A stretch of DNA of 62,741 nt, filler included. It is 5 parts of 5 records of this genome, joined end to end, with 100 filler letters (N's around TTAATTAATTAA, not from the genome) between each part and the next. Parts side by side here need not be neighbours in the genome. Positions count along the whole stretch, not along the records: positions 22,247 to 31,136 come from DRR723986_4308; 4 more parts are not named here. One strand, 5' to 3'. Both the position numbers and the translations under genes were made by a program. The notes beneath the pieces are model-generated. The model saw nothing but the letters and a program-made list of their open reading frames with translations. It ran no database searches and was not told the DNA's origin. Shown in pieces: positions 1-62,741 of the stretch (position 1 is the first letter of the stretch; every line of letters starts with the position of its first letter).

Positions 1-381
1 GGCCTTGATGGCCATTCCAATGGCGCCGAACAGATCGCGGCGCGCGGCCGCGAGGTCGGCATGGATGTCGTCTATGAAGGTATCCGCTTCGCGCCGAATG
101 AAATTGCCGCGCAGGCCAAGGAAGCGAATGCCCATGTGGTCGGCCTGTCCATCCTGTCGGGTAGCCACCTTGATCTCGTCCGCGAGACGCTGGCGGAACT
201 CCGCAAGGTCGGTCTCGACAATGTGCCGGTTGTGGTCGGCGGCATCATCCCGCCAGAAGATGCCCAGGCTCTGCGCCAGATGGGGGTTGCCCGCATCTAC
301 ACCCCCAAGGATTTCAAGATCACCGGCATCATCGGCGACGTCGTCGGCATCGTCGAAAAGGCCTGGCTGGTCGGAAGCTGA
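1..381 (+). CDS. ecm: B12-binding C-terminal domain of ethylmalonyl-CoA mutase/MeaA (methylmalonyl-CoA mutase family), 5'-truncated
   Basis: Frame 1 from base 1 reads GLDGHSNGAEQIA...VVGLSILSGSH...VVVGGIIP; the DxHxxG cobalamin motif in its GHSNGAEQIA form is typical of MeaA/Ecm. Confidence 0.8.
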   Translation, partial: GLDGHSNGAEQIAARGREVGMDVVYEGIRFAPNEIAAQAKEANAHVVGLSILSGSHLDLVRETLAELRKVGLDNVPVVVGGIIPPEDAQALRQMGVARIYTPKDFKITGIIGDVVGIVEKAWLVGS

Positions 382-461
382 GCCCTGTCATGTTCTTGCC
401 GCTTGTGCTTGTCTTCAGGCAGGCATAAGCGGCGGAAAATTCTGACAGAGGCGCACTGATC

Positions 462-1880
462 ATGCCCCACTCCAATCCGTTTGAGCTCGGCTGGGAAGAA
501 TGGCTGGCACTGCCAGACCTCGGCTTGCCGGCGATCAAGGCGAAGATCGATACGGGCGCGAAGACGTCCGCGCTGCATGCCAGCGTGATCGAGCCGTTTG
601 GTCCGGTGACGAACCCGCAAGTGCGGTTCCTGATCCAGCCCGACCCGAACGATCCGGCCCTGGAAGTGACCTGTTCCGCCCCCGTGGTGGACCGGCGCGA
701 GGTGACGAGTTCCAACGGCGAGACCGAGCTGCGCTATGTGATCGAAACGGACGTCCAGATGGGCGCCCGGCGCTGGCCGATCCAGCTGACGCTGACCAAC
801 CGCGAGAACATGATGTACCGTATGCTGTTCGGCCGCGGCGCCATGCAGCCCGACATGGTGGTCGACCCGAACGAATCCTTCCGCATGCCGGAACTCTCCT
901 ACAAGCTCTACAAGGGCTTGCCGAAGAAGAAGCCGGTGAAACGGCCGCTTCGCATTGCGCTGCTGACGCGGGAGCCGAATAATTATTCCAGCCGGCGCCT
1001 TGTCGAAGCGGCCCGTGAACGCGGCCATGTGATCGAGATGATCGACACGGCTCGCTGCTACATGCAGATCGGCACGCTGGACCCGCAAGTGCATTATGAT
1101 GGCGAGGCGCTGCCGCGATACGACGCCGTGATCCCGCGCATCGGTGCCAAGATCACCGACTATGGTATGGCCGTGCTGCGCCAGTTCTCGAACACAGGTG
1201 CGGTCTGCCTGAACGGGGCAGGGTCGATCGGCAGGTCACGCGACAAGCTTCTGGCCCAGCAGCTGCTGGCCCGCGCGAAGATCGCCATGCCGGTGACAGC
1301 CTTTGCGCACAGTCCGAAGGATACGAAAGACCTGATCGGCCTCGTGGATGGGGCACCGGTCGTGTTGAAACTGCTGACCTCAACACAAGGACGCGGCGTG
1401 GTTCTGGCCGAAACGCGTAAGGCGGCCGAGAGCCTCGTCGATGCGTTCCGCGGGCTCGATGCGGACTTCCTGGTCCAGGAATTCGTGGAAGAGGCTGCCG
1501 GGGCGGATGTGCGCGCCTTCGTGATCGGCAACAAGGTTGTCGGCGCCATGAAGCGTCAGGCACAGAAGGGGGAGTTCCGCTCCAACCTGCATCGCGGTGG
1601 AACCGCCTCCAGCATTCGTCTGACGGCGGAGGAACGGGAAACCGCCCGCGCGGCCGCGAAAGTGCTGGGGCTGAGTGTGGCGGGCGTTGACCTGCTGCAG
1701 ACCAAGGACGGGCCGAAAGTGCTGGAGGTCAATTCCTCTCCCGGCCTCGAAGGCATCGAGAATGCCACCGGCAAGGACATTGCGGACAAGATCATCGAAC
1801 ACCTGGAACGTCAGGTGCGTCCTCTGTCCAGCGACCGGGAAAACGTCACGCGCAGCAACCGCCGGATCAACGTGAACTGA
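462..1880 (+). CDS. rimK: RimB-like retropepsin-type protease domain fused to a RimK ATP-grasp alpha-L-glutamate ligase
   Basis: N-terminal GWEEW...[15 protein letters not shown]...[13 protein letters not shown]-terminal [38 protein letters not shown]. Confidence 0.88.
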
Positions 1881-3126
1881 ACAGCTTTCCCTTCTCGGTG
1901 ATCAGGATGATCGTGAGGGAAGAGAGGCCGAGACAGACAAAGCCGAGCATCAACGGGATCGTGGACCCGTTGTACTGGCTGCCGATCAGCATGCCGATCA
2001 GGCTGGAGACGGTCGTCGTGGCAAATCCATATGCAGCCGATGCCGTCCCGGCGATCGAGCCGAGCGGTTCCATGGCGAGGGCCGAGAAGTTCGATCCAAG
2101 CAGGCCGAAGCAGGCGAATGTCAGGATGAACAGCGGATAGAACCAGAGAAGGTTCTCGCCCATGAAAAAGGTGGTCGCTGCAGACAGGGCCGACAGCCCG
2201 GTGAACAGGAACAGGGCCGAATGGCTGATCCGGCGCATGCCGATCTTCTCGACCAGCCTCGAATTGGCGAAGTTGGCCACGGCCAGCATGGCGGCGATTC
2301 CTGAGAACCAGAGAACGAAGTCCTGACCGCGGCCAAAGACTTCCCGGAAAACCTGTTCGGACGTCGCGATAAAGGAGAAGAGCGCGCCGAACACGATGCC
2401 GGACGCGCACATGTATCCGAATGTGACCGGCGTGCGGATCACCTGTGCATAGGCGCCGAGGGCATTGGCGAGGTTCAGCGGCCGGCGGTTTTCAGCCGGC
2501 AGGGTCTCAGGCAGGCGGGCCCATGTCCAGCCGAGCATGCCAAGTCCGAAAACCACCAGTGCTCCGAAGATCCACTCCCACGGCGCCACCAGGAGAATGG
2601 CTTGTCCCACGGCCGGGGCGATGATCGGGATGATCATGAAAATGGTCATCACCAGCGACATGAACCGGGCCATCTGCCGTCCGGCGAAAAGGTCACGGAC
2701 GATAGAGACAGCAACCAGCCGGGCACCGGACGAGAACACGCCCTGCACAAAGCGCGCGGCCAGCAGGGCATGGAATTCCCGCAATGTAATGCACAGCGAT
2801 GCCATGACAATGTAGCCGATGAGGCTGACAAAGAGCGGGCCGCGGCGCCCGAACCTGTCGGTGATCGGCCCCCACAGGATTTGGGGCGCGCCAAAACCGA
2901 GGATGTAGGAGAAGATGATGAGTTGCTGGCGGTTGTCGCTCTCTACGCCTTCCGCCGTCAGGCCGACGGCATGCGCGATCTCGTTCAGCGCCGGCAGCAT
3001 GATGTCGATGGCCAGCGCGTTCAGGGCCATCAGGCCGGCGACCATGACGACCATTTCCATCTGCCCCGGAACCTTCCGGTCAGGCAGTGTTTCGGGCGCC
3101 GGTGCCTTTGTTTCAGTATCGGGCAC
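1867..3126 (-). CDS. Bcr/CflA (DHA1) family MFS drug-resistance transporter
   Basis: [21 protein letters not shown] motif A, ARFVQG, LPETL; about 12 hydrophobic segments. Confidence 0.88.
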
Positions 3127-3290
3127 CGCATGCGCCTTTCGAGCCAGTGAGTTTCCGGGAAAGGCTATCTGGACCCGTCAGGCCATCATTACCAGAGCTG
3201 CCGGCAGAAAACTGTCAGACGGGCCTGCGCCCGCTCCGAATGGCGCGGTGGGATATCCGAATTCTGATGTTATGAAATCCAGGGACCAGA

Positions 3291-3872
3291 TCAGGGTTGC
3301 GGGCGGACGATGCTGCCGGAAAGGTTCATGATGACCTGGTCTGCATCGAAATAGGCAGCGTCATCAGGCTTCGGCCCTTTGCCCATCAGGATCTCTGCCG
3401 ACGCAATATAGCGCGTCGACTCCCTGTATTCGGCCGAGCCCCAATAAGGGTCGTAATAGCCCCAGCGTGGCCAGAACGGATCTGGATAATAGGGCCGGGC
3501 GCGGTAGTAGGCCGAGCGCGGCCCGTAATAATAATAGTCGAGATAAAAGTGGTCGTAGAACGGCGAGTAGGGCCCGCCGCCCGTAGGCACCAGCCGGCTT
3601 TTCGCGTCCGTATCCCGGTGCACGACCCGGAAATGATCATACCCGTTCAGCTTGGTCAGCTCAGCTGCGCGGTAAAGCAGGTATGTCTCAACCGTCTTGC
3701 GGTCTGTCAGGCTGTTACCGGCAAACTGGACGCGGAACCGGTTGTTCTCGATCTGCTGTTCGGAATAGCCGCGGCTGGAGGAGTCAATTGCCGCCTGGTA
3801 GGGCGTCGCGGTCGCGCAGGCACCAAGCAGGGCAAGTGCTGCAATCGCAGCAGGAAGAACAAGTTTCCGCAT
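3291..3872 (-). CDS. Lipoprotein, CC0125/CC1285-like family
   Basis: Signal peptide with lipobox LGAC, then TPYQ, GYSEQQIE, FAGNSLT, YLLYRAAELT; Tyr/Trp/Pro-rich insert; start taken at MRKLVL. Confidence 0.7.
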   Translation of the reverse strand: MRKLVLPAAIAALALLGACATATPYQAAIDSSSRGYSEQQIENNRFRVQFAGNSLTDRKTVETYLLYRAAELTKLNGYDHFRVVHRDTDAKSRLVPTGGGPYSPFYDHFYLDYYYYGPRSAYYRARPYYPDPFWPRWGYYDPYWGSAEYRESTRYIASAEILMGKGPKPDDAAYFDADQVIMNLSGSIVRPQP

Positions 3873-4014
3873 CTGGGAGTACCTCCGGCGCACAGTTATT
3901 TGAGTATAATATATGGATCGTTGTAGCTGAATGCCAGTTGAACCATGTCGCAGCCGACCGCTGACGTCATGAAGATACTGTTAGTTTTCGTCAGGCACCC
4001 TGTGGTTGCGGCAA

Positions 4015-4048
4015 CGAAAAAGGGCGGCCCCGGGAGGCCGCCCTTTCG
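4015..4048 (-). terminator. Rho-independent terminator of the aldehyde dehydrogenase gene
   Basis: AAAAAGGGCGGCC-CCGGGA-GGCCGCCCTTT hairpin about 20 nt after the stop at 4068, with a U-tract on the minus strand. Confidence 0.8.
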
Positions 4049-4067
4049 AATTCAGGATCTGGCTGGA

Positions 4068-5498
4068 TCAGGCTGCTTTGTAGCCGATCACTGCCTTGAC
4101 CTCGAGGAATTCCTCAAAGCCTTCCTCGCCCCACTCGCGGCCATTGCCGGATTGGCCGTAGCCACCGAACGGCGCCGTGAAGTCAGGGCGTGCGCCATTG
4201 ACCTGGATCTGGCCAGCGCGGATGCGGTTGGCGACCTTGTTGGCTTCATCTTCAGGGCCCTGCACATAACCGGCCAGGCCATAGACCGTGTCGTTCGCCA
4301 TCTCGATGGCGTCTTCAACGTCCTCATAGGGCAGGATGCAGAGCACCGGTCCGAAGATTTCCTCGCGAGCGATCGTCATGTCGTTGGTGACATTGGCGAA
4401 GACGGTTGGGCGGGCGAAGTAGCCCTTGTTGAAGCCTTCCGGACGGCCCGGACCACCGGCGACCAGCGTTGCGCCTTCTTCGATGCCCTTCTGAATGAGA
4501 TCCTGTACCTTCTGGTACTGGTTGCCATTCGAGATCGGGCCGATGGCGCCAGGGGTTGCTTCCGCTGGCATCATAACCTTCACGGACTCAGCGGTTGCCT
4601 TGGCGATTGCGATCGCTTCATCCTGCTGGTCCTTCTGGACGAACATCCGGGACGGGGCGTTACAGGACTGGCCGGAATTGGTCATCATCTGGATGACACC
4701 GCCGGAGACAGCCTTCTGCAGGTCTGCGCTCGGCAGGACGATGTTCGGGCTCTTGCCGCCCAGTTCCTGCGCAACGCGCTTCACGGTCGGTGCTGCGGCC
4801 TGTGCCACGAGCACGCCCGCGCGGGTGGAACCGGTGAAGGACATCATGTCGACATCCGGATGCGCGGACAGCGTGGCGCCGACACCTGGACCGTCACCGT
4901 TCACGAGATTGAAGACGCCCTTCGGCACGCCGGCCTCATGGATGATTTCAGTCAGGATCATGGCGTCGATCGGGGCGATTTCGGACGGCTTCAGCACCAT
5001 GGTGCAGCCTGCGGCGATGGCCGGGGCCACTTTGCAGGCGATCTGGTTGATCGGCCAGTTCCACGGCGTGATGAAGCCGCAAACGCCGATCGGTTCTTTG
5101 CGCAGAAGGGTCGTGCCCTTCACTTCTTCCCATTTGTAGTTCCGCAGGATCGCAGCGGTCGTTGCGAAGTGGCCCATGCCGGACGGCACCTGGGCGGCAT
5201 TGGCCAGCCACATCGGCGCGCCCATTTCGGTGGAAACGGCTTCAGCCAGTTCCGGGAGACGGGCCTGAATGCCTGCTGCGATCTTGTCGAGCAGCTCGGC
5301 GCGGTATTCCACGGTCGTCTGCGAGAAGGCCGGGAAGGCTGCCTTTGCAGCGGCCACGGCCTTGTCGACGTCTGCCTTCGAGCCGAGCGAAATGACGGCG
5401 AAGTTTTCCTCGGTCGCCGGGTTCTCGACTTCGAGCGTCTTCGGCGTCACGGGATCAACCCATTCACCATTGATGTAGAATTTCAGGTACTCTTTCAT
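4068..5498 (-). CDS. NAD(P)-dependent aldehyde dehydrogenase
   Basis: ITPWNWP, KPSE, FTGST, ELGGKSP, NSGQSC (catalytic Cys), EEIFGP. Confidence 0.93.
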   Translation of the reverse strand: MKEYLKFYINGEWVDPVTPKTLEVENPATEENFAVISLGSKADVDKAVAAAKAAFPAFSQTTVEYRAELLDKIAAGIQARLPELAEAVSTEMGAPMWLANAAQVPSGMGHFATTAAILRNYKWEEVKGTTLLRKEPIGVCGFITPWNWPINQIACKVAPAIAAGCTMVLKPSEIAPIDAMILTEIIHEAGVPKGVFNLVNGDGPGVGATLSAHPDVDMMSFTGSTRAGVLVAQAAAPTVKRVAQELGGKSPNIVLPSADLQKAVSGGVIQMMTNSGQSCNAPSRMFVQKDQQDEAIAIAKATAESVKVMMPAEATPGAIGPISNGNQYQKVQDLIQKGIEEGATLVAGGPGRPEGFNKGYFARPTVFANVTNDMTIAREEIFGPVLCILPYEDVEDAIEMANDTVYGLAGYVQGPEDEANKVANRIRAGQIQVNGARPDFTAPFGGYGQSGNGREWGEEGFEEFLEVKAVIGYKAA

Positions 5499-5603
5499 GC
5501 CGCTCGGGCCTCCCTGCAAGATGTCAGACTACAATAAGTATAGGGGCAGGGCCCGCGAGCCGCGAGTCCTTACCCGACGATATGTCCGCTTTGTCACCGG
5601 CCA

Positions 5604-7877
5604 TCAGCCGTGAACATTGTCCACATCATAGGCGGCAATGGTCGCGAGGTTCACGATATCCCCCACCGTCGCGCCCAGTGAAGCGATCTGCACAGGCTTT
5701 TCGAGGCCAAGCAGCATCGGGCCGATCACGGTGGCGCGGCTCATCGATTCCAGAAGCTTGGTCGATATCGATGCGGCGTGAATGGCCGGCATTACGAGAA
5801 CATTGGCCGGACCGCTGAGACGCGAGAACGGATACAGCATCCAGTGGTTCGGGTTCAGCGCGACGTCTGCTGACATGTCGCCCTCATACTCGAAGTCGAT
5901 GCCATCCATCTTGTCGAGAATGGCGACTGCCTCACGGACTTTCTCCCCCCGTTCGCCCATCGGGTTGCCGAAGGTGGAATAGGACAGGAAGGCGACACGC
6001 GGGATAAAGCCGACCGATTGCACGGCGCGCGCCGCCTCTATGGCGATGTCGGCAAGCTCCGGCCCGCCCGGCAGTTCGGTGACGCTGGTGTCTGCGATGA
6101 AAACCGTCTTGCCGCGGTTGATCACCATCGACATGCCAATGACCGCCTGGCCCGGGATCGGGTCCAGCACCATCTGGGCGTCTTTCAGGGCCACGTCATA
6201 GTTACGGGTGACGCCTGTGACCATGCCGTCGGCATCGCCATTCTTCAGCATGCAGGAGCCGAATATGTTGCGGTCATTGTTGACGAGGCGCTGCACGTCC
6301 CGCTTGAGGTAGCCCTCGCGCTGAACGCGGGCATACAGCATGTCGGTGTAGACGGGGTTATTGTCCGACAGGCGGGCGTTGATGATTTCCAGCGACCCGG
6401 CCGGAACACCCATCATTTCCATCGTCTGCTCAACCTGGGCTTCGCGGCCGATCAGGATCGGATGGCCGAGGCCCTGGTTCTTGAAGCTGTAGGCCGCGCG
6501 GACGACCGCCGGTTCTTCACCTTCCGCGAACACGATCCGCCGCTGCACTTCCTTGCAGCGCGCCTGCACACCTTCGAGGAAGGCGGCAGCCGGATCGGAG
6601 CGGCGCTTCAGCTGGGCGCGGTAGGCATCCATGTCCGCGATGGGCTTGCGGGCAACGCCGGTGTCCATGGCGGCCTGCGCCACGAAGGGCGGGACGTGCG
6701 AGATGAGGCGCGGATCGAACGGGGAGGGGATGATATATTCCCGGCCGAAAGAGGGGCGTGAGCCGTGATAGGCGGCGGCCACTTCATCCGGTACGTCTTC
6801 ACGCGCGAGTTCCGCCAGCGCGTAGGCGGCCGCGACCTTCATCTCTTCATTGATGCTGCGTGCCCGGACATCGAGCGCGCCGCGGAAAATGTACGGGAAG
6901 CCGAGGACGTTGTTCACCTGGTTCGGATAGTCTGACCGGCCCGTCGCAATGATGGCATCATCACGGACGGTCTTGATTTCTTCCGGCGTGATTTCCGGGT
7001 CCGGATTGGCCATGGCGAAGATGATCGGGTTCGGCGCCATCGCCTTGACCATGTCCGCCGTCACGGCGCCCTTGATCGAGAGACCGAGGAAAATGTCCGC
7101 GCCTTCCATGGCTTCGGTCAGCGTCCGCTTGGTTGTCTTCACGGCAAAGGCCGATTTGAACTGGTCCATCCGTTCGGTGCGGCCCTCATAGACGACGCCC
7201 GTGGAGTCGCACATCAGGATGTTTTCCGCTTTCACGCCAAGATGGCGGATCAGGCCTGCGCAGGATAGGCCCGCGGCCCCGGCGCCGGAAACGGCGACTT
7301 TCACGTCTTTCAGGTCGCGGCCGGTAATGTGGCAGGCATTGATGATGCCCGCTGCGGCAATGATGGCCGTGCCGTGCTGGTCGTCATGGAAGACCGGAAT
7401 GTCCAGTTCTTCGCGCAGGCGGCTTTCAATGATGAAACAATCCGGCGACCCGATGTCTTCCAGATTGATGCCACCCCATGTGTCACCAATGTTGCGAACG
7501 GTCCGGATGAAATCTTCCGCATCCTTCGTATTCACTTCGACATCGATACTGTCGATATCGGCAAAGCGCTTGAAGAGGACGGACTTGCCTTCCATCACCG
7601 GCTTCGATGCCATGGGGCCAAGATCGCCAAGGCCGAGAATGGCGGTGCCGTTTGAGATCACGGCGACCATGTTGCCCTTGGATGTATAGTCATAGGCCTT
7701 GTCTTCATCCTCGGCGATGGCCAGCACCGGTACAGCTACGCCCGGGCTGTACGCCAGCGACAGGTCCCGCTGGGTGCCCATGGGCTTGGTCGGCGCCATG
7801 GAGATCTTGCCGGCGGTCGGCTTGGAATGGAAATCAAGGGCTTCCTGATCGGTGAAGCTGGGGCGCTTTGACGTCAT
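5604..7877 (-). CDS. maeB: NADP-dependent malic enzyme with C-terminal phosphotransacetylase-like domain
   Basis: DLSLAYSPGVA, MEGKSVLFKRFA, FHDDQHGTAI, GRSDYPNQVNN; C-terminal RIVFAEGEE; 757 aa. Confidence 0.95.
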   Translation of the reverse strand: MTSKRPSFTDQEALDFHSKPTAGKISMAPTKPMGTQRDLSLAYSPGVAVPVLAIAEDEDKAYDYTSKGNMVAVISNGTAILGLGDLGPMASKPVMEGKSVLFKRFADIDSIDVEVNTKDAEDFIRTVRNIGDTWGGINLEDIGSPDCFIIESRLREELDIPVFHDDQHGTAIIAAAGIINACHITGRDLKDVKVAVSGAGAAGLSCAGLIRHLGVKAENILMCDSTGVVYEGRTERMDQFKSAFAVKTTKRTLTEAMEGADIFLGLSIKGAVTADMVKAMAPNPIIFAMANPDPEITPEEIKTVRDDAIIATGRSDYPNQVNNVLGFPYIFRGALDVRARSINEEMKVAAAYALAELAREDVPDEVAAAYHGSRPSFGREYIIPSPFDPRLISHVPPFVAQAAMDTGVARKPIADMDAYRAQLKRRSDPAAAFLEGVQARCKEVQRRIVFAEGEEPAVVRAAYSFKNQGLGHPILIGREAQVEQTMEMMGVPAGSLEIINARLSDNNPVYTDMLYARVQREGYLKRDVQRLVNNDRNIFGSCMLKNGDADGMVTGVTRNYDVALKDAQMVLDPIPGQAVIGMSMVINRGKTVFIADTSVTELPGGPELADIAIEAARAVQSVGFIPRVAFLSYSTFGNPMGERGEKVREAVAILDKMDGIDFEYEGDMSADVALNPNHWMLYPFSRLSGPANVLVMPAIHAASISTKLLESMSRATVIGPMLLGLEKPVQIASLGATVGDIVNLATIAAYDVDNVHG

Positions 7878-8044
7878 GACTTGGGGTCTGTTCTACGGGT
7901 CTGTTTCGGTTCTCGATTGGGGCCGGACCCTAGGCCGCGCCGAGGGGGCTGCCAACTGCCTAAATGACCGAAAAGCATGCGATTTCAGCATGGCTGGCCA
8001 GATGCTTTGCGAATCCCCTGGCAAACGGCTAGCGTCCGCGCGAC

Positions 8045-10756
8045 ATGGCTGACACTGCAACCTCCTCCCCTGCGAGCAAGACTTCCGCGCCGACCCCGTT
8101 CATGGCGCAATATCTTTCCATTAAAGCGCAGCAACCCGATGCGCTTTTGTTCTTTCGCATGGGGGATTTCTACGAACTGTTCTTCGACGATGCCGTAGAC
8201 GCTGCACGCATCCTCGACATCACGCTCACCTCGCGCGGGGAACATGAGGGCAAGCCCATCCCGATGGCCGGCGTGCCCTATCATGCGGCCGAAGGATATC
8301 TTGCCCGCCTGATCAAGGCCGGGTGCCGTGTGGCGGTATGCGAACAGACCGAAAGTCCGGCCGAAGCGAAGAAGCGCGGCTCCAAGGCGATCGTGAACCG
8401 GGAGATTGTGCGGATCGTCACGCCTGGCACCCTGACGGAGGAGGCGCTTTTGCCCGCCCGGCAGGGGCAAGCGCTGGCCGGCATTGCTTTGGGGGCAGGG
8501 GGAACAGAAGCGGCGATCGCCGTTTGCGACGTGTCGACAGGCACATTCGACGTCGCGGCGGTCGATCCGGCCGCACTCGCCGACATGCTGATGGCCTGGC
8601 CCCTCTCGGAATTACTGGCAGCTGATGCCGACAGCGGCAAACCGCCGATCATCTCGGCGACCGCGGCGTCTGCTGCACCGGTCACCTGGCGGCCCGCGCG
8701 GGCGGCGACGCACAAGACCGGCGAGGCGCTCCTGAAGGAAGCCTTCGACATCGCCGCCATCGATGCGCTGGGGGACTTCAGCCGTACCGAGCTTTCCGCC
8801 GTTGGCCTGCTGCTCGACTATGTGAAGCTGACACAGGCGGGCAGCGAGATCCGCCTCGATCCGCCGCGCCGGCCCGATCCATCCGGGCATCTGTCGATTG
8901 ATCCGGCGACCCGGGCCAGCCTCGAGATCGACCGGGCCATGAATGGCGGACGTGACGGATCCCTCCTCGGCACGATCGACCGGACGGTTACGGCGCCCGG
9001 CGCGCGCCTTCTGGCGGCCCGCCTCGCCCGGCCTTCCCTCGACAAGGCGGAGATCGAGGCTCGTCACGATGCTGCGGCTTGGTTCGTGGACGACACATCT
9101 GCGCTGGAAGATCTCCGGGCCCGGTTGCGCCAGGCGCCGGACCTGGAGCGCGCCCGGACGCGTCTCAATCTTGGAAGGGGTGGCCCGCGCGACCTTCTTG
9201 CCATTGCCAATGCACTGCAGGCGGCAAGCGAAGGGGCGGGTCTTCTGAAACAATCCGGCGTACTGCCGGACCAGCTGGCGCGTGCCTGCGAACAGCTGGA
9301 CCTGTCTGGTCAGCCCGGCCTTGCGGAACTTGCAGGGGACATGGGGCGGGCCATCAAGGAAAGTCCGCCAACCCTCGCACGAGATGGCGGGTTCGTCGCA
9401 ACCGGATGGGACCAGGCACTGGACGATGTCCGGGCCTTGCGGGACGACAGCCGCAAGATCATTGCGGAGATGCAGGCGCGCTATGCCAGCGACACCGGTA
9501 TTTCTGCGTTGAAGGTCAAGTTCAACAATGTGCTCGGCTATTTTGTCGACGTGCCGGCAAAGCACGGCGACACATTGATGGCGCCTCCCTGGTCGGAGAC
9601 CTTCATTCACCGGCAGACACTTGCCGGGAATGTCCGCTTTTCGACCAGCGAACTCGCGGACCTTGCCGGACGGATCTCGCGTGCGGAGGAAGAGGCCAAG
9701 GCGAGGGAACTGGCGATCTTTGATGAGCTGTCCGCGCGCGTGTCAGCGGCCAGTGCTGACTTGTCCGCAAGCGCCGGGGCGATTGCTAGCCTGGATGTGG
9801 CCGCTGCGACGGCAGCCTGGGCTCTGGAAGCAGAGGCAGTCCGTCCACGGATTGAAGAAGCGCCCGTCTTCGAAGCAGATGCCCTGCGCCATCCGGTGGT
9901 CGAAGCCGCACTCAAAAAGGAGGGGCAGGGCTTTACCGCCAATGCCCTGGCGCTTGATGCGGATGGCGGAGAAGCGCCGCGCCTCATGCTGGTGACCGGG
10001 CCGAACATGGCCGGTAAGTCTACCTATCTGCGCCAGTCGGCGCTTGCAGTGATCCTGGCGCAGGCTGGCTTGTTTGTACCGGCGCGCAGCATCCGGGTCG
10101 GTCTTGCGGACCGTGTCTTCTCCCGTGTGGGTGCGTCCGACGACCTGGCGCGCGGGCGGTCCACCTTCATGGTGGAGATGGTGGAGACCGCCGCGATCCT
10201 GACTCAGGCGACCCGCCGCAGCTTCGTTATTCTCGACGAGGTCGGCCGGGGCACGTCGACCTGGGACGGGCTGGCCATTGCCTGGGCAGCGGTCGAACAT
10301 CTCCACTCGACCAATGGCTGCCGGGCCCTGTTTGCCACGCACTATCATGAGCTGACGGGACTTGCGGATGATTTGGCCGGCGCGGCCAACGCCTCTCTGA
10401 AGGCCCGTGAATGGAAGAACGACCTGGTCTTCCTGCATGAAGTTCAGCCGGGGCCTGCCGACAGGTCTTACGGGGTCCAGGTTGCGCGTCTTGCCGGCCT
10501 GCCGAAAAAGGCGGTGACGCGCGCCGCACAGATCCTGAAGCGTCTCGAAACCGATCCCTCATCGGCCGAAACCCTGCCGCTGTTTGCTGCGGCGCCACTG
10601 AGTGTGGAAGAGGACGCGGCCGACACGCCTGTGCCGCCCGGAGCTGGCGACCGGCTCGCGACCTTGCTTGAGGACATCGATCCTGACTCCCTGACACCCC
10701 GGGAGGCGCTGGATCTGGTCTACAGGTTGAAGGACGAAACGAGGAGCGAGGACTGA
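8045..10756 (+). CDS. mutS: DNA mismatch repair protein MutS
   Basis: [58 protein letters not shown]. Confidence 0.97.
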
Positions 10757-10759
10757 GGC

Positions 10760-10969
10760 CTAGCTTGATCGCTCAAGGGCTTCGAGAATGTGGATTGCGG
10801 CGCGCAGGGACTGGTCGTTTTCGATCCGGTCAATCAGTCTTTTGCCGTCACGGCGCAGGCCCATGATCTTCAGGTCCCGCTCGGCTTTTCCGGATGCAGG
10901 CGGTTCAATGACAAAAGGTTCGTAGAAAAAGTCGATCGGCGCCGTTTGGCGTCCGCGCCTCGTGGCCAT
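10760..10969 (-). CDS. Small hypothetical protein (69 aa)
   Basis: ORF fills part of the gap after mutS and ends 3 nt from the mutS stop (convergent); protein-like amphipathic C-terminal half; no recognised family and weak RBS. Confidence 0.35.
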   Translation of the reverse strand: MATRRGRQTAPIDFFYEPFVIEPPASGKAERDLKIMGLRRDGKRLIDRIENDQSLRAAIHILEALERSS

Positions 10970-11107
10970 TTGAATTGGCCAAGTTGGGCATGTCTGACTT
11001 CCTGAGTTCTGGATTTAGTGATCGAACTGGCATGCAAACACTGAATCGATAGCAACCTAGGCGCGCAAAATTCGGAAGCCCAGCCCCGAAATCTGTATCA
11101 GAAATGG

Positions 11108-11134
11108 AAAACCGCAGGCGGCTGCCTGCGGCTT
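11108..11134 (-). terminator. Rho-independent terminator of the small lipoprotein gene
   Basis: CCGCAGGC-GGCT-GCCTGCGG stem followed by TTTT on the minus strand, about 40 nt after the stop at 11171. Confidence 0.65.
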
Positions 11135-11170
11135 GATCCGGAAATCATTGTCGGTTTCGCGTCGGCGCGA

Positions 11171-11524
11171 TCAGTTCGGGTCGAGGCGGATGATGTCGTC
11201 ATCCTCACTCGCGGCAAACGCGTCATCTTCGCCGGCGAAGACTGGACCGGGAATATCCTTGTTGAAATCAACCGACCCCAGCTGATCGGATCCGATGAGC
11301 CGGGGTTCGCTGGATGTGCCGCCAAGGTTCAGGTTCAGCGTGCCGCCGGAAACGGAGGTTTCCTGGACCGACCCAGGCAGGGAAAGGTTCAACGTGCCAG
11401 CTGGCTCCTGCACAGCGACCGTGTCAGTTGTTTCAGGAGAAGCCTTTGAATTCGATTCCGAGCAGGCAACACCAGCGAAAGCAGCTGAAGCAACGGCGAG
11501 GACGGTCATAAGTTTCATATTCAT
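11171..11524 (-). CDS. Hypothetical lipoprotein
   Basis: MNMKLMTVLAVASAAFAGVAC lipoprotein signal, AAGGA upstream, acidic low-complexity body. Confidence 0.65.
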   Translation of the reverse strand: MNMKLMTVLAVASAAFAGVACSESNSKASPETTDTVAVQEPAGTLNLSLPGSVQETSVSGGTLNLNLGGTSSEPRLIGSDQLGSVDFNKDIPGPVFAGEDDAFAASEDDDIIRLDPN

Positions 11525-11546
11525 GTCCTTGATCTTGTCCCTGAGA

Positions 11547-12497
11547 CTAGCGGCCTGCAAGCCTCTCCTGCACAGAGTCCCAGAAAATGGCAGGGATATC
11601 AATGCCGCTTAATTTCTTGATGGCCTGAACGCCCGTTGGGGACGTGACGTTAATCTCGGTCAGTCGCCCGCCGATGACATCGATACCCGTCAGAACCAGG
11701 CCGCGCTTGCACAGTTCCGGGCCGATGGCGTCACAGATCCGCTTGTCGGCGTCGCTGAGATCGGATTTTTCCGCTGTTCCGCCAACGACCAGGTTTGAGC
11801 GCACCTGACCGGATTTCGGGCGCCGGTTCAGCGCGCCGACGGCCTTGCCATCGACCAGCATGATTCGCTTGTCGCCTTCGCTGACCGCCGGAAGGAATGC
11901 CTGCACCATGACGGGCTCACGAGATTTCGAGAAAAACAACTCAAGCAAGGAGTCGAGATTGGAATCGTCTTCTTTCAGCCGGAATACGCCGGCGCCGCCA
12001 TGACCGTAGATTGGCTTGACGATGATGTCCTTGTAGCGCTCCCGGAAATCCTCGATTGCCGCCGGGTCGCGGCTGACCAGTGTCGGCGGCATCAGGTCAG
12101 GGAACATGAGCGGCAGAATCTTTTCCGGGCTGGAGCGCACACCAGCCGGATCGTTCAGCACCAGCGTCTCGCCACTGATGAGCTCCAGCATATGACAGGC
12201 GGTGATGTAGGAAAGGTCGAACGGCGGATCCTGACGCATCAGTACGACGTCGACATCCTTCGCGAGATCGAGCTTCACCGCTTCGCTGAAGACGCCGGGC
12301 GCACCCGGAACCCGCTGGACTTTTGCCGGCCGCACCCGCGCTGTGACGCGGGTGCCTTCAAGGCTCATGTCCTGAGGGCCATAGACAAAAAGCTCCATGC
12401 CGCGGGCCTGCGCCGTTTCGGCCAGGGCAAAAGTAGTGTCGCCATCGATATTGACGTGCTCAAGCGGATCCATCTGGATCGCGACGCGAAGACTCAT
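11547..12497 (-). CDS. gshB: Glutathione synthetase
   Basis: VAIQMDP, DTTFALA, MRQDPPFD, EGDKRI, RSNL..GG, TEINVTSPTG. Confidence 0.95.
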   Translation of the reverse strand: MSLRVAIQMDPLEHVNIDGDTTFALAETAQARGMELFVYGPQDMSLEGTRVTARVRPAKVQRVPGAPGVFSEAVKLDLAKDVDVVLMRQDPPFDLSYITACHMLELISGETLVLNDPAGVRSSPEKILPLMFPDLMPPTLVSRDPAAIEDFRERYKDIIVKPIYGHGGAGVFRLKEDDSNLDSLLELFFSKSREPVMVQAFLPAVSEGDKRIMLVDGKAVGALNRRPKSGQVRSNLVVGGTAEKSDLSDADKRICDAIGPELCKRGLVLTGIDVIGGRLTEINVTSPTGVQAIKKLSGIDIPAIFWDSVQERLAGR

Positions 12498-12537
12498 GGG
12501 GCGCTCCCGGTTGCAGGAACGCGAGCAGGGCGTCCCG

Positions 12538-13224
12538 TCAGTAACTTGCGCCGAGCAGCTCGGCGTCCGACCCATATGAGGTATCAGGGAGGTTTTGGTA
12601 AGAGGTCGGCTGGCCCTGCAGTTCCGGTTCCGGCGCATGGGCCTCCGGTTCGAGCAGGCGGACATAGGACACGACCTGCTTCACCCCCGCAACGACACTC
12701 GCCTCCTCGGCGGCCTTTTTCAGCTCTTTCGCCGAACGGGCCGTCCCCATGAGATAGACGATGCCGTCATAGGTCTCGACGTTGAAATTGAGGCTCTTGA
12801 CCGTTTTGGAGCCGATCAGCCGCGCCCGGACACGGCCGGTGATGACCTCGTCAGAGACATTGGCGATAAAGCCGCCCGGCGGTTCGATCTTGATCTCGTT
12901 CGCCACGTCTTTCGTGAGGGCGGCGCTCCACGCGATGCCTTCCGCCTTGACCCGGTCTTCCGGAAAATTCACCCGGCCGCTCAGCAGAACGAGGCCGTTT
13001 GCGACCTCGACATCCACCTCGGAGAATTTCTCGGTGTTCTCAGCCAGGAGTTTCGCTTTGATCTGGTTAGATACGTTCGCATCATCCAGTGCCTGGCCCA
13101 TCGTCTTGTCCTGCGCCGCCGTGAGTCCGACAGCGCCCGCCGTTCCCACCGCTGCGATCACACAACCGCCCAGCGGCAGCAGGAGTGTCAGGGACAGGGC
13201 GAGAGCGGGAAGGGGGGATTTCAT
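12538..13224 (-). CDS. BON-domain lipoprotein (DolP/YraP-like)
   Basis: Lipobox LGGC, two BON repeats (DD..I..KL...VLLSG; ITGRVRARL...VYLMG). Confidence 0.8.
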   Translation of the reverse strand: MKSPLPALALSLTLLLPLGGCVIAAVGTAGAVGLTAAQDKTMGQALDDANVSNQIKAKLLAENTEKFSEVDVEVANGLVLLSGRVNFPEDRVKAEGIAWSAALTKDVANEIKIEPPGGFIANVSDEVITGRVRARLIGSKTVKSLNFNVETYDGIVYLMGTARSAKELKKAAEEASVVAGVKQVVSYVRLLEPEAHAPEPELQGQPTSYQNLPDTSYGSDAELLGASY

Positions 13225-13408
13225 AGGCAACTCCGGAACGTTCGGGCGACGGTAGCGGCTTCTACTCGCAGCTTGGGGCGAAATTCTGGCAAGATGGCAG
13301 GTTGCAGCCCGGAGGCTGCAGCCAGCGCAACGGTGACAGACAATACGGGTTTCTTCTGGTTGTGAAGCGCCCCGCGTGATAATATGTGAAGATGAGTAAC
13401 CAGAAGGA

Positions 13409-13816
13409 ATGAAAACCCTGACTTCCAGCGCTCCGCGGCTCCAGGCCGCAAAGCAGGCCACCATCGAGGATATCCGTGCCGTGGCCCAGTCTCTCGCAAA
13501 GTCCCTTGAAGACGACAAGGCTGAAGATCTTCTCTTCATCGACCTTCAGGGCAAATCCTCGCTTGCCGATTTCATGATCATCGCGTCCGGCCGTTCCGGT
13601 CGCCACGTGGCTGCGCTTGCCGATCACATTTCACAGGAAGCGAAGAAGCTCACCGGCCGTCCGGCGAGCGTCGAAGGCATGCCGAATGCAGACTGGGTCC
13701 TGATCGATACAGGGGATGTGATCGTCCACCTGTTCCGGCCTGAAGTCCGGGAATTCTATAATCTGGAGAAAATCTGGGCATCAGATTCAGCCCACATGCG
13801 CAGCAAGGCCAACTAG
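13409..13816 (+). CDS. rsfS: Ribosome silencing factor RsfS
   Basis: LEDDKAED, IASGRSGRHV, DWVLIDTGDVIVHLFRPEVREFYNLEKIW. Confidence 0.95.
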   Translation: MKTLTSSAPRLQAAKQATIEDIRAVAQSLAKSLEDDKAEDLLFIDLQGKSSLADFMIIASGRSGRHVAALADHISQEAKKLTGRPASVEGMPNADWVLIDTGDVIVHLFRPEVREFYNLEKIWASDSAHMRSKAN

Positions 13817-13821
13817 GCGCC

Positions 13822-14286
13822 ATGCGCCTGACTTTCCTGGTGGTCGGCAAGATGAAGTCCGGCCCGGAACGCGAGCTTGTTGACGAATACGTCAAGCGCG
13901 CCCGGCCTGTGGCGCGTGGATTGGGCTTCCGGGGCATCGAAGAAGTCGAAGTGGCCAGTGGCGGCGGACTGGATGCCGAAGCCGAACGCCTCCTCGAAAA
14001 AATTCCGGCCGGCGCGCGTGTTCTGCGCCTTGATGAGTTCGGACCAGCCATGGGCTCCACCGATTTTGCCGGGAAACTCGCAAACTGGCGGGATCAGGGC
14101 ACGCCGGACCTGATTTTCCTGATTGGCGGGGCTGAGGGGTATGGCGATGCGGTGCGCAAATCCGCGCCTGACACGCTGGCCTTCGGGCCGCAGACCTGGC
14201 CGCACCGTTTCGTGCGGGCGATGCTGGCCGAGCAGGTTTACCGGGCGATGTCGATTCTTGCGGGAACGCCTTATCACAAGGCCTGA
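13822..14286 (+). CDS. rlmH: 23S rRNA pseudouridine-1915 N3-methyltransferase
   Basis: FLIGGAEG, TWPHRFVRAMLAEQVYRA..IL.GTPYHK; follows rsfS. Confidence 0.95.
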   Translation: MRLTFLVVGKMKSGPERELVDEYVKRARPVARGLGFRGIEEVEVASGGGLDAEAERLLEKIPAGARVLRLDEFGPAMGSTDFAGKLANWRDQGTPDLIFLIGGAEGYGDAVRKSAPDTLAFGPQTWPHRFVRAMLAEQVYRAMSILAGTPYHKA

Positions 14287-14309
14287 CAGCCCATGAGCGG
14301 CAAGGCCGT

Positions 14310-14423
14310 TCAGCCGGCGTAAAGCGAGGGCTGCGGAGCGAACGCCATAATGAACAGCACACCCGCCAGCGCCGCAAATGTTGCAAGCGTGACCCATCTT
14401 GAAAGGGCGGTCTGGGCGTTCAT
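14310..14423 (-). CDS. Putative 37-aa single-TM small protein
   Basis: MNAQTALSRWVTLATFAALAGVLFIMAFAPQPSLYAG; AAGGA 8 nt upstream of the ATG; lies in an otherwise empty gap. Confidence 0.35.
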   Translation of the reverse strand: MNAQTALSRWVTLATFAALAGVLFIMAFAPQPSLYAG

Positions 14424-14632
14424 CCTTGGCATCCTTCTGGCCGGTTTCCTTACCTGTCCCGATATGGGGACGGTGTTTCTTGATGAACACTTTCCAAACG
14501 GAATGGGTTCCATGCGCGGCTTGAATAAGGCAATTTCCGGGCCAGCGATGACACCTCGTTCATCTTGTTGATCCCGCCCCGTTCCCGGCCTAGACCAGAA
14601 ACTGACATCAAGCCGGTGCGGGAGACGAAGCA

Positions 14633-15940
14633 ATGTCAGGTTGGCGGGATTTCCTGAAAGTGTACTGGCCGCTGATTGCAGTCGCCGCGCTCGGCCTGAT
14701 CGCCGCGATGATGCTGATGGACCCGGCGCCTCCGAAAAAGATCCGCTTTGCGGCTGGCTCACCCGGCGGCGCCTATCATGCGTTTGCTGAGCGGTATCAG
14801 CGCCTGTTGCAGGAGCAGGGGGTGCAGGTTGACCTCGTCGATACGGCTGGGTCCATCGAAAATCTTCGGCTCCTCGACGATGGCGATGTGGACGTCGCCC
14901 TGGTTCAGGGCGGGCTTGCCTCACGGCAGGATCGTGAAGTGCTGAACTCGCTGGGAGGCCTGTTTCCGGAACCGTTCTGGGTCTTCGTGCGTGCTGGCAA
15001 CGGCATCAACGCGTTCGGGGATCTGCGCGGCTATCGCTTTGCCATCGGACCGGCCGGATCGGGGACGCGCTCTCTTGCATTGTCCCTGCAATCGGAATTT
15101 GGCGGTACCTGGCCAGCCGGTGCGCAGCTGACCCTGGCGGGCAGTGAAGCAGCCGATGCGCTGCGTGCCGGCACGGTGGATGCAGTGGCGTTCGCGGCAT
15201 CGGTGGAGGCACCCTATGTGCAGGACATGCTGCGCGATCCGGCGGTTGAATTACTGCCGTTCGAACGGGCGCCGGCGCTGGCGCGTCGGCAGGACGCCCT
15301 TTCTGCAGTCACGCTGCTACGCGGCGTCGTCGATATTGGTGCCGACATTCCGTCGGCGGACGTGCCGCTGGTCGCTCCGGTTGCTCAGCTCGCCATCCGC
15401 AAAGATGTGCACCCGGCCATCGAAGCGTTGCTGATTGATTCCGCGATGGCCATTCATGGGGATGGTTCCCTTCTGTCAGCGGCTGGCAGCTGGCCGGACC
15501 CCGATGCGACGGACTTGCCGATCTCCAGCCAGGCACGGCGGTATTACAGGGATGGCCCATCCTTCCTGCGGCGCTATTTCTCGTTCGACGTTGCCAACTT
15601 CCTCGACCGGGCCTGGGTGCTTGCGATCCCGCTGCTGACACTATTGTTCCCCCTCGTTCGCGCGGCGCCGCCGATTTACCGCTGGCGCGTGCGGCGGAAA
15701 ATCTACGTCTGGTACAAGGACATCCGGGAACTTGAATCCCGTGGGCGGGCCTCGCCTACCCCGGAGGAGCGGGCGCAGATCGTCAGGGAATTGCAGGACC
15801 TGCAGGAAGAGATCGGTGCGGTGGACGTGCCGCTGTCCTACACGGACGACCTCTACCGCCTGCGGAGCCATGTAGAGTTCGTCAAACAGCTGGTGATGAA
15901 CCCGAAAGGTTCTGTTTCGGCGCCAGCTCTGGGCGCCTAG
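14633..15940 (+). CDS. TAXI-family TRAP solute-binding-like protein with N- and C-terminal membrane segments
   Basis: AGSPGGAYH, TAGSIENL, VALVQGG, IGPAGSGT; C-terminal TM then YRWRVRRKIYVWY and a helical tail. Confidence 0.75.
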   Translation: MSGWRDFLKVYWPLIAVAALGLIAAMMLMDPAPPKKIRFAAGSPGGAYHAFAERYQRLLQEQGVQVDLVDTAGSIENLRLLDDGDVDVALVQGGLASRQDREVLNSLGGLFPEPFWVFVRAGNGINAFGDLRGYRFAIGPAGSGTRSLALSLQSEFGGTWPAGAQLTLAGSEAADALRAGTVDAVAFAASVEAPYVQDMLRDPAVELLPFERAPALARRQDALSAVTLLRGVVDIGADIPSADVPLVAPVAQLAIRKDVHPAIEALLIDSAMAIHGDGSLLSAAGSWPDPDATDLPISSQARRYYRDGPSFLRRYFSFDVANFLDRAWVLAIPLLTLLFPLVRAAPPIYRWRVRRKIYVWYKDIRELESRGRASPTPEERAQIVRELQDLQEEIGAVDVPLSYTDDLYRLRSHVEFVKQLVMNPKGSVSAPALGA

Positions 15941-15943
15941 AGC

Positions 15944-16675
15944 CTACCAGGTTTCGCACCAGGGCCTGAGGTCCAGCTCGTGCGTCCAGGCTGAGCGGTG
16001 CTGCTGGTGCAGCCAGACATAGTTCTTCGCAATCTCGTCCGGGATGAGCAGTCCGTCCCGCGCGCGCCGGTCAGCGGCGTCCGGCAGCATGTCCCGGATG
16101 AAAGCGGAATCGATGGCGCCATCGATCACCACATGCGCCACATGGATGCCATTCGGGCCAAGCTCCCGCGCCATCGACTGGGCGAGCGCCCGCAGCGCGT
16201 GCTTGGCACCGGCAAAAGCGGAGAAACCAGCCCCGCCCCGCATCGCAGCGGTGGCGCCCGTGAAGATGATGGTCCCGCGCCCGCGCGGGCTCATGACGCG
16301 GGCGGCTTCGCGACCGGCGAGAAAGCCGGCAAACGCCGCCATCTCCCAGACCTTCTGGTAGACGCGGCTTGTCATCTCCGTGATGGGGAAGCGAACATTT
16401 GCGCCGATATTGAAAACGCAGGCTTCGATCGGGCCCACTTCCGCCTCCACCTGGTCGAACAGCGCGATGGTTTCGTCTTCGCTGCGGGCGTCGACACCGA
16501 AGGCGCGGGCCTTGCCGCCTTCGGCCTCGATCGATCCGACCAGCGCATCGAGATCGGAGAAGTTACGCGGGCGGCGGGTGACGCAGGCCGTCAGGCCTTC
16601 GCGCGCGAAGGCCTTGGCAATCGCGCCGCCGGTCGCATCGCCCGCCCCAATGATCAGAGCTGCACCGTTTGCCAT
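15944..16675 (-). CDS. SDR family oxidoreductase
   Basis: IIGAGDATG, FTGATAAMRG, FAGAKHALR, HVAHVVIDG, AWTHELDLRP. Confidence 0.88.
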   Translation of the reverse strand: MANGAALIIGAGDATGGAIAKAFAREGLTACVTRRPRNFSDLDALVGSIEAEGGKARAFGVDARSEDETIALFDQVEAEVGPIEACVFNIGANVRFPITEMTSRVYQKVWEMAAFAGFLAGREAARVMSPRGRGTIIFTGATAAMRGGAGFSAFAGAKHALRALAQSMARELGPNGIHVAHVVIDGAIDSAFIRDMLPDAADRRARDGLLIPDEIAKNYVWLHQQHRSAWTHELDLRPWCETW

Positions 16676-16768
16676 GCCGAAAGCCTCCTCCAGTGTTTTG
16701 CAAACGCTCGCCGATCAAGGTGAGTTTGTAAAGAGAACTCACTCTTCAGCTGGGCTGAACCTGAGCGG

Positions 16769-17614
16769 TTAGCGCTGGCAGGACGGGCAGTAGAAGGTCG
16801 AACGGCCTGACTGGACGAGGCGCTTGATGGTTGTGCCGCAGGCCGGGCAGGGTTCGCCCCCGCGGTCATAGACGGCGAAGCGGTGCTGGAAATAACCCAG
16901 CTCTCCGCTGGCGCTGGCGAAGTCCGAGATGGAGGAACCGCCCGCCTCGATGGCCTCGGCGATGACATCATTGATGGCTGGGGCAAGCCGCGCGGCGCGC
17001 TGGCCGGGGATGCTTTGCGACAGGCGTTTCGGTGAGATCTTTGCCCGCCAAAGCGCCTCGCAAACATAAATGTTTCCAAGGCCCGCGATCACCGACTGGT
17101 CCAGCAGGGCGGCCTTGATGGGGGCCTTCTTGCCCTTCAGGGCGGTGTCGAGATAGGCGGCGGAGAAATGATTGCTCAGCGGCTCCGGCCCCATGGCCAT
17201 TAACCGTGGATAAGCCTGAAATTGTTCCGCAGGCCAGAGCTCCATGAAGCCGAACCGGCGGGGGTCATTATAGGTGACTATGTCATGGCTATCCAAGACC
17301 ATAACGACATGATCATGGGCCGGGTCCGTGCCTGTTTCATGCTTATAGCGGGCTGTTGCATGACCACTCACGGTGAAGCGTCCGGTCATGCCGAGATGCA
17401 TCACCAGAATCTCGCCGGAAGAGAGCTCCACCGTCAGGAATTTCGCCCGACGCCCGAGGCGCACGACCTTCTGCCCAGACACCCGTTCGGCGAAGCGTTC
17501 GGGGAAGGGGAAGCGCAGGTCTGCCCGGTTCTGGGTCAGCGACACGATCGTGCGGCCCTCCATGACGGGGGCGAGGCCGCGGCGAACTGTCTCGACTTCA
17601 GGTAATTCAGGCAT
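16769..17614 (-). CDS. mutM: Formamidopyrimidine-DNA glycosylase
   Basis: MPELPEVETV, HLGMTG, DPRRFG, GLGNIY, C-terminal zinc finger CPAC...CPSCQ. Confidence 0.97.
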   Translation of the reverse strand: MPELPEVETVRRGLAPVMEGRTIVSLTQNRADLRFPFPERFAERVSGQKVVRLGRRAKFLTVELSSGEILVMHLGMTGRFTVSGHATARYKHETGTDPAHDHVVMVLDSHDIVTYNDPRRFGFMELWPAEQFQAYPRLMAMGPEPLSNHFSAAYLDTALKGKKAPIKAALLDQSVIAGLGNIYVCEALWRAKISPKRLSQSIPGQRAARLAPAINDVIAEAIEAGGSSISDFASASGELGYFQHRFAVYDRGGEPCPACGTTIKRLVQSGRSTFYCPSCQR

Positions 17615-17662
17615 GGTTATGGCATATAGCCTAGGCAGTACGGGGTAACTATGGTGGCGCGC

Positions 17663-18466
17663 ATGTCTGCTGAACCTGAAACAGAGCGCCCGGACGGCGA
17701 ACGCAAAGTCTCCTTCGGATTCGAAGAGGTGACCGAAAGCGAGAAGGTGGCGCGCGTCAAAGGCGTGTTCCGCTCCGTTGCGTCGCGCTACGACCTGATG
17801 AACGACCTAATGTCCGCCGGCGTGCATCGCCTGTGGAAGCATGATGCGATGAACCGCGTGAACCCGCAGCCGGGTGAGCGTCACCTCGATGTGGCGGGCG
17901 GCACGGGCGAGCTGGCCCGGGCTTTCCTGGACCTCGCTGACAGGGCTGGCAAACGGCGCGGCATCGACAAGCCGGCGACCGCCATCGTGTCTGACATCAA
18001 TGATGCCATGCTGGAAGCGGGCAAGGCGCGGGCTGACAATGCGAAATGGGAAGGCCGGCTGGACTGGGTCTGCGCCGATGGCCAGAACCTGCCATGGGCG
18101 GACAACAGCTTTGACGTGGTCACCGTGTCTTTCGGTATTCGCAACTTTGCCGACCGGGTGGCCGGCCTGAAGGAATTCCGCCGCGTGCTGAAGCCGGGTG
18201 GCCGTCTCGCCGTGCTGGAATTCAGCCACATGACGGCGCCCGCCCTGCAGGCGGCGTATGACAAGTATAGCTTCAATGTGATTCCGCAGCTGGGCAGCCT
18301 CGTCGCGGGCGACAAGGAAAGCTACCAGTATCTCGTGGAGTCGATCCGGAAGTTCCCCGATCAGGAGACTTTCCGTACCGAGATCGAGAGCGCAGGGTTC
18401 TCGAACGTGTCCGTCACGAATTATTCGGGCGGCATCGCGGCCCTGCACTTCGGCTGGGCCGTCTGA
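17663..18466 (+). CDS. ubiE: Ubiquinone/menaquinone biosynthesis C-methyltransferase
   Basis: VFRSVASRYDLMNDLMSAG.HRLWK, LDVAGGTG, YQYLVESIRKFP. Confidence 0.93.
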   Translation: MSAEPETERPDGERKVSFGFEEVTESEKVARVKGVFRSVASRYDLMNDLMSAGVHRLWKHDAMNRVNPQPGERHLDVAGGTGELARAFLDLADRAGKRRGIDKPATAIVSDINDAMLEAGKARADNAKWEGRLDWVCADGQNLPWADNSFDVVTVSFGIRNFADRVAGLKEFRRVLKPGGRLAVLEFSHMTAPALQAAYDKYSFNVIPQLGSLVAGDKESYQYLVESIRKFPDQETFRTEIESAGFSNVSVTNYSGGIAALHFGWAV

Positions 18467-18468
18467 CG

Positions 18469-19989
18469 ATGGGGCTGATCGGGGATTACCGCCGCCTGAT
18501 GCGGGCCGGGGTGGCGCTGGCGCGGCATGATGTGATCCTGCCGGCGGACTATCAGTCGCGCCTGCCGATGGCTGCTCGGATTGCCGGCGGTACGCTGCGT
18601 TTGGTCACGGGCGGGGCGCGCGGACGTCCGGGTCAGCGTCTGGCGCGCGCTCTGGAAGGTCTCGGGCCGGCCTATATCAAGCTTGGCCAGTTCCTTGCCA
18701 CGCGGCCGGACGTGTTCGGTACGGAAGTCACTTCCGATCTTGACCACCTTAAAGACAAACTGCCGCCTTTCTCCATGAAAGCGGCCCGCGCGGCGCTCGT
18801 GGCAGAGTTTGGCGCAGCTGAAGCAGACCGTCTGTTTGCAGACCTTTCCGAGCCCGTGGCCGCAGCTTCACTGGCTCAGGTGCACCGGATGGACCTGCCC
18901 GATGGCGCACGGGCCGTAAAGATCCTGCGCCCGAAGATCGAGGAACAGCTCTCGAAAGAGCTGTCCGCAATGAAACGGGCGGCCCGCACCATTGAAGGCA
19001 TCTCCGCCGAGAGCCGCCGCCTGAAGCCGGTCGCCTTCACCGAAACCATCGCGACCGCCATGATGCGCGAGACCGACCTTCGCCTTGAAGCAGGCGGGGC
19101 CGATGAAATGCGCGCGCTCAGCGAGAAAAACGGCTATTTCCAAGTGCCGAAAATCGACTGGGACCGGACCGGCCGCCGTATACTGACCATGGACTGGGTG
19201 GAAGGCAAGTCACTGACCGACCCCTCCGCGCTGGACCGGCCGGATATCGACCGCAAGGCGTTGGCGAATGACATCACCCGGGGCTTCCTGACCAATGCCA
19301 TCGAGCACGGCGTTTTCCATGCCGACATGCATGAAGGCAATCTGATCCTGACGCCGGAAGGGAAGATCGCCCTCATCGATTTCGGCATCATCGGCCGTAT
19401 CGGCATGACCGAGCGGCGCTTTCTGGCGGAGATCCTATGGGGCTTCCTGAAGCGCGATTATGTCCGCGTCGCTGAAGTCCATTTCGAGGCTGGCTACGTT
19501 CCGGCATCCCAGTCGGTGGGTGAGTTCGCGCAGGCGCTGCGTACCATTGGTGAGCCGATCCATGGCAAGCCGGCCGAGGAAGTCTCCATGGGCCGGGTGC
19601 TGTTGCAGCTGTTCGACTACACTCATACGTTCGGCATGGCGCTGCGTCCGGAACTTGTCCTGCTGCAGAAGACGATGGTGCAGGTGGAAGGTGTCGCGCG
19701 CGCCATCGACCCGGCGCACAATATCTGGAACGCCTCCGAACCGGTCGTTGAAAGCTGGATCCGCCGCAGCTTCGGCCCCCAGGGCGCCGCGAAACTCATC
19801 TCGGACAATGTCCGTGAGGTGACGAATCGCCTGAAACGACTGCCGGAAGTGATGGACCGGTTCGAAGCCTTCATGGAGCATGAGCTGGAAGAGGCGCCTC
19901 CGCCGCCGAAGAAGCCGTTTGCGCCCTGGTGGGGTTGGTTCGGGCTTGTCGTGGCGCTGGCCGGTCTGGCAGTATGGGCCCTCAAATAG
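18469..19989 (+). CDS. ubiB: Ubiquinone biosynthesis kinase-like protein UbiB
   Basis: LGPAYIKLGQFLATRPD, AAASLAQVH, FHADMHEGN, DFGIIG; follows ubiE. Confidence 0.93.
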   Translation: MGLIGDYRRLMRAGVALARHDVILPADYQSRLPMAARIAGGTLRLVTGGARGRPGQRLARALEGLGPAYIKLGQFLATRPDVFGTEVTSDLDHLKDKLPPFSMKAARAALVAEFGAAEADRLFADLSEPVAAASLAQVHRMDLPDGARAVKILRPKIEEQLSKELSAMKRAARTIEGISAESRRLKPVAFTETIATAMMRETDLRLEAGGADEMRALSEKNGYFQVPKIDWDRTGRRILTMDWVEGKSLTDPSALDRPDIDRKALANDITRGFLTNAIEHGVFHADMHEGNLILTPEGKIALIDFGIIGRIGMTERRFLAEILWGFLKRDYVRVAEVHFEAGYVPASQSVGEFAQALRTIGEPIHGKPAEEVSMGRVLLQLFDYTHTFGMALRPELVLLQKTMVQVEGVARAIDPAHNIWNASEPVVESWIRRSFGPQGAAKLISDNVREVTNRLKRLPEVMDRFEAFMEHELEEAPPPPKKPFAPWWGWFGLVVALAGLAVWALK

Positions 19990-20014
19990 GAGGGCCAAAC
20001 AGGAGGGCAGGGCT

Positions 20015-20450
20015 ATGGCGCACCGGTGGATGCCAGTGCGGTCGCGTACGCTACGAAATGGATGTGCTGGAGCAGGCCCATGCCTGCCATTGCCGCATGT
20101 GCCAGAAGGTGACCGGCGGCTCCTTTGCCGTGCTCGTCGGTGCGCCCAAAGACAAGATCCGCTGGACGGCCACGCCGCCTGAAGAATTCCGGAGTTCGAA
20201 CCTCGCACGACGCGCCTTTTGCGAGGCCTGCGGCACACCGCTTGGCTTCACCTATGAGCTGCCCGATGCGCGCCAATATGTGACCATAGGCAGCCTGGAC
20301 CATCCGGAAGATGCGCCGATCCAGCACCAGTTTGGCCTCGAGTCGAAAGTCCCGTTCGTATCCTTCTGCGGGAATGTGCCCGGCGAGCGCACCGGCGATA
20401 CGCCAGCGGTAAGTGAATTTCTCGCGAGTATGACGTCCAACCAGGCGTGA
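20015..20450 (+). CDS. GFA (glutathione-dependent formaldehyde-activating/CENP-V) family protein; the RBS-linked ATG is out of frame, so possibly frameshifted
   Basis: TGGCQCG, CHCRMCQK, FCEACGT zinc motifs; ATG at 20015 follows AGGAGG but is in a different frame. Confidence 0.75.
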
Positions 20451-20531
20451 ACTCTCCTTAATGGAGTAAAGTGTTAACGCGCCTTAAGCATCGCCCTAGA
20501 CTGGCAGCAGTTCCCGATGAAAGGACCTGCT

Positions 20532-20999
20532 ATGAAGGGCTTTATTGCCTACGCACTGTTTGGCGTCTTGCTGGCCTCGCCTGTCGCCGCCCAGATTGCC
20601 GGGTCCGGAAAGCGCACGCCCGAGGCAGAAGCACAGCTGGCGAAGATCCGGAAAGCGCCGCCAAAGCCGACCGCAGCGTTTCGCGCCGAGCCGAAACTGA
20701 GCGGCGCGCCACGTGGCGGAAACCGCACGAGTCCCGTCGTAATCGTGGATGTCCGCGCCGCAAAAGGACTGGCGGCAACCTCCGGGGTTCGTGTTTTCCG
20801 GGGCAGCCGCGTTTCGCTGGTTCGGCCAGGTGTTCGTCAGTTGGCGAAGGCACCGGCATCCGGCAAGCGGCGTAGCCAGATGAAGCTGGTCCGCGTTGGC
20901 GCCAGCCCCCGTTCCACTTTCACCGCCTATGGGATCGACCTCGCCGAACGGCATGAGGAAATGCCGGTTCGCCCGCCGACGATCCGCGTGAATCCTTAA
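20532..20999 (+). CDS. Hypothetical secreted basic protein
   Basis: MKGFIAYALFGVLLASPVAAQ signal peptide, AAGGA upstream, Arg/Lys/Pro-rich. Confidence 0.5.
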   Translation: MKGFIAYALFGVLLASPVAAQIAGSGKRTPEAEAQLAKIRKAPPKPTAAFRAEPKLSGAPRGGNRTSPVVIVDVRAAKGLAATSGVRVFRGSRVSLVRPGVRQLAKAPASGKRRSQMKLVRVGASPRSTFTAYGIDLAERHEEMPVRPPTIRVNP

Positions 21000-21084
21000 C
21001 GCACACTGTGTTTTCACGCGAATTTCATGGCGGTCGCGCAAGGATTTTGGGTTAAGAGAGATCTGAAAAGACGACCCGGGACCT

Positions 21085-22146
21085 ATGAGCGACAAACGTA
21101 TCCTGCTGATCATTGGCGGCGGCATCGCCGCCTATAAAAGCCTTGAGCTGATCCGCGAGCTCGGCCGGCGCGGCATTGCCTGCCGTTGCATTTTGACCTC
21201 CGGCGGATCGCAATTCGTGACGCCGCTGTCTGTGTCTGCCCTGTCCGGTGAGAAGGTTTTCACCGAACTTTTCGATTTGGATGACGAGGCCGAGATGGGC
21301 CATATCCAGCTGTCACGCTCGGCCGACCTCGTCGTCGTCTGCCCGGCAACGGCAGACCTGATGGCGAAGGCCGTGCATGGCCACGCCAATGACCTTGCCT
21401 CCACAACGTTGCTCGCCACCGACACGCCTGTGCTGATGGTGCCGGCCATGAATGTGCGCATGTGGCAGCACGCTGCGACCGTGCGGAACGTCGCCCAGCT
21501 CCGTGCCGACGGGGTCTCCGTGATGGAGCCCGACGAAGGCGCGATGGCGTGCGGCGAGTTCGGCCCCGGCCGCCTGCCGCAGGTCCCGGCGATTGTGGCC
21601 GAGATCGAACGCCAGCTGGCCGGGCAGGGAGGCGGCCTGCTGCAAGGCACTCATTGTGTGGTCACCGCCGGCCCGACGCGCGAACCGCTGGATCCGGTCC
21701 GCTTCCTGTCGAACCATTCTTCCGGCCGGCAGGGTTATGCCATTGCCGGGGCGCTTGCAGCCGAAGGCGCCCGCGTGACACTGGTCTCGGGGCCGGTTGC
21801 GATTGAGCCGCCGCGCGGTGTGGACCTCGTAAAGGTCGAGACCGCCCGCCAGATGCTGAAGGCTGTCGAAGAGGCGCTGCCGGCGGACGTGTTTGTCTCC
21901 GTCGCCGCTGTGGCCGACTGGCGCCCAGCCCGCGCCGCGACCAAGAAACTGAAGATCAAGGGCGCCGGCAGTGCGACGCCCTCCATGGAACTCGCCGAGA
22001 ACCCTGACATTCTTCGCACCATCTCGAACAAGCGCAAACACCGCCCGGCGCTGGTCGTCGGCTTTGCCGCCGAGACCAATGACGTCGAAGAGCATGCCGC
22101 CGCCAAGCTGAAGCGGAAGGGCTGTGACTGGATCGTCGCCAATGAC
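21085..22146 (+). CDS. coaBC: Phosphopantothenoylcysteine decarboxylase/ligase, 3'-truncated at contig end
   Basis: GGIAAYKS, GHIQLSR, PAMN, ACGEFGPGR, TAGPTREPLDPVRFLSNHSSG, VGFAAET. Confidence 0.95.
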
Positions 22147-22246
22147 NNNNNNNNNNNNNNNNNNNNNNNNNNNNNNNNNNNNNNNNNNNNTTAATTAATT
22201 AANNNNNNNNNNNNNNNNNNNNNNNNNNNNNNNNNNNNNNNNNNNN
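22147..22246. other. Artificial contig linker
   Basis: N-run + TTAATTAATTAA (stops in all six frames) + N-run. Confidence 0.98.
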
Positions 22247-22260
22247 CCCTTGAGCGTATT

Positions 22261-22299
22261 TGACATACGTATGTCATTCTTTATGACGCTCGTATGTCA
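22261..22299. promoter_or_regulatory. Tandem palindromic operator-like sites TGACATACGTATGTCA (22261-22276) and TGACGCTCGTATGTCA (22284-22299)
   Basis: First copy is a perfect 16-bp palindrome and the second matches 13/16; resembles GntR/FadR-type operators. Confidence 0.65.
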
Positions 22300-22366
22300 A
22301 AGTCAAGCTCTTTCACCAGTTGGGTCACTGCATAAAGATAACTTTGTTGCTCGGCTCGCTCGAACT

Positions 22367-22612
22367 CTAGAGGAGCATTGGCGTTTTGAGCCGGATTGCT
22401 GTTCCTTTGACGTTGTAGCGCCTGGCTTTGCTGAATTTGAGGCAAGCATCGGCCTCTTGGATGGTCAATCCGTCGTTGATGTGGACTTCTGCCTGTTCGA
22501 GCTCTTTAGGTGTGACGACAGGCTTGCATTCGCATTTTGGGCCGTACGTTGCGGCGGCATTCAATCTGGACTGTGTGCGCCCAACGATGAGGTCAAGCTC
22601 GCAATGGGCAGA
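22367..22612 (-). pseudogene. Degraded C-terminal fragment of a serine resolvase/invertase (helix E plus HTH)
   Basis: AHCELDLIVGRTQSRLNAAATYGPKCECKPVVT...HINDGLTIQEA..LKFSK..Y aligns by eye with the resolvase pattern AqFErdLI.ERT.aGL.aA..rGrkgGRkp...GltvrEaa.rLkvSk..lY. Confidence 0.6.
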
Positions 22613-23217
22613 ATCTGGCCCTCGAAAGCGATTTTGCGCTTGTTGTCGAGCGCCACGCTGCGGAAGTGGCCCATGTGCTGCATCTCCTGCCCGACATCGC
22701 TGCTTAGCAGCGTCTCGTAGCTTTCGCGCCCACCCCAGAGCACATAGTTCTCGCCCTTGAGCCTGTGGGTGGCCTCGCGGCAAGACGTCATCGTGGCGGC
22801 CGACCAGGCAAAGAAATTTGGGTCGGGGTTGGCGGCGGCGCCGAGCATAAAACGGCGGTACGAGAAGAGATTGGCGGTGTCCGAGAGCAGGCCGACCTTC
22901 GAGCTTTCCGTCTCTTCTTCAAAGAGAGCGATAGTCGCATCGAAGTTCGCGCGGCTCTCGGCGAAACTCGCGTCATTGGGGTAGAAATTGACGTTGTGCC
23001 AGAGAAAAAACGTCACGCCCAGCAGGTTGGAGAGCTCGAAGGCGACATCGGCTTTGAGCTGCGCGCATGTCTTCCCGCCGGAGGCGCCGCCGGGCCAGGC
23101 GAAACTGTGTCAACAGGCCCCCGCGAAACGCACGTGATCCTTGAGTCGATAGCCCATAACCATCTCGGCGGGATCACAGGTGAGCTTGGACGCGGTGCCG
23201 AAGAAACGGGCCCTTAT
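22610..23217 (-). pseudogene. xylA: Xylose isomerase pseudogene (N-terminal half only)
   Basis: DHVRFAGAC*HSFAWPGG (stop at 23110-23112 replaces a conserved Trp), KADVAFE, TANLFS, GAAANPDP, ENYVLWGGRESYETLL; ATA where the start is expected, internal deletions, truncated before EPKP. Confidence 0.85.
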
Positions 23218-23235
23218 TGATCTGCCGAGGGCTGG

Positions 23236-24144
23236 TTAGAGCCGGTAGACCCGGCGCGCCGTGTCGGAAAAGATCGCCTGTAGGGCGTGTTGCGACTGGT
23301 CGCACAGCACCTCCTGCAGCTGCTCGAACTGGCGGGATACCGGACAGTTGACGGCCTCAACCGGCAAGTTCGAGCCATAGAGCACCCTCTCCGGCCCGAG
23401 GTGGGTCAGAAGATGCGCCACATGCGGGCGCAGCACTTCTGCGCGCCAGCCTTTGTCGACGGTCCAGAGGCCAGAGAGCTTTACAACCACGTTGGGAACG
23501 TCACTCAAATCCTTGATACCCTGTCGCCAGGCTTGCAGGTTGTGGGGCTGGTCGGGTTCCAGCGTAGCGAAGTGGTTGAGTACGATAGTCAGGTCGGGGT
23601 GGGTGCGGGCAAGCGCGGCCACCTCGTCCAGTTGCTCGGGGACCACAACGCATTCAAGGCAGAGGTCATTCGCTTCCAGCAACGGCAGCATCGCACGGAA
23701 CCTGTCATGTGTCAGGACCCCGGGTCTGTCTGCAACACGCCAGCGGCCCGCCGAATCCCATGCCACGGGTGTTCGAATGCCACGCAAAGCAGGAGATTGC
23801 AGGTGGCCTTCGATCTGCATCTCGGCTCCAGCGGCAGTCAGGTCGACCTCAGCGACGATGGCGGCGGGCCAGCCGCTCTTGTTTGACAATACCTGCAACC
23901 AGAGAGTTTCCTCGACCGGGTCGGCGGCACCGCAATTGGCCTGAACATGAACGCTGGCCATGAGCGGCAGGCCCTCGAAAGCGGCGAGGTATTCGTCAGG
24001 GAGGAAATTCTGGCGGATCGCCTCTTTGTCGCCAAAGCGCGCGGGCGGCGCTTCTGGCGCGAGCCACCGATAAGGAAACCGAGTCAGGTCCCAGAAGTGG
24101 TGATGGGCATCGACTAGCGCGATACCCTCAAGCCATTGCGCCAT
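23236..24144 (-). CDS. Amidohydrolase_2 family protein, sugar-lactonase-like (L-fucono/L-rhamnono-lactonase family)
   Basis: VDAHHHFWD, YRWL, VHVQA, VLNH, VKLSG, YGSNLPV; start overlaps the SDR stop (TGATG). Confidence 0.8.
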   Translation of the reverse strand: MAQWLEGIALVDAHHHFWDLTRFPYRWLAPEAPPARFGDKEAIRQNFLPDEYLAAFEGLPLMASVHVQANCGAADPVEETLWLQVLSNKSGWPAAIVAEVDLTAAGAEMQIEGHLQSPALRGIRTPVAWDSAGRWRVADRPGVLTHDRFRAMLPLLEANDLCLECVVVPEQLDEVAALARTHPDLTIVLNHFATLEPDQPHNLQAWRQGIKDLSDVPNVVVKLSGLWTVDKGWRAEVLRPHVAHLLTHLGPERVLYGSNLPVEAVNCPVSRQFEQLQEVLCDQSQHALQAIFSDTARRVYRL

Positions 24145-24884
24145 CAATAGGTCGCCCGACCGCCCGACAGGTCGAAGACCGAGGCCGTGGTGAAGCTGTT
24201 TTCCTTCGAGCAGAGCCAGGCGATCATTGCCGCCGCCTCGTCCAATTCGAGAAACCGCCCGCGCGGGATCTTCGACAGCATGTAGTCGATATGCTCCTGC
24301 GCCATCTGCTCGAAGATCCTCGTGCGCGCCGCGGCGGGTGTGACGCAATTCACCGCTATGTCCTTGTCGGCCAGCTCCTTGCCTAGCGATTTGGTCAGCC
24401 CGATCACCCCAGCCTTTGACGCCGAATATGCGCTAGCGTTCGGATTGCCTTCCTTGCCTGCGACCGAGGCGATGTTGACGATGCGGCCGTAGCCTTGTTT
24501 GGTCATCGTCGGAACCACCGCGCGGTTCACGTGGAAAGTGCCGAGCAGGTTGATCTCGGTGATCTGGCGGAATTCCTCGACCGGATAATCGGCCAATGGC
24601 CCATTGGATCCGGCGATCCCGGCGGAGTTGACCAGGATGTCGGCGCGGCCGGCGGTGTCGAGCGTGGTCTTCATCGCGGCCTCGACGCTGGACCAGTCCG
24701 AGATATCGACCGCGCAGGCAAAGGCCTTGCCGCCAATCTCTTCCGCGATCTCACGACCGAGCGCCTCATCGCGGTCCCAGATGGCGACGCGGGCGCCGTG
24801 CTTGGCAAGGCGATTGGCGACGGCGCGGCCGATGCCCTGTGCGCCGCCGGTGACGATGGCGGTCTGATTGGTGAAATCGGTCAT
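24144..24884 (-). CDS. SDR dehydrogenase, 2-keto-3-deoxy sugar-acid dehydrogenase (LRA5)-like
   Basis: TGGAQGIG, NSAGIAG, ASVAGKEGNPNASAYSASKAGVIGLTKSLGKELA, FDLSGGRATY. Confidence 0.8.
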   Translation of the reverse strand: MTDFTNQTAIVTGGAQGIGRAVANRLAKHGARVAIWDRDEALGREIAEEIGGKAFACAVDISDWSSVEAAMKTTLDTAGRADILVNSAGIAGSNGPLADYPVEEFRQITEINLLGTFHVNRAVVPTMTKQGYGRIVNIASVAGKEGNPNASAYSASKAGVIGLTKSLGKELADKDIAVNCVTPAAARTRIFEQMAQEHIDYMLSKIPRGRFLELDEAAAMIAWLCSKENSFTTASVFDLSGGRATY

Positions 24885-25954
24885 TCTGCTGCTGCCTTCT
24901 GTGTTTGATTAATCATCTGTTCCGAGCCTTGGGACTGACCCGAGGCCACGATGGCGTGAAGTGTTTCGACGGCACGTGCGCCGACCTCTCCGGGGCTCTC
25001 GTTGCGGCCCTGCCCCAGCGCGATATCTACCAGCCGGTTGGCCGGGCCCTCGCAGCTGTACGTCCAAGCGCCCCGCGGCACTTCGGCCACGCGGGTCTCG
25101 CCCCCGGGAAGCTTGAGCACCAGCCGCTCTGTCTCAATGTCCAGCAGGACAGAGCCCTTGCTGCCGTAAAGGCGGATATCGACCTCGAAGCCGTGGCCGT
25201 CGGGGACCCCACAACTGCCCGAGAAGACGCCGGTCGCGCCATTGGCGAAACGCACGACGGCGGCGTCGTGCAGATCAATGGTCGAAGGCGCCTGGTAGAG
25301 TATCGAGCGCACCGAAGCAGCGCGCAGATCGGTCAGCCAGTAGAGGATGCCGAGTGCGTGGGAGAGCTGGCCATAGGCATAGCCACCGCCTTGATCGGGC
25401 GCCTCCCATGTGCTGTGCTCGGGCTGAATAGCGACGTGCTGCCACTTCGACATGCCGCCGCCGGAAAAGATGCTGCGCGTGAAGGAGGCCATGTGGCAGA
25501 CGACATGCTCGATCTCGCCGATCTCGCCGATCATCTCGCGAGCCTCGTCAAGGCCACGCTTGTAGTTCCAGCCATACGCCACCAGCAGCTCGCGATCCGA
25601 GGCTTCGGCCAGTTGCACCAGATCCCAGGCTTCGGCCGGATCAAGGCACATTGGCTTTTCCACCAGCACATGGCAGCCCTTTTCAAGGAACGCCTTGGCC
25701 TGTTCGTAATGCAGGTTGTGTGGCGACGCGATCACCGCGATGTCGATGTCACGCTCCAGCACCTCGCGCCAGTCCTCGGTGGCGAAGGCAAAGCCGAACT
25801 CTCCGGCGATCAGGTCCAGTTCCTTGCGGCCGAGGCGGCAGACGGAATCGAGCACAACTTCTGCCCGCTTGGCCAGGACCGGGATGTGCATGCGATAGGC
25901 GAAATGCCCGGCACCGATGATAGCGGCGCGGATAGGGCCCTTGGATGAAGTCAT
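24881..25954 (-). CDS. Gfo/Idh/MocA family oxidoreductase
   Basis: AIIGAGHFA, IASPHNLH, HVLVEKPM, GGG...QLSH; 4-nt overlaps with both neighbours. Confidence 0.88.
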   Translation of the reverse strand: MTSSKGPIRAAIIGAGHFAYRMHIPVLAKRAEVVLDSVCRLGRKELDLIAGEFGFAFATEDWREVLERDIDIAVIASPHNLHYEQAKAFLEKGCHVLVEKPMCLDPAEAWDLVQLAEASDRELLVAYGWNYKRGLDEAREMIGEIGEIEHVVCHMASFTRSIFSGGGMSKWQHVAIQPEHSTWEAPDQGGGYAYGQLSHALGILYWLTDLRAASVRSILYQAPSTIDLHDAAVVRFANGATGVFSGSCGVPDGHGFEVDIRLYGSKGSVLLDIETERLVLKLPGGETRVAEVPRGAWTYSCEGPANRLVDIALGQGRNESPGEVGARAVETLHAIVASGQSQGSEQMINQTQKAAAE

Positions 25955-26436
25955 GTGCTTTCCCGGATTTGAAAGTGATAGCCGATATCGTACATCGCGG
26001 CGGTCTCTGCCGTGCCCTTCAGCCGGTTCATCACCAGTTCTGCGGACCGCGCGCCAATGGCGCGGCGCCGCATCCGAACTGTGGTCATTTGCACCGGCAA
26101 GAGCGTTGACAGGCTCAGAACGCCGAAGCCCGAGATGGCCACGCCTCGCGACACGCTGGCGCCGTTCGACAGGCACAGGAGCCTCGCGCCTTTGGCCACC
26201 AGCTCGGAGAGGATCGGAGCGATCACCCCAATCATATCGAACCGCTGAGATTTAAGCGAGCGCGCCGTAAGGTTGGGGTCATAGCCGATCTCTTCGACGG
26301 TGCGCTGGATTTCCGCGCGCGTATCGGCATGCACGGTATCCGGCTGACGCAGGGCGCGGGACACGGTGATTATCGACAGGCCCGGGGCCTGAGAAACGCC
26401 CGTCAGCGTCACGTTCTTGCTGCCATAGTGCGTCAC
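25951..26436 (-). pseudogene. LacI-family regulator with a large in-frame internal deletion (161 aa)
   Basis: HTH VTL..VS..GLS.ITVSRAL, hinge GY.PNLTARSL, IGVIAP, then directly the C-terminal AISGFG...TTV...IG..SA...IREST; about half the normal LacI length. Confidence 0.75.
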
Positions 26437-26524
26437 TTATGTCGCCCTTTGGGCGCTCCCACCGTTCGCGTTACCCCCGAAGCTGCGGCAAGGCCGCGCC
26501 GAAAGGGTCATGCCAGATTGTCAT

Positions 26525-26583
26525 TGACACACGAATAGCACTGGTCATAGTGTCAGTCAATAATGAATGACATACGAACATCA
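26525..26583. promoter_or_regulatory. Two degenerate copies of the TGACATACGTATGTCA motif in the divergent promoter region
   Basis: TGACACACGAATAGCA (26525-26540, 12/16; overlaps a TTGACA -35-like hexamer) and TGACATACGAACATCA (26568-26583, 13/16). Confidence 0.55.
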
Positions 26584-26625
26584 TCGTCATTTTCGCATTT
26601 TGCGGATAACAAGGGGGAGGATCTC

Positions 26626-27942
26626 ATGTCGAATTCAATCAGCCGCCGCAGGTTCTTGGGCACCACTGCCGCCGCGGGCGCCGCGACAGTTCTGTCGGTG
26701 GGCCCGGCGCGCGCAGCCAGCGGCCAAGTTTCGGTCTGGAAGTTCGGTGGCACGCCGCAGGAGGTTGAGGTCTGGGCGCAGCGCAACGACGCCTTTGCAG
26801 GAGCAAACGCCGATATCGACCTGAACTATTCCTACTTCAACGGTCAGATCCGCCGTCAGAAAATCCTCGCCGGGTTCCAGACCAACCGCCTAGCCGACGT
26901 GGTCATCGCTTTCGGCCAGGATATCCCGGAATTCGCCGGTTTCGGCATGATCCAGCCGCTTGACGATATCGCTGGCGACAAGCTGGCCGGCTGGAAAGAG
27001 CGCCTCGTTCCCGAGGTCTACGAATCGGGTGTGCACGAGGGCAAGCTCTATGCCCTGCCGACCTATGTGGACATGGCCAGCTTTCTTGCCATCAACCTCG
27101 ACGCGCTGGAAGAAGCCGGTTTCGACCGCCCGCCGGAAACCTGGGACGAACTGCGTGAATATGCGAAGGCAATGACCAAGCCGGACCGCCCCGGCATCGC
27201 CTTTCCAGCCACCACCGCGCCGGTCGACATCAACATCTTCGAAGGCCTCGCCTATGCCAACGGCGGCCGCGTCTTCGACGAGGAGACCGGCATGGTCACG
27301 CTGAACGATCCCGGCGTCGTCGATGCGCTGCAATTCTACGTCGATCTCATCAAGGACGGCTCTACCCCTGCCGCGACCTCGCTGACCGAGACCTTCTTCC
27401 GCGATACCGCGCAGCTCTTCGGCCAGGGCCGGTCGGCGATGTGGATCGGGCTGTCTTGGCTCAACACGCCCTGGGGCGTCAACGAGGACGTGCGCTGGAC
27501 TGGCGTGCCGATGCCGAAGCCGGAAACCCCTTCGGGCAGCTTCAAGCCGGTGAACGCGATCATGGATGGCACCGCCATGCTGATGGTTTCGTCGAGGTCG
27601 AAGAATCCGGAAGCGGCAATTGAATACCTCGATTTCTGGTCACAGAACGAACAGCTTGAAATCTGGGGCGGACAACCCGAGATCGCCCGCATCCCCGCCG
27701 GCAAGGCCGCTTGGGACAATGCCGAGTTGAAGGAAGCTTGGCCGAACTGGGTCAAGGCCTACGACGAAGGCTCGCTCTTCGAGGGTGGCGCGCCAATGCC
27801 GCGGTTCATCGGCGTCTCGGCCATCGAGAGCGCGCTTGGCACCGCCATCCAGCAGGCCGTCTTGGGACAGAAAACGCCGCAGGAAGCCTTGGACGAGGCT
27901 ACCGCCGCCGCCCAGACCCAGATCGACCTGATCCGCGGCTGA
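26626..27942 (+). CDS. Carbohydrate ABC transporter (CUT1) substrate-binding protein with Tat signal
   Basis: SRRRFL twin-arginine signal, GKLYALP, PPETWDEL, TPQEALD; GGAGG RBS. Confidence 0.88.
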   Translation: MSNSISRRRFLGTTAAAGAATVLSVGPARAASGQVSVWKFGGTPQEVEVWAQRNDAFAGANADIDLNYSYFNGQIRRQKILAGFQTNRLADVVIAFGQDIPEFAGFGMIQPLDDIAGDKLAGWKERLVPEVYESGVHEGKLYALPTYVDMASFLAINLDALEEAGFDRPPETWDELREYAKAMTKPDRPGIAFPATTAPVDINIFEGLAYANGGRVFDEETGMVTLNDPGVVDALQFYVDLIKDGSTPAATSLTETFFRDTAQLFGQGRSAMWIGLSWLNTPWGVNEDVRWTGVPMPKPETPSGSFKPVNAIMDGTAMLMVSSRSKNPEAAIEYLDFWSQNEQLEIWGGQPEIARIPAGKAAWDNAELKEAWPNWVKAYDEGSLFEGGAPMPRFIGVSAIESALGTAIQQAVLGQKTPQEALDEATAAAQTQIDLIRG

Positions 27943-27990
27943 TTCTCCGCCAACTGACTGTAAAGACTTAAAAATAAAGAGGGCCTGACG

Positions 27991-28875
27991 ATGCTGCGAA
28001 GCGATCGTTTTCTGGCGTATGCCTTGATATTGCCCGTGGTGGCCGCCGTCGTGGCGTTTGTCGTCGGGCCCACTTACAACGTGGCCACGCTCAGCCTGAC
28101 CCAGGTTGTGATGGGCATGGAGCGCGGCTTCGGCACGCTCGGAAACTTTCAGGCGCTGGCCGCCGACCCGGTCTTCGGGCTGGTTCTGAAAAACACCGCC
28201 ATCTGGATCCTCGGGGGCACATTCCTTTGTGTCACCGTGGGGCTTGGCGTGGGGACGTTCCTCGCCATCGACAGCCGGATGACCGGCTGGCTCAGGGCGC
28301 TGATCCTGCTGCCCTGGGTGCTGCCCGACGTGGTGACGGCCATGGCGTGGAAATGGATGCTGCACGGACAGGTCGGCATCATTGGCCAGACCTTGCAGGA
28401 CACCGGGTTGACCGAAGGTACGATCTCTTTCCTCGGCGATCCCGACATGGTGATGTGGGTGCTCGTCGTGGTGCTGATCTGGCGCAAGATGCCGCTGGTG
28501 GCGCTGATCCTTTGCGCCGCGATCCGCTCGGTCCCCGATGACCAGATGGAGGCCGCGCGGATGGACGGTGCCAATGCCGTTCAACGGTTCCGCTTTGTCA
28601 CCCTGCCGAACATCGCGTTCTCGCTGACCGCCGTGACCGTGATCTCGATGATCTGGATCACCGCCGAGTTCGCCCTGCCCTGGATCATGACCGGCGGCGG
28701 CCCCGCCAACGCGAGCCAGATCATGGCGACCTACATCTACCAGCAGAGCTTCGAATTCTTCAACTGGGGCGTCGCCTCGGCCATGTCGGTGATCAACCTC
28801 GTCATGCTGGCCTCGATCGTCGCGCTCTACCTCTACGTCAATCGCCGCTCTTGGGCTTCGGAGGGTCAGAAATGA
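27991..28875 (+). CDS. Carbohydrate ABC transporter permease
   Basis: LLPWVLP, EAARMDGA (EAA motif), TGGGP. Confidence 0.9.
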   Translation: MLRSDRFLAYALILPVVAAVVAFVVGPTYNVATLSLTQVVMGMERGFGTLGNFQALAADPVFGLVLKNTAIWILGGTFLCVTVGLGVGTFLAIDSRMTGWLRALILLPWVLPDVVTAMAWKWMLHGQVGIIGQTLQDTGLTEGTISFLGDPDMVMWVLVVVLIWRKMPLVALILCAAIRSVPDDQMEAARMDGANAVQRFRFVTLPNIAFSLTAVTVISMIWITAEFALPWIMTGGGPANASQIMATYIYQQSFEFFNWGVASAMSVINLVMLASIVALYLYVNRRSWASEGQK

Positions 28876-29729
28876 ACGAGCAACCCCGCACCCTCTACTG
28901 GGTCTTCCTCGGCTTCGTCGGCCTTGTGATCTCGCTTTACGTGCTGTTCCCGGTGTTCTGGCTGTTCCTCGCGTCCTTCAAGACGCAGGCCGAGCTGGCG
29001 CAATTGCCGATCTCCTTCTGGCCGGAGGCGCCCACATTGGATGCCTACAAGGCGCTGTTCTCGCCGACGCACCAGAAAGGGCAGCTGCTGGACTGGCCGC
29101 AGTTGATCGGCAACAGCTTCTTCATCGCCATCAGCTCCACCGTGATCGTTTTGGTCTTCGGCACGCTGGCGGGCTACGCCTTTGCCCGGCTGAACTTCCC
29201 GGGTCGCGACCTGATCCTCGGCGGACTGCTGATCAGCCGGATGTTCCAAGGCGCGGCGCTTCTGCTGCCGACCTACCGGCTGATGTCCATGATAGGTCTG
29301 CAGGACAGCCTGATCGGCCTAGTGCTACTCTACTCTGCCTTCGGCCTACCCTTCGCCACTTGGATCATCGCGTCGAGCTTGCGCGAGATCCCGAAGGAAC
29401 TGGAAGAAAGCGCCATGATCGATGGCGCGAGCCGGTTGCAGAGCATGGCCATGGTGGTGTTGCCCTTGGCCACACCCGCGCTGATCACCGCCGCCATGTG
29501 GCACTTCGTCGGCGCCTGGTCCGAGTTTGCCTTTGCCTCGATCCTGCTGGAATCCAACGAAAACAAGACCGTGACCATCGGGTTGGCCAGCTTTGTCGAG
29601 CTGTTCACCCTGGAATTCCAGTATGTCGGCGCCGCCGCGACCATCGTCGCCTTGCCGATCATGCTCGTGTTCTTCTTTGGCCAGCGCTACTTCACTCGTG
29701 GCCTGCTGGCAGGGGCGGTGAAAGGATGA
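28872..29729 (+). CDS. Carbohydrate ABC transporter permease
   Basis: [38 protein letters not shown] overlap with the upstream permease. Confidence 0.9.
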   Translation: MNEQPRTLYWVFLGFVGLVISLYVLFPVFWLFLASFKTQAELAQLPISFWPEAPTLDAYKALFSPTHQKGQLLDWPQLIGNSFFIAISSTVIVLVFGTLAGYAFARLNFPGRDLILGGLLISRMFQGAALLLPTYRLMSMIGLQDSLIGLVLLYSAFGLPFATWIIASSLREIPKELEESAMIDGASRLQSMAMVVLPLATPALITAAMWHFVGAWSEFAFASILLESNENKTVTIGLASFVELFTLEFQYVGAAATIVALPIMLVFFFGQRYFTRGLLAGAVKG

Positions 29730-30880
29730 AGATCACCTCGATTACTGCGCGGGCCGTGGACTGCGGCTTCAATTCCCAGAAGTTGCAAACCAGCCGCGTC
29801 GCCTCGCCCATGTCCCGCTTCGCGCGTTTCGCCGAGAGCCGCGCAAGCTGGATGTGGCCCACGAAAAAGGTCTTCGTCCGGGTGACGGGCGAAGACGGCA
29901 CCACCGGCTGGGGCTGCACCAATGGCGGCGAGATTGTCGAGATGATCGTGAACGCGCATCTCGCCCGGCTGCTAATGGGCGAGGACCTGGGCGACCTTGC
30001 GCTGCTCAATGACCAGATGGCGGCCTCGCTCCTGCCCAACGACCGGTCCGGTTTCGCGATGATGGCGGTGGCGGGCGTGGATATCGCGCTTTGGGACCTC
30101 ACTGCCAAGGCGGAGGATAAACCGCTGGTGGACCTCCTCGGCGGCGCGGGGGGTCACGACCTCCCGGTCTACATGACAACCCCGCGCCCCGAGGCTTTTG
30201 CAAATGGGCCGTACCACGGGCTGAAAGCCGCCGCTCCTTATGGGCCCGAATCGGGGGAAGAGGGCCTGAATGCCAATGTTGCCTTGATGCGCCGTTTTGC
30301 AGAGGCGGCGGGCGAGGCCGTGCCGATCATGATCGACAGCTTCCTTGCTTGGGATGCGGATTACACCCTGCGCTTTGCCGAAGCCGTGGCCGATCTGAAC
30401 GTTACATGGATCGAAGACCCGATCCATCCGCAGGACATAGAAGGATTGCAGAAGATCCGCCGCGAGATGGACCCCGGAATTGCGCTAGCGCTTGGTAACT
30501 TCGCTTTTTCCCGCGCCGATTGCGCCGATCTCTTGCGTGCTGACGTGGTGGGCGTGCTGCAACCGGATGTGGCCTGGGCCGGCGGCATCACCGAAGCGCT
30601 GCGCATCCTCGATATGGCCCAAACCGCGGACGTTCCGGTGATCCTGCACAACACTTGCGAACAGCCTTGGGCGCTGGCCCTGGCCGCGGCCCGGCAGATC
30701 GATGCTCTGGTCGAATGTGTCGACCGGGGCGAGACCTCGACCCTTTACGAGTTGATGGCACCGCGCCCAGACCTTTCCACCGGACGCGTCGCCACCCCTC
30801 GGGATCCGCAGGGCAACCGCCCGCCGGCATTCGTGCTGGAGGCCTTCGGCCCCGCCACACCTGACACCAAGGAAGCATAG
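29726..30880 (+). CDS. Enolase-superfamily (mandelate racemase subgroup) acid-sugar dehydratase, RhmD-like but divergent
   Basis: [61 protein letters not shown]. Confidence 0.8.
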
Positions 30881-30884
30881 ACCC

Positions 30885-31136
30885 ATGGGCTCAGTCGCAC
30901 TCAGAAACATCCGCAAGTCCTACGGCGCCCTTGAGGTGCTTCATGGTATCGACCTAGACATCAAAGAGGGTGAGTTCACCGTCCTCGTTGGTCCCTCGGG
31001 CTGTGGCAAATCCACCTTGCTACGCACCATTGCCGGGCTTGAGACTATCTCCGGCGGCGACATCGCCATTGACGACCGGGTGATCAACGCGCTGGTCCCG
31101 AAAGAGCGCGACATCGCCATGGTGTTCCAGAACTAC
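30885..31136 (+). CDS. MalK/UgpC-type ABC ATPase, 3'-truncated at contig end
   Basis: [27 protein letters not shown]. Confidence 0.92.
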
Positions 31137-31236
31137 NNNNNNNNNNNNNNNNNNNNNNNNNNNNNNNNNNNNNNNNNNNNTTAATTAATTAANNNNNNNN
31201 NNNNNNNNNNNNNNNNNNNNNNNNNNNNNNNNNNNN
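31137..31236. other. Artificial contig linker
   Basis: N-run + TTAATTAATTAA + N-run. Confidence 0.98.
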
Positions 31237-31237
31237 C

Positions 31238-32059
31238 TATGCGCTGAACCCCGATATCAAGGTGATTGCGCCCTGGCGCCTGTGGGATCTGACCAGCCGC
31301 ACGCGGCTGATCGATTTTGCCGAGAAAAATCAAATTCCGATCGCCCGCGACAAACGCGGCGAGGCGCCTTTTTCGGTAGATGCCAACCTGCTGCACACCT
31401 CGTCTGAGGGCAAAGTGCTGGAAGACCCCGCACAAGAGGCGCCCGATTACGTGTATCAGCGCACGGTCAACCCCGAAGATGCCCCAGACCAGCCCGAAGT
31501 GATCGAAATTACCTTTGAACAGGGCGATGCGGTGGCCATCAATGGTGTGGCCATGTCGCCCGCCACAATCCTGACCCAGCTTAACGAATATGGGCGCAAA
31601 CATGGCATTGGCCGGCTGGATTTTGTGGAAAACCGCTTTGTTGGTATGAAATCGCGCGGCATTTACGAAACCCCCGGCGGCACCATCTTGCTAGAGGCGC
31701 ATCGCGGTATCGAGCAAATCACGCTGGACAGCGGCGCAGGCCATCTGAAAGATTCGATCATGCCCCGCTATGCCGAGCTGATTTATAACGGTTTCTGGTT
31801 CAGCCCCGAACGCGAGATGCTGCAAGCGCTGATCGACAAAAGCCAAGAGCATGTCACAGGCACTGTGCGCCTGAAACTGTACAAGGGCATGGCCCGCACG
31901 ATTGGCCGCTGGTCAGACCACAGCCTGTATTCCGAGGCGCATGTGACCTTCGAAGAAGATGCCGGCGCCTATGATCAAAAAGATGCGCAAGGTTTCATTC
32001 AGCTGAATGCACTGCGCCTGAAACTGTTGGCTGCGCGCAATCGCCGCCTGAAAGGCTAA
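31238..32059 (+). CDS. argG: Argininosuccinate synthase, 5'-truncated
   Basis: [57 protein letters not shown]. Confidence 0.96.
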
Positions 32060-32076
32060 GGGCACTTAGCGTGTGT

Positions 32077-32112
32077 AAAACCCGCCTTGGCATGGCCAAA
32101 GGCGGGTCTTTT
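32077..32112. terminator. Bidirectional Rho-independent terminator between convergent genes
   Basis: AAAACCCGCCTTGGC-ATG-GCCAAAGGCGGGTCTTTT hairpin with A- and T-tracts on either side. Confidence 0.75.
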
Positions 32113-32116
32113 GTCT

Positions 32117-32821
32117 CTAACACTGCAGTTTTTGCGCAGCCAGCGCGTGGTAATAGGGCAGCGCGGCCTGCGCCAAAGCTGCATTTTCCCCCTCTAACGC
32201 GGGCATTGGCCCCTCGGCTCCGGCAAACCCGGTGGATTTGTGCACCTGGTGATACCAATGCGCCGCCCAAACACCATCAAAGCTGCGCGGCCCTGCGGGC
32301 CAAACCAGCATGTTAGGGTCGAATGCCAGGCCAATTTCAGCGCAAAGCGCCTGTATCATGCCGCCCGGGTTTTCGCGAATGTCGGCACTATCCAGCACGG
32401 GGCCAGGAAAGCGCCGAAAAAACGCCACCTGCTGGGCAAAGCCAATATCAGCCAGGGTTGGGTTTTCGCGTTTGGCCGAATAGCTGGCCACCACCCGCGC
32501 AGGATGGCGGATAAGGTGCACATTCACGCAGCTATCGGCCCAATCCAACGGAAATTGCGGCAGCATATGTAGCGGCATATGCTTCATGTAAAAATGCGCT
32601 TTGTCCCCTGGAATAGGGCCTAAACAGCGCTGCGCCACGATTTCAGGGTTTGTTTCATGCTGGGCCAAAATTTCAGCGGCCATGGGGTGCGCCAGCCCGG
32701 TTTCGGCCAGGTATGGGGCGTAAAACGGCTCGTCCCAGGCCGCGCAATCGGCGCGGTTGGCAAAAGCATACATCATGGCCGTTGAAATATTTCTGGGGCC
32801 AGACCACATAGCGATCCGCAT
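32117..32821 (-). CDS. Sulfotransferase-like P-loop protein (aminotransferase-IV-associated family)
   Basis: MRIAMWSGPRNISTAMMYAF, DEPFY, KHM, LIRHP..V..SY, DGVWAAHWY..V..STGF. Confidence 0.8.
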   Translation of the reverse strand: MRIAMWSGPRNISTAMMYAFANRADCAAWDEPFYAPYLAETGLAHPMAAEILAQHETNPEIVAQRCLGPIPGDKAHFYMKHMPLHMLPQFPLDWADSCVNVHLIRHPARVVASYSAKRENPTLADIGFAQQVAFFRRFPGPVLDSADIRENPGGMIQALCAEIGLAFDPNMLVWPAGPRSFDGVWAAHWYHQVHKSTGFAGAEGPMPALEGENAALAQAALPYYHALAAQKLQC

Positions 32822-32843
32822 ATTTTCGTCCTTTTTTGCCGTA

Positions 32844-33752
32844 TCAGGCGCAGCTGCGCGCGACGAGATCTTTGTAAAGCGCGCGCAACCGTTCGGTGAC
32901 AGGGCCCATGGCACCGGTGCCAATCTGGCGCCCGTCGATTTCAGAAACCGGGGTTTGCGCGCCAAAAGTGCCGGTTAAAAACGCCTCGTCAGCGCCATAG
33001 GTATCAACCAGGCTGAAATTACGCTCGAACACCGGAATGTCGTTTGCGCGGCACAGATCGATCACTTTTTGCCGGGTGATACCATTCATGCAGTAATCGC
33101 CCGTGCTGGTCCAAACCTGGCCCTTGCGCACAATAAAGAAATTGCAGGCGTTGGTGGTATTCACAAAGCCATGCACATCTAACATCAGCGCCTCGTCAGC
33201 GCCGGCCTTTTCAGCGGCGATACAGGCCAGAATGCAATTCAGCTTGGAGTGGCTATTCAGCTTAGGGTCTTGGGTCATGGGCAGCCCGCGCAGATGCGGC
33301 ACTGTGGCCAGGCGAATGGGCCGCGGAATTTTGGGCCGGGAATGTTCGCAGATAATCGCCACCGTCGGCCCAGAGCGCGACAGCGAGGGGTGCTGAAAGG
33401 GCCGCATCTTTACGCCACGCGTCACCATCAGGCGGGCATGGGCATCGGTGTGCATGCCATTGGCGTGGCGCGTGTCTTCCAGTGCTTTTACCACCTGGTC
33501 ACGGGTAAGCCCAATATCCAGATCAATGGCTTTGGCCGCTTCAAACAGCCGGTCCATATGTTCGTCTAAAAACGCCCATGTGCCGTTATACAGGCGCAGC
33601 CCCTCCCACACGCCATCGCCCAGCATGAAACCGCTGTCATACACGCTGACCATGGCCTGTGCCTTTGGCACAACGCGGCCATTCAGCCAGATCTGAATAT
33701 CTTCGTTTCGCGCGTCGTCTTCGGCTTGGTGGGTGGTTACGTGATCGGTCAT
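32844..33752 (-). CDS. Class IV PLP aminotransferase (BCAA/D-amino-acid-like)
   Basis: SVYDSGFMLGDGVWEGLR, HSKLN, ADEALML, GITR, ADEAFLTGT. Confidence 0.9.
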   Translation of the reverse strand: MTDHVTTHQAEDDARNEDIQIWLNGRVVPKAQAMVSVYDSGFMLGDGVWEGLRLYNGTWAFLDEHMDRLFEAAKAIDLDIGLTRDQVVKALEDTRHANGMHTDAHARLMVTRGVKMRPFQHPSLSRSGPTVAIICEHSRPKIPRPIRLATVPHLRGLPMTQDPKLNSHSKLNCILACIAAEKAGADEALMLDVHGFVNTTNACNFFIVRKGQVWTSTGDYCMNGITRQKVIDLCRANDIPVFERNFSLVDTYGADEAFLTGTFGAQTPVSEIDGRQIGTGAMGPVTERLRALYKDLVARSCA

Positions 33753-33903
33753 GGGGCGCTCCGGTATTTTCGGGCGAGGCTAACGGGAAACCGTGGCGGG
33801 GGGAAGATGCTCACCTCTGCTCAAGCTTGCGTGACAAATCATGTCAGCAACTGGCCAAACCGCGCCCTGCAACGCATGCTGGGCTAAATACCGGAGGGGA
33901 AAA

Positions 33904-34566
33904 ATGCGCCGCACCATCGATAGATTGAAAACCATCACGCTGATCTTGGCTATGGCTCTGGGGTTTTGGGTGCAAGGCCCACGCGCCCATGCCGAGCCCC
34001 TCGAAACATTGGTTGTGGCGGGCGGCTGTTTTTGGTGCGTCGAGGCCGATTTTGAAAAACTGCCCGGCGTTTTGGGGGTGGTGTCTGGCTATACCGGGGG
34101 GCAGCTGGCCAACCCCAGCTATAAGCAGGTGACAGCAGGCGGCACTGGCCATTACGAGGCGGTCGAAATCACATTCGACACTGCACAAATCAGCCGGCGG
34201 CAGCTGCTGGATATGTTCCTGCGCTCGATCGACCCAACAGATGATGGCGGGCAGTTCTGTGACCGGGGCGCCAGCTACCGCAGTGCCATTTTTGTGGCCA
34301 GCCCGGCCCAGCGGCAAATGGCACAGCAAGCCCTTGCTGCGGCAGAAAGCGCGCTTAGGGTAAAACTGGTGACACCGGTTTTGCCGGCAAGCCAGTTTTG
34401 GCCAGCCGAGGCATATCACCAAGATTATTACAAAGGTCAAAAACTGGTGTTAACACGGTTTGGCCCCTTGCGGCAGGCCAAAGCATATGAACGTTACCGC
34501 CAGTCGTGCGGGCGCGACCAGCGGGTAAAGGCACTGTGGGGCAGTGCCGCGGCTTTTGCAAAATAG
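33904..34566 (+). CDS. msrA: Exported peptide-methionine (S)-sulfoxide reductase
   Basis: Signal peptide, AGGCFWCVE, SGYTGG, GHYEAV, GQFCDRG, AEAYHQDYY. Confidence 0.92.
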   Translation: MRRTIDRLKTITLILAMALGFWVQGPRAHAEPLETLVVAGGCFWCVEADFEKLPGVLGVVSGYTGGQLANPSYKQVTAGGTGHYEAVEITFDTAQISRRQLLDMFLRSIDPTDDGGQFCDRGASYRSAIFVASPAQRQMAQQALAAAESALRVKLVTPVLPASQFWPAEAYHQDYYKGQKLVLTRFGPLRQAKAYERYRQSCGRDQRVKALWGSAAAFAK

Positions 34567-34569
34567 CGC

Positions 34570-35178
34570 CTAAATCAGGCAGCGGTCACGCGCAATCATG
34601 GCGGCATGGGTGCGGTTACGCGCGCCCAATTTGCGGCTTAGGGTTTTGACGTGCATTTTCACCGTCACTTCCTGCAAGCTGCAATCGCGGGCAATTTCCT
34701 TGTTGGATTTGCCATCGCAGATGCCGCGCAGCACCTCTAATTCGCGGGGCGATAGCGGGCCGGTGTGATCTTCGGGTTTTTTGCGCATAAATTCCAGCGG
34801 GGCATAAACCTCGCCCGCCACCATGAACCGTGCGGCTGTAACCAGCGAACGCGCGCCTAGGGTTTTTGGAATAAACCCCTGCGCGCCGTTTTTCAGCGCA
34901 GCTTCCGCCACCTCGCGCGATGCGGCACCAGATAGAATGGCAACAGCCTTTTCGGCATTTGCCCGCTTCATGCGCTGCAGGCCCTCCAGGCCATTCATGC
35001 CCGGCATGTCATAATCAAGAAGCACCAGATCATAGGCGCCGTTCTGTTCGGCTGCGGCAATGGCCTCTTCCAGATTGGCGACGGTTTTCACCTCGTCGAT
35101 ATCGGATTCTTTCAAAAAAGCCGCGATCGTTTCACGCACAAGGTCGTGATCGTCGGCTACGAGAATTTTTATGCTCAT
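34570..35178 (-). CDS. NarL/LuxR-family response regulator
   Basis: LVADDH, LLDYDMPGMNG, GFIPK; LSPRELEVL..G.SNKEIA...TVKMHV. Confidence 0.92.
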   Translation of the reverse strand: MSIKILVADDHDLVRETIAAFLKESDIDEVKTVANLEEAIAAAEQNGAYDLVLLDYDMPGMNGLEGLQRMKRANAEKAVAILSGAASREVAEAALKNGAQGFIPKTLGARSLVTAARFMVAGEVYAPLEFMRKKPEDHTGPLSPRELEVLRGICDGKSNKEIARDCSLQEVTVKMHVKTLSRKLGARNRTHAAMIARDRCLI

Positions 35179-35456
35179 CGTCGCTTCCCGGATGGCCCAG
35201 CTGCGCAAAGGATGGCAGTGGCGCTTTAGTTATTTCGCGGTAACATACCCAAGAATGGGCAATCCCTGAAAGCATAGCGTATCGGTGAAATTCTTTGGTT
35301 TAAATGTCTCATATGGGCACTAGATGACGGATTGCCCACAAACATACCCGTTTGGATATATATCAATACCCTTATTTCCCATTTCTCTCACACTTAGCCC
35401 TTAGATTTTAGATACTTTGGTTTATTATGCACACCCAATAGGTTTCGGAGGTGCTC

Positions 35457-35981
35457 ATGAGATTTTTTTCTGTCTTGATCCAGCGGTGCGCTATGCTGTG
35501 CATATCGGCGCTGTGCATTGCAGGGGCGGCCACCGCGCAGCCGCTGCCAAACCCGACGGGCGAGGTTATTTTAACGGTCGCAGGCCCAATATCGGGCCAA
35601 AACAGTGGTGATCTGGCGGTATTCGATCAGGCTATGCTGGCCGAAATTGGCACGAAAACCATCGAAACCTCTACCATTTGGACCGAAGGCCTACGCAGCT
35701 TTACCGGCACGCCAATGGCCGCATTACTGCAGCGTTTGGGCATCACCAGCGGCACAATCCAGGCCAGCGCCATTAACGATTACACCGTGGAAATCCCAGT
35801 GGCCGACCTGCTAGAGGGGCACGCGCTGTTGGCCTGGCATCTGGATGGGCAGCCAATGTCGGTGCGCCAAAAGGGGCCATTGTGGATCGTTTACCCCTAT
35901 GACAGCGATAATCGCTTTCAGTCCGAGATTTATTTTTCACGTAGCATCTGGCAGCTGGCGCGCCTTACACTGGTTCCATAA
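35457..35981 (+). CDS. Periplasmic protein, oxidoreductase molybdopterin-binding-like fold (COG3915-like)
   Basis: Signal peptide, ILTVAG.I, T.T.WT.G...FTG, AINDY.V.IP, DG..MSVRQKGPLWIVYPYD, SIWQL; GGAGG RBS. Confidence 0.75.
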   Translation: MRFFSVLIQRCAMLCISALCIAGAATAQPLPNPTGEVILTVAGPISGQNSGDLAVFDQAMLAEIGTKTIETSTIWTEGLRSFTGTPMAALLQRLGITSGTIQASAINDYTVEIPVADLLEGHALLAWHLDGQPMSVRQKGPLWIVYPYDSDNRFQSEIYFSRSIWQLARLTLVP

Positions 35982-36004
35982 CCACCAACACCGGGCAGGC
36001 GAAG

Positions 36005-38602
36005 ATGGTGCGTAACATTGCCAACTTGGCCGTTCGGGGCAACAGGCGGTTTTGGCCTTTGACCGCGGCCGTTTTGGCGCTGCTGCTGACGATTTTGTAT
36101 TTTGCCGCCGATGTGCGCAACCAGATCAACCAGCTTTCGAAAGACCCAAACGACAACGTGCAATGGGTGCTTTCACAGCCCGAGATCGAGCTTTTGACAT
36201 TGGCCGCTTTGGCGGGCGAAGGGCACCAAAACCCAGCCGCCACCCTGACCGCCGTGCGCCAACGCTTTGATGTGTTCTACAGCCGCATCGCATTGCTAGA
36301 AGAAAGCCCGATCTACGCCGAGCTGCGCGCCAACCCAGAGGTGGCCCGCAATTTGGGCCAGCTGCGCAGCTATCTTGATGCCACCGCACCGCTGATCGAC
36401 GGGCCAGACACAGAATTGCGCGCGGCCTTGCCTGAGGTGCAAGAAAGCGCGCTGCAACATAGGCTGTTTGCCCGCAATATTGCATTGGCAGGCCTGCGCC
36501 TGTTTTCCCGCAAAAGCGATCAACAGCGCCAGGATGTGTATAACACACTGGTGGGCATTGCTATTTTAACCACGGTTTTGGTGCTTATTCTGGGCTTGTT
36601 GGTGGCTGTCTTGTCGCGGCTAGCGGCAAAATCGCGTGCCGACGCCCAAGAAATTGCCCAAACCCGCGACAGGATGCAAAAGATCATCGAAACCAGTTTG
36701 GATGCGGTGATATTATCAGACACGACCGGGCGCATTATCGAATATAACGGCGCCGCCGAACGGGTGTTTGGCTATACCCGCGCCGAGGCGATCAATGGCG
36801 ATATGGCGCAGATGATCATTCCCAAACATCTGCGCCAGCAACATCAGATTGGCATGCAGCGCTATTTATCTGGCAAACGCTCGCGCGTTATTGGGCAGGG
36901 GGTGCTGAACCTGACCGCCATGCATAAATCGGGGCGCGAATTTCCTGTGGAAATGGTGCTAGACCTTGCCAAAACCGCCCAAGGCGATGTGTTTATTGGC
37001 CTGATCCGCGACATTTCAGAACGGATGAGCGCCCAGGCCGAACTGACCCAGGCGCGCGACCGCGCCATCGCGGGGGAAAAATCGAAAGCTGAATTGCTGG
37101 CAGTGATGAGTCACGAGATGCGCACGCCCTTAAACGGCATTTTGGGCACGCTCGAGCTGATCAACCCCAGCACCACCGATGCAGAAACCAACCGCTACCT
37201 GCAGGTTATTCGGAAATCCAGCCATGTTTTGCTGACCCATATCAACGATGTGTTGGATGTGTCGCGGCTGGATGCGGGCAAAATGCCCATGCTTAAGCGG
37301 GCTTTTGATCTGGTCGCGCTGTTGCATGAAATCGCCGACAGCCAATCTGGCCGCGCGCGCGAAAATGGCAATATCGTGGTGGTGAACACACCGCCCAATG
37401 GCATGAATGCGCTGTATTCCGACCCCGATCGCCTGCGCCAGGTTCTGCTGAACCTTGTCAGCAACGCCATCAAATTCACCCGCAACGGCCAGGTGACGAT
37501 CGAGGCAGAAACCGGCCCAGATGCGGCCTATGTTGATATTCGCGTCATCGATACCGGCATTGGCATCGGCGATGATGACCTTGATCGCATCTTCGAAGAT
37601 TTCGAAACCATCGATACCTCTTATGGCCGAGCCTCCGAAGGCACCGGGCTGGGGCTTGGCATTGCCAAGCGGCTAACGCAGGCGCTGGGCGGGCATTTGG
37701 ATGCGGTCAGCGAACCGGGGCAAGGCAGCGTATTTTGGGTGCGCTTGCCGCTATCGGCCGATGAGCCCCCCGAAGACCCCCCACAAGCCACGTCAGTCAA
37801 CAGCCCAGCACCCATTATTGCGCAGCCCGGCCTGCGGGTGCTGGTGGTCGAAGACAATGCCGTTAACCGGATGGTGGCCCGCGAAATGCTAGAACGCGAT
37901 GGGCACAGTGTGGTCGAGGCCAATGATGGCAGGGCTGGCATAGACATGGCGCAAGAGCAAAAATTCGATGTGATCTTGATGGATATCTCTATGCCTGAAA
38001 TCGATGGTATGGCCGCCACCCGTGCCATCCGGGCAGGCACCGGGCCCAATGCCCAAACCCCCATCGTTGCCGCCACCGCCCATGCCCTGCCGGGCGAGGC
38101 ACACCGCTTTTTTGATGCCGGCATGGAATATGTGATTACCAAACCGCTATCGCGCGAAACCCTGCGCCAAACGCTTGCCAATGCGGTAACGGGCACCGCC
38201 ATGGCCCCGCCGGGCGCCGATACCATGCCCGGCCAAGATGTGCCCATTCTGGACATGGGGGAATTGGGTCTTTTGGTTCAAGACATGCCCAGCGCCGCCC
38301 TGGCCAAGGCGCTAAAGATGTTTCGCGCCGAAATGAGCGAATTTGTAAATGGCCCGCTGCAACAGCACGCACAGCGCGATGCGCTGGCATTCGAGGCGCA
38401 TCGCATGGCGGGTTCGGCCGGAATTTTCAGCGCCAAGCGGCTAAGCGCCCTGCTAAGCTGGCTAGAGCTGCGCGCGCCCGCAGCCAAAACCGCCGAATTG
38501 CAAAGCTTGGCACAGCAAATTCACAGCTGTTGGCAGATCACCGATAAGGCGATTGCTGATTGCGACGCGCTGCATAGGGTTGTTGGCCAAGACCACAACT
38601 AG
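36005..38602 (+). CDS. Hybrid sensor histidine kinase (2 TM, PAS, HisKA, HATPase, REC, Hpt)
   Basis: NGAAERVFGY (PAS), MSHEMRTPLNG, NLVSNAIKFT, DTGIGI, GTGLGL, VEDN...LMDISMP, AHRMAGSA (Hpt). Confidence 0.92.
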   Translation: MVRNIANLAVRGNRRFWPLTAAVLALLLTILYFAADVRNQINQLSKDPNDNVQWVLSQPEIELLTLAALAGEGHQNPAATLTAVRQRFDVFYSRIALLEESPIYAELRANPEVARNLGQLRSYLDATAPLIDGPDTELRAALPEVQESALQHRLFARNIALAGLRLFSRKSDQQRQDVYNTLVGIAILTTVLVLILGLLVAVLSRLAAKSRADAQEIAQTRDRMQKIIETSLDAVILSDTTGRIIEYNGAAERVFGYTRAEAINGDMAQMIIPKHLRQQHQIGMQRYLSGKRSRVIGQGVLNLTAMHKSGREFPVEMVLDLAKTAQGDVFIGLIRDISERMSAQAELTQARDRAIAGEKSKAELLAVMSHEMRTPLNGILGTLELINPSTTDAETNRYLQVIRKSSHVLLTHINDVLDVSRLDAGKMPMLKRAFDLVALLHEIADSQSGRARENGNIVVVNTPPNGMNALYSDPDRLRQVLLNLVSNAIKFTRNGQVTIEAETGPDAAYVDIRVIDTGIGIGDDDLDRIFEDFETIDTSYGRASEGTGLGLGIAKRLTQALGGHLDAVSEPGQGSVFWVRLPLSADEPPEDPPQATSVNSPAPIIAQPGLRVLVVEDNAVNRMVAREMLERDGHSVVEANDGRAGIDMAQEQKFDVILMDISMPEIDGMAATRAIRAGTGPNAQTPIVAATAHALPGEAHRFFDAGMEYVITKPLSRETLRQTLANAVTGTAMAPPGADTMPGQDVPILDMGELGLLVQDMPSAALAKALKMFRAEMSEFVNGPLQQHAQRDALAFEAHRMAGSAGIFSAKRLSALLSWLELRAPAAKTAELQSLAQQIHSCWQITDKAIADCDALHRVVGQDHN

Positions 38603-38708
38603 ATGCGTGGCCGAGTGTCGCAGATTTTAACTGTATACCTATGTATACTGTTGATGCCGCGCCCCGCTTGGCCTATGAGGGGCGGGACTCAACAAAGGCG
38701 GTTGTCCC

Positions 38709-39824
38709 ATGTCTGATCAGAACACTCCCGATATCATCTATACCAAAGTCGACGAAGCACCCGAGCTGGCATCGGCCTCGTTTTTGCCCATCATCCAGAA
38801 ATTTGCCGGCGCCGCCGGTGTTTCGGTAGGCACCAAAGATATTTCATTGGCCGGCCGCATTCTGGCGGCTTTCCCCGATTACCTGCGCGAAGATCAGCGC
38901 CAAGCCGACGATCTGGCAGAATTGGGCGAGCTGGTGAAAACCCCGCAGGCCAATGTGATCAAGCTGCCCAATATCTCGGCCTCGGTGCCACAGCTGCTGG
39001 CCGCAATCAAAGAGCTGCAGGCGCAGGGCTATGCGCTGCCCGATTACCCCGAAACACCCAGCACAGACACGGAAAAAGACGTGCGCAGCCGCTATGACGC
39101 GCTGAAAGGGTCGGCTGTGAACCCAGTGCTGCGCGAGGGCAATTCCGACCGCCGCGCCGCTAAGGCCGTAAAAAACTATGCCCAGAAAAACCCCCATTCG
39201 ATGGGTGTTTGGGAAAAAACATCGAAAACCAAAGTGTCGTCGATGGCGGGCAATGATTTTTACGCAAACGAGGTTTCCGCCACGCTAACCGCCGCGCAGG
39301 CGGGTGCGGCAAAAATCGAATTTGTGGCTGCTGACGGCAGTGTTACCACCCTGAAACAGGGCTGGAAGCTGATCGAAGGCGAAATCGTGGATGCCACCTT
39401 TATGTCGGTTAAGGCGCTATCGGCGTTTCTGGCCGAACAGATTGCCGCCACAAAGGCCGAAGGCACGCTGTTTTCGCTGCACCTGAAAGCCACGATGATG
39501 AAAGTGTCTGACCCGGTGATTTTTGGCTATGCCGTCAAGGCCTGGCTGGCGCCGGTGTTTGAAAAGCACGGGCCAGCGCTGGCTGCGGCTGGGGTCAACC
39601 CCAACTCGGGCCTTGGCGATGTGCTGGCACGCATTGCCCAAATGGCAAATGGTGCCGAAATTCTGGCCGAGATCGAGGCGCTGAACGCCGATCGCCCGGC
39701 CATGTATATGGTAAATTCCGATCGCGGCATCACCAACCTGCACGTGCCCTCTGACGTGATCATCGATGCCTCGATGCCCGCGCTTATTCGCGCCGGCGGC
39801 AAGGGCTGGGGCCCCGATGGCAAA
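38709..39824 (+). CDS. icd: Monomeric NADP-dependent isocitrate dehydrogenase, 3'-truncated
   Basis: [67 protein letters not shown]. Confidence 0.95.
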
Positions 39825-39924
39825 NNNNNNNNNNNNNNNNNNNNNNNNNNNNNNNNNNNNNNNNNNNNTTAATTAATTAANNNNNNNNNNNNNNNNNNNN
39901 NNNNNNNNNNNNNNNNNNNNNNNN
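39825..39924. other. Artificial contig linker
   Basis: N-run + TTAATTAATTAA + N-run. Confidence 0.98.
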
Positions 39925-40410
39925 CTGCTTCTGGTCCTCGCCCACCGGCACATGCGTGGCTTTGTAGGCCAGAATGTCCGCGGCCTGCAGGACCGGATAG
40001 GTGAACAGGCCCACGGACGCCCGCTCGGCATCCTTGCCGGCCTTGTCCTTGAATTGGGTCATCCGTTCGACCCATCCCATGCGCGCGACGCAGTTGAACA
40101 CCCAGGCCAGCTCGGCATGCGCCGGCACGGAGGACTGGGCGTAGACGATCGATTTCTTCGGGTCGATGCCACACGCGATGAAAGCCGCTGCGATCTGGCG
40201 GGTCTGGTCGGCCAGCACCCCCTTCTCCACCGGCATGGTGATGGCGTGCATGTCGACGACCGAATAGACACAATCCCAGCCGTCATTCTGGAGGTCGACG
40301 AACTTCTTCAGCGCGCCGAGATAGTTGCCGAGGTGAAGGTTACCGGTCGGCTGGATACCAGAGAAGACCCGCTGGGGGCCGGTGTATTCGAATGTGTTCG
40401 TGTCAGTCAT
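39925..40410 (-). CDS. trpS: Tryptophan-tRNA ligase, 3'-truncated
   Basis: [45 protein letters not shown]. Confidence 0.96.
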
Positions 40411-40434
40411 GCGCAAGCGCTGTAGCCGATTTAC

Positions 40435-41991
40435 CTAGCGGCGCAAGGCCTGCGTGATGTCGCGGGGACGGATGGCGCCCGTCAGGAAGGCTGCAACAGC
40501 ATAAATCAGGCCCCCTGCGAGGATCACAATTGCAGCCGCCAGCGCCCGGGAGTCGACGATATTGTCCCGTAGCCACTGGAAATTATGCACCATGAACCAG
40601 ACAGACCCGGCCATCAGGCCGCTGGCAATGAGGGCCCGCAGCGTGCGCGACACCAGCACCGAACCCGGCCTGTACCAGCCACGTCCCGCCAACGTTGTGG
40701 CGAGCAGCAGGGCATTCACCCAGGCTGCAACCGAGGTCGCGATGGCGAGGCCGATAAAGCCCATCTGTCCCTGCGCGTTCAGCCAGAAGAACAGGCCTGC
40801 GCCGAGCGCCGTGTTGATGGCCACCGAAATCAGGGCGAACTGCATCGGAGTCCTGGTATCTTCCCGGGCAAAGAAAGCCGGGGCCAGAACCTTGATCAGC
40901 ACGAACGCCGGTACGCCCCAGGCAAAATGGAACAGCGCCCCGCCGGACGCTTCGGCATCCGATTGCAGGAAAGCCCCGCGCACGAAGAAGGCTTCGATCA
41001 GGAAAACCGGGGCGACCAGCAGCGCCGCGGCGGCCGGAAGGGTCAGTGCCATGGCGAGGCCGATCCCCTCGTCCATCGTCGCCTGGCTGGATTCATGATC
41101 CTCGCTGCGCGCCGCGCGGCTGAGGCGCGGCAGGATGGCGACGCCGACCGCCACGCCGACAAGGCCGAGGGGCAGCTGATAAAGCCGGTCAGCCGTGTAG
41201 AGCCATGACTTCGCTGCCTGTTCGAAACTGGCAAGCGACTGGCTGACGATGATATTGATCTGCGTGCCGGACGCTGCAATCGTGCCGGGCACCGCCAGCG
41301 CCATGACTTTCCTCACCGCAGGCGTAATGCGCGGCCAGCCGATGAGGCTGAGGCGGACTTTCTGGCGGCGCACACCCCACCAGAGCAGCGCCACCTGCAG
41401 CACGCCCGCGACCAGCACGGCCACGGCGGCGGCTTTCGACACGATCTCCGGCACATTGGAGATCAGCGCCGCCGGAATGAGGCAGAGGTTCAGCAGCGTC
41501 GGCACGCCCGACGACAGAATGAAGCGCTGGCCGGAATTCAGCACGCCGGAGAGCAGCGCCGCCAAGGCCATGCAGGTGAGATACGGCATGGTGATCCGTG
41601 TCAGGAGCACAGCCAGATTGTAGTGGACATGGTCGTCGGCCTGTCCGCCATGGATGATCAGCAGCACCCAGGGCATGAAGATCTGCGCCAGAATCGTCAA
41701 CGCGGCGGTAAAGGCGAAGAGGACCCGCATTGCCTCCTGCGCCACGGCCTGCGCCGCTTCCGGCCCTTCAGCCTCCAGCGTGCGGGCATAGGTCGGCACG
41801 AAGGCGGAGGCGAAGGCCCCTTCGGCGAAGATGCGGCGGAACAGGTTCGGGAATTGCTGCGCCGTCACCCAGGCATCGTTGATCGGCCCGGCGCCGAGCT
41901 TCGCCACGAGCAGGATATCCCGCGCAAAGCCGAGGATACGGCTGCCCAGTGTCAGCGAGGATTGCACGAGAGTGTTGCGGGCGATGCTCAT
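40435..41991 (-). CDS. murJ: Lipid II flippase MurJ (MviN)
   Basis: SRILGFARD, PNLFRRIFAEGAF..AFVP, ADRLYQLPLG, FFAREDTRTP. Confidence 0.95.
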   Translation of the reverse strand: MSIARNTLVQSSLTLGSRILGFARDILLVAKLGAGPINDAWVTAQQFPNLFRRIFAEGAFASAFVPTYARTLEAEGPEAAQAVAQEAMRVLFAFTAALTILAQIFMPWVLLIIHGGQADDHVHYNLAVLLTRITMPYLTCMALAALLSGVLNSGQRFILSSGVPTLLNLCLIPAALISNVPEIVSKAAAVAVLVAGVLQVALLWWGVRRQKVRLSLIGWPRITPAVRKVMALAVPGTIAASGTQINIIVSQSLASFEQAAKSWLYTADRLYQLPLGLVGVAVGVAILPRLSRAARSEDHESSQATMDEGIGLAMALTLPAAAALLVAPVFLIEAFFVRGAFLQSDAEASGGALFHFAWGVPAFVLIKVLAPAFFAREDTRTPMQFALISVAINTALGAGLFFWLNAQGQMGFIGLAIATSVAAWVNALLLATTLAGRGWYRPGSVLVSRTLRALIASGLMAGSVWFMVHNFQWLRDNIVDSRALAAAIVILAGGLIYAVAAFLTGAIRPRDITQALRR

Positions 41992-42013
41992 GCGGCCTGT
42001 CGTGCAGGGGTTC

Positions 42014-44860
42014 TCAGAAACTGTCTACGGCCCGTGACCGGCGCAGCTTGCGGGCCGGTGTGTGCGGGGCATCCGGTTCATGACGGCCCAATACGTCGAG
42101 AAGCTGTTCACGCAGGGACTCTTTGAGGGCAGCGTCTGCCTCCAGCTTCCGCCCGTCCTCGGTCTGCACATAGAACGCATCGAACATACGCTCACCGAAC
42201 GAGCCCACGTGAGCAGAGTGGATCGAGACTCCGGCATCTGCCAGGCAGTTCGCCACATCATAAAGCAGCGCAGGCCGGTCGCGCCCGGCAATGTCGATCA
42301 CCGTATGATCTGCCGACAGGTCGTCCCGGATCTGGACAGATGGGTGCACCAGGAAGGCGGCCTGCCGGCGGCCCATGCGCTCGCGCACCGTCATGTCGCC
42401 CGGCTCACCGGCCAGCACCTTGCGCAGCGCGGCATCCAGTCTCTGCAGGCGGCCCGGATCGTCCTTGCCGAACGGTTTGTCCTGGATGTCGTGCAGCATG
42501 AACACATCGATGATGCCGCCTTCGCGGCTGGTATAGACCTGCGCCGCAATAATGTTTGCACCATTATGGGCGAGCGTTCCGGCGAGGTCTGCGAACAGGC
42601 CCGGGCGGTCGGCGCCAGACACGAACAGCGCCATCGCCCCGCCTTCGAGCGAGAGGCGATGATGAACCTGGTCACCGCCGCCATTCAGCGCCTCCGCATG
42701 CCAGGCAAGGTCCTCGATGTCGAAGCCGGTCCAGTAGGCCGTTTCCATTTCCAGCATCAGGGCCGGAACAGTGCCCAGCCGGTCGACCAGTTCCTGCTGC
42801 CGGCGCTCGGCGCGGGCTTCCAGCTCGGCCAGCACGCCGGCCTCATCCGTCCGTCCGCCGCGCAGCGCGGCTGCCGTGTTGTGATAGAGGTCTGTCAGCA
42901 GCTGGCCTTTCCAGGCGTTCCATACGCCGGGGCCTACCGCCTTGATATCCGCGATGGTGAGAATATAGAGCAACCGCAGCCGCTCCAGCGAGCCGACCAT
43001 CTCAGTGAATTTGGTCACGGTCCGCGGATCGGAAATGTCCCGCTTCTGCGCCGTCTCGCTCATTTCCAGATGGTGCCCGACCAGCCAGGCTACGAGTTCG
43101 GTTTCGTCTTCCGACAGGCCGAGGCGTTCACAGGCTTTGCGGGCCGTCTTCATGCCGGCGATCTGCTGGTCGCCCTTCCCCTTGCCGGTGTCGTGCAAGA
43201 GCATGGCGAGGTAGAGCGCGCGGCGGTTCTCGATCAGGCCGAAGAGTACCGTGACCAGTTTGATCGGGTGTTCGTCGCGGCCATGCTCCATCTCGGCGAT
43301 GGCCTCGACGGCGCGAATCGTATGTTCATCCACCGTGTAGTGATGGTACATGTTGAACTGGGTCTGCGCGACGATACCGCCGAATTCCGGGATTGCCCGG
43401 CCGAGGATGCCCGCTTCGTTCATCCTGCGCAGGATGAGGCCCGGATCATCCCCGCCCAGAATGGCATCGAGGATCAGTTCCTGCGCCTCCGGCTTTTCTC
43501 GCACCCGCTCGTTGAGGGCGCGGAGCGCCCGAGTCAGCAGGCTCAGCGCCTGTGGATGGATGTCCTTGCCCTCGTCGCGCGCCACGATGAACAGGCGCAG
43601 CATGTTGAGCGGGTCGGACCGCATGGCCTTCTCGTCCTGGACGTTGATCCGGCCATTGTCGAGAAGGAAGCCCGGCTCATCCAGCTCCACCGGGCCACGT
43701 ACCGGCAGGAAGCGGCGCAGGCCTTCCGGCTTCTTCTTCTGGTCTGCTTCCAGCTTCGCCGCCAGGATGCGTGTCAGGCCGCCGACATCCTTGGTGACCA
43801 GGAAATAGCGCTTCATGAAGCGTTCCACGCCCTGCTGCCCGCGCCGGTCGCGATAGCCCATGCGGGCGGCGATTTCCGGCTGCAGATCGAAGCTGAGACG
43901 CTCCTCCGCACGGCCCGTCACGAAGTGTAGGTGGCAACGCACCGTCCACAGGAAACGCGCGGCGCGAATGAAGACGGAATATTCATGATCCGTGAACGGA
44001 CCGGCCTGCATGACATCTTCCAGCGTGTGGCCGCCATAGGTCTGCTTGGCGATCCAGTAGAGCGTCTGCAGGTCGCGCAGGCCGCCCTTGCCTTCTTTCA
44101 GGTTGGGCTCGACCACATAACGCGCGTCGCCCTGCCGGGAGTGACGGGCGTCGCGCTCAGCCAGCTTGTCGGCAATGAATTGCGCGTCGCGCCCCTTCAC
44201 GGCGCCCTCGTGGAAGGCAGTCAGCATTTCTTCGGCCAGCGCCTCGTCGCCGCAGATGTAACGGGCATCCAGAAGGCTCGTTTTGATGGTCACATCTTCC
44301 AGCGCCAGCTTCACGCAGTCGTTCGGCGTACGGAACGCATTGCCGACCTTCAGCCCCATGTCCCACAGGGCGTAGAGCATGTATTCCACCACGCTCTCGG
44401 TGTGCGGGCTGACCTTGTAGGCGCGCAGGAACAGGAGGTCCGTATCCGAGGATGGCCCCATCACGCCGCGGCCAAAACCGCCGGTCGCCATGATGGTGAT
44501 CCGCTCGGCCTCTGTCGGGTTACGGGCCCGATGTACGTGCGTGGTGGTGAAGTCGTAGAGCGCGCTGATCACCTCGTCCTGCACGGCGGAGAGGAGCCGT
44601 GCCGTGTCCAGCCCGTCGGCCCCCTGCTGCAGGCGCTCCTGCGCGATCATGCGGCCGCGGAACATGGCCCCGTGCAGCAGGTCCAGCGCCGCCTTGCGGG
44701 CCGCCTGCGGGTCACCGAAATTGTCGAGCGCGGCGGCCGTGAGCTTCACGCGCAGGGCGCGGCCATCGATGATGTTCGAGATACGCCATTTCCCCGGCCG
44801 GCGCAGAAGCGGGCTGCGGGTTTCGAGGAGTGTCGGGGCCTTGGTGGGCGATGTGTTCAT
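42014..44860 (-). CDS. glnD: [Protein-PII] uridylyltransferase/uridylyl-removing enzyme
   Basis: GGFGRG..P.SD.DL, EPNLKEGKGGLRDL, YHHYTVDEH, LLHD.GKG, two ACT domains (DRPGLF, DRPALL). Confidence 0.95.
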   Translation of the reverse strand: MNTSPTKAPTLLETRSPLLRRPGKWRISNIIDGRALRVKLTAAALDNFGDPQAARKAALDLLHGAMFRGRMIAQERLQQGADGLDTARLLSAVQDEVISALYDFTTTHVHRARNPTEAERITIMATGGFGRGVMGPSSDTDLLFLRAYKVSPHTESVVEYMLYALWDMGLKVGNAFRTPNDCVKLALEDVTIKTSLLDARYICGDEALAEEMLTAFHEGAVKGRDAQFIADKLAERDARHSRQGDARYVVEPNLKEGKGGLRDLQTLYWIAKQTYGGHTLEDVMQAGPFTDHEYSVFIRAARFLWTVRCHLHFVTGRAEERLSFDLQPEIAARMGYRDRRGQQGVERFMKRYFLVTKDVGGLTRILAAKLEADQKKKPEGLRRFLPVRGPVELDEPGFLLDNGRINVQDEKAMRSDPLNMLRLFIVARDEGKDIHPQALSLLTRALRALNERVREKPEAQELILDAILGGDDPGLILRRMNEAGILGRAIPEFGGIVAQTQFNMYHHYTVDEHTIRAVEAIAEMEHGRDEHPIKLVTVLFGLIENRRALYLAMLLHDTGKGKGDQQIAGMKTARKACERLGLSEDETELVAWLVGHHLEMSETAQKRDISDPRTVTKFTEMVGSLERLRLLYILTIADIKAVGPGVWNAWKGQLLTDLYHNTAAALRGGRTDEAGVLAELEARAERRQQELVDRLGTVPALMLEMETAYWTGFDIEDLAWHAEALNGGGDQVHHRLSLEGGAMALFVSGADRPGLFADLAGTLAHNGANIIAAQVYTSREGGIIDVFMLHDIQDKPFGKDDPGRLQRLDAALRKVLAGEPGDMTVRERMGRRQAAFLVHPSVQIRDDLSADHTVIDIAGRDRPALLYDVANCLADAGVSIHSAHVGSFGERMFDAFYVQTEDGRKLEADAALKESLREQLLDVLGRHEPDAPHTPARKLRRSRAVDSF

Positions 44861-44893
44861 GGGGGCTGTCTATAGCAGGTTCCGGGGCGGGTT

Positions 44894-45364
44894 CTATGCA
44901 CCCTTTTCCACACGGACCGGCAGGATGCGGGACTTCTTCACCACGCCATAGGCAAAACTGGTCTCGATCGACGCGATTCCCGGCAGTTTCTGGATCGTGT
45001 GACGCACAAGCTGTTCGTAGTCATCGAGGCTGCGGGCGACGATTCGCAGTTCATAGTCGGCCCCACCAGTCATGAGGTAACAGTCGAGAATCGCTTCGGT
45101 TTCCGCGATTTTCTTCTCGAAGGCCTGCACGTTTTCCTGCGAGTGATTGGCAAGGCGGATGCGCACCAGACAGGTGATGGGATAACCGCAGGCTTTCTGG
45201 TCGACAAGGGCGGTGTAGCCCTGGATCACGCCAGCGGCCTCCAGATTGCGGACGCGGCGCAGGCAGGGCGAGGGCGAGAGGCCCACTTCCTCGGCCAGTT
45301 CGAGGTTGGTGAGGCGGCCGTCGCGCTGCAGGGCGCGGATAATTCTGGCATCTATGGCATCCAT
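44894..45364 (-). CDS. Lrp/AsnC family regulator (MdeR-like), divergent from megL
   Basis: MDAIDARIIRALQRDGRLTNLELAEEVGLSPSPCLRRVRNLE..GVI.GY. Confidence 0.92.
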   Translation of the reverse strand: MDAIDARIIRALQRDGRLTNLELAEEVGLSPSPCLRRVRNLEAAGVIQGYTALVDQKACGYPITCLVRIRLANHSQENVQAFEKKIAETEAILDCYLMTGGADYELRIVARSLDDYEQLVRHTIQKLPGIASIETSFAYGVVKKSRILPVRVEKGA

Positions 45365-45472
45365 AAACACCAATATTGGCATATTCTGCCAATCTGCAAG
45401 CAAAAGACGACGCAGTTCGGCACCTTTCGCCCACAATCCCATGGTAGAATCTCCTCAAAGATGGAGACCCCC

Positions 45473-46663
45473 ATGGCATTCGATGCGACCCGCCCTCTCG
45501 GCCCTGCCACCCGCGCCATTCATCATGGCTATGACCCGGCTAAAAACGACTATGCGCTGACTCCGCCAGTGCATCTGACGTCTACCTTTGCCTTCCCGGA
45601 TGCGCAGACCGGCGGCGCCCTGTTCGCGGGCGAGGCCGAGGGCCACATCTATTCCCGTATCTCGAACCCCACCGTCGCCCTGCTGGAAGACCGCATCGCC
45701 AGCCTCGAAGGCGCCGAAGCAGGCCTCGCCACCGCAAGCGGCATGGGCGCGATCAGCTCCCTCATGTGGACGCTGCTGAAGCCCGGCGACGAGATCATCA
45801 CCGACCAGACGCTCTATGGCTGCACCTTCGCCTTCATGCGCGATGGCCTCTCCCGCTTCGGCGTGAAGATCACCCATGTCGACCTGCGCGATCCGGCAAA
45901 CCTCTCCGCCGCCATCAGTGACAAGACGCGCATCGTCTATTTCGAGACGCCGGCAAACCCGAACATGCGCCTCGTCGACATTCGCGAAACGTCCCGCATT
46001 GCGCACGCGGCCGGCGCGCTTGTTGTGGTGGACAACACCTACGCCTCTCCCCTGCTGACGCGGCCGATTTCGCTTGGCGCGGACTTCGTCGTCCACTCGG
46101 CCACCAAATATCTGGGCGGGCATGGAGACCTTGTGGCGGGCATGGTGCTCGGCCGCGCGGAGGCCATCAAGGACGTCCGCATGATCGGCGTGAAGGACAT
46201 GACCGGCTCCGTCATGGCGCCGTTCAATGCCATGCTGGTGATGCGTGGACTGAAGACCTTGCAGCTGCGCATGGCGCGTCATTGCGAGAGCGGCCAGAAA
46301 GTGGCGGAGTGGCTGGAAGCCCAGCCGGGCGTGGAGACCGTCTACTATCCGGGCCTGCCCAGCCATCCGCAGCATGAGCTCGCCAAGCGCCAGATGGACG
46401 GCTTCGGCGGTATGATCGCATTCGAGCTCGCGGGCGGTTATGAGGCGGGCATCGGGATGATGAACCGGCTGCAGCTGATCCGCCGCGCCGTCAGCCTCGG
46501 CGACGCTGAGACCCTGATCCAGCACCCGGCCAGCATGACCCACTCGACCTATACGGAAGAAGAACGCCTTGAACATGGCATCAGTAATGGCTTGATCCGC
46601 CTCTCCGTCGGATTGGAGGACGTCGAGGACATCCTGGCAGACCTTGAGGCGGCGCTGGCTTAG
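45473..46663 (+). CDS. megL: Methionine gamma-lyase
   Basis: YSRISNPT, SGMGAI, LYGCT (Cys after the catalytic Tyr, typical of MGL), HSATKYLGGHGD, GVKDMTG, AVSLGD.ETLIQHPASMTHS. Confidence 0.9.
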   Translation: MAFDATRPLGPATRAIHHGYDPAKNDYALTPPVHLTSTFAFPDAQTGGALFAGEAEGHIYSRISNPTVALLEDRIASLEGAEAGLATASGMGAISSLMWTLLKPGDEIITDQTLYGCTFAFMRDGLSRFGVKITHVDLRDPANLSAAISDKTRIVYFETPANPNMRLVDIRETSRIAHAAGALVVVDNTYASPLLTRPISLGADFVVHSATKYLGGHGDLVAGMVLGRAEAIKDVRMIGVKDMTGSVMAPFNAMLVMRGLKTLQLRMARHCESGQKVAEWLEAQPGVETVYYPGLPSHPQHELAKRQMDGFGGMIAFELAGGYEAGIGMMNRLQLIRRAVSLGDAETLIQHPASMTHSTYTEEERLEHGISNGLIRLSVGLEDVEDILADLEAALA

Positions 46664-46668
46664 ACCCC

Positions 46669-48045
46669 CTACTCCACCGGGCTTTCTTCATTCAGCAGAT
46701 CGGCTTCTTTGCTGCTGGCACGTTCGGCGGCGACTTTTTCGTCGATCGTGTTGTCCGCGGCGACATCGGCTGCTTCGCTTGTATCGACGTCGGCTTTCGG
46801 GCGCGGCTGTTCCGGCGGGCTTGGCGGGCGTCCGTCCGGCCTGGTGCTTTTGAGCGCGTCTTCCACGCTGCTGTCGAAGCGCAGCTTGTAGATCGGCTCC
46901 GGCAGGGTGAAGCCGCCCTCTTCCAGCGCCTCCTTGGTGGCCGCGATGGCGAGGCCGCGCGCCTTGCCGAAATTCGTCTCGCGCTGATCGACCCAGCCCA
47001 TGAAGCGCAGCACAATATTGGAATCTCCGACCGTCTGGATGTAGGCCTCCGGCTCCGGATCTTTCAACACGAACGGCAGCGCTTTCATCCGGTCGAGGCC
47101 GAGCTGCATGGCCGCCACCGGATCGTCGGCGGCATCGACGCCGAGATCGAAATCGAACCGGCGTTCCGGATTGCGCGTATAGTTCAGGATGACCGCCTTG
47201 AAGACGGTGGAGTTCGGTATACGGAGGTGGTTGCCGTCCAGCGTCATCAGCACGGTGGAGCGGGACGTCAGCCGCATCACCTTCCCCTCATGCTGGTCGA
47301 TCACGACATGCTCGTTCGCCCGGAAGGGCTGGCGGACGCTGAGCATGATGGAGGAGATATAGTTCTCCAGCGTGTCGCGCACGGAGAAGCCGATGGCGAG
47401 GCCGATCACGCCTGCCCCGCCGAGGATCGTCCCCATCATCGCCGTCGCGCCGAGAATGTTCATCGCCGCAATCAGCGCCACCAGCAGCATCACGATCCGG
47501 AATGCTCCGGAGACCAGTTCCATCAGGAAAGAATTGGGCAGGATCAGGCGCCAGAAACCGCGCCAGGAGGCGAGCAGATGCCCCAGCAGCGCGATTAGCA
47601 GGAACACGCCCAGCGAAACGCCATAAAGCGGCAGGGCGCGGTAGACTTTCTGCAGGCGGCCGGACGGATCCCCGAAGATCGGTGTGGAACTATCTTCCAC
47701 GGCAAGGCGCCGTTCGATCTGGTTCTCAACCGTGACGACGCCATTCACGCGCAGGGCAATCTCCTCGGCGCGGGTCACGGCAGCACTGCTGGCCACTTCG
47801 CCTCCCAGCGTCACGACGCCATGGTTTACCTCCACAGTCACCCGGCGCAGCGTGGCGATCTCGGCGAAAATATCGGAGATGCGCGTTTTGATCTCTGCAT
47901 CGCTCGCCTGCGGCGGCGGGGTCTGGATGGCAGGCGTCGGGTCAACTGGCGGCTCCGGTGCCTGTGCCAGCGCGGCCGGGACCGTCAGGGCAAGGCACAG
48001 CACCAGCAGGCTGGCGCGGAGCCAGCCCGTCAGCGCGGCGGGCAT
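46669..48045 (-). CDS. MscS-family mechanosensitive channel with periplasmic BON domain
   Basis: Signal peptide, BON (GVVTLGG...GVVTVEN), GLAIGF..RDTLEN, QPFR, DGNHLRIPN. Confidence 0.85.
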   Translation of the reverse strand: MPAALTGWLRASLLVLCLALTVPAALAQAPEPPVDPTPAIQTPPPQASDAEIKTRISDIFAEIATLRRVTVEVNHGVVTLGGEVASSAAVTRAEEIALRVNGVVTVENQIERRLAVEDSSTPIFGDPSGRLQKVYRALPLYGVSLGVFLLIALLGHLLASWRGFWRLILPNSFLMELVSGAFRIVMLLVALIAAMNILGATAMMGTILGGAGVIGLAIGFSVRDTLENYISSIMLSVRQPFRANEHVVIDQHEGKVMRLTSRSTVLMTLDGNHLRIPNSTVFKAVILNYTRNPERRFDFDLGVDAADDPVAAMQLGLDRMKALPFVLKDPEPEAYIQTVGDSNIVLRFMGWVDQRETNFGKARGLAIAATKEALEEGGFTLPEPIYKLRFDSSVEDALKSTRPDGRPPSPPEQPRPKADVDTSEAADVAADNTIDEKVAAERASSKEADLLNEESPVE

Positions 48046-48122
48046 GCCGGTAAGATTTGTGTGCGAGTTCACCCTTCCAGAATACACGAGACGCCGGAAG
48101 GTTCCATCCGGAGCATTGCGGA

Positions 48123-48488
48123 CTAGCCCACCACCTCCAACTCATCCCCGAACCAGAGGGGGGAGTTGGCGAGGTCGATGAACTTCTTTTCGTCCTCCAG
48201 CAATTCGGCGCCGGCTTTCGCCGCCGCCTCGCTGGAGTTGGCGGCCATGGCCTCTTCGCTTTCGAACCAGAGCTCGGCGACGCCATCATAGGAGGGCGGC
48301 CCACCGCGCGAGGCCTGCATGGCCGCGTTCAGCGGGTCATGCGCCGTATGGTTCTGGACATATCGGAGAATGCCCAGAACCTCCGCATGCTTTGCCACCA
48401 GCGGGGCGTGCTGCTCACGCCAGTAGGTCTGGAATTCCTCCCGGGTGAGGTGCGGCAGGCGCCGCAGACAAAAGGTGAGCTTGATCAC
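48123..48488 (-). CDS. EthD-domain protein
   Basis: IKL..CLRR.P.LTREEF..YW...HAPLV...RYVQNH...YDGVAELWF...DE.KFID; GTG start overlaps the upstream stop. Confidence 0.85.
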   Translation of the reverse strand: MIKLTFCLRRLPHLTREEFQTYWREQHAPLVAKHAEVLGILRYVQNHTAHDPLNAAMQASRGGPPSYDGVAELWFESEEAMAANSSEAAAKAGAELLEDEKKFIDLANSPLWFGDELEVVG

Positions 48489-49720
48489 AGCAGGTCTCCG
48501 CCCGCTGCGGCGGCGCTGGTGCCGTCTTTCTTGAAGGCGCGGATCACATTCTTGCCGGTGATCCATTTGTGCACTTCGTCCGGGCCGTCGACCAGGCGCT
48601 GGGACCGGATGTGCGTGTACCAGGCCGCCAGCGGCGTATCGAGCGAATAGCCGAGCGCACCGTGCAGCTGGATGGCGGTGTCGACCACCTTGTGCACCAT
48701 ATTGGCCAGGAAGACTTTCGCGATACCATTCTCCTGGCGGATGTCCATGCCGTTCTCGGCCTTGTAGGCGATGTGCATCAACATCAGGCGCGCGATGTAG
48801 AGCTGGCTGGCGCATTCGGCCAGCATGAACTGGACGCCCTGACGGTCTTCCAGCTTCTTGCCGAAGGTTTCGCGGCTTGTGACATGTTCCGTCGCCAGAT
48901 CTAGTGCGCGCTGGGCCATGGCGACATTGTGCATGCCGTGGCGCAGTCGCCCATAGGCAAGCCGGTGCTGGCCCATGGCGAAGCCCTGACCTTCACCGCC
49001 GAGCAGGTTCTCTTCCGGCACGACGAGGTTCTCGATCTTCACCTCGGCATGGCCGCCGCCCATTTCGGCATAGTGCGGCCCGTGGACCGCCATGGTGGGA
49101 ATGTCGCGAATGATGTTGTAACCGGGGTTCGGCAATTCCACGATGAAGGTGGAATACTGCTGATGGCGCGGCGCCTCCGGATTGGTCTTTGCCATGACGA
49201 CCGCGATGTCAGCGGCGGTGGCGGCAGAGGAGAACCATTTCTCGCCGTTGAGGACGTAATTGCCCTTGCCGTCCTTCACGGCGGTGGTCTTCATGCCGGT
49301 CGCATCGGCGCCCGCAGCCTTCTCCGTCATCGAATAGCAGATCCGCTTTTCACCATTGATCAGCGGTTTCAGGAATTTTTCTTTCTGGAAATCCGTGCCG
49401 TGGGCCAGCAGGGTCAGCATGGTCGCATCGTCCGGACCCTGGGAGTTCATGGAAAGGGCGCCAAGGTGGCTCTGCCCGAGCTCCATCTGGACCAGCGCAT
49501 TGGCGAGCGGCCCGAGGCCCATGCCGCCATGCTCGACCGGGAAGAAGGGCAGCCACAGCCCCTTCGCGCGGGCCTTGGCACGCAGCTCTGCCAGCACTTC
49601 CTTGTAAGGCTTGCCCGCCGCCATTTCCTTCTCGGCGGGGATGCATTCCTCCTGTACCCATTTGCGCACGCGCTCGCGCACTTCTTTCGCTTCTTCCGGT
49701 ATCGTGAAATCAATCGCCAT
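48485..49720 (-). CDS. Acyl-CoA dehydrogenase family protein
   Basis: CYSMTE, LNGEKWFSS, LLGGEGQGF..GQHRL..GR, AIQLHGALG, DGPDEVH. Confidence 0.92.
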   Translation of the reverse strand: MAIDFTIPEEAKEVRERVRKWVQEECIPAEKEMAAGKPYKEVLAELRAKARAKGLWLPFFPVEHGGMGLGPLANALVQMELGQSHLGALSMNSQGPDDATMLTLLAHGTDFQKEKFLKPLINGEKRICYSMTEKAAGADATGMKTTAVKDGKGNYVLNGEKWFSSAATAADIAVVMAKTNPEAPRHQQYSTFIVELPNPGYNIIRDIPTMAVHGPHYAEMGGGHAEVKIENLVVPEENLLGGEGQGFAMGQHRLAYGRLRHGMHNVAMAQRALDLATEHVTSRETFGKKLEDRQGVQFMLAECASQLYIARLMLMHIAYKAENGMDIRQENGIAKVFLANMVHKVVDTAIQLHGALGYSLDTPLAAWYTHIRSQRLVDGPDEVHKWITGKNVIRAFKKDGTSAAAAGGDLL

Positions 49721-49788
49721 GTTTCGCTCCCTTGTCCTTTGACCAGGAGGCTAGTGCCGAACGCGGCGCCCGCAAGCCTGACTTCGCG

Positions 49789-50526
49789 TCAGTCGTAATC
49801 GACCTGCGTGAGGTAGAGCCCGTCAGGCGGGGCGATGGGGCCACATAGCGTGCGGTCGGCGGCGGCCAGGATATCGGCGATCCAGCTGACCGGTTGCTTG
49901 CCCCGGCCGACATCGACCAGGCTGCCGACCATGGAGCGGACCTGCCGGTGGATGAAGCTCTGCGCCCGGCAGGTGACGATCACGCGCTCACCTTCCCGCC
50001 AGACCTTGATCTCGTTCAGTGTCTTCACCGGCGTCAGCGCCTGGCAGTCTGAATCGCGGAAGGTGGTGAAATCATGCGTGCCGACCAGCGCCTGCGCCGC
50101 CTCGTGCATCTTCTCTGCACTGAGTTTCGACGGTACGCGCCAGACGAGATCGCGGTCAAGGGTCAGGTCTGCCCGCCGGTTCACGATGATGTAGCGATAG
50201 TGGCGCTGTGTGGCCTTGAAGCGGGCGTGGAAGTTGTCGCTCACTTCCTCGGCTTTCAGCACCGCAATCGGGTGCGGACGCAAATGGAAGTTCATCGCGT
50301 CGGCGACCTTGCGGCCCCGGTCGGTCTGCAGGTCCATATGGGCCACCTGTCCGGTGGCATGCACGCCGCTGTCGGTCCGGCCGGCGCCGAAGATGTCGAC
50401 CGGCGCGCCATCCAGCTTCGCAGCCGCCGCCTCCAGCGTGCCCTGGATCGTGGGCACACCGGGCAGCTTCTGCCAGCCCTGGAACGGGCCACCATGATAT
50501 TCGATGAGAAGTCTGTAGCGGGGCAT
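49789..50526 (-). CDS. truA: tRNA pseudouridine(38-40) synthase
   Basis: GAGRTDSGVHATGQ, FHARF, GTHDFTTFR, HRQVRSMVG, APPDGLYL. Confidence 0.96.
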   Translation of the reverse strand: MPRYRLLIEYHGGPFQGWQKLPGVPTIQGTLEAAAAKLDGAPVDIFGAGRTDSGVHATGQVAHMDLQTDRGRKVADAMNFHLRPHPIAVLKAEEVSDNFHARFKATQRHYRYIIVNRRADLTLDRDLVWRVPSKLSAEKMHEAAQALVGTHDFTTFRDSDCQALTPVKTLNEIKVWREGERVIVTCRAQSFIHRQVRSMVGSLVDVGRGKQPVSWIADILAAADRTLCGPIAPPDGLYLTQVDYD

Positions 50527-50537
50527 CGGGCTTGCCC

Positions 50538-50567
50538 CTAGCCGAAGGCGGCCGGATCCGTCAATTC
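50538..50567. repeat. Imperfect direct-repeat copy of the GNAT gene 3' end (other copy 51238-51267)
   Basis: CTAGCCGAAGGCGGCCGGATCCGTCAATTC vs TTAGCCGAATGCGGCCGGATAGGTCAGCTC, 24/30 identical; minus-strand translations ELTDPAAFG* vs ELTYPAAFG*. Confidence 0.75.
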
Positions 50568-50635
50568 AGCGGTCGCCAACGCGCTGGACGGCCGCAAGCC
50601 CGACAGATAGGCTGCCGCCTTTTGGGGGGAAAGCC

Positions 50636-51241
50636 GTGACAAGGCATTGGCCGGTGTGGCTGGGATTGTTCGCCGGCCTTGCGGCGATCGGCGCCGGCAT
50701 GCTCGCAGGAGCGGACCTGCAGGTGCGTTGGCAACTCGCGACGCGTTACACGGCGCAGGTTTCATATCCCTTGTTCCTGTTGACGTTCGTGGCCTCCTCG
50801 CTCGTCCGGCTTTTCCCGAACGGGTGGACTCTGGCGCTGATGCGGAACCGGCGCTGGTGGGGCCTCTCCTTTGCGGCCTGCTTCTTCCTCCACCTTGTAG
50901 CGCTGCTTACCTACAATTGGCTGAGGGACCGGTTCCCTCCGGCAGGATTCCTTGACCGGGGCGTCTGGGCGTATGCGGTACTGCTGGCAATGGTATTGAC
51001 GTCGACGGATGCTGCGCGCCGCCGATTCGGGCGCTGGTGGAAGATCCTGCACAGCGTCGGAATGTGGGGCTTCTTCTTCATCTTCGTCCTTGCCTTCTAC
51101 GTGGACGCCCTGATGGCGCAGAAGGTGCCGGAATTCACGCCGCTGGCAGAGCCCTATACGCTGCCGGGCCTTGCAGCACTCGCGCTGAAATTGGCGGCCT
51201 GGGCCCAAGGCCTCCGGCAGCGGCGCAGGCCACCCCCTTAG
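50636..51241 (+). CDS. Ferric-reductase-like transmembrane protein (MsrQ-like fold, orphan)
   Basis: About 6 TM segments, RNRRWWGLSFA...H, LTS..AARR.FG..WK.LH..G; opposite strand to the surrounding operon. Confidence 0.7.
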   Translation: MTRHWPVWLGLFAGLAAIGAGMLAGADLQVRWQLATRYTAQVSYPLFLLTFVASSLVRLFPNGWTLALMRNRRWWGLSFAACFFLHLVALLTYNWLRDRFPPAGFLDRGVWAYAVLLAMVLTSTDAARRRFGRWWKILHSVGMWGFFFIFVLAFYVDALMAQKVPEFTPLAEPYTLPGLAALALKLAAWAQGLRQRRRPPP

Positions 51242-51726
51242 CCGAATGCGGCCGGATAGGTCAGCTCACCGGCTTCCGGCGCGCCGGGGTTGATGGCTTT
51301 CGCCATGAAGGCCGGGCCGGACCATGGCGCGGAGAAAGGGGCTGCGGCGGCGGCACTGAAGCCGAACTTCGGATAATAGTCCGGATGCCCCAGCACAAAG
51401 ACGATAGTCTCCGCCCGCGCCTCAAGTGGAATCAGCCCCATGCGGATAAGGCCCGAGCCGATGCCCTGCCCCTGCAGGCCGGGCTTCACGCTCATCGGGC
51501 CAAGGCCGATTGCTGACGAATTGCCATCGATCAGGATACGGAAAAATTCGATATGGCCGACGATTTCCTCGTTGCGGGTGGCGACAAGGGAGAGCAGGCT
51601 GTCACCATCAGCATGCAGGCGGCGGGTGATGACCGCCTCGTCCGGGCTGCCGAACGCCGCGTTGTTCAGCGCGGCGACGCCATCCATGTCTTCGGGCCGG
51701 GTGAGGCGCATCCAGGTGTCGGTCAT
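51238..51726 (-). CDS. GNAT N-acetyltransferase (YhbS-like)
   Basis: AF....[42 protein letters not shown] overlap with fmt. Confidence 0.88.
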
Positions 51727-52676
51727 GACAGCATCGTGTCCGGAGGAATGGGCTGGCCATTCAGGAAGACATCCGAGTCGAGCGGCTTTCCGCCCGGTTT
51801 CTGCAAGCGCGTCAGGCGGACGGCGCTGCCGTCCCCGCAAGCGACCAGCAGATTGTCGTCCAGCACCATGCCCGCAGGCGCGGACGTTTCGCGGCCTGAA
51901 AGCCGGGAATTGAGCAGCTTCAGGCGCACCGGCGTCGCGCTGCCCGGCGGGGTCCAGTTGCACCAGGCGCCGGGAAACGGCGACAGGCCGCGGATATGAC
52001 AGTCCACCGCACGCGCCGGGCGGGTCCAGTCGACCTTCTGGTCTGACGGGCCGAGCTTGTGGGCATAAGTGATCCCCTCTTCCGGCTGCGGCCGGGGCGT
52101 CAGACTGCCATCGGCCAGGCCGGCCAGCGCATAAGGGGCAAGCGCTGCGGCGAGATCCATCAGCCGGTCATGCACGCTGCCAGCGGTATCGTCCGGACCG
52201 ATTGGCGTGCGACGGGAGGCCAGCACCGGACCGGTATCAAGCCCGGCATCCATCAGCATAGCATCGACGCCGGTTTCCGTATCGCCCGCCATGATGGCGC
52301 GCTGGATCGGCGCGGCGCCTCGCCAGCGCGGCAGAATGGAAGCGTGCATGTTGAGACAGCCAAGGCGCGGCGCATCGAGGATCGCCTGCGGCAGGATCAG
52401 GCCATAAGCAACGACCACAGCCGCATCGAGATCCAGCGCGGCAAAGGCCTCCTGCTCCGGCGCTTTCTTCAGGCTTTTCGGTGTGCGGACCTCCAGCCCC
52501 TGCGACTCGGCAAAGGCGTGGACGGCCGTTGGCGTCAGCTTCTTGCCACGGCCGGCCGGGCGCGGCGGCTGGGAATAGACGCAGGCAATCTCGTGCCCCG
52601 CTGCGATCAGCGCTTTCAGCACGCCGACGGCAATGTCCGGACTTCCCATGAAGGCGATGCGGAGTTCTTGGCTCAT
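51723..52676 (-). CDS. fmt: Methionyl-tRNA formyltransferase
   Basis: [47 protein letters not shown]. Confidence 0.96.
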
Positions 52677-52692
52677 GCGGGCGCCGCCGCGA

Positions 52693-53223
52693 TCAGGAAA
52701 CGTCTTCGCGGATCTTCCGCTTGGTTGCCTTCTTCACCTTGTCGATCGCGCGCTGGCGCTTGAGGCGGGACAGGTAGTCGATGAATAGCGTGCCTTCGAG
52801 ATGGTCCATCTCGTGCTGGATGCAGACCGCGTAGAGGTCCTCGGCCCATTCCTCGACCTGGAAGCCATCATAATCGAGATATCGGATGAGGCATTTTTCG
52901 GGACGCTCGACCTCATCAAAAATGTCCGGCACCGAGAGGCAGCCCTCTTCATAGGGCTGGGTCTCTTCCACGGTCTCGATGATTTCCGGGTTCACGAAAT
53001 AACGCGGCTGAGGCTCCTCGCCTTCTTTGGCTAGGTCCATCACGATAACGCGCAGCGGCACGCCAATCTGGATCGCCGCAAGGCCAATGCCCGGCGCGTC
53101 GTACATGGTTTCCAGCATGTCATCCATGAGCGCGCGGATTTCGTCGGTGACGCCGCCTTCAACGGGCTTTGACACCTCTTTCAGGCGCGGATCAGGGACA
53201 GTGAGAATTTCGCGAATAGCCAT
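52693..53223 (-). CDS. def: Peptide deformylase
   Basis: [20 protein letters not shown]. Confidence 0.97.
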
Positions 53224-53268
53224 ATTTTTCAGATAGGCGCGCGCCCCCGCCCGGTCAACGGCCTGCCA

Positions 53269-54609
53269 TCATTCCGCTGCGGGCAGGCGTTTCGGGTCGC
53301 CGAGGTCCAACTGTCCGTTTTCCGGCGTATTTGCGCGGGATTCGATCGGTTTCGGCTCTGCCGGAGCCTTGTTCGGCGGGGCGATCTTCATATCCTCGAA
53401 CTTGCGCAATGTTGGCAACACGCGCTTGTCGAACGACCCCATCATGGAATTGAAGTGGTCGACCGAGCCGTTCAGCGATTTGCCGAGCTTCTCCACATGG
53501 CCCAGCATCACGCCCATCCTTGTGTAGAGATCTGCACCCAGTTGGGCGGCCTCCATGGCGTTTTCGTTCATCTGGTGCTGGCGCCAGAGGTGGGCCACCG
53601 TGCGCGCGAGCGCGATCAGCGTCGTTGGCGTGGTCACGATCACAGAGCGGCTCATCGCCTTCTCAATCAGGTCAGGGGAATGCTCCAGCGCGGCGGCGAA
53701 GAAATTCTCCCCCGGAATGAACATGGCGATGTAGTCGAACCGGCCGCCAAGGTTTGACTGATAGTCCTTGGACGCCAGCGTATTCACATGGCGCTGGACG
53801 CTTGACGCGTGGGCCTTCAGATGCGTGGCGCGCTCGGCCGGGTCCTCGGCATTTACCGCCTCCATGTAGGAGGCGAGCGAGACCTTGGAGTCGACCACGA
53901 TCTGCCGGTCGCCCGGCAAATGGATCACGGCGTCGGGCCGCTGGCGCCCCGCTTCGGTATCGTCGTGCACCTGCTCAGAGAAGTCACAATGCGCCGAGAG
54001 ACCCGCCTGCTCCATCACATTGCGGAGCGTCATCTCTCCCCAGCGCCCGCCACCTTTCGGGGCCGTCAGGGCACTGACCAACTTGCCGGTCTCGGTCGTG
54101 TTCAGCTTCAGGCTCTCATGGATCGCCTTCACCTGTTCCTGGATCGCGGACTTGTCTTCGGTGCGGACTTTCTCGATTTCGTCCACGCGCTTCTTGAAGG
54201 CGTCGAAATTCTCGCCGATGGGCTTGATCAGCTCCTTCAGCTGGCCCTGCGCGCCTTCCTTGTGCTTCTCGAACGTCTCGTTCGCGAGCTGCAGGAACTG
54301 GGCATTGGCCTGCCGAAGCACGCCCTGCGCCATGTCGGCGAACTTCTTCTCGTCCTCGGCGCTGCGGGCCCTAGCCTCGGCCAGCGCAATCTCGGCTTCG
54401 CGGGCGACCGATTCCAGCGTCTGCGCGCGCTGCAGGGCGGCTTCGCGCTCATCGGTGGCGCGCTCCAGCTCCAGCGTCAGCCGTTCGGCCTTCTGCTGCG
54501 CCGTGCTGAGCTGCATCCACGCGATAACGCCTGCCCCGAGGGCGAGGAAGAAGAGGATCAGATGGGCAAGGTCAAAACTCTGCCCGGCAATGGTGACGAT
54601 CGGTTCCAT
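53269..54609 (-). CDS. rmuC: DNA recombination protein RmuC
   Basis: N-terminal TM, coiled coil, G.WGE..L, RPD.VI.LP, VDSKV, MFIPGE, TPTTL. Confidence 0.92.
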   Translation of the reverse strand: MEPIVTIAGQSFDLAHLILFFLALGAGVIAWMQLSTAQQKAERLTLELERATDEREAALQRAQTLESVAREAEIALAEARARSAEDEKKFADMAQGVLRQANAQFLQLANETFEKHKEGAQGQLKELIKPIGENFDAFKKRVDEIEKVRTEDKSAIQEQVKAIHESLKLNTTETGKLVSALTAPKGGGRWGEMTLRNVMEQAGLSAHCDFSEQVHDDTEAGRQRPDAVIHLPGDRQIVVDSKVSLASYMEAVNAEDPAERATHLKAHASSVQRHVNTLASKDYQSNLGGRFDYIAMFIPGENFFAAALEHSPDLIEKAMSRSVIVTTPTTLIALARTVAHLWRQHQMNENAMEAAQLGADLYTRMGVMLGHVEKLGKSLNGSVDHFNSMMGSFDKRVLPTLRKFEDMKIAPPNKAPAEPKPIESRANTPENGQLDLGDPKRLPAAE

Positions 54610-54635
54610 TCAGCCTCTCTGGCATGATTCCGGAG

Positions 54636-54650
54636 GAACATATACGGAAC
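54636..54650 (-). promoter_or_regulatory. Alphaproteobacterial LexA (SOS) box upstream of rmuC
   Basis: GAAC-ATATACG-GAAC (GTTC-N7-GTTC on the minus strand), 27-41 nt upstream of the rmuC ATG. Confidence 0.75.
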
Positions 54651-54665
54651 GAATGTAGCTGTCGA

Positions 54666-54989
54666 CTAAAAGGGCAGTTTGAAGCCCGGCATCATGCCGC
54701 CAAAGCCTGCAGTGGCCTCTTTCATGGCGGCTTCCATCGCCTCGTCGAGGCGGCGGCGGGCGTCGGCATGAGCGGCCTTTATCAGGTCTTCAAGGATTTC
54801 AGGCTCGTCGCCCATCAGGCTCGGATCGATGCTGAGGGAGACGAGCTCCCCCTTGCCGCGCAGGCGCACTTTCACGAGGCCTGCCCCGGCCACGCCGTCA
54901 GCTTCGGTCGACTCGATCTTGGCCTGCACTTCCTGCATCTTGCCCTGCATCTGCTGGGCTTGCTGCATGATCTTGGCGAGGTCTTTCAT
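54666..54989 (-). CDS. ybaB: YbaB/EbfC nucleoid-associated protein
   Basis: QAQQMQ, GAGLVKV, IDPSL, LEDLI.AA..DA; follows dnaX. Confidence 0.92.
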   Translation of the reverse strand: MKDLAKIMQQAQQMQGKMQEVQAKIESTEADGVAGAGLVKVRLRGKGELVSLSIDPSLMGDEPEILEDLIKAAHADARRRLDEAMEAAMKEATAGFGGMMPGFKLPF

Positions 54990-55000
54990 TGTCGGGTCCT

Positions 55001-56244
55001 TCAGGCTTGGCGGCGTGAGTTCAGGTCTATGACGTTTTCGGCGTCGGCGGGGATGTCAGGGCTTGCACGGTCCTCGTCGACAACATCCACAATGGTGGCG
55101 CCCGGCAGGCTGTTCAAGGCCGCCGCAATGATCGGATGTGCTGCCGCCGCCGCGAAGCGTTCTTCCTTGGTGCGGATCTCGGCGGCGCGCACGGTCTCTG
55201 CCCCGCCGCGGATCTGTTCCACCACCCAGTCATCGCCCGTCTGGCGCTCCAGGAAGCTTTTCAGCCGTGCCAGTACGTCGGGCGGTGCGGCGGCTTCCAG
55301 CTCGCAGGTGAAGTGGCCGTAAGTGATCGGGCCGGGCTTGATATAACGCTCCATCTCGACCTGGAGATTGATCTCCCTGAGGGCGGTCAGGTGCGCGAGG
55401 ATGCTGTCAAAGTTGTCCAGCCCGCCGGCATCGGGCGGGGCCTCAGCCTGTGCATCAGGCTTTCCCGGCGAAGCTTTGCCCTCCGCGATCATGCGGGCGG
55501 CTTCTTCCGGGGACGGAAGACCGGCGGAGGCGACAAGGCGCAGGATCACCATGTTGAGGGCGGTCGCCGGATCTGGCGCGACCTGCAGCACATTGTAGCC
55601 GGAGAGCAGGATCTGCCAGGTGCGGGAGGCTTCGGCCGGCGTCAGGCGCTGGGCCATGGCGCGGGTGCGCTCCACCCAGTCGGCCGGGCCGCCAGGCTGG
55701 TAGTCGTCGCCCGTTGCCTGCGCGATGGAAATGTCGGCAGCGATTTCGAGCAGGTCTTTCAGGATGATCGCCGGGTCTGCCCCGCCGCGCACTTGGTCCT
55801 GCACTTCTTCCAGTGCCGCTTTCGCTTCACCGGCGATGGCTTTCTCGAAGGCATCCATCAGGCGGCCCCGGTCGCCGAGCCCAAGCATGTCACGGACGGC
55901 GGCGCCGGTAACAGCCTCCCCGTCCATCGTCTGCACAATGGCCTGATCGAGAATGGACAGCCCGTCCCGGACCGAGCCTTCGGCGGCCCGCGCGATCAGG
56001 GCGAGGCCCTCTTCGGAAACGGTTGCGCCCTCGTTCTTTGCGATACGCCCCAGATGCATTGCCAGCGCCGCCGGCTCCAGCCGTTTCAGGTCAAACCGCT
56101 GGCAACGGGAGAGGACCGTGACGGGCACTTTGCGGATCTCGGTGGTCGCGAAGATGAACTTCACATGCGGCGGCGGCTCTTCCAGCGTCTTCAACAGCGC
56201 GTTGAAGCTGGCGTTCGACAGCATGTGCACTTCGTCGATGATGT
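55001..56244 (-). CDS. dnaX: DNA polymerase III gamma/tau subunit, 5'-truncated
   Basis: IIDEVHMLS..FNALLKTLEEPP.HVKFIFATTE, SRCQRF, AEGSVRD. Confidence 0.96.
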
Positions 56245-56344
56245 NNNNNNNNNNNNNNNNNNNNNNNNNNNNNNNNNNNNNNNNNNNNTTAATTAATTAA
56301 NNNNNNNNNNNNNNNNNNNNNNNNNNNNNNNNNNNNNNNNNNNN
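56245..56344. other. Artificial contig linker
   Basis: N-run + TTAATTAATTAA + N-run. Confidence 0.98.
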
Positions 56345-57781
56345 GGCATTATCGTCTACCAGGAACAGGTGATGCAGATTGCCCAGGTTATGGCGGGCTA
56401 CAGCCTGGGCGGCGCAGATCTGTTGCGCCGCGCCATGGGTAAAAAGATTGCCGAAGAAATGGCAAAAGAGCGCCCCAAGTTTATCGATGGGGCCAAGGCC
56501 ACCCACGGGGTGGATGCCAAGAAGGCGGGCGAGGTGTTCGACCTGCTGGAAAAATTCGCCAATTACGGCTTTAACAAATCGCACGCCGCGGCCTATGCGG
56601 TGGTCAGCTATCAAACGGGCTGGCTAAAGGCCAACCACCCGGTTGAATTTATGGCCGGGGTGATGAATTGCGATATACACCTGACCGACAAGCTGGCGAT
56701 CTATGCCGAAGAGGTGCGCCGCGGCATGGAAATCACCATTGTGCCGCCTTGCATAAACCGCTCGGCTGCCACGTTTGACGTGCAAGAGGGCTGTTTGGTG
56801 TATGCCTTGGGCGCTCTGAAAAACGTGGGCCTAGAGGCGATGCGCCTGGTTGTGGCGGCACGCGGTGATAAACCCTTTGCCACGCTGTTTGATTTTGCCC
56901 GCCGGGTCGATCTGAAAAAGGTTGGCAAACGGCCATTGGAAATGCTGGCGCGCTCGGGCGCGTTTGACCTGCTCGATGGCAACCGCCGCCGGGTGTTTGA
57001 CAGTCTGGATGCGCTGGTGGCCTATTCGGCGGCGATCCACGAACAAAAAGCCTCGAACCAGGTGTCGCTGTTTGGCGAGGCGGGCGACGACCTGCCCGAG
57101 CCGCGGCTTTCGCCGGTGGATGATTGGATGCCCGTTGACCGGCTGGCAGAAGAACACAAAGCCATTGGTTTTTATCTGTCGGGCCATCCGCTGGATGATT
57201 ATCTGCCCGCGCTAAAGCGCAAAAACATCCTGACGCTTGAGGAAATTCAGGCCAAAGCCCAGCGTGACGGTGCCGCCATCGCCAAGGTGGGTGTGCTGGT
57301 TTCTGGCCTGCAAGAGCGTAAATCAGGCCGCGGCACCCGGTTTTTCCGCATGAACATATCCGACCCAACAGGCCAGGTGGCGGGCATGGTGATGTTTGCC
57401 GATGATTTCGAGGCCACGCGCCGGGTGTTTGAGCAAACCAACCAGGTGGTGATGACCCTAGAGGCGCGCTTTAACGAGGGCCAGTTCGATCCCATGGGCC
57501 GCTCGGTGGCGCCCATGGATGGGGTGGTGGCCGATGCAGGCAGCGCGGGGCTGAAGATTTTTGTCGATGATCCAAAGGCCATCGCCTCGGTTGCCAGCGT
57601 GTTGGAACAGGCCGCCGCCACCGTGCGCAACGCGGGCCGCGGGCCGATACAGTTTTGCCTGATCAACCCGGATCTGCCCGGCGAGGTAGAAATAGATGCG
57701 GGCTGCGAATTTCCCGTGAACCCGCAAATCAAGGGCGCTATCCGCTCGCTGGGCGGGGTGCTTGAGGTGCAAGAAGTTTAG
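56345..57781 (+). CDS. dnaE: DNA polymerase III alpha subunit, 5'-truncated
   Basis: GIIVYQEQVMQIAQ, ADLLRRAMGKK, YGFNKSHAAAY, GFYLSGHPL. Confidence 0.96.
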   Translation, partial: GIIVYQEQVMQIAQVMAGYSLGGADLLRRAMGKKIAEEMAKERPKFIDGAKATHGVDAKKAGEVFDLLEKFANYGFNKSHAAAYAVVSYQTGWLKANHPVEFMAGVMNCDIHLTDKLAIYAEEVRRGMEITIVPPCINRSAATFDVQEGCLVYALGALKNVGLEAMRLVVAARGDKPFATLFDFARRVDLKKVGKRPLEMLARSGAFDLLDGNRRRVFDSLDALVAYSAAIHEQKASNQVSLFGEAGDDLPEPRLSPVDDWMPVDRLAEEHKAIGFYLSGHPLDDYLPALKRKNILTLEEIQAKAQRDGAAIAKVGVLVSGLQERKSGRGTRFFRMNISDPTGQVAGMVMFADDFEATRRVFEQTNQVVMTLEARFNEGQFDPMGRSVAPMDGVVADAGSAGLKIFVDDPKAIASVASVLEQAAATVRNAGRGPIQFCLINPDLPGEVEIDAGCEFPVNPQIKGAIRSLGGVLEVQEV

Positions 57782-57972
57782 TAATGCGGCGGGCGTTCGT
57801 CGCCAAACACATGCCCACCCCCGCCATCGGCCTCGCGCGCAGCCTCGCGTTCCAGCAGCAGCGCCACCCGCCGTTCAAGCATATCGATACGGCTGGCTTG
57901 GGCTGCAACCACATCGGATAAATCATCGCTGACGCGCAGCAGATGGGCAATTTTTTCTTCAAGATGCTGCAT
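57778..57972 (-). CDS. slyX: SlyX family protein
   Basis: LEEKIAHL....DDLSDVVA.Q...I..L coiled coil, C-terminal DERPPHY; AAGGA RBS. Confidence 0.85.
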   Translation of the reverse strand: MQHLEEKIAHLLRVSDDLSDVVAAQASRIDMLERRVALLLEREAAREADGGGGHVFGDERPPHY

Positions 57973-58090
57973 GTGCCGGTCCTTTTGGTCAGGTGGGGCG
58001 GTTCTATCATGGGCTGCGGTTTTTGCGCCAGCCCCCCTTTTCGCGGGCGCAGCGGCGTGCCACTTTGGGGGCAGAAAAATGAGGGCGGTC

Positions 58091-59173
58091 ATGTTTGATT
58101 TTGTCATTATCGGTGGCGGTATTGCCGGGGCCAGCGCGGCTGCGCGGCTGGCGCCTTTGGGGCGTGTTCTGCTGCTTGAGGCAGAAGCGCAGCTGGCCTA
58201 TCACGCCTCGGGGCGTTCGGCTGCGATGTTTTTGGAAAGCTACGGCAACGCCACAGTGCGCCGCCTGAACGAGGCCAGCGCGCCCTATCTGGCCACGGCC
58301 CATGGCGGTGTGCTGGCGCCGCGCCCCTTGATGTTGCTGGGCGCCGCTGGGCAAGAGGCGGGCTTTCACGCCCAGGCCTTGGATATGGGGCTGGCGCAGA
58401 TCCCCCTGGCCGAGGCCGCGCGCCTGTGGCCGCTGCTGAACACCGCCCATGCCACCCATGCCGCGCTGCGCACAGATACCAGCGATGTGGATACAGATCT
58501 GTTATTGCAAAACTTTCTGCGCGATGCCCGGGCGCATGGCGCGGTGTTTGAAACCGGCGCACGCGTGGGCGCCATTGCCCGCGTGCAGGGGGGCTGGCAG
58601 CTGGAAATCGCCGGCCAAAAGGCCCCGCAAACCGCGCGTATGTTGGTGAATGCGGCCGGGGCCTGGGCCGATGGCGTGGCTGAAATGGCGGGGGTTGCGC
58701 CCTTGGGTATTCAGCCCTACCGCCGCTCGATGGCGCGCATTGCCTTGGCGCCCGGCACCGATACGCGGGCCTGGCCCTTTGTCGATGGGGTGGGCGATAA
58801 CTGGTATGCCAAGCCCGATGCCGGCGCGCTGCTGGTCTCGCCCGGCGAGGAGGATCCGATGCCGCCCCATGATGCCTGGGCCGATGATTTGGTGCTGGCC
58901 GAGGGGCTGGCCCGCTATCAGCCGTTTTCCACCCAGCCCGTTACCCGCCCGATCGCCAATTGGGCGGGCCTGCGCAGCTTTGCCCCTGATCGCGCCTTGG
59001 TGATTGGGCCTGATCCTGCCTGCCCCGATTTTCTGTGGTTTGCAGGGCAGGGCGGCTATGGGTTTCAAACCGCGGCGGCCGCCAGCCAATTGCTGGGTGA
59101 TCTGGTGGCCGGGCGGGCGCCTGAATTAGATGCCGCCACCGTTGCCGCCCTGTCGCCCGCGCGTTTTGGATAA
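58091..59173 (+). CDS. FAD-dependent oxidoreductase (DAO/glycine oxidase family)
   Basis: IIGGGIAGAS, YHASGRSAA, VNAAGAWAD, WAGLRSF.PD, AGQGGYGFQT. Confidence 0.88.
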   Translation: MFDFVIIGGGIAGASAAARLAPLGRVLLLEAEAQLAYHASGRSAAMFLESYGNATVRRLNEASAPYLATAHGGVLAPRPLMLLGAAGQEAGFHAQALDMGLAQIPLAEAARLWPLLNTAHATHAALRTDTSDVDTDLLLQNFLRDARAHGAVFETGARVGAIARVQGGWQLEIAGQKAPQTARMLVNAAGAWADGVAEMAGVAPLGIQPYRRSMARIALAPGTDTRAWPFVDGVGDNWYAKPDAGALLVSPGEEDPMPPHDAWADDLVLAEGLARYQPFSTQPVTRPIANWAGLRSFAPDRALVIGPDPACPDFLWFAGQGGYGFQTAAAASQLLGDLVAGRAPELDAATVAALSPARFG

Positions 59174-59191
59174 GTTGAAAAAGGATCTGCC

Positions 59192-59848
59192 ATGCCCCGC
59201 CGCTTGACCCTGCCCGATAGCGCCTCGGTTGCTGTGCCAGATGCCGCGGGGCGGCTGTTTGCGCCTTCGGCTGCGCGCAACCTAGGCGCCATTTGCGATT
59301 TGGTGGCCCATCATGCCCCGGCGCAGGGCAATGCGCTGGAACTGGCCTCGGGCACAGGGCAGCATGTGGTGGCTTTCGCCCAACGCCTGCCGGGGCTGTG
59401 CTGGCAACCCAGCGATATCGATCCCGCGCGGCGCGCCTCGGTAGATGCCTATGCTGCCACAGCGGGGTTGGGCAACCTGCGCCCCGCCATGGCGCTGGAT
59501 GCCACGGCACCAGGCTGGGGCGCGCAGGTGGCGGGCCAAGATCTGGTGGTTTTGGTAAACCTCTTGCATCTGGTCAGCACCCCCGAGGCAAAGGTGCTGA
59601 TCTCTGAAACCGCCACCGCCCTGGCGCCGGAGGGGCGGTTTGTGCTTTATGGCCCTTTCCTGCGCGACGGTGAAACCACATCTGACGGCGATGCCAGCTT
59701 TCACGCCAGCCTGCAGGCCCAAGACCCTGAGATTGGCTATAAAGACGATTGGGATGTCATCGATTGGCTGCAGGGTGCCTGGCTAGAGCTGGTTGAAGTT
59801 ATTGAAATGCCAGCGAATAACCTGGCATTCGTGGTGCGCAAACCGTAA
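59192..59848 (+). CDS. DUF938-family SAM-dependent methyltransferase
   Basis: APSAARN, LELASGTGQH, WQPSD, YGPF, MPANN. Confidence 0.85.
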   Translation: MPRRLTLPDSASVAVPDAAGRLFAPSAARNLGAICDLVAHHAPAQGNALELASGTGQHVVAFAQRLPGLCWQPSDIDPARRASVDAYAATAGLGNLRPAMALDATAPGWGAQVAGQDLVVLVNLLHLVSTPEAKVLISETATALAPEGRFVLYGPFLRDGETTSDGDASFHASLQAQDPEIGYKDDWDVIDWLQGAWLELVEVIEMPANNLAFVVRKP

Positions 59849-59940
59849 CGCGCGGCAGGCGCTAAACCTGATCAAGATCAAAGCCGCGGATGGGCGGTTG
59901 TGGTTTCTACGCCTTGATACACATTCAAGGAGTGGCACAT

Positions 59941-60282
59941 ATGGCCTGGTCTGACACATTAAACGATACCCGCAACCGCCTGCGCAGCCTGTATAAAACC
60001 ATTCCCGACGTAACCCGCGGCTTTGGCGCCATGTCAAAAGCGGTGAAAGAGGGGGGCGTGCTGGATTTCAAAACCAAGGAATTCATCGCGCTTGGCATTG
60101 CGGTGGCAATCCGCTGCGAGGCCTGCATTGCCCTGCATGTCGAGGCATTGGTAAAGGCCGGCGCCACCCGCGACGAGCTGGCCGATGTGTTGGGCATGAC
60201 GGTGCAAATGGGGGGCGGGCCCGCCACGATGTATGCCGGCAAGGCGCTGGAATGCTATGACGAGCTGACCACCGCCGCCTAA
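59941..60282 (+). CDS. Carboxymuconolactone decarboxylase/AhpD-like protein
   Basis: LD.KTKE.IALGIAVAIRCEACIALH (CxxC), GATRDE, MGGGP; AAGGAG RBS. Confidence 0.88.
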   Translation: MAWSDTLNDTRNRLRSLYKTIPDVTRGFGAMSKAVKEGGVLDFKTKEFIALGIAVAIRCEACIALHVEALVKAGATRDELADVLGMTVQMGGGPATMYAGKALECYDELTTAA

Positions 60283-60416
60283 ATTCGTGGCACTCGGTTG
60301 CCGCCGTGCAGCCGGCCTTAAGCAATTCTTTGCCATATGCTGCGCCTGCGGCGTGACAGGGGGCAAAAACTGTGCTGCACTTGTAACAGGCACATGACAA
60401 CGAGAGGAGGATGCCA

Positions 60417-60587
60417 ATGAGCTTGGGTTCGCATATCGAGGAACTGAAGAAGAAACACCAAAACCTCTCTGCCAAGGTCGAGGCGGCGCTGCGATCCCCC
60501 GGAACGCCCAACGCCGAGATTGCGGAAATGAAAAAGCAAAAGCTGAAGCTGAAAGACGAGATCGAACGCCTTTCGATGGGCGGCTAA
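60417..60587 (+). CDS. YdcH/DUF465 family small coiled-coil protein (56 aa; absent from the ORF track)
   Basis: MSLGSHIEELKKKHQNLSAKVEAALRSP...MKKQKLKLKDEIERL; GAGGAGG RBS 6 nt upstream. Confidence 0.85.
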   Translation: MSLGSHIEELKKKHQNLSAKVEAALRSPGTPNAEIAEMKKQKLKLKDEIERLSMGG

Positions 60588-60624
60588 ACGCCGCTGCGCC
60601 ACAGGTTTCTGGCCAAGCGATCTG

Positions 60625-60645
60625 GGCGGCGCGGTTCGCGCCGCC
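60625..60645. terminator. GC-rich hairpin between convergent genes
   Basis: GGCGGCGCG-GTT-CGCGCCGCC perfect 9-bp stem; no strong U-tract. Confidence 0.4.
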
Positions 60646-60661
60646 AACATAAGGCTCTTGT

Positions 60662-61261
60662 TTAAATAGCGAAAAACTCTTGCAGGGCTAATAGCTCGGC
60701 CCGATCAATTTCATGGCCGCCCGGGTGCCACTGCATGCGCACACCAGCGCCTTGGCTTTCGTAATACTGGCGCAAGGCCTCGGTTTGCGGGGCCGGGCAA
60801 ATAGGGTCGCGCTGGCCGGCGGTGATTAACACGCGCACAGCGGCCAGGCCTGGGTGGGCCTGTGGTGCCCAGGGTATCAGCGGGTGCAGCAAGGCGATGT
60901 GGTTCACCAGATCGGGCCTGACAAAGCTAAGCGCTGCCAAAATATTTGCGCCATTGGAATAGCCCAGCGCAAAAACCTGCGATGCGCCGGTTTCTTGGCG
61001 CTTTTGGCTGATGAAGGCGGCCATATCTTCCACCCGCTGCGCCAAATCCGCCATGTCGTAAATGCCCTCGCCCGTGCGGCGAAAAAACCGCGCCATGCCG
61101 CCCTCGCTGACGGGGCCGCGGGGCGAGACGATATGCGCCCCGGGCATCAATTGCTGGCCCAGGCTGTGAAATTGAAATTCGTCGCCGCCCGTGCCGTGAA
61201 ACGTCAGCAGCAGGGGGGCGCCGGGCTGGCCCTGGGTATGGTTGGCGATCAGCTTAGTCAT
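60662..61261 (-). CDS. Alpha/beta hydrolase (MhqD/YodD-like carboxylesterase)
   Basis: FHGTGGDE, RFFRR..EG.YD..DL, GYSNGAN nucleophile motif, DPI, GGHEI. Confidence 0.88.
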   Translation of the reverse strand: MTKLIANHTQGQPGAPLLLTFHGTGGDEFQFHSLGQQLMPGAHIVSPRGPVSEGGMARFFRRTGEGIYDMADLAQRVEDMAAFISQKRQETGASQVFALGYSNGANILAALSFVRPDLVNHIALLHPLIPWAPQAHPGLAAVRVLITAGQRDPICPAPQTEALRQYYESQGAGVRMQWHPGGHEIDRAELLALQEFFAI

Positions 61262-62186
61262 GGATCGGCTCGAGGTATTTCGCCTCTAGCACGTCGCGCA
61301 AATGCGCGTGCTGCTGGGGCAAACGCAGCTCTTGGCCCAGGCGGGCCAGTGGTTCATCGCGATCAAAGCCAGGCTCGTTCGTGGCGATCTCGAACAGCAC
61401 ACCACCGGGCGTGCGGAAATAAATGGCCCAGAAATAATCGCGGTCGATCACCGGTGTCACCTGCCAGCCGGTATCCAGCAGTGATTGGCGCACCGCGGCC
61501 TGGGCGGCGCGGTCTTCCACCGCAAAGGCCAGATGGTGGACCGAGCCCGCCCCCTGATGCGCGGGCGCTGCGCCGGGCAGGGTTTCAATATCGATCGTAT
61601 CTGCCCCGTTGCCGCCAGGGCGCATATAGCGGCTGATATCGCCCATGGTTTCGGTTTTTTCATAGCCCATAAAGCGCAGCAATTCGGCGGTGGCGCCTTG
61701 GTCTTTCAATCGCAGATCGGTGGAATGAAACCCACGAATGGCCTGTTCGGCGCCCACGCCATTGCCTGTCCAGGGGGCGCGGGTGTCTTCGGCCTCGATC
61801 AGGGCAAAGCCATCGCCATCGGGCCCCTGAAAGCGCAAGCGCTGCGCGCCCATCCGGGCCTCTTCTGCCAGCCCTTTGACCCCAAAGGTTTGCAGCCTGT
61901 CGGCCCACCAGCCCAAGCTGCCTTTGGGCACGGCAAACCCCGTTACGCTGACTTCGCCTGCACCAGGGCGGCCCCGGCGCGCGTTTGGAAAGGGAAAATA
62001 GGTCATCACCGTGCCGGGCGTGCCCATCTCGTCGCCGTAATACAGGTGGTAAACCTCGGGTGCATCAAAATTGACGGTTTTTTTCACCCGGCGCAAACCC
62101 AGCACCTTTGTGAAAAAGTCGTTATTTTCCTGCGCCCCCGATGCAATCGAGGTGACGTGATGTAAGCCTTGGATCTGGGTTAGCAT
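61254..62186 (-). CDS. VOC/glyoxalase ring-cleaving dioxygenase (MhqO/MhqA-like)
   Basis: GLHHVT, VKKTVNFD.P..YHLYYGD..GTPG, VHHLAF, DRDYF.AIYFR.PGGVLFEIAT..PGF. Confidence 0.9.
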   Translation of the reverse strand: MLTQIQGLHHVTSIASGAQENNDFFTKVLGLRRVKKTVNFDAPEVYHLYYGDEMGTPGTVMTYFPFPNARRGRPGAGEVSVTGFAVPKGSLGWWADRLQTFGVKGLAEEARMGAQRLRFQGPDGDGFALIEAEDTRAPWTGNGVGAEQAIRGFHSTDLRLKDQGATAELLRFMGYEKTETMGDISRYMRPGGNGADTIDIETLPGAAPAHQGAGSVHHLAFAVEDRAAQAAVRQSLLDTGWQVTPVIDRDYFWAIYFRTPGGVLFEIATNEPGFDRDEPLARLGQELRLPQQHAHLRDVLEAKYLEPIHD

Positions 62187-62280
62187 AGGTGGCCCCGCTA
62201 TTTGCTGTTTGACGCAGAATATGGGGCAGGGGGCCGGCGGGGAAAGGGCCGCAGGGGCGCGGCCCATGTGCATAAATGCA

Positions 62281-62315
62281 CAAAAGCCCCAAGCTAGGCT
62301 GGGGCTTTTGCAAAA
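62281..62315 (-). terminator. Rho-independent terminator downstream of phbB
   Basis: CAAAAGCCCC-AAGCTAGGCT-GGGGCTTTTG perfect 10-bp stem with T-tracts in both directions. Confidence 0.75.
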
Positions 62316-62335
62316 AGATATTTTTTATCAGTCGC

Positions 62336-62741
62336 TTACACGAAAAACTGTGCGCCGTTGGCCGAAATGGTTGACCCGTTGATAAAGCTGGCATCATCCG
62401 AGGCCAGGAAGGTGACGCAGCGGGCAATTTCCTCGGGCTCGCCCAAACGGCCCGTGGGAATTTGGGCAACGATCGAGTCGCGCACCTTTTCAGGAACCGC
62501 CATCACCATTTCTGTGGCGATGTAGCCCGGGCAGATGGCGTTGGCGGTGATGCCTGCGCGCGCGCCCTCTTGTGCCAGGCTTTTTACAATGCCCAGATCG
62601 CCGGCCTTGGTGGCGGCATAGTTCACCTGTGCAAACTGCCCCTTTTGCCCGTTGATCGATGAAATCACGATCACCCGGCCAAATTTACGCTCGCGCATGC
62701 CGGGCCAGATGGGGTGCACGGTGTTGAACACGCCGGTCAGG
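62336..62741 (-). CDS. phbB: Acetoacetyl-CoA reductase, 5'-truncated
   Basis: SSINGQKGQFAQVNYAATKAG, PGYIATEMVMAVP, IPTGRLG.PEEIA, SANGAQF. Confidence 0.92.
   Translation of the reverse strand, partial: LTGVFNTVHPIWPGMRERKFGRVIVISSINGQKGQFAQVNYAATKAGDLGIVKSLAQEGARAGITANAICPGYIATEMVMAVPEKVRDSIVAQIPTGRLGEPEEIARCVTFLASDDASFINGSTISANGAQFFV

Follow-up and report, generated by a model that had tools for sequence, protein, structure and literature searches.

We identify in the window, the whole 62,741-nucleotide stretch of DNA analysed, the 5′ two-thirds of a conserved ~13-gene locus, its first nine genes. We propose that, on balance, this locus serves the uptake of a sugar and its oxidative, non-phosphorylative breakdown through chemistry of the L-rhamnose type, the substrate being a 6-deoxy-L-hexose, either L-rhamnose or one that is modified or related. 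The modified or related sugar is, in our view, more likely than L-rhamnose itself. An earlier, sequence-only reading of this DNA had put forward a candidate undescribed pathway, expecting enzymes apart from characterised L-rhamnose and L-fucose enzymes and genes that co-occur elsewhere. The genes do co-occur, but for four enzymes the nearest annotated relatives of characterised type are L-rhamnose-pathway members and the dehydratase lies inside the RhamD radiation, which argues for a variant of a rhamnose-type route rather than a pathway of a new kind. The "different, unidentified sugar" of that reading is at most a possible substrate.

Organization of the locus

The contig carrying the locus spans only 22247–31136 of the window and ends at an assembly break at position 31136 (N44-TTAATTAATTAA-N44), with a run of N from 31137. 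Two divergent operons, both translationally coupled, occupy 23236–31136. The minus operon contains a LacI remnant and genes for a Gfo/Idh/MocA enzyme, an SDR, and an amidohydrolase_2 protein; the plus operon encodes a Tat-exported binding protein and a pair of permeases, then an enolase-family enzyme (enolase #1) and an ATPase truncated at the contig end:

23236–24144, minus strand: Amidohydrolase_2 (cog3618-type) protein, 302 aa (Pfam PF04909, E 4e-31)
24144–24884, minus strand: SDR, 246 aa (Pfam adh_short, E 1e-58)
24881–25954, minus strand: Gfo/Idh/MocA oxidoreductase, 357 aa (Pfam PF01408 and PF22725)
25951–26436, minus strand: remnant of a LacI-family repressor, 161 aa (Pfam: LacI HTH over residues 10–55 and tail of Peripla_BP_3)
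26524–26585, no strand: promoter/operator region with two LacI-type half-palindromic sites, upstream of the binding-protein gene
26626–27942, plus strand: CUT1-type solute-binding protein with a Tat leader, 438 aa (Pfam SBP_bac_1, E 2e-34; TAT_signal)
27991–28875, plus strand: ABC permease 1, UgpA/MalF-like (Pfam BPD_transp_1; NCBIfam UgpA-like)
28872–29729, plus strand: ABC permease 2, MalG-like, 285 aa (Pfam BPD_transp_1; ATGA overlap with both neighbours)
29726–30880, plus strand: enolase-superfamily enzyme #1, 384 aa (Pfam MR_MLE_N and MR_MLE_C), embedded in the transporter operon
30885–31136, plus strand: MalK/UgpC-type ABC ATPase, N-terminal 84 residues (Pfam ABC_tran), cut by the contig end

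Five gene junctions are ATGA or TGATG overlaps, a 4-nt spacer precedes the ATPase gene, and no kinase is found among the genes of 23236–31136. Pfam, NCBIfam, and the coordinates confirm the gene positions, families, and operon layout given by the sequence-only reading, and its oxidative, kinase-free logic is supported. The LacI remnant heading the minus operon was missing from its list; a second enolase, a mutarotase, and an occasional sulfatase, all found in relatives, were invisible to it from the window alone.

Conservation in relatives

The transporter with its embedded enolase #1 recurs in 38 other species-level genomes, each contributing one of the 38 loci counted here. Hosts are marine Alphaproteobacteria (mostly Roseobacteraceae, with some Hyphomicrobiales-type lineages) and Granulosicoccus. 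The arrangement is far beyond chance; its order recurs in 38 loci of different species-level genomes, and the wide co-occurrence proposed earlier is borne out. Enolase #1 is present in all 38, the transporter genes and LacI in 35–38, and Gfo/Idh/MocA in 35, followed by the amidohydrolase (31) and the SDR (29).

Past the ATPase (full-length ortholog 354 aa, L001:11160-12224), relatives carry a second enolase-family enzyme (enolase #2; 30/38), a RhaM-like mutarotase (29/38), a DHDPS-family enzyme (30/38), and often an FAH hydrolase (18/38, absent from 20). All four are absent from every contig of the window. The final hydrolase or aldolase that had been suspected past the contig break exists in relatives, as FAH or the DHDPS-family enzyme. 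On the model for 2,4-didehydro-3-deoxy-L-rhamnonate hydrolase the FAH protein reaches 415.7 bits (cut-off 500), and it matches L-2,4-diketo-3-deoxyrhamnonate hydrolase (PDB 8GSR) at E 6e-91; the RhaM-like protein reaches 51.2 bits against a RhaM cut-off of 99.6. No enzyme with a model match reaches its curated equivalog cut-off.

Comparison with known oxidative routes

The LRA1–3, 5, and 6 steps in the non-phosphorylative diketo-hydrolase route for L-rhamnose were reportedly first described in Sphingomonas SKA58, in work that PMC6336799 and PMC11199699 cite. Our Sphingomonas comparator, an rhmD-FAH-SDR-amidohydrolase cluster on an S. parapaucimobilis plasmid, represents a kinase-free route with the same families and inferred order as the locus (lactonase, dehydratase, SDR 4-dehydrogenase, FAH). 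Identities to it are 30% for the lactonase (over the full length of the amidohydrolase), 33.5% for the dehydratase, 52% for the SDR, and 55% for FAH; the Sphingomonas and annotated Haloferax rhc clusters are themselves only 35% (dehydratase), 40% (hydrolase), and 23% (lactonase) identical. The locus differs from the Sphingomonas route in its first dehydrogenase (Gfo/Idh/MocA instead of SDR), importer (ABC instead of MFS), dehydratase motif (Asn-Phe instead of Glu-His), and regulator (LacI instead of IclR), and has in addition enolase #2, the DHDPS enzyme, and the RhaM-like protein.

The SDR is probably a 2-keto-3-deoxy-acid 4-dehydrogenase of LRA5 type, in agreement with the sequence-only reading. 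It matches PDB entries 9JVE, 9KQ1, and 6D9Y at E 1e-90 to 1e-85, and its 52% identity is to the Sphingomonas SDR placed after rhmD-FAH, compared with 32% to the other SDR there. 6D9Y is the closest structure to L-KDR 4-dehydrogenase (PMC11199699). The amidohydrolase is predicted to be a sugar-lactone hydrolase; its best NCBIfam model is L-fucono-1,5-lactonase (109.5 bits, cut-off 400) and its sole PDB relative is 4DLF (E 5e-15), the cog3618 lactonase (BmulJ_04915) of an oxidative L-fucose route that also includes L-KDF 4-dehydrogenase (PMC11199699). Chemical logic is shared with that route, but the 4DLF match is weak, the SDR is closer to dehydrogenases of the L-KDR type than to those of the L-KDF type, and a FucD-type dehydratase is absent. 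No LRA1-type SDR occurs in the locus, and we infer that the Gfo/Idh/MocA enzyme may be the first-step sugar dehydrogenase. Its nearest PDB entry, scyllo-inositol/L-glucose dehydrogenase 6KTJ, matches at E 5e-17 only, and Gfo homologs (43–47% identity) also lie near ordinary RhamD-like genes in loci L047, L049, and L056.

The L-rhamnose cluster on pHV3 of Haloferax volcanii (rhcB-F, CUT1 ABC transporter, and mutarotase; NC_013964 annotation) resembles this locus in embedding a CUT1 ABC importer among oxidative rhamnose enzymes, with a mutarotase and a Gfo/Idh/MocA gene nearby. Identities are 29% for the binding protein (E 1e-49), 33–34% for the permeases, 42% for both ATPase and hydrolase, and 32% for the dehydratase. 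The Haloferax cluster is, however, archaeal, with IclR regulators; a 344-aa non-SDR protein serves as its KDR dehydrogenase, its dehydratase retains Glu-His, unlike enolase #1, and its Gfo has no blastp match to the window Gfo at E 1e-3.

The RhamD-like dehydratase

Enolase #1 scores 205.8 on the NCBIfam L-rhamnonate dehydratase model (cut-off 393), matches PDB RhamD 3FXG at E 5e-52, and falls in a 43-row clade (SH-aLRT 99) that also contains Sphingomonas rhmD, with Haloferax rhcD further out. By this phylogeny it represents a derived clade within the RhamD radiation. The Asp-His dyad is conserved, as are two of the three metal ligands, but Asn258-Phe259 replaces the Glu-His of L-rhamnonate dehydratases (third metal ligand and neighbour), a change found in 38/38 orthologs, with Glu-His retained in 27/27 RhamD-type comparators. 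Across 40 family members compared with 27 RhamD-type proteins, substitutions raise the hydrophobicity of the active site, and no Lys or Arg is gained at comparator-conserved columns. The dehydratase is thus atypical, as had been noticed from the sequence, and the invariant change suggests that its reaction or substrate may differ from that of L-rhamnonate dehydratase.

These features bear on whether the locus simply handles L-rhamnose, through a high-affinity importer and an LRA-type diketo-hydrolase route in which Gfo is a non-homologous replacement for LRA1 and Asn-Phe is neutral for specificity. The rhamnose-pathway affinities of four enzymes, the nesting of enolase #1, the RhaM-like gene in 29 loci, and the Haloferax-like transporter would fit. 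The universal active-site change, the missed equivalog cut-offs, the unexplained enolase #2 and DHDPS, and a sulfatase in 6/38 loci do not; moreover, canonical rhamnose genes (rhaSTPQ, rhaM, FGGY kinase, RhaEW), including a transporter/mutarotase/kinase operon, are immediate neighbours of the cluster in two genomes, Jannaschia M317 and L028, and RhaEW lies upstream in L007. We regard plain L-rhamnose as a tentative, rather unlikely, explanation.

Sulfatase genes in the conserved loci

In 6/38 loci the amidohydrolase gene is separated from that for the SDR or Gfo by a choline-sulfatase-like gene, whose product has no signal peptide. This raises the possibility that a sulfated or O-substituted rhamnose (such as ulvan-derived L-rhamnose-3-sulfate) is imported intact, desulfated either by the cytoplasmic sulfatase encoded within the cluster (in Hyphomicrobiales-type loci) or at the enolase step, and finished by LRA5/LRA6-type enzymes. 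The marine hosts, Granulosicoccus included, the adjoining canonical rhamnose genes, and the remodelled leaving-group side of the enolase #1 active site are consistent with this, as is L056, where an unrelated sulfatase and a Gfo of 43% identity are joined in one operon next to a RhamD-like gene. However, 32/38 loci lack a sulfatase within 10 kb, no ulvan lyase or GH105 gene was noticed in the loci, the active site gains hydrophobicity rather than Lys or Arg, and our literature search yielded no paper tying such enzymes to sulfated rhamnose. We consider this unlikely.

The second enolase and the DHDPS-family enzyme

Of the enzymes of the locus, enolase #2 is conserved best: where present (30 loci), it is 79–100% identical to its L001 counterpart. 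Its closest solved relative (E 4e-73) is an Agrobacterium enolase-superfamily protein (1RVK/4HCD/4MMW) named in the PDB just "isomerase/lactonizing enzyme" and presumably deposited as D-glucarate dehydratase. This protein and its plasmid-borne relatives are only ~38–41% identical to enolase #2. Relatives in that range neighbour kdgD and an NADP aldehyde dehydrogenase in Palleronia; the enolase #2-DHDPS pair recalls this pairing with kdgD. In Haloferax, the adjacent genes are a sulfatase and a GH28 gene.

Such neighbours would suit a uronic or aldaric acid substrate, or a two-substrate locus, with Gfo as uronate/aldose dehydrogenase, enolase #2 and DHDPS as aldarate dehydratase and 5-dehydro-4-deoxyglucarate dehydratase, and the rhamnose-like enzymes serving a second substrate. 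The strong conservation of enolase #2 and the likeness of LacI to sugar-acid-sensing GntR/IdnR, its closest relatives, point the same way. The best NCBIfam match of the DHDPS protein is indeed 5-dehydro-4-deoxyglucarate dehydratase, but at 92 against a cut-off of 278, and its best PDB matches are L-KDA dehydratase and YagE aldolase (E 1e-23 to 1e-21). Alpha-ketoglutarate semialdehyde dehydrogenase is absent from the set conserved across the 38 loci, and a mutarotase with a CUT1 sugar importer better suits a neutral sugar. We judge an acid substrate or a two-substrate locus very improbable.

Proposed pathway

In the rhamnose-type route that we favor, the Tat-exported CUT1 binding protein and ABC transporter, whose families are evident, would take up the presumed sugar, and the RhaM-like mutarotase of relatives would equilibrate its anomers. 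Gfo/Idh/MocA would oxidize C1 to give a lactone, which the amidohydrolase would open. Enolase #1, with its retained dyad and two of the metal ligands, would remove the C3 substituent to yield a 2-keto-3-deoxy acid. Oxidation at C4 by the LRA5-like SDR, then conversion of the diketo acid into pyruvate plus L-lactate through the LRA6-like FAH past the contig break, are suggested by the 52–55% identity of these two enzymes to those of the LRA cluster. Enolase #2 and the DHDPS-family enzyme would form a further branch, comprising a second acid-sugar dehydratase and an aldolase or dehydratase.

Several observations sit uneasily with this route: a plain rhamnose route would leave the strongly conserved enolase #2 and DHDPS without a function, a second rhamnose system would be redundant in the three genomes where ordinary rhamnose genes adjoin, and we also count against it the missed equivalog cut-offs, the Asn-Phe change, the lack of an LRA1-type SDR, the 20 loci missing FAH, the six with an in-operon sulfatase, and the four downstream genes absent from the window. 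Conserved LacI-type operators, the canonical rhamnose genes next to the cluster in relatives, the identities to the Sphingomonas cluster, the position of enolase #1 in the tree, the FAH matches, the conservation across the 38 loci, and the 29–42% identity of the transporter parts to the Haloferax ABC system were counted in its favor.

Import and regulation

The binding protein has an SRRRFLG twin-arginine leader, although TAT_signal, at 21.9 bits, is slightly below the Pfam cut-off of 22.7. We place its start at ATG 26626; a longer ORF begins at 26563, and the 438-aa length agrees with the Jannaschia annotation. Its top PDB match is at E 5e-21 only.

Upstream, operator site 1 (26524–26543) overlaps TTGACA and site 2 spans 26565–26585. 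Aligning eight intergenic regions brings out two blocks of conservation, and the second has a perfect palindrome, ATGATATACGTATATCAT, as its consensus; the window's copies are more degenerate than the consensus. In relatives, a LacI repressor on two palindromic operators would control the importer operon. LacI orthologs are 339 aa, and the remnant covers only ortholog residues 6–86 and 253–339 (tblastn), that is, the HTH and the C-terminal end, with the bulk of the effector-binding domain deleted. This corresponds to ~525 bp of L029 missing in the window (blastn), and the LacI of the window's genome has lost its effector domain.

Locus organization

The locus at 23236-31136, on the contig spanning 22247-31136, is a real, conserved, and uncharacterized variant of a known pathway type rather than a categorically new one. 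It consists of two divergent operons.

Genes of the locus (coordinates, strand, description)
25951-26436, minus, LacI-family remnant, 161 aa
24881-25954, minus, Gfo/Idh/MocA oxidoreductase (Gfo)
24144-24884, minus, SDR
23236-24144, minus, Amidohydro_2 protein (amidohydrolase; Pfam PF04909)
26626-27942, plus, binding protein with an SRRRFLG twin-arginine leader
27991-28875, plus, permease 1
28872-29729, plus, permease 2
29726-30880, plus, enolase-superfamily protein (enolase #1)
30885-31136, plus, MalK/UgpC-type ATPase, first 84 residues, cut by the contig end

Each of the four minus-strand ORFs is linked to the next by an ATGA or TGATG overlap, an intergenic region of 189 bp separates the two operons, and the window locus encodes no kinase. 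With an SBP_bac_1 protein, two BPD_transp_1 permeases, and a MalK/UgpC-type ATPase, present here as the 84-residue fragment, the plus operon encodes a CUT1 carbohydrate ABC importer. The sequence-only reading, which had proposed a candidate undescribed non-phosphorylative sugar pathway with its own ABC importer, described these genes accurately in family and position, apart from the LacI remnant, which it did not list.

Linkers of the form N44-TTAATTAATTAA-N44 join the five draft contigs of the 62.7-kb window at 22147-22246, 31137-31236, 39825-39924, and 56245-56344; contigs adjoining in the window are not necessarily neighbors in the genome, and genes are truncated at the joins. The other contigs carry housekeeping genes, and neither the C-terminus of the ATPase nor enolase #2 (a second enolase-superfamily protein found in relatives), a RhaM-like mutarotase, a DHDPS-family protein, or an FAH-family hydrolase (the LRA6-like family) is encoded on them. 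Two genes there are cut at contig joins, the C-terminal part of argininosuccinate synthase (31262-32059) and a DNA polymerase III alpha fragment (56369-57781). A Sulfotransfer_5-domain protein (E 2e-89; 32117-32965, minus), on the contig following the locus, is encoded in overlap with the terminal part of a gene for a class IV aminotransferase and has no apparent connection with the finding. In the lower-GC contig start (22247-23235), a xylose isomerase gene fragment (22561-23016, minus) lies just downstream of the amidohydrolase. It aligns with positions 96-230 of xylA models that are 439 positions long (E 6e-43), with scores that fall well short of the model cut-offs; as the flanking frames lack matches it looks like a decayed pseudogene, and the related loci yielded nothing similar.

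Conservation in relatives

A profile of enolase #1 (alignment A1), scanned over one genome per species, retrieved 76 loci, half of which (38, L001-L038) contain orthologs at 57-87% identity. These come from Roseobacteraceae, several Hyphomicrobiales-type lineages, and Granulosicoccus. Genes shared with the window were counted in each locus by tblastn of the window proteins, with thresholds on identity and coverage.

Gene occurrence among the 38 loci with enolase #1 orthologs
Permease 2: 38
Binding protein, permease 1, LacI: 37 each
ATPase: 35
Gfo: 35
Amidohydrolase: 31
SDR: 29
Enolase #2 (387 aa), beyond the ATPase: 30
DHDPS-family protein, beyond the ATPase: 30
RhaM-like mutarotase, beyond the ATPase: 29
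FAH-family hydrolase, beyond the ATPase or between amidohydrolase and SDR (L017, L023-L025): 18

Because several loci lie on short contigs (2.6 kb in L016, 9.3 kb in L036), some of the absences are truncations. Co-occurrence of the genes elsewhere, which the sequence-only reading had named as a test of its claim, extends across the 38 loci. Its guess that the last enzyme lay past the contig break is likewise borne out by the relatives, in which the plus operon continues past the ATPase with further genes. Five of the 38 relatives (L001, at 16949-18829, L021, L030, L031, and L032) also have a DUF2264 protein within 10 kb downstream, accompanied in L001 by an Opp-type ABC ATPase and a phytase-like esterase; we found no mention of DUF2264 in the literature searched. 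A PRK-like gene near the Granulosicoccus loci is a pantothenate kinase and irrelevant.

Relationship to the kinase-free L-rhamnose route

On a plasmid of Sphingomonas parapaucimobilis, rhmD, FAH, SDR, and amidohydrolase genes stand in the arrangement of LRA, the non-phosphorylative L-rhamnose route. Proteins of the locus share 33.5% (dehydratase), 55% (FAH), 52% (SDR), and 30% (amidohydrolase) identity with this cluster; as a yardstick, the Sphingomonas cluster compared with the annotated Haloferax volcanii rhc genes gives 35% for the dehydratase, 40% for the hydrolase, and 23% for the lactonase. The window transporter proteins show 29-42% identity to those of an ABC system that lies within the Haloferax cluster, and the binding protein matches its counterpart there at E 1e-49, versus E 5e-21 for its best PDB match. 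These enzyme and transporter similarities together indicate kinship between the window system and the known L-rhamnose route that uses no kinase. Clustering of the enzymes with characterized L-rhamnose or L-fucose pathway members that show those activities, an outcome that the sequence-only reading had set against its own claim, is thereby half borne out. Unlike in the LRA route, the putative first dehydrogenase belongs to the Gfo/Idh/MocA family.

PDB matches of the SDR are 9JVE, 9KQ1, and 6D9Y (E 1e-90 to 1e-85, with 6D9Y at E 1e-85); 6D9Y is described as the structure nearest to L-KDR (2-keto-3-deoxy-L-rhamnonate) 4-dehydrogenases, at 51-54% identity (PMC11199699). Similarity to this group and to the Sphingomonas SDR, encoded downstream of rhmD-FAH, suggests an LRA5-type L-KDR 4-dehydrogenase, a family for which we found no curated-model match. 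The FAH copy of L001 scores 415.7 bits on NF053535 (2,4-didehydro-3-deoxy-L-rhamnonate hydrolase; cut-off 500) and matches an L-2,4-diketo-3-deoxyrhamnonate hydrolase structure (PDB 8GSR, E 6e-91). For the amidohydrolase, the only PDB relative is L-fucono-1,5-lactonase (4DLF, E 5e-15), and the NF052480 score is 109.5 against a cut-off of 400. Gfo has no close characterized relative (best PDB match E 5e-17); its homologs, at 43-47% identity, stand beside ordinary RhamD-like genes in three comparison loci (L047, L049, and L056), which indicates that the Gfo/RhamD-like pairing is older than the enolase #1 family.

Among the enzymes of the locus, enolase #2 is conserved best, with 79-100% of residues identical to the copy in L001. 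Its nearest structure is an uncharacterized Agrobacterium protein (1RVK/4HCD, E 4e-73), for which a literature search by PDB code brought up nothing relevant, and the ESM Atlas places enolase #2 in generic enolase clusters only. Relatives on plasmids (38-41% identity) have kdgD and an aldehyde dehydrogenase gene as neighbors in Palleronia and, at 38%, sulfatase-like and GH28 genes on Haloferax volcanii pHV3 (L081, 90848-107975). No curated family comes close to the DHDPS protein, whose best PDB matches are L-KDA dehydratase and YagE aldolase. A uronate or aldarate substrate, or a locus serving two substrates, would suit the neighbors of the enolase #2 relatives; we regard it as very unlikely. 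The pHV3 locus also contains an SMP-30 lactonase and an Opp-type ABC system and lies ~25 kb from the annotated rhamnose cluster; its genes are generically annotated.

No published description of this cluster was found in literature on rhamnonate, sulfatase, Gfo/Idh/MocA, Roseobacter, and ulvan. The accessible portion of a Celeribacter ulvan paper concerns a different locus (PMC13770419), and that of the rhamnose-regulon paper of Rodionova does not cover the cluster (PMC3870299).

Active site and phylogeny of enolase #1

In L-rhamnonate dehydratases (RhamD) the metal is bound by three carboxylates (Asp/Glu/Glu) located where strands 3-5 end, and a His-Asp dyad at strands 7/6 is their sole acid/base catalyst; glucarate dehydratase has an Asn ligand. 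The best matches of enolase #1 are L-rhamnonate dehydratases (PDB 3FXG, E 5e-52), and it reaches 205.8 bits on the NF011968 equivalog model, whose cut-off is 393. At the positions that we take to be metal ligands by the residue numbers of Salmonella RhamD, Asp204 and Glu230 are kept and the third carboxylate is replaced by Asn258, an Asn in all 38 orthologs versus Glu in 27/27 RhamD-type comparators. The Asp281 and His308 dyad is invariant, both in an 18-sequence alignment and in the 38 orthologs.

The replacement involves a residue pair: Asn258-Phe259 stands in place of Glu-His in every ortholog and in the comparison locus L039, whereas 16 of the 19 more distant matches within loci have Glu-His. 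Among 112 library representatives spanning the site, 77 read Gly-Glu-His and seven Gly-Asn-Phe. Glu to Asn and His to Phe separate 40 family members from RhamD-type proteins in 27/27 cases, with Glu231 to Asp (25/27) and His318 to Ala (20/27) as the next-best separating changes in the same comparison. At comparator-conserved columns the family changes are Glu to Asn, two His to Phe/Ala, Trp to Phe, and Thr to Leu, with no gain of a basic residue (40 versus 27 proteins); an argument for an anionic substituent from sulfate- or carboxylate-holding basic residues was therefore dropped.

In a quick maximum-likelihood IQ-TREE tree (91 rows, single long outgroup, SH-aLRT without bootstrap), the window protein falls in an 11-row clade (SH-aLRT 96) of nine Asn-Phe, one Asn-Tyr, and one Glu-His sequences. 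That clade is nested in a 43-row clade (SH-aLRT 99) that includes Sphingomonas rhmD and leaves Haloferax rhcD outside, and the Asn-Phe label requires three changes on the tree. The family is narrow: among 1.84 billion representatives, one exceeds 50% identity and 80 match with E up to 1e-30.

Substrate and significance

From the families, gene order, conservation, and similarity observed at the locus we infer its catalytic steps and substrate, and we favor, with moderate confidence, an oxidative route coupled to the importer, its substrate being L-rhamnose or, with greater likelihood, a modified or related 6-deoxy-L-hexose. Directly after the locus, both L028 and a plasmid of Jannaschia sp. 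M317 carry a canonical rhamnose operon of the phosphorylative kind (FGGY kinase, rhaM, and rhaQPTS), which in Jannaschia is succeeded by genes for a DeoR regulator and RhaEW; L007 has RhaEW on the upstream side of the locus. These adjoining genes tie the locus to rhamnose metabolism and, at the same time, would seem to make a further plain L-rhamnose system superfluous there. Within the favored reading, plain L-rhamnose, the substrate of the related LRA route, is a somewhat unlikely candidate, and would bring an ordinary annotation gain.

A sulfated or O-substituted rhamnose, also within that reading, appears less likely again. A signal-less sulfatase does lie inside the minus operon in 6/38 loci (L010, L014, L015, L018, L034, and L038), scoring 372.8 bits on the TIGR03417 choline-sulfatase model (cut-off 433) with 6FNY as best PDB match (E 1e-76), and in L056 an unrelated sulfatase overlaps the Gfo gene. 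The sulfatase-bearing loci have no FAH within 10 kb. A 385-aa "unknown" beside some of the sulfatases is a weak SBP-like protein.

The Asn-Phe RhamD-like clade, paired with Gfo and encoded in the importer operon, might conceivably act as an eliminase of an O-3 substituent rather than as a dehydratase, for example of the sulfate once L-rhamnose-3-sulfate from ulvan has been oxidized to its aldonate, with enolase #2 then taking the unsubstituted acid. We rate this highly speculative and improbable; if true, marine Roseobacters would use a sulfated sugar from polysaccharide degraders independently of sulfatases.

Roseobacter-group bacteria are major consumers of algal sugars and, to our knowledge, ligands are known for only a minority of their sugar importers. 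The locus is compact and widely conserved, and the rhamnose-type oxidative route that it joins to an importer has at its center an enzyme with a discrete and invariant change in the active site. Identifying the substrate would give functions to two uncharacterized families of the enolase superfamily, one family of the Gfo/Idh/MocA type, and a binding protein, and could show how deoxy or modified sugars of algal polysaccharides are scavenged. Since several carriers are cultured type strains, the locus is experimentally tractable; cultured carriers include Primorskyibacter sedentarius DSM 104836, Oceanicola granulosus HTCC2516, Yoonia sediminilitoris DSM 29955, Shimia biformata JCM 18818, and Jannaschia sp. 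M317.

Regulator and operator-like sites

The LacI regulator most resembles GntR and IdnR, which sense sugar acids, with scores below the cut-offs of both. In the window it retains its HTH and C-terminal end and lacks ~525 bp in-frame, corresponding to residues ~87-252 of the 339-aa orthologs, so that most of the effector-binding domain is gone and the repressor is not intact. If real, this deletion would probably leave the locus derepressed in this strain, which could mean constitutive expression; it could also be an assembly artefact.

An exact inverted-repeat search of the window intergenic region returned nothing, and TGTCA..TGACA, tried as an operator pattern, is not conserved in relatives. 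Alignment of eight intergenic regions (the window, L001, L003, L004, and L029-L032) made visible, where exact-repeat search had not, two conserved, operator-like blocks of LacI type ahead of the gene for the binding protein. The first of them overlaps TTGACA and the second has a perfect palindrome, ATGATATACGTATATCAT, as its consensus; the window copies, at 26524-26543 and 26565-26585, are more degenerate.
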